From assembly GCF_001194135.2 (NCBI RefSeq), contig NC_068984.1, positions 56,218,971 through 56,263,962 on the forward strand: DNA of 44,992 nt. Reading direction: 5' to 3'. Made by a program: the position numbers and the translations under genes. Shown one piece after another: positions 1 through 44,992 of this stretch (the first letter of the stretch is position 1; each line of letters starts with the position of its first letter). This DNA is from Octopus bimaculoides. Taxonomy: Eukaryota. Below the pieces are notes generated by a model, which worked only from the letters and a program-made list of their open reading frames with translations, had not been told where the DNA came from and ran no database searches.

Positions 1-224
1 GGCACATAAAAGACACCATTTCGAGCGTGGCCGTTTTCGTGCGGGTGACACGTAAAAGCACCCACTACACTCTCTGAGTGGTTGGCGTTAGGAAGGGCAT
101 CCAGCTGTAGAAACTCTGCCAAATCAGACTGGAGCCTGGTGTTGCCATCCGGTTTCACCAGTCCTCAGTCAAATCGTCCAACCCATGCTAGCATGGAAAG
201 CGGACGTTAAACGATGATGATGAT
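1..224 (+). mobile_element. RTE-type LINE 3' UTR/tail fragment (or RTE-dependent SINE) ending in (GAT)n
   Basis: Same sequence recurs at ~15201, 15733, 25548, 32780 and 44955; at 15733-16285 it directly follows an RTE ORF C-terminus. Confidence 0.75.
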
Positions 225-547
225 TTCCAACAACTAAAGCAGCCTAAGGCACAAAGCATAAAATATACTGTCAAAATACAGACCAAATTGTTTGCAGTGT
301 ATTTGAACTCATGATCAAGGAGTTGGTAGTACAGTAGCATGTTTAGTTTGTCCATTTCACATCTGAAAATATGTCCTTGGGGAGACATATTTCACACTCA
401 TCTAAGACGCAAGAGCACTGCATAATTGTTGAAGGTTCCATTAGCTTCTGGTATTGAGCTCACATCTATTCATGGGGGAGAAAATACACAGATTTTAACC
501 CTTTAGCATTCAGATAACTCTGAACTGTTTTGTATTAATCATGCATT

Positions 548-1044
548 GTGAAGGTGAGTGGCTTAGTGGGTGGGTATTTGGCTCACAATCGTAAGGCACT
601 TTATGTCATGTTGCTCCAGTCCACTCAGCTGGCAAAAATGAGTCATACCTGTATTTCAAAGGGCCAGCCTTGTCACACTTTGTGTCACATTGAATCTGCC
701 TGAGAACTACATTAACCCTTTTGATACCAACCAGCCTGGAACTGCCTCTGAAGTACAAATGTCTTACTTTCAAAAGTTCTGAATTAAAATCTTTCATCAA
801 ACCTTAGTCACAATTTAAGTTCCTAACACTAGCTTAGTGATAACAAAGTTATTTTACTAAATTCTTTGTTATATTTAAAATTAGCTGAAGAAACAGAGCA
901 TCTCAACAGAAATTTGGTAACAAAAGGGTTAAGGGTACACATGTTTGTGGAGTGCTCAGCCACATACACATTAATTTCATGAGCAGACTGTTTCATTGAT
1001 CAGACCAACTGAAACCCTCATTGTCATAACTGAAAGAGTGCCAG
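548..1044 (+). mobile_element. tRNA-derived SINE (family B) inserted in the MITE
   Basis: 12-bp TSD taatcatgcatt at 536-547 and 1045-1056; body matches the copies at 20285 and 24121. Confidence 0.8.
716..928. mobile_element. Second piggyBac-type MITE, 213 bp, inserted in the SINE
   Basis: TTAA duplicated (712-715, 929-932) at the SINE's gagaactacgTTAAgggtacac site; 15-bp TIRs cccttttgataccaa / ttggtaacaaaaggg (1 mismatch). Confidence 0.82.
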
Positions 1045-1997
1045 TAATCATGCATTATCTTCTAACTGAGATTTTAAGAATGTGATTGTTTATTTTTAGA
1101 ATGACATTGTAGGGTGTTGTATGATATTGAAAGAGGCCAGATCTGGCTAGTTTCAACAGGTAGAATGTTTGGGCTTGATATAGCAAGTTTGAATGCTAAA
1201 GGATTAATTATCAAGGCACATCATTAACAGACAAGAATATTAAAAACTTTCTCATCATTTCCAGAGAGAGTAAGTACTGCATACTATCTATCACTTGTAA
1301 CCTGTAATTTGAACCAGACTGTGGATACAATGGAAAAGTGCCTTATTAACTTTATGTAGTTACAGGGACTTGTGTTAATGTTTTTCCCACAAGCATTAGC
1401 AGAAAAAATGAAGTAGAGACAACCAGAAATCAAACCTGAATTGTAAACTCAGTCTGATAAAAATTTACAACCTCCCTTATGACACTCATTAAATGAATCA
1501 TGCAATAATATTATTTCTCCATGTGTGTTACAACATCAAACATAATTATTCTGTCCAAAATAAAAGAAACCAGATGGTTTCTACTTGATAAACTAATTGA
1601 TAATGTAAAAACTTTTATCAATGTTTTGTATTGCTTATATATAATTTAAAGTTTCAAGATATGCATCTTTTATTGATGATACTCTTAAGTAGTTAGGATG
1701 TTGCACTCATGACCACAAGATCATGGTTTCATTTCGTAGACCAAGTGGTGCATTGTATTCTTGAGCAAAACACTTTATCTCCTGTTGCTCTGCGATCACT
1801 TTGACACTTGACACATGGTACACCATGCACCTGTTCTGGCAACATCAATTTGATGGAGAGATTGAGCTAATGTACAGCACATACTTTTGATCATTATAAA
1901 CAAATCATTTGTACAGGTCATTCAGCAAAAGCTGAACACTCAAATGTCATCTTTGAGGGGAGAGTCCATCAGCTGAACCATTCATTCTCTTAAGGTT

Positions 1998-2406
1998 TGT
2001 AGGAAAGTGGTTATACACCATTAGGTGTATACCCACTTCCATACATTAAACTTCTTGAAGAAACAACAGAACGCAGATTCTGAACTATCAACACAACAAT
2101 ATTTATTTACAGAGGAAATAGGCAGCACTTCGCCCTTTGGTTGCTGAGACGCCGTCAATGATGTTGAGTGGTTATTTGTCTAGCTCCAGAGTTGGAATGT
2201 TGGAGAGAGACTGCTACAACATCTTGGCTCTTCGCCGGCCGGCCAAGCAAGAGAATGTAAAAGGGCGCGAAGCTTGAATATCGAACTCCACGCATGCGCA
2301 TGAGACTCTTCCTGTATTCCTTCCGGAACTAGTCCCTGCGCATGCGTGGATAAAACTCCGGACATTGAACATATAACAGTCGTCTGCTATTTAAGGCGTC
2401 ACTACA
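1998..2406 (-). mobile_element. Probable solo LTR (409 bp)
   Basis: TGTAG...CTACA termini; imperfect 4-bp TSD ggtt/ggtc; AATAAA on the minus strand at 2102-2107; GC/CpG-rich relative to flanks. Confidence 0.6.
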
Positions 2407-2581
2407 GGTCCTTCATAGTTTCTGTTTATTTACACAAAATGGTAACTTGCACCTGTTTATTTTTATTTATAATCCAATTCACACCATTACTTTATTAGTT
2501 CTAGTATTCTGATGTCTATCCAATTAATTTTAAATTCTGATTGTAAAATATTTTCTAAGTAATATTTGATAATATTTTCAG

Positions 2582-2708
2582 GTATTTGGATTAGATAACG
2601 ACTTATATTATCAATCCAACATCAATGACTCAACTACAATAACACGTCTAACAAAAGATGGAATATTAAATCAAATATTCAATGGAGTTCCTGACTGGTT
2701 GTATGAAG
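2582..2708 (+). CDS. DPP-family exon A (VFGLDNDLYY...IFNGVPDWLYE)
   Basis: Acceptor ttttcag| at 2581, donor |gtaag at 2709; 127 nt, ends in phase 1. Confidence 0.93.
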
Positions 2709-5700
2709 GTAAGCTAGAATGTTTTTTTATGGCTTTCCATAGTCCAGTTGGTCTGTATAAGTCTTCATAGAATTAAGCTGACAGGAGACACATATTTTAC
2801 CAGAAAACACTATGAAATCTTTTTAGCATGGATCTTGATTAATTCTCCACTGATAGTTCCTAATATTAGGTAGGCTGTGTCTGAAGATGAGAATGATCAC
2901 ATTAATATTATTTGAGTTGTCATGTCATATATTTTTATTAACTCATTTTATTTATATGCACACGCATACATAGATTTGATTTAATGGAACAACATTCAAC
3001 TGCTGCATGCAAGTAATATGTGTATGATCTGACATTACTGCACAAGGTCAATACCTTTTGTCGAACATGATACAAGTATGTTCAATAAGAAAAGTAGAAG
3101 ACAACATAGCTCCATGTGGTCTGTGGGGTGATTCTCTGATCTGAGGCTGAATTTGCCAGCTTTTATAATCATTATCAAAAGTTTTCTACAAACTTCAATC
3201 AAGCTATTTGGCAGGAAAACAGGCACATTTCCTTTGAAATTTACTGCATCAACCATAACAAGTCAGTCAATGCAGATTGATTGAGCCATATTCACTTGGG
3301 CATTAATACTTTTTATAACAATACATTGCTTTTTATGATAGTGTGGTAGGTCATGGTCCTGGCCTGGAAAAATCTGAGGGTGATGGTTCAACAGTAAGCA
3401 GGAGCCCCATTACTGAAGTCTTCTTACAATTTATTAAAACACAAACAAAAAGACTGTCAGTTAGAGCAACAAAAGCAGATATATTTTCATAAATTATAAG
3501 AGAAAAGAGTTTACAAGGTATACAGAATTCGAAATAGTTCACTATATCAGGTCATCCCATAAGTTTTGTCTGAATTGTGAATAAAGAAAACAAATGATCA
3601 AATGTTATATTTAATTGAAATTTAATCATCAATGTACTTTCCCTGATTATTTATGACTTCCTTCCATCTATTTACAAGCTTTTTAATCCCATCAATGTAA
3701 AACCCTTTTGGTTTCAAAGCGAAGAACTCCTGGCTTGCAAAAGTTATGTCCCCCAAATGATTCTGTAAACTACGAAACAAATGGTAGTCTGAAGGAGCAA
3801 GGTCAGGTGAATAAGGTGGATGAAGAATTTTTTCCCAACCAAGCTCTTCGATCTTCTGTGATTTGATCTTTGCAGTGTGGTGTCGTGCATTGTCCTGATG
3901 AAACATCACTCCTTTTCAATTCACTAAAGCGGGTCTTCTTTTCTTCAAAGCTTGGTTTAAATGCTCTAATTGCTGACAGTAGACTTGAGCATTGATTGTT
4001 GCATTAGGTGGTAACAATTCAAAATGAATTACTCCTTTGCAATCCCAGCAGATAGAGTGAACCTTTTTTCCATGAAGTTCCCTTCTCAGTTGTGGTTGAG
4101 CTTTTTCCCTTTTACCAAGCCACTGTTTACGACATTTAACATTTCAACAGAAGATCCATTTTTTTGTCACCAGTCACAAGTCTATCCAAAAAGGGTGAAA
4201 TGAGTTCGCGAGAATGGAGAGAAGAGCAGAAGTCAACTTGGGATTTGCGGTTGCTTTCAGACAATTCATGAGGCACCTATTTTCCAAGTTTAGGAACCTT
4301 TCCAAGTTGTTGAAGATGACGATGAACAGTTGTATGGTTTGAACTAAGCTTTATTGCCAATTCTTCAACTGATAATGCAGGATTATTTTCAAGTAATGCC
4401 TCAAGGAGCTTATCATCAAGCTCAATTGGACGTCATGTTCAATCTTCATCTTCAAGGCTGAAATCTCTACTTCTGAATTTTTCAAACCATCTTCTGCAAG
4501 TTCTTTCATTCAAGCATTCTTTCCCATAAACTGAGTGTATGTTTCAAGTCGCTTCGGCTGCAGAGTTTCCTTTTTTGTACTCATAAAGCATTATGTGCCT
4601 CAAATGCTCTTTGGATACTTCCATATTAGAAAGGGTTTTAATCAAAGAAATTTTAACTCTATTATTCTGTAAAATAATATTTAATTAGTTCAAATGTACA
4701 CAAATGCATAAAAATAATTTTTAATTCCATTAGACATTCTAAAATACTATTAAATTTCATTCCATTTTAAAAAAGGTAAAATCAGACAGAACTTATGGGA
4801 TGACCTGATATGTATATAGCACAGAAATGTGGTATCATAAATAAAATACATGTTCATACTTGGCAGGCCAATGAACCTTCCTGCCACTTTTAAGAGTAAT
4901 GTAGTAATGTCTTGTTTTAGGAACAACAGATTTATGTGCTGAAGGTGTCTGTGTATGTATAAGTAATTTTATCATTGTTTGTCAAGTGTATTTGCATCAA
5001 GTTAAGCTTTTTTTTAATTGTGTCAATATGGTGAAATGAATTGTAAAGAACAGAAAAGGACTGGGAATCTGTTTAGCAGGTTCCAAAGGCCATTCAAGAT
5101 CCATAGAAATATCATACCATATACACTCCATGGAAGCAGACAGAGAAACCAGATAAAATTTTAAAGATGATAGAGTTCTTCAGTTGTTGTAATTCATCCA
5201 ATTCTTAGTTATTAGCAAGTTTTTCCAAATCAATGGAATCACTGTGGTGCACAGAATTCACATAGAATACATATATATATATATATCAAATAATAAGCAA
5301 CACGGATTTCAAAAGTGATTGCAGTACACACGTTTCATGCTACTTCAATTTATTTAAGTAATGTGAGCATTACCTTAAATGCAATATGAAGAGCAATCTT
5401 CAGCTGCACGAAAAAATGTAGAAAAAAAGACATATTACAAATGTGGCAACATATTAAAACCAAGTGGGAGAGAGCAGAGGAAGAATATATAAGTCCATCT
5501 TGACATAGCAGGGTCTTGGACTTATATATTCTTCCTCTGCTCTCTCCCACTTGGTTTTAATATGTTGCCACATTTGTAATATGTCTTTTTTTCTACATTT
5601 TTTCGTGCAGCTGAAGATTGCTCTTCATATTGCATTTAAGGTAATGCTCACATTACTTAAATAAATTGAAGTAGCATGAAACGTGTGTACTGCAATCACT

Positions 5701-5801
5701 TTTGAAATCCGTGTTGCTTATTATTTGATTTTAATCACCCATCCTTTTGGGATGTGATATTCGGGTGCCTTCGCATAAGTACCATATTCAAGCCTTGAAT
5801 C

Positions 5802-5832
<31 letters not shown>

Positions 5833-7697
5833 GAAAATTTAGACAAATATGTATAACTAGGTTAGTGTGTTTAAATGCTGAATAAAGCACCAGCACAGTT
5901 TAGGCTATCTGTTGTTATCCGTAGTTGTGGTACACTTCCGTTGGATTTACTTCAGGAACTTCGCAGTGGCAGTATTAATCAATAGTAGGAGGGTCTCTTC
6001 AGGTACATTGATAAAGAAGTTTCACTAGAGATTTTTAGTGTCGGTTGGCTTCTTGTTATATGTCCATCAAGTTTGAAAATGAATAAAAGCAAAAAATTCA
6101 AATATGAAAGTGGAAAGCATACATTCCAGTTTAGATAAAATGATGTGATCAGCTTTCGCTGTAATAACTGCTTAGGGAATAAAGAAAGTAGAAGGTGAAA
6201 GGAAGATTAATAATTAGACAAGTACTTTCATGTTTGTGCATATGCACACTCACACACATGTACATACATACATCCACACATTTTTATTATATACTTGGTC
6301 TTATTATTGTTCTTTGTCTTAAATCTATCATCACACATCTTGTGACCGCTTCAGTAATTCTCCATCCCATGTCTCTTCCTATTCTGTTCAGTTCGTTCTG
6401 TCTTTCTGTGATGTCTATTCTTATTTGCACATACATTTGATTCTACGTGTGTGTGTGTGTATGTTTGTGTTTTGTATGCATGTATATGGGTTTGCTTACA
6501 AAACTGTTTGCACCCGTGTCTTATACTTATTCATTTTCTTTTATCACTCATTTATTTACTTATTTATTTTATTTTCCTCATTCCATCTTTAGTATATGCA
6601 TCTTGTGTGTCTATATAGATTTATCTATTACACTGTTTGTATGTGTGACATTTTTTCTTCTCCCATTGTCTTTAGTCATCAGGTTACGTAGTGTGATGAA
6701 GCGGAAGGATGTTCTTTTTCTATTCATGCTTCCTATAGAGGCTCGGCTTGCCTATTACTACATTTATGGCCTCTGAAATCTGTCATGTCTGTTCTATGTG
6801 TTGATAGTATCTTTACATTTATGTTATTAACCAAGCCTCTATGTTCAAACTGAGCATGTTGGTAGAGCACTGACAAGCTTTTCTCTTCTTTGAGTTCTTG
6901 CCAGTGTTCACCTCTGCTCACCTATATTACGTACTGTCTCCCCAATTATAGACTACATTCCTAATCTTACAGTTTACCTATGGGTTCATCCTACATACTA
7001 TATAGTTGTTATCTGTACATGGGGCCTTAAAAATGGACATGTTCTACAGATCAGGGATTTTAGGGGTGGGGGCTGGCCTTTCTACTACTTTAATTCGTAG
7101 ATTCCTCCTAAATAACATTTTCCTAAAAAGTTACACTAGTTTGCCACCAAGAGTAACATCAACAAACATGACTCTCTGTTATTTTTGGTTGTCATACCAA
7201 GAGTTGGCTTTATTTATCTTCTTGATCCTTTCTATGCTATTCCAGGATTTACTCCTGTATAGCAGGCAGATTCCAGATGCATCATTCTCTATGATGACTT
7301 TGTGCTTCGCCCTGGCACTTTCTACATTCTGATCCTGTCCCTTTATCTGTGACCAGAGAACTGCATGCGGTGAATGAAGTGTTGGATGTATCTTTCTAAT
7401 TCTGTTGGGTCACACATGCGGGACACATTTCTCATCACTCTTACCAAGTCCACTATGAGGAAACTGAATTTGATATTGTCTGCAATAGCTGCATTTTTGT
7501 AACCAGGTATTTAAAGGCCATCACCAGCAATATTGATACTGAAGGCTGCACCTTCTTCTTGGGCGTATATCTTGCTATTAAACTTGAACATGTGCAACTA
7601 TTTTTCTCAGTTTTCAGGGGTCTGACCCACCCATCTCATCTCTCTCTAGGGGTCTTCTTGACCATTTAGGTTACAGTAGGTGATCTCACTCTCTTTC

Positions 7698-7770
<73 letters not shown>

Positions 7771-10700
7771 TACACCCCTATGATTTGATTTACTATGTGG
7801 TTTGTAGCCTGGTCCACTAAAGGACCTTTTTTGTGAATACCACCAGATTAGATAAATTCATATATTGTGCATTAAATTTATATATATATATATGTGTGTG
7901 TGTGATCTCCTATTAGATCATCCTATCAGCGCTTTACTCGCATTTGATGCAGCAGCTGCAGGCTGGAAGAGGCCTCATATCAAGTCCCACACCAGATAGC
8001 TGGATGTGATTGGGGAAGATTTCCAGAGGCTTGATGTCACCTTGGAGGATGCAGAGGGGCTGGCACCAGACCACCAGCAATGGTGAGCACAGGTGAAACT
8101 GGTCGGCTCTATGCATGGTGAGGTCTTTGGGACCTCTAACCTGCGATGACCCCCACCCATCAAGCAAGAGCATGAAGTAAGAAAGTATTTGTGCAGAAGA
8201 TATAATGTTTAATAGTATTATGTAAAGAACTAGGTAAGCTGATATAACAGATAAATTTATAGTACTATAGAAATTAATATAGTGCAGTTTTTACATCACT
8301 TTATGTGATTGCATTAGATCAGTCAGTTCATGTGATGGAGGTACTGTGAAGTCTCTACGTTTCCCGCAACATAATTTCCGAATACTTCGTTTTAGACTGG
8401 TATCAGAAAGCCACAAAAACGGCACCACTAAAAATCTTGAAATGAATATTAAAAACGGTATGTAAATCTTTTGTTCAATTATTTCTTTATACATTACAAA
8501 ATACGTAAGGTTTTCAATAGAGTAGACGACTATGATGAATATAACAATAACTATCATAGTTATTACTGATGATTTCATTGTATCATTTTCTCTACTCTTC
8601 ACTGCAATGTTGATCAATAGACATGCAAATACCAGCATTGTAATAATATACAACGTAACTATAGCTAAATAGATATGGTAGGAAATGGTATCTAAGAATA
8701 TCTTGCATAAGCCACTTTCGTAATATGAGCCAGCTAGACTCATTAATAATACTTTGATCCAGATAAAAACCCACAAAACCACTGTTAATATGATCTGGAC
8801 ACGCAGAAAACTTTGACTTTCATATTTGCTTGGTTTAAAGTATTTTACAATAATATCGCAGCAAATAGGGAGTATCAAATATACAGCACCTTCCTCAGCC
8901 ACGGAACTTAGTATAAAAATCAGTAAGCAGCTAGACAGTGGCAAATCAGTGTATATATAAATATGTACGTTGCGGAAGTAAAAAAACAAAGCAAACAGTA
9001 TGTAGTTAAACACGTAAGTCAATAATACAAAAGAGCGTGTTTTCTCATAGACTCTACGATCGAGGAAAATGGCAATTGTTAACAACGCGTTGAGCACGAA
9101 TGCCACGATGACAGCAATACAAGCAGTTATACTTATCCAGTTAAACGCAGGGCCTGCATTAGTTGTAGAATTGTATTCTTGTTCGTTCTGTTCAAGATTT
9201 TCCATGTTGTATTAGCCACAATTGCTTCAAACTTGGTCGTTATTTTTAGATAGATTTCGGAATAATGTTATAAAGTTTTCACTTGTTGAATGTTCACGGC
9301 GTTTTTTGTTAAATGTTTCCGGTGTTCTTATATTAAATGTCCCCGGTGTTCATATATATGTATGTGTGTGTGTGTGTGTTTGTATAATGCGGTAAAAAAG
9401 AGACGATGAGCGATGGCTAGAGAAATATTGAGCTTTGTTTTTAATAACCAGTTGATCTAGTAAGCGGGGCCTCATATCAGTGAGGGGGAGGGGGCGCATT
9501 GATGCTGTCAAGAAGTAGGCCCCGAAACGGCATGCATTCTCTCCTGGTGACCCCATTTACTTGCTGGCTTCCGGTATGCAGAGTTCTCGACTGGTAGCAC
9601 TTGCATGTGCGAGTTGTTTGCAAGACATCACTCGATCACCTAAGGGTGTAAAAGTAATGTTACAATACAACCACAAATCTTGTTAAATACAGCATCTCTT
9701 GTTTAATCGTCATCTTCTCAAAAGACATCTGTCAAATGGTCTTGTTCTCAGATTGGAAAATGGTGAAATAAATTATTTCGACCAGGAAACTCTGTTTAGC
9801 TCTATTTGACAAGATTTGTGGTTTTTATTATAACAATATACTCTTATACATGTGTAGATAGATAGAAATCGTATGTGTATATATATATATTTTGCTACTA
9901 TGTTAAACTGGCCAAATGCGATATTTTTTTATCAATATTCATTTTGTTTGCAATAGCTGGTTCTTTTTATCAGACTATCATATTGTATGTTATTTCCCCT
10001 AAAAGGGGGACAGCACAAATAAACTTTGGGGTCGACAAATCAGATATAAAAATTTAAATGGGATATATGATTAATCGAATGATAGGAGTAGCTGTGTGGT
10101 AAGTAGCCTGCTTACCAACCACATGGTTCCAGGTTCAGTCCCACTGCGTGACACCTTGGGCAAGTGTCTTCTATTATAGCCTCAGACCGACCAAAGCCTT
10201 GTGAGTGGATTTGGTAGACGGAAACTGAAAGAAATCCGTCGTATGTATGTATATATATATGTTTGTGTTTGTCCCCCCTCCCCAACGTCTCTTGAGAACC
10301 GATGCTGGCGTGTTTACGTCCCCGTAACTTAGCGGTTCAGCAAAAGAGACCGATAAAATAAGTACTAGGCTTACAAAGAATAAGTCCTGGGGTCGATTTG
10401 CTTGACTAAAGGCTGCTCCAGCATGGCCACAGTCAAATGACTGAAACAAGTAAAAGAGTAAAAAAAAAGGTAAATCATATTGTAGCGAGGCACAAGAAGC
10501 CAGCACCATTTTGTATGAGATCTCGCCGGTAGCCATTACCATGTCCAAGACAGGAGCGAGATCTCACCTGCAACCATTTGCCATACGCGAGACAACAGCG
10601 AAATTCTCGTCGGCAATGACTATTTAAACAGGAGAATTAAGACATTCTTTCTCTTTCTTCCTTCTCACTTATAGAGTTCGTATCATGCTGGTGCGTTTAC

Positions 10701-13700
10701 TGATTGTGTGAGGAGTAGTCGACTGTCTTGCGCTGCTTTGCATCGGTTTTCTGGTTGTGCTTTCTCTCTGTCTTGAGGAATGTCAACGGTAAGAAACATG
10801 TTCTATTCGGACCTTAGTGGGTCCGAATTGTCCTCTTCGGAGGAGGAGCTCATACGAGCAATTGATAGGATGGACAAGTGCTTAAGGAAGAAAAGTTTAA
10901 CAGAAGTCACAAAAAAGGAGGTGGACATAACAAACAATAGAAAAATATGAGAAGATGGCATGTAGGGTAGGTGGTGACGTTAAGTTGTCACCACTCCAGA
11001 AAGTATTGGAAGAGATGGATAAGAAAACAGTAATATATAAGGTGTACTCAGTTGGAAGAAAGGAAAATTGAAAATGTTGAGGCAGAAATAATAGAAAAGG
11101 CATTGTGCTCCGTCTGGCAAGACATAACATATCTTGCCAGACGAAGCAGATACAGAACACTTGTGGTTCATTTCAAGTCAGAAGGAAAAGCAAAAGAACA
11201 CGCAGTAACCACAGTAAAGTTGGATAAAGTGGTCCTTCTACCCACTTATCTTGGAAGAAGGACTTCCAGAATTAGGGTGGAGGGAATCCCACCGGAAATA
11301 GATGTGACTTGGGTTGCGGCAGCTGTTCTTCTAGGAAGTAAAGAAGAAATAGCCGTCCTCCAAGCCACAAAAACAGAAAATTCAGTATGGAAAGGCCAAA
11401 CATTGGACCTGATCGTACAGGGCACTACAGAAACACTGGAAAATGTGGTGGAAATGGTAACCATTGGAGATGTAGTGTTGAGAGTGTGGGTGGCAGGCAG
11501 AACCCCTCGTTGCTTTAAATGTGGCCAAAAAGACCACATTAGAGTACACTGCCCTCTACAGAAGCTGAGCAGTCCAGAGGAAGTTAGAAAGAAGCAGAAG
11601 GTGCAACAGGAAGAAAAGAGAAACGAAGAACAGTGGATGATAGCTGAAGGAAGAAAAAGGAAGAGGAAGAAAGGACAGAGTGAAGTAGAACCCCAAATCA
11701 TACCCACCCCGCCCATATCCCCCCCAGACACCAAACCCACCCATTCCCCTCCTACACAAAGCAAGAGAAAAAAAGAAATACAAACACACAAGGATCAACA
11801 AACTCCCCATCCCACTGAAATTTCTAACTTCTGATATTTTGTACTTCTGGTCTATCTTTCTATCCATCTATTTTTCTATCTATCTGTTTGTCTGCCTGTC
11901 TATCTATCCATCTATCTCAATCTATCTATTTATCTATCTATCTCTATCTATCTCTCTAGAAGTCTGTCTATCCATCTATTTTTATCTATCTTTCTATCTA
12001 TCCACCTATCCATCTCTCTCTCTCTCTTTCTCTCTCTCTCATCACCTCCTCCTTCAACCTGTTCACTTGTTCCTTCTAGCTCAGCTTTACTTCTCTTAGC
12101 ATAGCACCCCCTCTTGAGTGATCACAACCAATTCTTGGTTGAAACCGTTTCAACTTCCTTTACATCATATTTATGTTTTACAAAAGGAAAGGCAGGTAAA
12201 CAAAATCATTTCCAGTAGTAATTGTCTCAGACCTGTATAAAAATGAAGTCTTCAATTAATGCATTTGATTCTAAGAACAGCTGTATAGTCTCCTTCCCAA
12301 TGCATCATACTTGATTAATTTCCCCTGGAGATTTCTCATGCTTCACAATTCTCTGATGTTTATGGTTTAAAGCTTTGCATCTTATTCTTGTTTCTACTGT
12401 TCTTGTATCTGCTGCCATTACTGCTGTTAGCTGAATTGATTTCTTCACTAACTTATAATCCAGGTCAATCAAATGTAACAAAGATATATATTGTTTTTAA
12501 ACAACTGACTTTTCTCTTTCTTTCTAAATTTATTCAAAACAACATTTCATGATTCATATAATAGTGATGATGATAGTGGTGGTGATGATTCATATAATAG
12601 TGATGATGATAGTGGTGGTGATGATTCATATAATAGTGATGATGATAGTGGTGGTGATGATTCATGTAATAGTGATGATGACGAGGGGTGACATCACAAG
12701 CACAGTCTACAGTTTGTGTGTGTGGTGTGGCATTGAATTAAAGATGAGAAAGAAAAGGAAAAGACAGTGAAATGAGACAAAAGTATGCATAGTATACAAA
12801 GTATGGGAACACATTAATGATGCAATCCTCTAGTTAAAAGAGAACCTCGAACTCAAGCTAATCAAGGAAACCCACAGGCCACCAAAGGCACAAGCCCTCA
12901 CCCAACTGTTGTTCTCCAATCTACAGGGGCATACTTGAAGTAGATCCATTCTCCCTAACCATTTTTACCACAGTCACCCACCTTTTTACAAATTCATTGG
13001 GAGCAAGTACTTCCCTATCCAACCTCATTTTCCTTTCCAAACGGAACTTAAAAAAGATGATATGAGCTTAACTGAGGAGGAAGGTGTCTTTCCTCTCTCC
13101 TTTCAGCCTCATCCACCACACAACCTGCTACTTGACGGAGCAACACTACCTACCCTGCTTTGTTAAAGATAAGTGGTGGGACAATCCTCATGATGAACTC
13201 AACCAATAACTGGATTCATTCTACAAGCAACAACAGCCGTTTGACATAATTCCACAAGTCAGTAATCCTCAGACATTACACAAATATCTGCAGCATGGTT
13301 TCATTGATCTGCACACATCTCAGACAGCCTCACCTGCCAGCACTTTCATGCCTGCAGTGTTTATGACACAGTAAAGGTGCATGGCTTAGTGGTTAGGATA
13401 TTTGACTCACAATCATAAGGTCACGAGTTTGATTTCCAGTGATGCATTGTGTCCTTAAGTAAGGCACTTTATTTCACTTTGCTCCAGTCCACTCAGCTAG
13501 CAAAGTTTATTAGTAGTACCTGTATTTCAGTGGGCTAGCCTTGTCACATTCAGTGTCATGTTGAATCTCCTTGATAACAAAGTTAAATATATGCATGTCT
13601 GTTGAGTGCTCAGACACTTCTGCATTAATTTCATGAGCAGGGTGTTCCATTATTCAAATCAACTGGATCCCTTACCATCGTAAACAATGGAGTGCCAATT

Positions 13701-14385
13701 TATGACATAAAACCAACAATTTTCAAGGGAAGGGGTCAGTCAATATCTCATCAACTCCAGCACTTGATTGATATTCTATTTTATTGACTCCTGGAGGGAT
13801 GAAAGGCAAAGTCACTCTCAACAGTATCTGAACTCAGAAGGTAAAGAGCTGGAAGAAATACCATTTTGTTTGATGCACTGATAACTCTACCAGCTTACTG
13901 CCTTTCTAAATTAGGTACAAGGCCTTTATATAAAAACTTTTTGTGTTCCAAACATCATCTTAATGATGAAAAACTTAGTTATTCAATTAAATTCCTCCAA
14001 ATTCTGAATCATTTTAAAAAACAATGAAAATAAACATACAATGCATTTATTTAATCAGAAATATTGTTATGAAAGGTTTAAAGGTTGTAGATGTCAGAAT
14101 TAATAAAACACTGGACAAAATACTAATACTAATAGTATTCAGTTTTGTCTCTTTAAGTTTGGAATTATTTAGGATTGGCAAATAATTCTAGTTAAACATT
14201 CAGGTCAATTTAGTTAACTGTTTTATTTTAAAATGTGTCTTTTTGCTAGTGATATAAATCAATATATTAATTTTATTGATGGCTAAGCCGATGAATGAAG
14301 GACGACAAGCGTGTTTATATTTCACTGAAGTAAAACATGTTGCTGTAAAAAGCATGGAAAATTATCCTTTTTATCCACTTCCATA

Positions 14386-14418
<33 letters not shown>

Positions 14419-17400
14419 NNNNNNNNNNNNNNNNNNNNNNNNNNNNNNNNNNNNNNNNNNNNNNNNNNNNNNNNNNNNNNNNNNNNNNNNNNNNNNNNNN
14501 NNNNNNNNNNNNNNNNNNNNNNNNNNNNNNNNNNNGATAGTTACTTGAGCCAGGATTCAACAGTCAGAGGTTCTTCCTGGCACCAATTCTTACCTGTTTC
14601 TCAAGTAAGAAACTTTCTGTCCCAAATATTTTCCTAAATGCAAAGTCACAATGTCATAAAGAAACATTAGTATTCAAGTGCATTTGCATACACACATTCA
14701 TATATAAAAGGTGTGTGTGTGTGTACAATGGGATTCTTGCAGTTTCTGTTTGCTAAATTCATTCGTAAAGGACAATAGTAAAAGACTCTTACAAAATGTG
14801 CTGCATGGTGGAAACAAGCCCAAAGCCAACTGGTTACAAAGTATATTTGTTTGCATTTCTTAAATAAATTTGTTAAGGAAGAATAAGAATATTCAGTCAA
14901 TATATCTTGAGAAAACATGTAATATTGATTTCTTACATCGTATGTACACAAGTTTATAGTTATACTCTATTATAATCAGATATTACAAATTTGTAACAGG
15001 TACTACTTGTACTGTTATTATTACTACTTCTGTTACCCCCACTATTAAATGTTTAAATGCTTGAGATAGTTGTTGTTAGCAGATGTACATGTGTATGCAT
15101 TTGAGGTCAAGTGGATTTGGTTGTCACAATTCTTAGTTAAGAGGAATTAAGGTTCCCAGTTTGAATCTAGTCTGGTATTGTTATATTATTATATTATACT
15201 ACACTCTTGGAGTGGTTGGCATTAGAAAGAGCATCCAGCTGTAGAAACCATGACAAATTAGATTGGAACCTGGTGCAGCTCCCCAGCTTACCAGGTTTCA
15301 GTCAAACCATCCAACCCATGCCAACATGGAAAACAGACGTTAAATGATGATGATGGTGATGATAAGGCACATGACTTGGTAGTTAAGGTGTTCAACTAAT
15401 GATTGTAAGGTCATGAGTTTGATCCCCAGCCATGCGTTGTGTCCTTGAGCAAGACACTTTATTTTTTCACGTTGCTCCAGTTCACCCAGTTGGCAAAAAT
15501 GAGTTGTATCAGTATTTCAAAAGGGCCAGCTTTAACACAGCGGGCATCACACTGAATCTTCTTATGAACCATGTTAAGAGTTCATGTGTCTATGGAGTGC
15601 TCAGCCACTTATATGTTAGTTTCATGAGCAGGCTGTTCTGTTGCTCGGATAAACTGGAACCATCATTGTCATAACCAACGGAGTGCCAGTTATATTACAT
15701 ATCACATTATATTATGAATCCAGTCTGGTAATCATCATCATCCTTTAACATTAATTTTCCATGCTAGCATGGGTTGACCAGTTTAACTGGAGCTGGCAAG
15801 CCAGAGAGCTGCACCAGATTCCAGTCTGATTTGGATTCTATGTCTGGATGCCTGATTCTATGAGTAGATGCCCTTCCTAATGCCAACCACTTTACAATGT
15901 GCTGGGTGCTTTTAATCTGGCACTGGCACAAATGTTTATATGTGGCACTGGTACAGGACTCTTGTAGGTCAATCCTCTTCACCAGAGGATGTGGCCGTAA
16001 CACTTCTACTGTGAAGGACGGGACTTCTTGAGTACAACAAGGTGTCTGGTATCTTGGTTCTTTGTCTTCTCATCCAAAAGATTCAGCTTTCTGAGGTTGT
16101 CTTTCAGTACTTCGTCCCATGTCTTCCTGGGTTTCTGTCGTCCAATAGTTCCAGCCATTTTGATTGAGCAGTACTTCTTTATGGAGTTGTCAGCATCCAT
16201 CCACATCACATGACCAAGCCAGCACAGTCTTCTCTCTTGCACACTGCATCTAATTCTTTTTATGCCTAACTTCTCTGGCATCATTATATTATTATATTAT
16301 ATATCCAAGAATAAGATTGTGATCATAAACCAAACAGTACAAAATTATTGAAACATAATGTAGATATCAATAAAAGTTGATTAAACATGTAAAATTTCAT
16401 CTAAAACACTTCAAAAATAACATCTTGAGCCAAATTTGAAAAAAATGTTTTCAAAAAATCAAACAGTATTTTCTGAACAACCTAATAGTTTTATAACCAT
16501 ACTTTAATAAAGTGTACACAGTCGTTAAGTGTTTCATGAGTACTGTCTTTAGTATCTTTGTTTTCACAGATTTCTTGTGTCTTTCACTTGAGTATAATGT
16601 TACCCAACAATTTAGACTATTTCTTTTTTGCTTTCTTTTTGTTTTGTTTTGTTTTTTTACATTAGATTTCTTGCATTATATGTGAGTAAATACAATATTT
16701 TATTGTTTGCTCCCTCTGTCACTCTTTCTGTTTTTTCTCTAATCCTAATTTTCTGCCTCTCTATTTACCAGAGGAAATCCTCTACAGCAACAAAGCCATA
16801 TGGTTTTCGAAGACTGGCAAATGCCTTGCTTATGCTACTTTCGATGACAGGGGTGTTCGAATGTTTGAATATCCATATTATGGCTACATGAATGATGAAT
16901 ATCCAAAAATCAACCGTATTCCATATCCTAAAGTAAGTAAACTATTTCCTACTCCTTCTTGATGCTGTTGTTATTCACAGTTCTTCTTTGAAATAATGTA
17001 AACGTCTGATACAACTAGCTTATATCAATAAATTTTGCCCCACTGTATTACAGGATCTTCTACATTGCTATTTGATCTCCTAGAAACAGCGACTAAGTCA
17101 CATTCACATTACACAATACTATCTTAAAGGTGGTGAGCTGGCAGAAATGTTAGCACGCTGGGCGAAGTGCATAGCGGTATTTCGTCTGCCGTTACGTCCT
17201 GAGTTCAAATTCTGCCGAGGTCGACTTTGCCTTTCATCCTTTCGAGGTCGATTAAATAAATACCAGTTACGCACTGGGGTCGATATAATCGACTTAATCC
17301 GTTTGTCTGTCCTTGTTTGTCCCCTCTGTGTTTAGCCCCTTGTGGGTAGTAAAGAAATAACACAATACTATCTTAAAAGGAGAAGGACACACTGATGTGA

Positions 17401-20400
17401 TCCTGGATGCATGCTACTTGAGAAAGGTGAAGTGGTGGTTATGATTAGAAAACCTTTGATCTGGTGATGGCAATGGGTTTTAGGAATTAGAGCTATGCTA
17501 AACTTTTTGAAGCTGAGGTTGAGGAGGAGTGGGAGTTGACACAACAATCCTCCCAACCTTGAGCTAAAAAGTAGGTGAACACCACACCCTTGCTTTACAT
17601 TTCTGTAACCACTTTAATCAAAGGTTTGCACAATCAGGACAGAACTGGATTTAAACAACATCAACAACAATTTAGTGACAAGAATTTAGTGAACTTAGCC
17701 AATTGAATATTAAGTGCCTTAGTCACAGATGCTATACTGTGAAAATGATAAGAACAGAAGAGTGCAAATTAAATGGCTAATTGGGGTTCTATATATATTT
17801 GTGTGTGTTTGTCCCCCCCCCCCCACCATCACTTGACAACTGATGTTGGTGGGCTTATGTCCCCGTAACTTAGCAGTTCAGCAAAAGGAACTGATAAAAG
17901 AAGAACTAGATAAGTCCTGGAGTCGATTTCTTTGACTAAACCCTTTAAAGCAGTGCTCCAGCATGGCTGCAGTCAAATGACTGAAACAAGTAAAAGAATA
18001 AAAGAATAATAGTTCTCTATATTTTTGCCTAAATCTTAAACTTTAAAACATAATTTTCTTTTAAGCTTTCCACATAACGTGTGACTGATTTCTTTTATTT
18101 AATTTTCTGTGTTAGTAATTTTTCTTTTTACATTTACTTTCCAATGTGCTAGTAACATTTTATTTGATCTCCAGTGGACAAAAGATTTCTTCTTTTTCTT
18201 TCTTTTCTTTTTTTTTTTTGTTATCTCCAGTGAACTATAAAGTCAGAAAAGGCTGACAACATGATTTAGTTAATCGAAATATACTATTGAATATAATATT
18301 GAATATACCCCATCTAACAGTACAAGTTTTCTAGCTGTCACTGTGCTCTAAAAATACATTCGACAAATCTAAACAAGTCTTTTTAATCCTTAATTTCTTC
18401 ATGGGCCGAAAAGGTGAGACTGCCATGATCAGCATTTGGTCCTAGTTCAGACTTTCTCTCAGAAGCCACATGCTTGACTTTGCCTATAGCAGACTACAGC
18501 TTATAGTGGTGTATATAGTCTCTATAAAGAATGACGTTGTTGTTGTTGTTGGCACTCCATCGCTTGCGACGTCGAGGGTTCCAGTTGATCCGATCAACGG
18601 AACAGCCTGCTCGTGAAATTAACATGCAAGTGGCTGAGCACTCCACAGACATGTGTACCCTTAACGTAGTTCTCGGGGATATTCAGCGTGACACAGTGTG
18701 ACAAGGCTGACCCTTTGAATTACAGGCACAACAGAAACAGGAAGTAAGAGTGAGAGAAAGTTGTGGTGGAAGAGTACAGCAGGGTTCGCCACCATCCCCT
18801 GCCGGAGCCTCGTAGAGCTTTAGGTGTTTTTGCTCAATAAACACTCACAACGCCTAGTCTGGGAATCGAAACCGCGATCCTATGACCGCGAGTCCGCTGC
18901 CCTAACCACTGAGCCATTGCGCCTCCACAAAGAATGACTTCAAGAAATCAGTAAATCCATTACCCAAAATATGCAGCTTAGTGCATCAATGATCATTTAA
19001 TTGACCTAGCTGCCAGAAAAGCATTATATATGCTAATTGGATTTATTGATTGATTGAAGTTCATATTTATGGAAGTAACTATATAAATAACTATGAGCAA
19101 TATTTCCCAATAGACAGGCAAAAGTGAGTGTATAGCCTATGAAGAGAGTCTAAATTTGAGCTAAAACTGATCAGGCTAATCTTCATTTGTCTACAGATAT
19201 GATTCAAAGAAGAAAAAGAGACTTTCCTTTTACTTGTTTCAATCATTGGACTGCGACCATGCTTGGACACCATCTTGAAGAGTTTTAGTCAAACGAATCA
19301 ACCCCTAATTTTTTAAAAGTTTGGTACTTATTCAATCAGATCTTTATTGCTGAACTACTAAGTTACAGGGACATAAACAAACCAACACCAGTTGCCAAGT
19401 GGTGATGGGCAACAAACACAAAGACACATACACATAGATATATACATATATATGAAGGGCTTCTTTCAGTTCCATTCACCAAATCCACTCACAAGGCTTT
19501 GGACAGCCCAGGGCTAAAATGGAAGACATTTGCTCAAGGTATTACACAGTGGGACCCAGAGCCATGTGGTTACATTTTCTATTTTTCTTTTTCTTTTTTT
19601 TTTTTGTACATTTCTTCTCTGTATTTCATTACACAACAGAGCCATGGTTAAAAATTTGTGCTGTTTGACAGTTGGTACTACAAAGTATATTAGTAACTAA
19701 TTAAAGGTTTAGTGACTTGCTGTATAATGCAGGAAGCAGTTTGCCTGCTACCAACATGTCATTGAGGTTGAGTATGGCCTGAGTTAGCCAGAAGAACTTA
19801 TTGTCACTTAACTTGCCAGAAACAACAGTGAAACTCCTTCATATCACACTCTACCATCTTACAAAACAAAAGATGTATAGTTTGGATATCATAAAAGATG
19901 GGATGATCAAAACTAGTATGCTCTTAATCATAGACTTGCTTGATCAAAGCTGACCAAAGATTAAACAATGAAATTTGGATATAGCCTTGTTAACAAACTC
20001 AAGGTTGACTTTTAAAGAAATCTGGTTGATTGCTCTCGTGAAAATGTATTCTACTCTAAACTTCTAAGTAAAACACCCTACTTGTATATCACAACCCACT
20101 TTCACTTGACCTACTACAAATAGTTGAAAAATCTCCCAACAATAGCAACACTGTCAACGAGCCTGTAAATGTTTGTTCAGTTGTTGGGATTGTTCATTTT
20201 CATCAGCTTGAAATGAGCAGTTCTATAATCCAAGACATCCCAGCCATGACCATACCCTCTTTTATTCAGTTGTAATTTATCTAAGTGGAGGTGCAATGGC
20301 CCAGTGGTTAGGGCAGCGGACTCGCGGTCATAGGATCGCAGTTTCGATTCCCAGACCGAGTGTTGTGAGTGTTTATTGAGCGAAAACACCTAAAGCTCCA

Positions 20401-21266
20401 CGAGGCTCCGGCAGGGGATGGTGGCGAACCCTGCTGTACTCTTTCACCACAACTTTCTCTCACTCTTACTTCCTGTTTCTGTTGTGCCTGTAATTCAAAG
20501 GGCCAGCCTTGTCACACTGTGTCACACTGAATATCCCCGAGAACTACGTTAAGGGTACACGTGTCTGTGGAGTGCTCAGCCACTTGCACGTTAATTTCAC
20601 AAGCAGGTTGTTCTGTTGACCGGATCAACTGGAACCCTCGATGTCGTAAGCGACGAAGTGCCAACAATTTATCTAAACACACTGAGTTAGTAGTAATTAA
20701 TATTAGTGTTTGCATATAAAATACCCAGAATGTTGCATATTTGCTCCAGTGGAGATTATTCTGCTCCGATCTCTCTGAATCAGTGACTGTTTAAATTAAT
20801 TTTATATGTATCTTTTCTTCAAAGTCAGCATGATGACCCATCGAAATAATTAGATTCAATTGCTACAAGGATTATATGTCAACACATTATTATTTGGTTT
20901 ACTGCAATGGAGCATCATAGTTTGTCAACTCTACAGAAAGAAACTTTTGATGCCAACAAGCTAGCAGTTTACAATTATTCTTCATTCTACTTTTCATTAT
21001 ACTTTCACAGTCTCTATTAGAGGTATAATGCATATCTTCATAGATAGGTAGGCACACACACACACACACACACACACATACATATGCACATATAAGTTAA
21101 TGTTAGGGTTATTGTTATAAACACAACAAACATTTACAGACAGAACAACTCAATACAAACTTATTATACGTAATCTTGACTGGGTTTTCAAGCTGCATCT
21201 GAATCTCTCATTCTCTCTTTTAACCTCAAATTTTTCTTTCTGCTTCTGTTCAGTTTTTTTCCATTG

Positions 21267-21363
<97 letters not shown>

Positions 21364-23500
21364 CTTTCTCATGTGTGTTTCTCTTCAACCTCCTCAGTAA
21401 TCGAAATCTAGTAATCAATTCTAATTGTTTCGATGTGTCACATTAACTCTCAAGAAAGGCTGAGTGCAAAATAAATTGAAAATGTTGATGATTCAAAGGT
21501 ATCGACCAGTGTAGACAATTCAGTTGTGCTGGTATGGATTTAATAAAAGTTGAATGAAAATATTCTGTTGAGCTGGGTGGAAGCTATTTATAGTAAGAAA
21601 CCCCACAGACAACTTGAACCAGAATGAATGCATTTAAAACCATGTTTAAATTATGATGGAATAAATGGAACCTTTACATATTTTCAGGAATAGAGCAGTG
21701 GATTGACAAAATCATTAGAGAATCAAAATAAATGCTGTGCAATATTTCTTCTGGCTGTTTACATTCTAAGTTCAGATTTCACCAAGATCAATTTTGCCTT
21801 TCATTCTTTCAGAGACAATGAAATAATGTACAACTTAAGTACAAGGATCGATATGACTGACTAACCCAGTCCCATCCAAATTTCATATTTTAAAGATTAT
21901 AAATCAAGATTATAAATCAAGATTATAAATCAAGATCATAAATAATTATTGTGTGTGTATGATTAATCGCTGACCAAACACCTTTCAATTTTTTTTCTCC
22001 GTGTTTTTCTCCTTGTTTTCTCCGTATTCTTTCTGTTGAAGAGCGTAGCTCGAAACGTTAAAGACTTTCTGTATTCCCGAGCGTCAAACTAATACATCCT
22101 TTTGTTGTTTACACCACCTGTCCTCGTCTGTTGTTGTTTTTTTTCATACATTCTCCCATATACATATATGTATATGTGTGTGTATATATTTAGAAGGTTG
22201 TTTATTATGGTCAGTTAGGGAGTGACTGTTGGTTACAGACCGATAAAGCACTTAGCTGTAAAAGCAACTAATCAGACTCAAACAAACAACCTTGCTCTAA
22301 TGTTTTAGCAGCGTTTTGTCCATCTTTACATTTTAAGTTCAAATGCCACAAAAGCTGACTTTGCCTTTCATCCTTGCAAGGTCGATGAAATAAATACCAG
22401 TCAAACACTGGGGTTGATGTAACTGACTTATCCCCTCCCCAGAAACTGCTGGCTTTGTGCCTAAATTTGAAATTGTTATTGTTATTATTATTATTATTAT
22501 TATTNNNNNNNNNNNNNNNNNNNNNNNNNNNNNNNNNNNNNNNNNNNNNNNNNNNNNNNNNNNNNNNNNNNNNNNNNNNNNNNNNNNNNNNNNNNNNNNN
22601 NNNNNNNNNNNNNNNNNNNNNNNNNNNNNNNNNNNNNNNNNNNNNNNNNNNNNNNNNNNNNNNNNNNNNNNNNNNNNNNNNNNNNNNNNNNNNNNNNNNN
22701 NNNNNNNNNNNNNNNNNNNNNNNNNNNNNNNNNNNNNNNNNNNNNNNNNNNNNNNNNNNNNNNNNNNNNNNNNNNNNNNNNNNNNNNNNNNNNNNNNNNN
22801 NNNNNNNNNNNNNNNNNNNNNNNNNNNNNNNNNNNNNNNNNNNNNNNNNNNNNNNNNNNNNNNNNNNNNNNNNNNNNNNNNNNNNNNNNNNNNNNNNNNN
22901 NNNNNNNNNNNNNNNNNNNNNNNNNNNNNNNNNNNNNNNNNNNNNNNNNNNNNNNNNNNNNNNNNNNNNNNNNNNNNNNNNNNNNNNNNNNNNNNNNNNN
23001 NNNNNNNNNNNNNNNNNNNNNNNNNNNNNNNNNNNNNNNNNNNNNNNNNNNNNNNNNNNNNNNNNNNNNNNNNNNNNNNNNNNNNNNNNNNNNNNNNNNN
23101 NNNNNNNNNNNNNNNNNNNNNNNNNNNNNNNNNNNNNNNNNNNNNNNNNNNNNNNNNNNNNNNNNNNNNNNNNNNNNNNNNNNNNNNNNNNNNNNNNNNN
23201 NNNNNNNNNNNNNNNNNNNNNNNNNNNNNNNNNNNNNNNNNNNNNNNNNNNNNNNNNNNNNNNNNNNNNNNNNNNNNNNNNNNNNNNNNNNNNNNNNNNN
23301 NNNNNNNNNNNNNNNNNNNNNNNNNNNNNNNNNNNNNNNNNNNNNNNNNNNNNNNNNNNNNNNNNNNNNNNNNNNNNNNNNNNNNNNNNNNNNNNNNNNN
23401 NNNNNNNNNNNNNNNNNNNNNNNNNNNNNNNNNNNNNNNNNNNNNNNNNNNNNNNNNNNNNNNNNNNNNNNNNNNNNNNNNNNNNNNNNNNNNNNNNNNC

Positions 23501-23576
<76 letters not shown>

Positions 23577-24956
23577 TATGCAAACTGGCAGAGTCATTAT
23601 TATCTTGGACAAAATACTTAGTTGCACTTCTCCCTGCTCTTTACATACTAAATTCAAATTCCACAGAGACTGACTTTGCCATTGCCTTTTGAAGTCAATA
23701 AAATAAATACCAGTTGAGCTCTATGTTTGATATAATCAAGTTGTCTGCCTCCCTTAGAAATTGTTGGCCTAGTGTCAAAATTTGAAACTATTATTATTAT
23801 TGATTTTGTTCTCTTCTTCTGGTCAGTCACCTCAGAAATCAGGATGGCACACCAATGCACCATTTTGATTTCTGTGCACTGAAGAAGTAAAAGATTAAAG
23901 ATTAAGCAGTACAAATTAATACACACTTGACACTTAGCATTTGGAGTGGCAAAAACTTGCTTACTAGTGTTTGCAACTAAACTAGAGGCTTGATTATTTT
24001 CTAATAATTTGATTTGAATCGACCCCAATACATAACTAGAACTTACTTTATTAAAAACTGAGAGAAAAAAAGATAGTCAATCACCAGTGAGATTTGAACT
24101 CTGAATATATTAGTAACTGTGGAGGCGCAATAGCCCAGTGGTTAGGGAAGCGGACTCGCGGTTTCGATTCCCAGACTGGGCGTTGTGAGTATTTATTGAG
24201 CGAAAACACCTAAGGCTCCACGAGGCTCTCCGGCACGGGATGGTGGCGAACCCTGCTGTACTCTTTCACCACAACTTTCTCTCACTCTTAGTTCCTGTTT
24301 CTGTTGTGCCTGTAATTCAAAGGGTCAGCCTTGTCACACTCTGTCACGCTGAATATCCCTGAGAACTACGTTAAGGGTACACGTGTCTGTGGAGTGCTGA
24401 GCCACTTGCACGTTAATTTCACGAGCAGGCTATTCCGTTGATCGGATCAACTGGAATCCTCGATGTCATAAGCGACGGAGTGCCAACATATTAGTAACTG
24501 TAGTCAATGAGGGAAAAGAGGAGTAGTAATAGCAACTTTGATTTTTTTTACATTAATCACAAACCTTTTGGAAAGGAATATAATCCTTCAAACCAACTCC
24601 TGTTACTTAATCATTGTATATCTTAACAAATGTGAATGACAGAATTTGAGCCCGGAACTTGAAGAGCAAAAGTAAATACTGCAAAACATTTAATCTAGTT
24701 TCTGGTGGATTCTACAGCTATTATATAGATAAAAAGGAGGCAAAAATTTATATATTTATATTTGTTTTATTGAAAGTTTTTAATTGAAATATATTTATAA
24801 ATAATTAATTTGTGAATATTTTCTTTTTAGCCTGGGACACCAAATCCCATTGTGACATTGAAGGTTGTCAACCTTCAAAGTGTGTTACAATTACAGTTGA
24901 ACTTTACACCTGAAGTCAAGAAATATTTAACGTAAGCCAATTATTATTATAAACTT

Positions 24957-25012
<56 letters not shown>

Positions 25013-25204
25013 CGTATGTATATATGTATAAATATATAAATGTATATATAAATATATATANNNNNNNNNNNNNNNNNNNNNNNNNNNNNNNNNNNNNNNN
25101 NNNNNNNNNNNNNNNNNNNNNNNNNNNNNNNNNNNNNNNNNNNNNNNNNNNNNNNNNNNNNNNNNNNNNNNNNNNNNNNNNNNNNNNNNNNNNNNNNNNN
25201 NNNN

Positions 25205-25250
<46 letters not shown>

Positions 25251-28200
25251 AATATATGTATATCAATATATATCTATATCTAAATATGTATATAGATATA
25301 TATAAATATAATATATGTATAAATTTTAATAGTGTAGAAACAGCTGTAATTTACAAGATGTGTCATTTGTTTGTATAAAAAAATAAAATTGAACTGAATT
25401 TATCACTTAATAATTAAATAATTTAATTGTTCAATTTATTATTTTCGTTTCTATTTCTAATTTATATTTATATATTGATAAATTGTATGTTTATTTTATT
25501 TATTTATTTACCTATTTGTTATGAGTGAAATATATATATATATATATCATCATCGTCATAGTCATCATTATTTAACGTCCACTTTCCATGCTGGCATGGG
25601 TTGGACAGTTCGACTGAGGGCTGGCTAGCCAAAAGGCTGCACCAGGCTCCAATCACATCTGGTAAGGTTTCTACAGCTGGATGCCCTTCCTAATGCCAAC
25701 CACTCCGAGAGTATAGTGGGTGCTTTTTACGTGCCACCAGCACAAGGGCCAATGAGGTGGTACTGGCATAGGCCATGCTTGAACGGTGCTTTTGACATGC
25801 CACCAACACAGGATCCAATCAGGCGGCACTGGCAACGATCACACTTGAATGGTGCTTTTTAAATGCCACTAGCACGGGAGCTAGTCAGGCGGCACTGGCA
25901 TCGACCACTTTTCTGTAATAATCATAAGCCTCTCCATCCCTTTTCTGCAACCAGTCTTCAAAGGCCCTTTTCTTCTCTACTACCACATCCTTTACCTGCT
26001 CATTCTGCCACTCACTACCTTTCTTCACACCCATTCTAACCACCCATGTACCAAATAGGCACCTCAGAGGCACATCTCATTACTGCCTCTCTAAAGGCCT
26101 CCCATTCCTCCTCCACATCTCCCACCTCCCGTTTCTTAACCTCTTATTCACCCCTCAATTTCTCTACATGCTCCTGCTCCCTCCTATCCATTTCACTTAA
26201 CTTCACAAACTCTCTCCTCCCTGTCATTCGTCTAGCATTCAATTTCGAGCATACCTTCAATTTACCCTGTATGAGGAAGTGATCTGACACTCCTCCACCT
26301 TCACCTCTCATTACATGCACATTCACAAACCTTCCAACCACTCTCTCTCTCTCTTTTACTCTTTTACTTGTTTCAGTCATTTTGACTGCAGCCATGCTGG
26401 AGCACCGCCTTTAGTCGAGCAAATCGACCCCAGGACTTATTCTTTGGAAGCCTAGTACTTATTCTATCAGTCTCTTTTGCCGAACCGCTAACATACGGGG
26501 ACGTAAACACACCACCATCGGTTGTCAAGCGATGTTGGAGGGACATATATATATATATACATATATACGATGGTCTTCTTTCATTTTCCGTCTACCAAAT
26601 CCACTCACAAGGCTTTGGTCGGCCTGAGGCTATAGTAGAAGACACTTGCCCAAGGTGCCACGCAGTGGGACTGAACCCGGAACCATGTGGTTGGTAAGCA
26701 AGCTACTTACCACACAGCCACTCCTGCGCCTGAATGATTAGTGAATAATCCATCAAGTCCCTCTCCACTACTGTTCCTCCCTCCACCCTCTGCCATGTAA
26801 ACTTGTTTTTCTCCCACTTTTTAAAAAGATTATTCTCCACCATCAACTCCTGCTCCATACACATTTCCAACAACCTCCCTCCACTCTCATTCTGGCCAGG
26901 AACTCCATATTTGCCTACTACATTTTCTACTTCCTCATTTTCCACTTGCACATTCAAATCACCCAGCACCACCACATAGCCACTTTTCCCCACCCTATCC
27001 ACACACTCTGTCAATTTCCTCCAGAACTCCTCAACTTCTTCCTCACTCCTTTCAGTCCCTGGACCATTGGACAATATGCACTAAAAAACACCCACATCTT
27101 TCCTCCCTACTTCATCTTAACCCACATTAACCTTGAAGACACTTCCCTTCACTCCACCACACTCTCCTGCACATGCTTACTCACCAGCAAGGCCACTTCT
27201 TCATGAGCCCTCCCACTCCAGACACTCAACCAGTCACATCACCAAACTTGTACCTATCCTTACCTTTCATCTTAGTTTCACTCAGTGCATCCATCCTTCT
27301 CATCATCACACTCCCTATCTCTCTCCTCTTTACCTCACTTGTACTGCACCCATGCACATTCCATGACCTTAGTACTAGGGTGGGATTTAGTGCTAACCTT
27401 CTCCCACTTCCTTGTCTTTTTCTTGTTGTCTTTTTAGGAAACAGAGTTATTAAGAAGAGTGGATTCCCAGTACCTTCGCTCCCACCCCTTTTAGTTGCTT
27501 CTTATGCCATGCAGGGAATACAGCAACTGCATTCCACCGCCCCTCCCCCTAGTCACAGTGGGGTTTGCTAGTTAACCCATAGCTGGAACTCTTACAGGTG
27601 CAACCACTCTGAGCCACACTAGACCTGGGCACAATATTTTCTTCATGTTTTCCCCATTAAATTACCAAATTCCTCCTTTTTGCAACACCAATTTGCTTGG
27701 GCAATTCAGTTATTTGTCTATATATTCTGTCTTATATACATCAAATTTAGACAGACGAAGTATTAAGAGTCTTCACTTTTTTTACTCTTTTTTTTTTTGT
27801 ATAAAAGTTTTTGTACGAAGTTCTCAGCTTATCAGTTTATACATAACAACACAAGCTGTGCTGTTTTATTTATGTAAATATTAATGATTTTAATGATGAT
27901 GATTTTAAATAAGAGGATTCATTAATCATCTGTTCTGTCTTTCATAGAGATTACTACTTAACTCATGTCGAGTGGATGTCCGATGACTATGTCGCAGTGT
28001 CCTGGGCAACCAGGGCTCAAAACCACAGTATTGTCACACTGTGCAGCTCAAGGGTTGGCATGTGCCACTTTGTAAGTAACTTTGCTTTACACCTATTCAA
28101 TATATGATAATATGATAAGAATCAGAATTATAAGATCATTTTTAACAGGTGTATTTCATTGATAAAATAACCAGTCTTGTGCCAATTTCCCTGCAATAAG

Positions 28201-29906
28201 TGGAGTTATGTTTGTAGCCTAAAACCATCATGTAATGTCTATTGCAATATTTGAACCCACCATTCCTGGATTATATATATGCCTGACATTTATCAAAAAG
28301 ATCACACACTTTTATTAAATATTGATTGTGAATAAATTTGATATGTGAAAGTATATTCACTTTTGATGTTTATTGACTGAGGTGCTACTACAGTTAAAAT
28401 CTAAGTCAAATAAAATATTGTTTTATTTTCAAACTGTATAAGTTCAGTTAGTTAGTGTTTAATGCATATGCCTTGCTTTGCTTTGAGCCCTCAATTCCTA
28501 ATGGAGTTATAGGAGCACTACCATGACATACAGTGTGTCTTAGTCACTTTTAGTCCTCGTTGGGCCCAACTCTCTTTCAGTTTGACCACAGCCAATTTCT
28601 AGAAAAGAAAGAGAATCAGACTAACAGAAAGTGAGAGACAGACAGACAGACAGACAAAGAAGAATTAACCATCACACAGGACTGGTATTTTATTTATCAG
28701 GATGAATGTCAAACTTCACCTCAATAGTATTTGATCTCAGAGTTTAAAGATAATAATAATTGATAATTCATTTGCTGAATATGATCCTTCATTAAATTTG
28801 CTTTTCAGATGCACAAAGGCTAAAGACAGCTTTGCATATGAAACTTATTCACAGACCCATTGTATGAGATACCTATAAGTGAAACAGTTACATATCTGAG
28901 AGCATGAGGGTTAAGTTGATGGAGTACTGGCTGACCAATTGAGGGAACAGTAGTTCATACTTTGTTACTGGCCTTACATTGTGTCCATAACCATGACATT
29001 TATCTGTCAATTACTTAAGTTCTCTAAGTTGTAAATAGGTTTCATGAGATGGTATAATTTACCACTGTAAGCAACACTGATGAGTATTTAATGAGTAGTG
29101 CCAAATCCAGTTGTTTCCACAAGAATTGTAATCTGAGATTATTTCCTATAAGATATAACTGGCATCATATCCCAGAGAATATTTATTCTCTCATCTCTTC
29201 ATTTCTTAAAACTATGGAAGCCAGAGATATGCAACAGCAAGAATGACAATGAAAGTTGATGATAAAATATTTTACATTTTTACTAATGCTTCTATTGAGA
29301 GCTGAATATATTTCCACTATGACATAAGATATACTACAAGAGATATTGTTATATTTGATATTGTATTTTTCTTACCCTCTCCCCTTGAAATAACATTCAT
29401 AAGCAATTTATTGTTTTAATTCTGGTTATTTTTGTTTTCTCTTATTATTACAGAGCACTGAAGTGAAGAAACTGCATGGTTGGGTTGAAACGGTAAATAC
29501 TAAATCACTTAATTATATATTCTTGCAACCAGGACCTATGAGAGTAGGGTACAAGGTATACATTGTACTCAGACCCACCTTGAAATTTCCTGGGATTATT
29601 TCAGAAAATGTTGCATATTTTGAATACTAACATTGACATTTTGGACAGGGTGCTTCAAAGAATCTTTGTATGTACTTCCTGATAAAATTACTCTCAGAAG
29701 CCCTGTTTACAAGGGATGAAGAATCAAATATATTCACAAGGTGCTTTATCAGACAACCTTTTAACCATTTCACCTTGCATCCTACCTCTAAATAATTATT
29801 TCAGAGATTTTTCAACCATAATTTTTTTTTGTTTTTTAGTATTTTAGTAATGATAAACATATAAAATAATTAGAGTAGCAGAGATTTCTTTTTAATAAGT
29901 AAATGA

Positions 29907-29963
<57 letters not shown>

Positions 29964-32900
29964 CCTTTCTACTAAAGGCACAAGGCCTGAAATTTTTTGG
30001 TGAGGGTACTTGTCAATTACATCAACCCCAGTGTTTCACTGGTACTTAATTTATTGACCCCAAAAGGATGAAAGGCAATGTTAACCTCAACAGAATTTGA
30101 ATTCAGAACATAGCGACAGGTGAAATACCACTAAGCATTTCATCCAGTGCACTAACGAGTCTGCCAGCTCACCACCTTAGATAATAATAATAATCCTTTC
30201 TACTATATGCACAAGGCCTGAAATTTTAGGGGAGGGGACTAGTCCATTATATTGACCTCAGTGCATAACTAGTACTTATTTCATCAACCCTGAAAGGATG
30301 AAAGGCAAAGAGAACCTTTCTTCTCTATTATTATTATTATTGAGTGAGAGAGCAGTGCATGCCATCAAAATGACATTGGGGTAAAATATACGAAGCCCAG
30401 TATACCCATCATGACTACCCATCTGATAAGGGTACACCAGGTACATGCATCACAACCGTATGTACGTGACATGATCTCATATCAAGATAAACAGTGCATG
30501 ACCTCGCAGGTGGGGCCCAGTTCGAACTTTCTTCAGATTGAGTAGCCCATCCCACATAAAAGGTCCTTGAATAAGGGTTATTTAAGGATGTTGAGTGAAA
30601 CACCCCTGTTTCCAAAGGTAAATTATTCAAACCCTAAAGAATTCCTCTCAACACATGGCTATGATGCTCCCCTACTACTTCTGTTTGTAATCAGAGATGC
30701 ACATATCATCAGCCACCAAAGGACATGTTCAACTGGTTTTGGTCAAACAACTGACAAGCAAATCTGTGGTACTGAGCAGAATATTTGCTGTAGTCTATCT
30801 TTTATACCAAAACAAAACATGTACATGATAACACTTCCAATCAGTTAAGATCAGAAGCCATGAGAGCCAGTGCCTGGTACTGCATCAGGACATCATTATT
30901 ATTATTATTATTATCACTTTAATTCTCAGAATGTTCAGTCTTGTTTGTTTTGGTAGACTCTGTGAGAGTGGACAGCAGCCTGCTGTCAGAGGTCTCACAG
31001 GGTCTCTTTCCGCACATTATAAACTTGGTTGTTAATTATCACAGAAGACATTCAACATCCAAGTGCCAATCACAAATTCCTAGCTGTCCACAACAGAGCA
31101 GTTTTTTGGACTTGCTTTGCTCTCATGTCAGTTCCAATTTCTTTAACATATTTCTTAAACTTGGTTGTAGTGCTTGGAGTGCCCATACAACTACTGGAAT
31201 GGCAGACACTCTCCTCATAGTCCACATTCTTGCAATTTTGTTTTTTAGTAGTCTGTACTTTTCAATCTTTTCTAGTTCTTTGTCACTTAAGCATGCATAT
31301 CCAGGTATTGCAATATCTATGATCTTGGTTTCCTTTTTTCCTTTATCTACCACAACAATATCTGGTCTCTGAGCCTCGACTAAGGAGTTATATTGGATTG
31401 TAAAATCCCACAGTATCTTATGTTCTTTGTTCTCAGTGACTCCTTCTGATTCATGTTCGTACCATTTCCATGCTCTGTTCAGGCCATACTTTTCACATAG
31501 CCTTCAGTGGACGAACTTAGCCACGTTATTGTGCCTCCTTTTGTAGTGTTTTGGGGCCAGCTTGCCACACTCACTCACAATATGTGAGATTGTTTTGTTT
31601 CTGTGGCTACACAACCTACAAAGGGGTGATTTGCTACTCCTGTCTATTTGGAACTTGGTGTAATTAGTTCTCAGAGCTAGTTCCTGGGTACTGCATATCA
31701 ATGCTTCAGTGCATCCTTTCAAATCACTTTTTCTTAGCCATCTCCAAGTGTTGATCTTGTCTTTTGCTTTAATTTCTCTGAGGTATTGCCCACTGCATGG
31801 GCAATACCTCAGAGGGATAGAGTGAGAGGGAGAGAGAAATAGAGAGTAGGGGTAAAAAAGACAGAGGGACAGAGAAAGAGAGGAAATACATGTGCTTTTA
31901 ACAATAGGTTCAGTATGGTAGCAGTCTGGGAGTTTTAAAGAGCTGATCTTCATGACTGTGTATGAATAAAGTGTATGTTTTAAAAATTTAAGATTTAAGC
32001 AGAGAAGGAAGGAGAAACATTTTAACTTAATTTGAATCTAATGAAAAAGAGGGACACAGAGAGAGAGGAAATACTTATGAAGATTACTTGTTGGCATAGA
32101 AAAAATCCTCAGTTGAAATCACACAGTCACAGACCAATTCAAACAGTAAGCTAATTTTTCATTAGATTCAGATTAAGTTAAAACGTTTCTCCTCCTTCTC
32201 TGCTTAAATCCTAAATTTCTAAAATGTACAATTTATTCATTCACAGTCATAAAAATCAGCTCTTTAAAACACCCAGACTGCTACCATGCTGAACCTATTG
32301 TTAAAAGTACATGTATTATCGGTATTATTATTATTATCATTATCATTATTATTATTATCATTATCATTATTATTATTATTGTTGTTGTTGTTATTATTAT
32401 ATACAGTACTTAGGTGCACTACAACTCATTGGAAAAAGATAACAGATGAGATAGAAAGCAGTAATAATTCAAGTAAAGGAAGACAGCAATGATAGCTAAA
32501 AGTGCATGCATAGTACACAAAATAGAATACAAAAAGACAGAAAAGGAACAGTGAAAGAACCATATAGAGGAAAGTGGACGTAGGCACTTCAGAAGTAATG
32601 TTGGGTAAATTTTGAGAAGTATGGAAGCCTATCGTATCAGCATCTTTATGGCTTTTCATAAGATTCCAGGTTGTAAGACACTGAATTATCATAAATTTTT
32701 TTCCAACTATATTCAGATACTAAATGCTTAAATATCTTACATAGGCTGTTGGCACAATTATAGACTGAACATTCCTAATCTTGCAGGCTCATGGGTACTG
32801 GTGCCACAAGCATCAGTGCTGGCATCACACAAGAGCACTTGCACCAGTACTGTGTAGAAGCATCCAGTACACTCTGTGACGTGGTTAGCATTAGAAAGGG

Positions 32901-34027
32901 CATCCAGTCATAGAGACCATGCCGAAACAGACATGGAGCCTGGGCAGCTCATCAGCTGGCCAGCTCCTATCAAACCATCCAACCCATACCAGCATAGAAA
33001 ATGGACATTAAATGGTGATGATGATGATGAGACATTTTTTTAAAGATGGGACACTTTTTTAATATTTGCATCTACACTACATTTAGATTAGTTTGGTTTC
33101 CAGTCATCATCAGATGTCTTATTGTTGGACATCTTCCTTAATCTTCTCAATTCAAATAATCTGATTATCTTTTAATAGTTCATAGGGTGGGCTCAATTAT
33201 CACATACAATATTTTCTCACACTCTGTGTAAATATATTATGAGTTGAAAAAACATCTTTTCTTACTATCTACAACTTAATACAATATGTTTTTCACAATA
33301 TTTTACGTTTCTTCCAAAAGTTTACCTTAGGGAACACATTTAATTACTCAACTTGAACAGACTTCATTACCATAAACAATATTTTCACACGCTTTTCAGT
33401 GAAAATATTTACATATGTCATTTCTAACTACATACAACTTAATGCAACATTTTTTCTCACAATATTCCAATTTTCTGACAATATGTTACTCAGTGGTATA
33501 TATCTAATTGCTTTAAAGTAGATTTTATTATCATATACATTTTGTCGCTTTTATCCAAATGTATTTTGATACCTTTCTTACCTGATATGATGCAGTGCAC
33601 AAATTTTCTCACAATATGTTACCAAGTGGAATATATTTAATTACTATATACTGATTGGTAGATTTTTTTCTTTTTTGTTACAATGCCCTACTTATAAATT
33701 ACTGGTGCATTAACAATGTTTTGTTACAATGCTTTACTGTACTGCAGAATATGCCTATAGATTTTTAACCAGTTGTATATGAAGAGACAAAAAAAAGTTG
33801 TTTAGATCTGTCTCTGCATAACAGTTGTAGGCTAAAAATCTCCAGATGTGTTCTGTTGTACAGTGTAGCTCTACTTATAACATTACTTATAATATTGCTC
33901 TTTATTTGGTTACATCTTGTTTGTTGTTAACACATTTCAGCTGATATATCCTCCAGCCTTCACCTTCATCAGGTGTCTTGGGGAAATTTCAAACCCTGGG
34001 TTCTCTTCCTAAGGTATTTTCAATGTA

Positions 34028-34077
<50 letters not shown>

Positions 34078-34187
34078 CATTATTATTATCCAGGTCACAG
34101 CCCGGAATTGAACTTGCAATCTTGGGATTAGTAGCCCGCGCTCTTCCCCACTATGCCATATGCCCATGGGCATATGGCTGTAATCTG

Positions 34188-34238
<51 letters not shown>

Positions 34239-37200
34239 TTGAAAAATACCTTAGGGGTGAAAACCCAGGTTCGAAATTTTCCCAAGACACCAGATGAAGG
34301 CTGGAGGGTATATCAGTTGAAACGTGTTAACAACAAACAAGATGTGGACAAATATCTGTCAAATGTAAATAATGTACTGATGATTTAGTTATTAATATTC
34401 ATTGTTAAAAGTGATTACTGTTTTAAATATCCCAAATCAAATGATGATTCATTTGTTTACTTGTAGCCCCGTCCATTCTTTGTTTCTGAACAAAAATACT
34501 TCATCAGGCTACCTGTCAATGATGGCAAGAGTGGACACTACAAACACATTTGCCAAGTATCAATAAAACCTGTAAGTATGCTTGTTTTTTTCCATTATTA
34601 TATCCATTCATTTTTTCCATTATTATATACTTAGATACTGAAAAACTATCAATATATCTATTTACGTACATCACTTTGGTTTCAGATTAAGCAACGAGGA
34701 AAGCAATTAGTACTAACTCAAGGAGAATGGGAAGTTACAGAAATTGTTGGTTATGATAGTGAGAAACAAAATCTGTAAGTAAATCATAACTTAATATATT
34801 TTTACATTTCACAAGATGAAGGGAATAGATATATTTCCCATTTAGATTAATATGTGTGATACAGAAATCAAGCAAAAAGCAAAATATATATTCAACTTTA
34901 CGATGAAAGTAAACAAACAAAGTTTCTATTTAGAAGCATTGAGATGTATTGTAAGATACATAAATCTTTATTTCCTTAATGTGACGAACAAATCAAAAAC
35001 ATATCACCCTTGATGTTGTTGAAACTAAAGGCTTCTATTTAAAACTTGTCTTTAAAATTAAGATTCATACATTTTTATATTAGCAAGCCATCTTTTGTAA
35101 TATGAATTTATTAAATAAGTATTTTTTTCCCCTTCCAGGTATTTTATCGGGACAGGAGGTGACTCAAGAAAAAGACATCTTTACAGGTTTGTGAATTTGA
35201 CTTGTTTTGCAATTTGAATTGTATAGTGTTGTTCTGTTTTTTTGTCAAAAAGTTGGTTGATTGCTCCCCACTCCAGCCTTACTTTTATCCTTATTTTTAT
35301 TTATTTGTTTTTTCATTAGCATGGATTCCATGATAAAAACATCACTCTCCTTATCAAGCTACTCATAAGTTTCTCAATAGACTAGAAAAATTGTTAGAGC
35401 ATCATAAAAAATGCCTCATTGGATTTCTTCTGAGTTCATATTCCACCAACATCAACTGCACTTTTAATCCATCTGCATTGATAAAATATTGGGGTTGATG
35501 TGATTGACTGAGTCCCTCCTTTCAAAATTGCTGACTACATACCTAAATTAGAAACCTTTAATTTTGTGTTCCACTAATTAGTTATTAATGACATTGGTTG
35601 CTTAACAGCCATATGGACCACAGTTAAGAACCATTGATGTAATTTGATGTGATCTCTAAGTCACGCATGAAATTTTATCCATTCCTCAACTAGGATCCAT
35701 ATGACCCTCAGGGGTCAATATAAGATTTTGTTGTTAAAATTCATGTGCAATAAATTTTTTATATTCTGCAACACACCAAATGTTTTAACACTTGTTTAAT
35801 ACAATTCCTAATAATATTTAATTCTAAAATAATATATGGATTTTTTAAATACTGAATGGCTCTTAGGGCCCATCCAATTAAAATAGGAATCAAAGGTGTC
35901 CCATAGGGAATAAACTAGTAGAGAGCCATTGAATTACAATTAAGGGGAGATAAGCAAATAGCAACTCCTGAAAGCAATGTATAAATAAATTATAGTTTAC
36001 AGACAGTATTTTCTTTGGAAATAAGAAACAAAATCATTATTTATTATTATTTATTTATTTGTTTGTTTGTTTATTTATTTGTCATCTCCTTTTGGATTCA
36101 TGTGTCTAGATGTTTAGAAAGTTTTCTTCAACTGGAATAACAAAATTATGTGCTCATTGTATGTTTACAAAATTCAAAGATCAGTGTGCATGATTTAAAA
36201 TAGAGAACACTAAATGAGATATTTTAGACCAGATATATCCAGCCCAGATATCCAGCCCAAATTATTATAAGTAATTCGGTGTCTTCCAATTCTGAGTTCA
36301 CATTTCAACAGTACCAATTCTGCTTTTTAACTGAACAAGATCAATAAAATAAAACCAAGTAAATTTACCTTAACTTTAATATGTTCCAAGTAATATTCTG
36401 AACCATTTTTATTAATCTAATGTATTTATATTGATTTCAAATTCCGGCACAAGACCAGCAATTTCAGGGGTTGGGATAAGTCGATTACATCAACCCCAGT
36501 TTTCAACTGGTACTTATTTTATTGACCCCCAAAAGGATGAAAGACAACGTTGACCTTGGCTATATTTGAACTCACAACGTGAAGACAGACAAAATGGCAC
36601 TAAGCATTTTGCCCAGTGTGTTAATGTTTCTGCCAGTTCGCCACCTTATCTACTGTATTAATGTTAATAAGTCTGAGTATATTGTACATGTTATTTTGGT
36701 GCTGGTCATGCTTCTTTCACAACATCACTTTTTTGTTCTAGTCACTCCTATTGCAGTCAACGGCACACCATGAGTAGTGGAACAGCTCATAACCTCCAGA
36801 CTATAATTTTGGGAAAGCATGAGTAACTGATTGAATTGAACATCATATTACTAGTACTTAGTTATGTGCACTTAGCATTCTCTCTTTAGCATTTACATTA
36901 TTCTGTTAAATATAATGCTTATGTAGTCACATTATTTTGAATCACTCATGTATTATCTTGTAGCTTTCAGAATTCAAGGATGTCACTTTTTATATTTAGA
37001 AAGACAATGTTGGGTAGGTGTGAGAGGTTGGATCTGGTTAGTTTGAACATAAAACGTGGATGATGTTTGGGCCGGATATGGATAGTTTAAATGCTAAAGG
37101 GTTAATTCTGAGAAGTTGACAGGTAAAAATGAAACCATGTAGAACTCTGAACTTTAGGCCACAGAGGAATGTAATTAAACCCTGGATGGTATTGTAATAG

Positions 37201-40200
37201 AACCATTGCATTTAAGTCGAACAATTCTTAGTATACTAAAGTAAAATTATGATACATCCATAAATAACACAGAAGTTATGAAATATATATAGAAACTGTT
37301 TCCATTCCAGCTTCTCTACAATTTTTCTACACCTACATTCCATCATTATCAGCACTGATTATGGCAACCCTGACAGGAAAAGGGGAGTTTCCAGTGGTTG
37401 GGATGGGGGTGGCAGTGGGGTTGTTTGATGTTTGTTTCTATCTCTGAAAGGAAGAGAATTTATGGGATCAGTTGAAGATGGTCAAAAAGTTCCTGCAGGT
37501 GGACAGATATTCCTACCTGAGTACCACACTACCATATGCAACACATATAGTAAGTGTTAGTCCTATATACATAGTCAAGGCAATGGTTAGAGCATCAGAC
37601 TTACAATCATGAGGTTCGATTCCCTGACCAGCTGTGTGTTGTGTTCTTGGGCAAGACACTTAATTTTATGTTACTCCAGTTCACTCAGCTATAGAAACAA
37701 GTTGCGATGCTACTAGTGCCAAGCTGTATCGGTCTTTGCCTTTCCCTTGAACAACATCAGTGTCATGGAGAGGGGAGATTGGTATGCATGGGTGACTGCT
37801 GGTCTTCTACAAACAACCCTGCCTGGACTTGTGCTTCAAAGGGGAAATTTCTAGGTGCAATCCTATAGTTATTCATGACTGAAGAGGGTCTTTACCCCTT
37901 ACCCTTTTACCCTATATACACAGGAAGGATGCATCAGTGTATTTGTGTCTGTCATGATTGTTGTATAGCATAATTGGCTGGATGATACTCCTATGAGTAA
38001 TCCCTTTACAGGATGGACTGGGTTGTATTTCATTGTGCCACCAGCACTAAGGGATGTTCTGTCAAGACTGAAGCGTTCCCACTATGTTGTCAGTTTTTAT
38101 TTAGAGTTACTGGCCTCCTAAACCAGTTGCATTAACTGTGGTTTGCAGAGTCTCTCTTTCCTATGCTGATTTTTTTTTTTCATAGCTGCTGCTCTCCTAA
38201 ATAGATTACTTTCACCTTTTCTTGGGACTTACTAAGTCAAAGACACCCCCCACCATACATAATGCATAGTTTTTATCTGAAGTTACTGCTCTACTGGTCA
38301 TTGTGTCCACATCTCTTCTATACAGAATTTTTATTCAGAGTTACTGCTTAACTAGTCAGCTTACCATTATAGCTCTTAACTCACCATAATGCTGCTAAAA
38401 GTACTCACAGTGTGAAGAAAAAAGCATGACAGCTTACAGCAGATTGGCAGGTTTGTTTGGTTGATAGGCTATCTCTCCTTAATCCTTTTGATAACCAATA
38501 TTCCCAAGACTGACCCTGCTTCTTTGATATGAACTTTCCATATAAAGTGATCTAAATTAAAATTTCCCATTACAATTTCATGTTAATTTGTTCCAATGAT
38601 CAGCTTTGTAATGACCAAGATATTTTAGTAAATTCTTTATTATTTTCAAAATTAATTGAAATAAAGAGGATGTAGCTCGATAGCAGTATGGAACTTACAA
38701 AAGGAATGATGAGTATTTTGGAAATGTATAATATAGTAGTCGAAAGAGGCACTTACAGTGTAGAACAGTGAATTGAGATAATTGGAGTAATGGCAAGATT
38801 TGCCATGTTAGGGGTTAGGAGTGAAGGGTGGAGGTCTCTACAACTATTTAGACTGTGTTTGCTAAATGAGGGTTAATAGAAAGCAGATATTGTTTAAAAA
38901 ATGTCAATAAATACAATGTGATTTCTAGAAATTTAGCAAAGTTTGTAATTTTCGTGTTAAATGATAATAATTGCTTCTAATTTAGGTGTAAGGCTAGCAA
39001 TTTTTCATAGGAGGAGGTTAATTGATACTATTCACCCTAGTATTTGACCTGTACTTTATTTTATCAGCCCCAGAAGAATTAAAAGTAAAGTTTCCTCTGT
39101 GGGATTTCAACTTAGAATATCTAAAACTGGAAGAAATACTGCAAAGTCCTGATGATTCTGCCAGTCCACTGCCCTTAATAATTGTTCCTAATTTAGACAC
39201 AAGGCCAAAAATTTTGAGAGGAGAGGGTTTATATGTAAAATTTACTCCCGTGCTTGATTGGTGCTTTATTTTATCAACCCCAGTGGAATGGAAGACAAAG
39301 ATGACCTTGATGGAATTTGAAATTAGAAAGTAAAAAAACTAAAAGAAAGACCACAAGAGATTTTGTTTGATATTCTAATGATTTTTCAAATCCATCCTCC
39401 AGAATTGTAATATTGACAATAATAACAATAATAATAGTTTCAAATTCTGGTACAAGGCCAGCAATTTTGAGGGGAGTGGGTAAGTCAATTACAATGCCTC
39501 CAGTACTTATTTTATCGATCCTGAAAGGCAAAGTCAACCGCAGCAGAATTTGATCATAAAATGTAAAGACTGATGAAATGCTGCTAAGCAATTTATCTAG
39601 CATGCTAACAATTCTGCCAGCTCACCACCTTAATAATAATAATAACAATAATTTTCTTATCTTAACTTCCCTCCAAATTTGCAAATCCATAATACATTTT
39701 TCTGTATCTATTGCTGAAGGCACTATAAAGTCAGTTGCAGTACGCATGCAAGAGAAGAGACTACACTGGTAGAAACATGAGATGCATATGGAGAATGACA
39801 TTTGGGTAAAAAAAAAATACCAAAGTAGTCCAAGTGAAAGGATCATCTAGAAAGGCAAGAGAAGAAAAAATGGTGAAAGCTGATCTTAGAGGGGTTGAGC
39901 CTCATGGAAGACATAGCAAAGGAGCATAACAGATAGATAAAGAGATGTTGTACTAGATAAGACCCATCTAATCCAAACAAAAATTGAAAAGAAGTAAAAT
40001 GATAATGATGATGAAGCTAGAAGTATATTAGTAGCACACACCAAATATATATGCTTTATTGTAATCTTGTTATAATATAATTAATATTAATCATTTCACA
40101 TTTCTTTTCCAGTATAAGTGTGAAAGATGACTCCAAAGTGAAATACCCACATAACTGCCTGACATGCTCTGAAGAATATGTGAACTGTCAGTATGCTCAT

Positions 40201-43200
40201 GCTACATTCAGCTCAAGTGGGAAATATTATATACTGGAATGCCTTGGACCAGATGTGCCCCATTATAGCTTATACTCCTCTGATGACAACAAACGTAAGT
40301 CAGTTTCTAAGAAACTGTCATGTTTTTCTTTTCTGTTTTTGTTTTTTATTACTTTGTCCAGAAGAAGAGTAGAGTAGTTGTTGACCTTTTTTTACTAATG
40401 TCTCTGAGATTAACTACAAGATTGGGATGAAGGTATACTCCAGCCTCAGAGTTTGCCCAAGTGCTTGCAACAGAATAGCCACTGTTAAAGGCTCCCGATG
40501 CCAGATAGTGGTGTTAAATAAAGCAAAGATTTAAGTCTGCTACCCAAGTAGGCAAAGGCTAGATTTGAACTCAGAATGCAAAGACCTGGAACAAATATTG
40601 CAAAGCATTCCAAACAATGCTCTTGTGATTCTACCAATCCACTGCCCTTCAGTGAATACATTACTTATCTACTCTAGAAGGATGAAAGCCAAAGTTGACT
40701 TCAGTGGGATTTCAAATCAGATTGCTTGGAGCCAGAATAGCTAGTACATGGTATTTCATGATTGTGCCACTTCATCAACTGGAAAATAAATAAAATCCAT
40801 ATTGATTTATATTTAACTTAGTGTGGCAGTGACATTTGTTGATCAGATATTGCCATCAGATGTTCAAATATGCCATCTCTGAGTCAAATGACTGATGTTT
40901 ATTACACTGAGCAAAATGATTAATGAACTAATTGTCTGATATCTATAGTAGTAACCGTCTTCACCACTGTCCACTTCAGTCATTGGCAACCTGCGGCCTG
41001 TGGGACTTTTTGAATGGCATACCTATGCCAAACGTAAAAGTACCTTGAATTTTCTAGGACAGCCAGGGATGTCTTAACAGTATCATAGGCCCCTGGGCAA
41101 ATCTCAGCACTGGGGCCTATAGTATTTATTGACAGCAAGTCACAGCATACATAGGTGAGAATTGAGCCCCTAAACCCATGAGTGCTTTGGGCAACTTTAA
41201 GCCAGCACTGAGTGCAACCCACCAGATGGTGAGTCATGTTTCGTGTGATCCACTTCTCAAAAAAAGGTTGCCCATGCCTGGTCTAATTGGTCAGACACTT
41301 TGTTATTGACTTGAATATCAAATGCTATAGAACTAGCCTCGGTGACAATTGCTCAAATATGTGCATTGAGTTCATTGTTTAGTGAAGCAGTTCCCAAATT
41401 TTTTTTTACATTTTGGAACTCCGGAAATTCAAAGAAAATTACACTTCACACAGAAAATTAAAAATTATTCATGCACTTTACATGGAATTTTCTTTTTAAT
41501 ATCTATATTTTAAAAATTAAAAAAGCTAGAACGAAATATATATAAAAAAACAATTACTTACCTGTAGAAAACAAAATTATGAAAAATATTTCTGGATTTT
41601 CAAGCATTAGTATGGATATTTTAAAGCTTTAAATTATATTATTAAACATCTACAGTGCACTTAGATTCCCCTTATGACACACTTGTGTGCTGCAGCAAAT
41701 CATTTGAGAACCACCGTTGGTCTAGAGATTGCTCCACAACCTTTTTTCACTTGTGGTACACTTATATTCTTTTCAAAATTTGGCAGCACAGAATCGGTCC
41801 CTAGAGCAGTGGAAGAATGTTATTTTCTCGGATGATTCATCCTTTACCTTATTTCCGACCACCAGCTGAGTATACGTGTGGAGACAGCCAAAAGAAACAT
41901 TTGACCCAGACTGCCTTCTTCCAACTGTTAAACAATGTGGAGGATCTCTGATGATCGGGGTGAAGGCTATATCTTGGAAATCTACTGGCCCAATTGTTTC
42001 CCTTCATGGCAGAATTAATAGTCAAGACTATTTAAGCATTTTATCTAATCAAATTCATCCTATGGCTGCAGAACTGTTTCCAGAGGGAAACACAATCTTT
42101 CAGGATGACAATGCACCAATTCACACAGCTAAAGTTGTTACTGAATGGCACAAGGAACATTCTAGTGAAGTTCAACATCTTATCTGGCCACCACAGTCCT
42201 CAGATCTCAGTATTATTGAACATTTATGGTGCATTTTAGAAAAACAAGGAGTTGATATCCTCCACCATCATCACTATAAGAACTAAGGACTGTTTTAGCT
42301 GAAGAATGGACAAAAATTCCTTTGGAAACAATTGAAACTTCGTACGAGTCCATACCTCATAGAGTTCAAGCTGTAATTACTGCCAAAGGCAGTCCTACCC
42401 CATATTAAAATAAATTTGCTTGAAATTTTAAGGTGTTTTCATTATTTTGTCCAATCCCTATCTATATATATATATANNNNNNNNNNNNNNNNNNNNNNNN
42501 NNNNNNNNNNNNNNNNNNNNNNNNNNNNNNNNNNNNNNNNNNNNNNNNNNNNNNNNNNNNNNNNNNNNNNNNNNNNNNNNNNNNNNNNNNNNNNNNNNNN
42601 NNNNNNNNNNNNNNNNNNNNNNNNNNNNNNNNNNNNNNNNNNNNNNNATATATATTTAATGTGTGCGTGTGTGTGTGTGTGTGTACGAGGGGTGTATGAA
42701 GCCTTGTATCTTCATCAGAAGTCTTGTACCATGTTTTGTTTTTTTGAGGTTCAAGACTTTTCATACACCCCTCGTATATTTGTTTGTATGTATTATTGCT
42801 AAGTTTTATGTTTCATAGATTTATCATCAGTTTAAGATTAGAGAGGTTCCAAGTTTATTTCTGAATCACAGATTGTAAATTAAGTTGAATATAATTAACA
42901 ACATTGCTATAGCTCTTAACAAATTTAATGTTGATAGCTTTAAAAACCTAATCAGAAATAAGTTTAAATATTAGAAAACCTGGGTATAAAAAATATAAGA
43001 ATGCAAGCACATTCTTTCTTTGGTTTTGTTGTGTGGGAAAAAAAAGAGCTGGGAAGTCTCCTCGGAGCATTTCATGGTTTATATATAGACGTACCTAGTT
43101 TCTTACTTCAATCAATAGCTCAGAATATTCTGCTGTCATATAAAGCTGCTGTAAATTAGGCTGTTACTGTAGCAGATAGCTTAATTTGCCCATTTGTGCT

Positions 43201-44055
43201 TTAGATAGTTGCTCACTAATTAAACAATATATATTTCATGCACAACAGAGTGCGTATCAGAAGGACTGAAGTCAGTTTAGATAGAAAGCCCTAAGCTATC
43301 AGAGAAATATAAGAATGTAAATGCATTCCTTTTATGCTGTCGATGTGTTGTAAAAAGAGTAGGAAACCTCCTGAAGGACCATTTTACAGTTTGACTGCTC
43401 CTCAGAGAAGACATACTCAAATTGGTTTTCTTTGCTATATAGAGAAAAAAACTATAATCATCAATGACTAAAATTATTTTAATGGACTTCATCGAGACAT
43501 CAACAAGTACAGCGAAATCTATGCTTTGCTGATGAGATCCAAATTAGATTGAAACATGTCCAAAGTTGTCAATAGTAGTCATTAAATAATATTGTATTTT
43601 TTCTTCAGAACATAAGTATTTCCTGCTAGCTTTTTAAGGTATTAGATTAAATTAATTACCACTAATTTGTTTTTCATGTGGATGATTTATTTGTATAGTT
43701 AGCAGTTGTGTTGCAGCAACTAAATCTGTAAACATCTTTTATATTATTTTAAGTTCATTTCAAAAGTTGTTACTGAATATTTAAGCAATGAATTGTTACA
43801 AGAATTCAACCTAACTTCGATCCTGAATACCAGTAATAACTTGTTAATGATAATTATTGCTATGTAAAATCTATTGTTAAAGTAATTTTACTGCTGTTTT
43901 AGTGTTATATTAATTTTTTTTGTTTTTCTTCTTCATTTGTTCAGTCATAGAAGTTTTACAGGACAACACTTATCTGAGGGAACGCTTACAAATGAAAGCC
44001 CTACCAAAGAAACGATACATGAAACTGAAAATAAATGGAAAGCATGGAGAATACG
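2582..44055 (+). CDS. Dipeptidyl-peptidase IV family (S9B; DPP4/DPP6/DPP10-like) gene, partial, 10 internal exons: join(2582..2708,16772..16932,24831..24931,27948..28071,29454..29492,34467..34571,34686..34774,35139..35186,40113..40294,43945..44055)
   Basis: All 10 exons have AG/GT boundaries, compatible phases and no stops (1087 nt). The spliced protein has DPPIV_N propeller hallmarks: IFNGVPDWLYEEEIL, AIWFS, YPKPGTPNP, HGWV, GEWEV, KRHLY, NCLTC, FSSSGKYYILECLGPDVP. The catalytic domain is not in the window, so active DPP4 versus inactive DPP6/10 cannot be decided. Confidence 0.93.
3547..4808 (-). mobile_element. Full-length decayed mariner (DD34D) transposon, 1262 bp
   Basis: 27-bp TIRs tcaggtcatcccataagttttgtctga / tcagacagaacttatgggatgacctga (1 mismatch); TA on both sides (3545-46, 4809-10). 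Transposase remnant runs from ATG ~4624 (MEVSKEHLRHIMLY) to 3622, with HQDNA...HPPYSPDLAPSDYHLF giving D34D; broken by frameshifts and stops. Confidence 0.93.
5285..5729. repeat. Perfect 213-bp inverted repeat with 19-nt spacer, within (TA)n; Penelope pseudo-LTR-like
   Basis: Arm 5285-5497 is the exact reverse complement of 5517-5729 by manual comparison, including A/T run lengths; (TA)n at ~5270-5286 and ~5801-5829. Confidence 0.92.
5606..5694 (+). ncRNA. Minimal type I hammerhead ribozyme-like fold (mirror copy on the minus strand in the left arm)
   Basis: Stem I TGCAG/CTGCA; core CTGAAGA (5611-17); long stem II (TGCT..AGCA, CTTCA/TGAAG, GTAATG/CATTAC); GAAA (5678-81); C-GTGT-G; TA cleavage dinucleotide. 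Activity untested. Confidence 0.6.
6990..7680 (-). mobile_element. Degenerate Penelope-like element RT/thumb remnant
   Basis: Minus-strand translation across stops and frameshifts gives HMFKFNSKIYAQEEG, YIQHFIHRMQFSGH, CLLYRSKSW...ANSWY and VMFVDVTLGGKL...IKVVER, recognisable as PLE motifs. Confidence 0.62.
7930..8185 (+). mobile_element. RTE-clade LINE 3' end remnant
   Basis: Plus-strand translation WKRPHIKSHTR*LDVIGEDFQRLDVTLEDAEGLAPDHQQW resembles the RTE C-terminal RPRGRP..W...DR..W motif. Confidence 0.55.
8291..9205 (-). CDS. Intronless divergent rhodopsin-like (class A) 7TM receptor, 304 aa, nested antisense in the DPP intron
   Basis: Uninterrupted ATG-to-stop ORF with seven hydrophobic segments, an N-terminal sequon (NST), TM1 Asn (VLNAL), Cys at the top of TM3 (SSCLL) plus ECL2 Cys (GLCK), D-x7-P after TM3 (DIIVKYFKP), TM4 Trp, TM7 Pro (VVPFLW) and a basic helix 8 followed by CC (LKRSIRKLCC). 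Confidence 0.85.
   Translation of the reverse strand: MENLEQNEQEYNSTTNAGPAFNWISITACIAVIVAFVLNALLTIAIFLDRRVYEKTRSFVLLTYVFNYILFALFFYFRNVHIYIYTDLPLSSCLLIFILSSVAEEGAVYLILPICCDIIVKYFKPSKYESQSFLRVQIILTVVLWVFIWIKVLLMSLAGSYYESGLCKIFLDTISYHIYLAIVTLYIITMLVFACLLINIAVKSRENDTMKSSVITMIVIVIFIIVVYSIENLTYFVMYKEIIEQKIYIPFLIFISRFLVVPFLWLSDTSLKRSIRKLCCGKRRDFTVPPSHELTDLMQSHKVM
9286..9356. promoter_or_regulatory. ~24-nt tandem motif (two good copies, one degenerate) upstream of the 7TM ATG
   Basis: ttaaatgtttccggtgttcttata (9309-9332) and ttaaatgtccccggtgttcatata (9333-9356) match at 21/24; degenerate copy at 9286-9308. A regulatory role is inference only. Confidence 0.35.
10083..10468 (+). mobile_element. tRNA-derived SINE (family C)
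   Basis: A/B-box-like head (gtagctgtgtggtaag...ggttcagtccc), internal (TA)n, AAAGAGT tail; reverse-complement copy at 26350-26730. Confidence 0.75.
10481..10779 (+). promoter_or_regulatory. CpG-retaining promoter/5'-leader-like region of the CCHC ORF
   Basis: tgagatctcg (10516-10525) and cgagatctca (10557-10566) are reverse complements; TATA-like tatttaaa at 10621-10628; pyrimidine-rich leader up to the ATG at 10780. Confidence 0.35.
10780..11834 (+). pseudogene. Gag/ORF1-like nucleic-acid-binding protein with CCHC zinc knuckle (retroelement-derived), two frameshifts in the 5' part
   Basis: ORF 11052..11834 has C-x2-C-x4-H-x4-C (CFKCGQKDHIRVHC), an RRM-like segment (RIRVEGIPPEI) and a basic W-x4-RKRKRKK tail. 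ATG at 10780 opens MSTVRNMFYSD...; the frame shifts near 10940 and near 11050 to join it. No pol/ORF2 follows. Confidence 0.72.
11850..12040. repeat. (CTAT)n/(CT)n microsatellite tract directly after the CCHC ORF stop
   Basis: Directly visible. Confidence 0.9.
12549..12681. repeat. 36-bp minisatellite, ~3.7 copies
   Basis: Unit atgattcatataatagtgatgatgatagtggtggtg; three identical copies plus a partial one. Confidence 0.92.
12690..13365 (-). mobile_element. L1/Tx1-like ORF2 C-terminus and 3' UTR remnant
   Basis: Minus-strand translation CLRCVQINETMLQIFV*CLRITDLWNYV...VVWWMRLKG...FFKFRLERKMR...FVKRWV is a decayed C-terminal Cys/His domain typical of L1/Tx1 ORF2. Confidence 0.6.
13375..13700 (+). 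mobile_element. SINE family B, older copy
   Basis: tRNA-like head and body similar to 548-1044. Confidence 0.7.
14419..14535. other. Assembly gap
   Basis: N run after (CT)n. Confidence 1.
15201..15363 (+). mobile_element. RTE 3' UTR/tail fragment
   Basis: Matches 1-224; (GAT)n tail. Confidence 0.7.
15365..15690 (+). mobile_element. SINE family B, older copy
   Basis: Similar to 13375-13700. Confidence 0.7.
15733..16285 (-). mobile_element. 5'-truncated RTE LINE: ORF C-terminus, 3' UTR and (GAT)n tail
   Basis: ORF 16006..16284 has RRLCWLGHVMWM...GRQKPRKTWDEV (RTE RLRWxGHV / GRPRKTW motif) and continues into the recurring 3' sequence. Confidence 0.8.
16772..16932 (+). CDS. DPP-family exon B (EEILYSNKAIWFS...RIPYPK)
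   Basis: Acceptor ttaccag|, donor |gtaagt; 161 nt; completes the Glu codon begun in exon A. Confidence 0.93.
17129..17359 (+). mobile_element. SINE family D (Deu/Nin-domain-like core), young copy
   Basis: 18-bp TSD acacaatactatcttaaa (17111-17128, 17360-17377); core gcctttcatcctttcgaggtcgat...accag. Older copies at ~22270-22500(+), 23590-23795(+), 29985-30180(-), 30200-30310(-), 35430-35560(+), 36435-36650(-), 39185-39335(-), 39435-39630(-), 40545-40720(-). Confidence 0.78.
17790..18010 (+). mobile_element. SINE family C, 3' half
   Basis: Matches 10260-10468. Confidence 0.68.
18536..18928 (-). mobile_element. SINE family B, young copy
   Basis: 10-bp TSD aaagaatgac (18526-35, 18929-38); near reverse complement of 20285-20665. 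Confidence 0.85.
19218..19570 (-). mobile_element. SINE family C, diverged copy
   Basis: Similar to 26350-26730. Confidence 0.65.
20285..20665 (+). mobile_element. SINE family B, young copy
   Basis: 11-bp TSD aatttatctaa (20274-84, 20666-76); tRNA-like head ggcccagtggttagg...gtttcgattccc. Confidence 0.85.
21270..21360. repeat. (CT)n microsatellite
   Basis: Directly visible. Confidence 0.95.
21893..21943. repeat. 13-bp tandem repeat (aagattataaatc), ~4 copies
   Basis: Directly visible. Confidence 0.85.
22028..22064 (+). ncRNA. Minimal type I hammerhead-like fold with variant core, in a probable Penelope-derived repeat (~21960-22160)
   Basis: Stem I TCTTT/AAAGA; core CTGTTGA (canonical CTGANGA); extra A; stem II GAGC-gta-GCTC; GAAA; CG; TT; palindromic AACGTT in place of stem III. 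Confidence 0.55.
22505..23500. other. Assembly gap
   Basis: N run between (ATT)n tracts. Confidence 1.
24121..24487 (+). mobile_element. SINE family B, young copy
   Basis: 14-bp TSD atattagtaactgt (24107-20, 24488-501). Confidence 0.85.
24831..24931 (+). CDS. DPP-family exon C (PGTPNPIVTLKVVNL...KYL)
   Basis: Acceptor ttttag|, donor |gtaagc; 101 nt; gives YPK|PGTPNP continuity. Confidence 0.92.
25061..25203. other. Assembly gap
   Basis: N run between (TA)n and (TG)n tracts. Confidence 1.
25548..27600 (-). mobile_element. RTE-clade LINE: 5' UTR and apurinic endonuclease joined to an RTE-type 3' UTR/(GAT)n tail; RT absent; interrupted by a SINE
   Basis: ORF 26703..27074 has VVLGDLN...GKYG...NESG..LLEMC...FTW...MDY and ORF 26144..26395 has SDHFLI (APE motifs); 25548-25900 matches the RTE tail family in the same orientation. 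Confidence 0.75.
26350..26730 (-). mobile_element. SINE family C inserted in the RTE endonuclease
   Basis: Near reverse complement of 10083-10468; splits the APE reading frame between MDY and SDH. Confidence 0.8.
27948..28071 (+). CDS. DPP-family exon D (DYYLTHVEW...WATRAQN...CHF)
   Basis: Acceptor ttcatag|, donor |gtaagt; 124 nt. Confidence 0.92.
29454..29492 (+). CDS. DPP-family mini-exon E (STEVKKLHGWVET)
   Basis: Acceptor ttacag|, donor |gtaaat; 39 nt, phase 0-0; carries the GWV motif expected at this point in the family. Confidence 0.85.
30345..30890. mobile_element. Unclassified interspersed repeat-like segment between (ATT)n tracts
   Basis: Compositionally distinct ~550-bp block flanked by (ATT)n on both sides; no coding motif or TIR found; single copy in this window. 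Confidence 0.35.
30895..31797 (-). mobile_element. 5'-truncated restriction-like-endonuclease non-LTR retrotransposon (R4/Dong-like) with (TAA)n tail
   Basis: In-frame minus translation GQYLRE..WL...TEALICSTQELALRTNY...CRLC...TISHIVSEC...RHN...H*RLC...ILWDF...RPDIVVVDK...IIDIAIP...KIEKY gives CCHC plus PD-(D/E)xK RLE; one nonsense codon (31504) and a late frameshift; ends in (TAA)n near 30900. Confidence 0.82.
31885..32317. repeat. Imperfect ~163-bp inverted repeat (~90% identity, manual estimate) with ~106-nt spacer; foldback/MITE-like
   Basis: 31885-32048 versus reverse complement of 32155-32317. Confidence 0.85.
32780..33030 (+). mobile_element. RTE 3' UTR/tail fragment
   Basis: Similar to 1-224; (GAT)n tail. 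Confidence 0.65.
33912..34345. repeat. Imperfect inverted repeat (~115-bp arms plus (ATT)n/(AAT)n) with a hammerhead-like motif in each arm; Penelope pseudo-LTR-like
   Basis: 33912-34025 versus 34237-34345. Plus arm: GACAC-CAGATGA-A-GGCTG..CAGTT-GAAA-CG-TGTT. Minus arm: GACAC-CTGATGA..GGCTG..CAGCT-GAAA-TGTGTT. A tRNA-like SINE head lies between the arms. Confidence 0.75.
34467..34571 (+). CDS. DPP-family exon F (PRPFFVSEQ...GHYKHI...IKP)
   Basis: Acceptor ttgtag|, donor |gtaagt; 105 nt. Confidence 0.9.
34686..34774 (+). CDS. DPP-family exon G (IKQRG...LTQGEWEVTEIVGYD)
   Basis: Acceptor tttcag|, donor |gtaagt; 89 nt; T-x-G-x-W-E-V motif. Confidence 0.92.
35139..35186 (+). CDS. DPP-family exon H (YFIGTGGDSRKRHLY)
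   Basis: Acceptor ttccag|, donor |gtttgt; 48 nt. Confidence 0.9.
36883..37101. mobile_element. piggyBac-type MITE, same family as 499-1203
   Basis: Right end aatgctaaaggg|TTAA (37102-05); internal similarity to 1050-1203; left end decayed. Confidence 0.62.
37575..37900 (+). mobile_element. tRNA-derived SINE, B-like head with a different 3' body
   Basis: Head aatggttagagcatcagac...ggttcgattcc; gttactccagttcactcagct shared with family B. Confidence 0.55.
40113..40294 (+). CDS. DPP-family exon I (ISVK...NCLTC...FSSSGKYYILECLGPDVP...NK)
   Basis: Acceptor ttccag|, donor |gtaagt; 182 nt; overlaps ORF-track 40120..40377. Confidence 0.93.
40977..41280. mobile_element. hAT-type MITE
   Basis: Termini cagtcattggcaacct / aggttgcccatgcctg; degenerate 8-bp TSD gtccactt / gtctaatt (6/8). 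Confidence 0.6.
41755..42462 (+). mobile_element. Tc1-like transposon, catalytic half plus right TIR, D-36-E spacing
   Basis: WKNVIFSDDSSF..., TVKQCGGSLM, FQDDNAPIH-...-WPPQSSDLSIIEHLW; ends in TIR-like aggtgttttcattattttgtccaatccct before (TA)n; frameshifted, 5' half missing. Confidence 0.85.
42477..42647. other. Assembly gap
   Basis: N run within (TA)n. Confidence 1.
43945..44055 (+). CDS. DPP-family exon J (IEVLQDNTYLRERLQMKALPK...GEY)
   Basis: Acceptor gttcag|, donor |gtgagt; 111 nt; L-x-DN-x2-L-x3-L motif of the late propeller. Confidence 0.88.
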
Positions 44056-44634
44056 GTGAGTAAAGAGAATGCTGAACAAATAAAAGTGAAACAAATGCAA
44101 ACATAGCATGAACAGTATAAGTTTAAATAGGATTTATGTTAGATTCTCCCAAATCAACTTAATCATTCTGCTTGCAAAACGAATGAACTTCTGCTGTAGT
44201 TGAAAAATCAAAACACCCCTTTAATATTGTTGTGTCCAAATACCTGATCATCAACATGTAACTATGGGATGGAAGTAAGAAGAAGCACTAAACGTGTGTG
44301 TGTGTGTAAAAGAGAGGGAGAGTGAGAGAGAGAATGGATTTATTCAGATTCTTGCAGCAAAGCAAAGCAAACATTCAGTAAACTGTATCAGCGTAATTAT
44401 AACTGTGGATCAACACAATTACCTGATCAGAATCTTCCATATATTTGAACGCAAGTAACTGATGATATATAAGTGTGGTTGATCAAACAAGAGAAATAGA
44501 ACTCAATACTTAAGTATATATACTTTTCATTCTATAAGCAGCATTCTATAAGTGACTCAGCAGCTGAAAGTATCATGCATTGATAAGTGCTGTGTACAAA
44601 ACTTTCAGCCCTTACAATGTGAAAAAGCATGTGT

Positions 44635-44675
<41 letters not shown>

Positions 44676-44954
44676 GAGTAATACAGTCCAAAAAGATCTT
44701 GATATAGGAAGTTAGTAAGCATCAAGGTTGTGCATGGCTTGTATAGATATCGAAAAGCAAATTATATACAATAGAACAAAGTTTATTAGCAGACGTATTT
44801 TATACATTTCACCTCATATTGAAACAGATTAAAACTTCAGTAAGATAGCAGTCACTATACAACTCATGGTTTAGTAACATACATTGTTAATTATGCTAAT
44901 ACAAATCAAAGAGCTGATTTATCTTTTCTATTCCTTACATTCTTCAATATATAT

Positions 44955-44992
44955 ATCATCATCATCATCATCGTTTAACGTCCGCTTTCCAT
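44955..44992 (-). mobile_element. RTE tail fragment cut by the window edge
   Basis: (CAT)n-cgtttaacgtccgctttccat is the reverse complement of 190-224. Confidence 0.7.

Follow-up and report, generated by a model that had tools for sequence, protein, structure and literature searches.

The window, by which we mean the whole stretch of 44,992 nucleotides that was analysed, carries on its minus strand an open reading frame (8291–9205) that is probably (we put the probability at roughly 0.72) the coding exon of a functional gene; this gene would belong to a small and fast-evolving family, restricted to octopods, of seven-transmembrane (7TM) receptors with a divergent class A fold. Judged from its sequence, 8291–9205 is a real, intact and selectively maintained gene. 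From its ATG the ORF runs uninterrupted for 304 amino acids to a TAA stop, and no other N-free ORF of the window is as long. When the window was simulated 60 times with a second-order Markov model, the longest ORF had a mean length of 145 codons and never exceeded 213, and open stretches of 304 codons were expected at about 1e-3. The length of this ORF is far beyond chance. Assignment of the CDS (304 codons plus TAA) draws on the ORF itself, octopod homologues, the structural model and dN/dS. The gene seems to be absent from the source annotation, and the window protein had no 100% match in a collection of 15 billion sequences. For genome annotation, this is a concrete case of a gene that lies within the intron of a host and is not annotated.

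Seven transmembrane (TM) segments were predicted by hydropathy and also appeared in two AlphaFold models. The second model (pLDDT 80, pTM 0.76) placed helices at residues 23–48, 50–84, 90–123, 131–158, 173–203, 208–245 and 249–265, with helix 8 at 269–280. Both models showed an ECL2 beta-hairpin as well as helix 8. The N-terminus is only 22 aa long and carries an N12-S-T sequon; the loops are short too. C93 (position 3.25) and C167 in ECL2, a predicted disulfide pair, are invariant in all 17 of the 17 family sequences, and C279-C280 come after helix 8. Lys and Arg residues number 19 on the predicted cytoplasmic side versus 3 outside, which supports an N-out/C-in topology. Every landmark named in the preliminary description (seven TMs, N-glycosylation sequon, TM3/ECL2 Cys pair, helix 8-CC) was present.

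That description had taken the protein for a GPCR-like 7TM receptor and had proposed both HMM and structure searches. No 7tm family matched either the window protein or any of 14 members in a Pfam scan at E ≤ 10, which gave only noise-level DUFs. Comparison of the second model with the PDB using Foldseek gave 542 matches at E ≤ 1e-3, and the best 50 of the 542 were all class A GPCRs (TM-scores 0.57–0.74). The picture was unchanged with the low-confidence first model. A single-sequence search against the PDB gave no match, and a profile of the family matched only S1PR2 and 5-HT5A, in register and with weak E values of 0.05–0.33. When the family was compared by hhalign with an alignment of rhodopsin, A2A and beta2AR, whose reference sequences were verified, the probability was 83.5%, short of 95% (E = 8e-6), over 209 columns running from TM3 to helix 8, without TM1–TM2. 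The paired positions (family–rhodopsin) were C93–C110, D117–E134, W145–W161, C167–C187, P262–P303 and LCCGK–LCCGK. UniProt automatically applies the label “GPCR family 1 profile” to two family members. Foldseek, hhalign and the profile search of the PDB all favour a 7TM receptor whose fold is that of class A GPCRs.

The resemblance has clear limits. Like class A GPCRs (Pfam 7tm_1/PROSITE PS50262), the family combines a 7TM N-out/C-in topology with the TM3–ECL2 Cys pair (Cys3.25/ECL2-Cys), an ECL2 beta-hairpin, an acidic residue at 3.49 (Asp3.49 in the window protein) followed by Pro 8 residues on, Trp4.50 and Pro7.50. As in rhodopsin, an amphipathic helix 8 ends in Cys-Cys (LCCGK in both). Unlike class A GPCRs, the family lies below Pfam 7tm_1 detection. 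Position 3.49 is D/E, but 3.50 is I/F/Y/V/L in 17/17 sequences, so that Arg3.50 is absent. NPxxY has become (V/L)PFL(W/L), and TM7 of the window protein, VVPFLWL, retains Pro7.50 without Asn7.49 or Tyr7.53. TM6 (TMKSSVITMIVIVIFIIVVYSIENLTYFVMYK) has neither Trp nor Pro, so CWxP is missing as well. Asn replaces Asp at the likely 2.50 position, and ICL3 is only about 5 residues long.

These losses raise the question of whether the protein might be some other kind of 7TM protein, such as a channel, a transporter-like protein or a member of another superfamily, onto which AlphaFold has forced a GPCR-like bundle. We consider this very unlikely. Although the absence of a Pfam 7tm match and the loss of three class A activation microswitches would fit such a protein, comparisons that use sequence only also pick class A, with the Cys pair, 3.49, Trp4.50, Pro7.50 and the helix-8 Cys in register. 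The uniformly class A character of the best 50 of the 542 structural matches, and the ECL2 hairpin and helix 8 in the model, argue in the same direction. GPCR identity is established at the fold level only. Because Arg3.50, NPxxY and CWxP are missing family-wide, coupling to G proteins is not assured and canonical activation is doubtful; G-protein coupling is something that we can at most infer from the sequence. A class A scaffold without the canonical microswitches, yet with a conserved cytoplasmic surface, would make a natural test of alternative signalling.

The family comprises about 17 sequences among the billions searched, all of them from octopods, in agreement with the earlier suggestion of a lineage-specific receptor. 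A search with the window protein recovered 8 annotated or assembled relatives, and only 7 family representatives were present among 1.84 billion proteins. In O. sinensis five family genes stand in tandem within ~74 kb; the O. bimaculoides array has at least 5 in ~90 kb. One O. bimaculoides locus (L001) holds an N-terminally disrupted copy, and the covered O. bimaculoides interval has no counterpart of the O. sinensis gene P0006. One array end adjoins a Cys-loop receptor gene. The window copy is solitary, with no paralogue within −8/+35 kb. A faint tblastn match at 3429–3518 on the minus strand was considered as a decayed second paralogue and rejected as chance, since a six-frame search with the family HMM gave no second match better than E = 0.22. 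As to the orthologue of the window copy, the protein tree and the 3′UTR favour O. sinensis P0006, while dS is lowest to P0002/P0003. Logan contigs SRR11869384, SRR11869391 and SRR11869394 were used as genomic, since they are collinear with the non-coding flanks in the window and end in microsatellites, and no expression was inferred from them. We found no paper in the literature on the LOC identifiers of the family or on the SRR accessions.

Comparison with the closest relative (P0001) indicates moderate purifying selection on the gene, as had been proposed. The CDS is 89.3% identical, with 97 substitutions, versus 78–83% identity in the flanks. Its sole indel is 9 bp long and in-frame, while gap positions number 26 in a flank of 177 bp and 16 in one of 412 bp. 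dN/dS is 0.43, dS (0.21) equals flank divergence, and the excess of synonymous changes is significant (binomial p = 4e-4). By GPCR standards a dN/dS of 0.43 is high, and for one paralogue pair the ratio is up to 0.82.

Variation is unevenly distributed over the protein. Family entropy is 2.03 in the outer half versus 1.33 in the inner half (p = 1.5e-15), and replacements between the window copy and P0001 fall at 38/145 outer and 17/136 inner positions (p = 0.004). Family members are conserved on the cytoplasmic face (ICL1, TM2, TM3, ICL2, helix 8) and vary in the N-terminus, ECL2, TM5–TM6 and ECL3.

The upstream end of the gene preserves a trace of its history. A short 5′UTR part of the coding exon (GTTTGAAGCAATTGTGGCTAATACAAC, 9206–9232, minus strand) is conserved in an upstream alignment of 8 family genes. 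Since every paralogue carries a canonical splice acceptor about 29 nt before the ATG, the family has a 5′UTR intron; the term “intronless” used in the preliminary description holds for the CDS and not beyond it. In the same alignment, 9233–9265 (minus strand) corresponds to the decayed 3′ end of that intron. Positions 9265–9250 keep “ttatt(cc)gaaatctat”, homologous to the last 20–35 nt of the intron in the paralogues, and an AG is left at 9233–9232. The polypyrimidine tract and CAG are gone and the sequence is A-rich instead (pyrimidine fraction 0.40 vs 0.65–0.80 in paralogues). At the DNA level, homology with the O. sinensis copy ends at 9235. Identical acceptor decay in P0001 (L002) places the decay before the split of the two species.

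At the other end, the family’s ancestral stop position is occupied in the window by a Gln299 codon (CAA, 8309–8311, minus strand), according to the 3′-end alignment. P0006, P0002 and P0003 have TAA/TAG followed by TCACATAAAG.ATGTAA, and the same stretch is read as codons in the window copy and P0001. Loss of the stop thereby adds a six-residue C-terminal extension, QSHKVM, from former 3′UTR. The probable present 3′UTR spans 8194–8290 (minus strand), a call based on sequence and on an ATTAAA at 8213→8208, 78 nt after the stop. This poly(A) signal, already pointed out as possible, is real and conserved, including in the 3′UTR of the O. sinensis paralogue. The window, P0001 and the 3′UTR of O. 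sinensis P0006 share the block ATAATACTATTAAAC without a single difference, and window similarity to P0006 stops about 10–15 nt past it.

How did a member of a tandem family come to lie alone? The preliminary description had raised retroposition, and a processed retrogene made from the mRNA of an array member would account for an uninterrupted CDS away from the array and for paralogue homology that spans roughly from the exon start to just beyond the poly(A) signal. However, a single-exon CDS is ancestral in all members and is uninformative on this point, and directly upstream of the exon the window copy keeps the intron-derived “ttatt(cc)gaaatctat”. Past the poly(A) site there is no poly(A) or other A-rich tract, and a non-systematic look noticed no target-site duplication or flanking direct repeats. 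Nor was any exon-1-like sequence found: window 9235–9345, compared with the array loci for a shared first exon, gave only chance matches of 10–16 nt. Retention of the 3′ end of the intron points to relocation at the DNA level and not to retroposition, and on these sequence grounds the retrogene reading appears largely refuted, with scarcely any probability left to it.

A more serious concern is that the move cut the copy off from the shared 5′ exon and promoter of the array, leaving a silent relic whose ORF is intact only through recency. The acceptor that every paralogue possesses, polypyrimidine tract and CAG alike, is degenerate here. The copy is isolated (again, no paralogue within −8/+35 kb), family genes have died elsewhere, as the disrupted O. 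bimaculoides L001 copy illustrates, and dN/dS is fairly high. We nevertheless judge a silent relic to be unlikely. The acceptor decayed before the species split, yet 97 later CDS substitutions show an excess of synonymy (p = 4e-4), the CDS has one in-frame indel against 26 and 16 gap positions in the flanks, and the 5′UTR block and poly(A) signal are conserved. Purifying selection since the split implies that the gene kept working after the acceptor and the stop had been lost. Under our preferred reading, a functional gene, the window copy would have left the family array by DNA-level duplication or rearrangement and landed antisense in an intron of a DPP4-family gene. It would later have lost the 5′UTR splice acceptor and the ancestral stop codon, both losses being shared with one related species, and it is presumably transcribed from a local promoter.

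The antisense position in a DPP4-family gene, within an intron of 14 kb, was borne out. Host exon A (2582–2708, plus strand), in the beta-propeller region, and host exon B (16772–16932, plus strand) have AG/GT boundaries and match Pfam DPPIV_N; between them lies an intron of 14,063 bp (2709–16771, plus strand, delimited by the exon boundaries) that holds the receptor gene. A third exon, C (24831–24931, plus strand), was identified from a tblastn match continuing exon B and again has AG/GT boundaries. Spliced exons A+B match DPPIV_N positions 62–150 unbroken across the junction (E = 3.6e-31), and A+B+C match DPPIV_N (PF00930) positions 58–172 (E = 1.7e-40). The best PDB matches of the host peptide were DPP4/FAP (1e-23), then DPP10/DPP6 (1e-20 to 1e-18). 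The host exons in the window belong to the DPPIV_N region, and those of the catalytic domain lie outside it. The receptor CDS and its recognisable UTRs (8194–9232) fall entirely within the host intron. Nesting was seen in the window only, the contigs of the close relative spanning just 1.5 kb around the gene.

Vertebrates have GPCR genes with a single coding exon nested in introns, namely GPR21 in RABGAP1 and GPR52 in RABGAP1L, and these are widely conserved. Our case resembles them in having an uninterrupted receptor CDS within the intron of an unrelated host. It differs in that the DPP4-family nesting is shown for the window only.

DPP4 processes peptide hormones, and it had been suggested that receptor and host are functionally linked. 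In such a coupled pair the two genes would be co-regulated and the peptidase would trim a peptide ligand of the receptor, which physical nesting and general knowledge of DPP4 would allow. However, no homologue of exons A, B or C was found in the O. sinensis (~74 kb) or O. bimaculoides (~57 kb) arrays, the main loci of the family, nor in any of the O. bimaculoides, O. sinensis, ENA or Logan receptor loci, where non-coding matches to the window were dispersed repeats only. The array end is flanked instead by the Cys-loop receptor gene, and the receptor has a 22-aa N-terminus and short loops. When the spliced exon peptide was used to look for the host's octopus orthologue, only three distant fragments came up. 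Since the arrays lack DPP exons, a functional link to the host is unsupported; we consider it highly improbable and the nesting most likely incidental.

The receptor would then be a lineage-specific class A-like orphan, an ordinary kind of gene, and possibly chemosensory. We propose that the variable outer half of the bundle accommodates a small ligand or a short peptide and that the receptor signals through an intracellular partner that is conserved; this partner could be a heterotrimeric G protein or, given the family-wide loss of Arg3.50, NPxxY and CWxP, something else. Tandem arrays, gene loss, dN/dS of 0.4–0.8 and ligand-side variability suggest a role that faces the environment. On this evolutionary pattern a chemosensory role seems the likeliest single one, at somewhat less than even odds. 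In Lophotrochozoa, class A GPCRs have undergone lineage-specific expansions, which have been proposed as chemoreceptors (Nath et al. 2025, PMC11886862). The octopod family is like those expansions in being taxon-restricted, arranged in tandem arrays and fast-evolving, with few one-to-one orthologues, with pseudogenes, and with variability concentrated on the ligand side. It is unlike them in its invariant TM3–ECL2 Cys pair, the usual disulfide being absent from the cephalopod and molluscan structures analysed there (Nath et al. 2025, PMC11886862). Four groups of GPCR expansions have been described in octopus and other cephalopods, and they consist of neuropeptide-receptor-like class A, adhesion and Methuselah-like receptors (Ritschard et al. 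2019, PMC6408891). These share octopus-lineage duplications and tandem co-localisation with our family, theirs with some positive selection, but our family has no recognisable Pfam domain or assignable ligand class.

If expressed, the family would supply further candidates for chemosensory or orphan receptors in octopus, of which the list is short, and it would be another case in which HMM-based censuses of cephalopod GPCRs have missed very divergent families. A bolder version, in which the family is an overlooked octopus sensory receptor repertoire with non-canonical signalling, strikes us as rather unlikely. Were it true, this repertoire would complement the Cys-loop chemotactile receptors and would partly explain the apparent cephalopod poverty in class A chemoreceptor expansions.

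Right next to the ORF, the sequence on either side is unique and not derived from transposons, and its matches within the window are only to microsatellites. Elsewhere the window has transposon remnants: Pfam scans gave a weak zf-CCHC match at 11052–11834, a weak zf-RVT match at 31507–31953 and DDE_3 at 41876–42286 (E = 4e-10), and a multi-copy repeat lies at 10084–10466.

The minus-strand ORF at 8291–9205 runs from ATG to TAA over 304 uninterrupted codons, exactly where the preliminary description had placed it, and is the longest N-free ORF of the 45-kb window. Judging from stop-trinucleotide frequency, chance would produce only about 1e-3 open stretches this long. In simulated windows (second-order Markov), the longest ORF averaged 145 codons with a maximum of 213. 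Hydropathy and two AlphaFold models recovered the seven transmembrane (TM) segments noted at the outset as seven long helices, along with an ECL2 beta-hairpin and a short helix 8. Predicted cytoplasmic segments contain 19 Lys and Arg residues versus 3 in the extracellular ones, supporting an N-out/C-in topology. The remaining protein features first described were also present: a sequon (N12-S-T) in the extracellular N-terminus, the TM3–ECL2 cysteine pair (C93 and C167, invariant across all family sequences), and C279-C280 after helix 8.

The relatives of this receptor are about 295–315 aa long and are all from Octopus wherever an organism name is given. The closest, P0001, is 81% identical and was assembled from SRR118693xx reads; the named ones are LOC106869328 and LOC128246974 of O. 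bimaculoides and LOC115220942 and LOC118766695 of O. sinensis. Only seven sequences emerged when 1.84 billion representative proteins were searched by HMM with filters off, in line with the lineage-specificity originally proposed. Two family members carry the automatic UniProt label "GPCR family 1 profile domain-containing". Pfam 7TM models matched neither the receptor nor 14 relatives, even at E ≤ 10, and a PDB search with the single receptor sequence gave no match.

AlphaFold reached a pLDDT of 53 on a 9-sequence alignment versus 80 on 14 sequences (pTM 0.76, TM core 88–96). Foldseek comparison of the latter model with the PDB yielded 542 matches at E ≤ 1e-3, the best 50 of which were all class A GPCRs (TM-scores 0.57–0.74) with no preferred subfamily; they included chemokine, opioid, apelin, adrenergic, LPA, neurokinin, orexin, adenosine, and muscarinic receptors. 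Three sequences in the PDB, two S1PR2 entries and 5-HT5A, were all that the family profile matched (in register, E = 0.05–0.33). We also compared the family by hhalign with three aligned reference receptors (bovine rhodopsin, human A2A, and human beta2AR), whose sequences were checked by matches of 1e-139 to 1e-162 to their own PDB entries. This gave 83.5% probability (E = 8e-6, 209 columns spanning TM3 to helix 8), pairing C93-C110, D117-E134, P125-P142, W145-W161, C167-C187, P262-P303, and KLCCGK-LCCGK (receptor-rhodopsin). Agreement among these three approaches places the modeled fold, and probably its distant homology, in class A. By the usual sequence definition, however, the predicted protein fails several class A features. 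None of 17 family sequences has Arg at 3.50. Asn and Tyr are missing at 7.49 and 7.53, respectively, as is CWxP in TM6, and Asn occupies what is probably position 2.50. The GPCR identity first proposed thus stands at the level of fold, but not at that of Pfam models or of the Arg3.50, NPxxY, and CWxP motifs. The architecture is class A-like, and G-protein coupling we only infer.

Family genes occur in tandem. O. sinensis CM016875.1 carries five head-to-tail in about 74 kb (successively the 315-aa gene, P0004, P0006, P0003, and P0007), and O. bimaculoides CM046617.1 carries at least five within about 90 kb, with no P0006 counterpart in the covered interval. In one O. bimaculoides copy (L001:15914-16829), which lies downstream of P0002 at a distance of 6 kb, the reading frame is open from about codon 45 onward only, and the N-terminal part matches out of frame or out of place. 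This looks like disruption of the gene, or else an error of assembly. P0015, the orthologue from the SRR11869394 species, is intact. At one array end, 5.7 kb downstream of P0008 and on the opposite strand, lies a Cys-loop receptor gene (L009:16629-20918, ~205–209 kb of CM046617.1; Neur_chan_LBD and Neur_chan_memb, 563-aa product). Octopus chemotactile receptors are members of the Cys-loop superfamily.

The search for paralogues suggested in the preliminary description left, within the window, the receptor ORF as the single family copy. This copy groups with P0001 (100% bootstrap) inside an "X1-X4" subclade (82%), nearest P0006 (80%). The three share a 3'UTR block containing ATTAAA, which in the window is the possible poly(A) signal described earlier (8213->8208, minus strand, 78 nt past the stop). 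Unlike the tree and 3'UTR, dS is lowest to P0002/P0003 (0.39–0.43).

About 29 nt ahead of the ATG, all array members carry a polypyrimidine tract and CAG, after which comes a conserved UTR block (GTTTGAAGCAATTCTGGCCAA...). NCBI lumps several distinct family coding exons together as "isoforms" of a single locus, consistent with one or more non-coding exons shared upstream. The family therefore has a single coding exon without being intronless, so the earlier description as intronless holds for the uninterrupted CDS only. The window copy keeps the UTR block (9232–9206, minus) and an intron 3'-end remnant, ttatt(cc)gaaatctat (9265–9250, minus), but A-rich sequence replaces the pyrimidine tract and CAG (pyrimidine fraction 0.40 versus 0.65–0.80). 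It lacks a poly(A) tract, and a non-systematic inspection noticed no target-site duplication. The retained intron sequence and absent poly(A) tract argue for a DNA-level move rather than the retroposition initially considered possible.

P0001 shares the decayed acceptor. Between 9382 and 7879, the window aligns collinearly with SRR118693xx contigs; identity is 89.3% within the CDS, compared with 78% on its 5' side and 83% on its 3' side. A single indel (9 bp, in frame) falls in the CDS, against 26 and 16 gapped positions in the two flanks. The proposed dN/dS check against P0001 (Nei-Gojobori) gave dN = 0.092, dS = 0.211, and omega = 0.43, with an excess of synonymous changes (p = 4e-4) and dS equal to flank divergence, indicating that the ORF is maintained. 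Since the acceptor decay is common to both, this purifying selection between the two species acted after it, and the gene is presumably still used, from what we infer to be a local start site. We conclude that the receptor is a real, selectively maintained gene, apparently unannotated. The same lineage lost the ancestral stop (TAA->CAA, 8311–8309, minus), adding six residues; the loss is common to P0001, and in the window copy the extension, QSHKVM, translates what used to be 3'UTR.

Across the family, selection is mostly weak or diversifying; omega in other pairs was 0.82 (P0002/P0003, O. bimaculoides/O. sinensis), 0.47 (P0004/P0005), and 0.26 (315-aa pair). Column entropy was 2.03 in the extracellular half versus 1.33 in the cytoplasmic half (p = 1.5e-15, and p = 8e-9 when restricted to TM helices), and replacements between the window copy and P0001 followed suit (38/145 versus 17/136, p = 0.004). 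The most conserved blocks are FLDRxxYxKTR (ICL1), TM2, PICCDFIVKYFKPSKYE (TM3-ICL2), and VPFLWLxDxTIRQSIRKLC (TM7-H8). Such a pattern reads as the signature of one conserved intracellular partner combined with diversifying ligand specificity. Almost all members end in, or very close to, an acidic motif that hardly varies, (P)SHELT(T)E(L/I)N (E293 invariant), which could serve in trafficking or partner binding. The stop-loss extension of the window copy follows it.

The reported nesting in a DPP4/6/10-like gene was borne out. Plus-strand exons A (2582–2708) and B (16772–16932), with canonical AG/GT boundaries, splice into an unbroken Pfam DPPIV_N match (positions 62–150, E = 3.6e-31), which exon C (24831–24931) extends to positions 58–172 (E = 1.7e-40). 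The receptor lies antisense in the 14,063-bp intron (2709–16771). Catalytic exons lie outside the window; against solved structures, the host peptide is slightly nearer DPP4 and FAP (~1e-23) than DPP10 and DPP6 (1e-20 to 1e-18). Homologues of exons A–C were absent from the array loci (~74 kb in O. sinensis, ~57 kb in O. bimaculoides), so nesting is no visible property of the family, and a search of other genomes found no host orthologue. The suggested peptide-trimming link between receptor and host is therefore unsupported; the receptor most likely sits in this intron by accident of relocation.

The GPCR expansions that Ritschard et al. 2019 (PMC6408891) describe in octopus and other cephalopods comprise neuropeptide-like, adhesion, and Methuselah-like receptors. 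The present family fits the tandem, orthologue-poor, lineage-specific class A expansions of putative chemoreceptors in Lophotrochozoa, which are few in cephalopods (Nath et al. 2025, PMC11886862). Our literature search found no paper mentioning the family loci. The family, one of very divergent rhodopsin-like receptors, is octopod-specific and already catalogued but uncharacterised.

The decayed transposons said to surround the ORF were only partly seen: remnants exist in the window, but 1.5–2 kb on each side is unique sequence. Remnants include a DDE_3 Tc1/mariner-type transposase fragment (41876–42286, plus, E = 4e-10) and a weak RT-associated zinc finger (31507–31953, Pfam). A 260-aa ORF with a below-threshold CCHC zinc-knuckle-like motif (Pfam E = 0.0075) and a Lys/Pro-rich tail, in the host intron that also contains the receptor (11052–11834, plus), is probably a gag-like retroelement remnant. 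The 385–411-aa ORFs at the N runs (~22500–23500 and ~42480–42650; assembly gaps totalling 1,427 N and flanked by long homopolymer/microsatellite tracts) are spurious, arising because N was translated. GC skew is strongly negative (-0.36 to -0.47) over 2 kb at 26000–28000, coinciding with a minus-strand ORF (26703–27074) that has no Pfam match. Multi-copy short interspersed repeats (10084–10466, 17790–18006, 19227–19571, 26354–26725, and also 30325–30914) recur at 84–91% identity in the O. sinensis and O. bimaculoides loci, and they account for all non-coding window matches to those loci.
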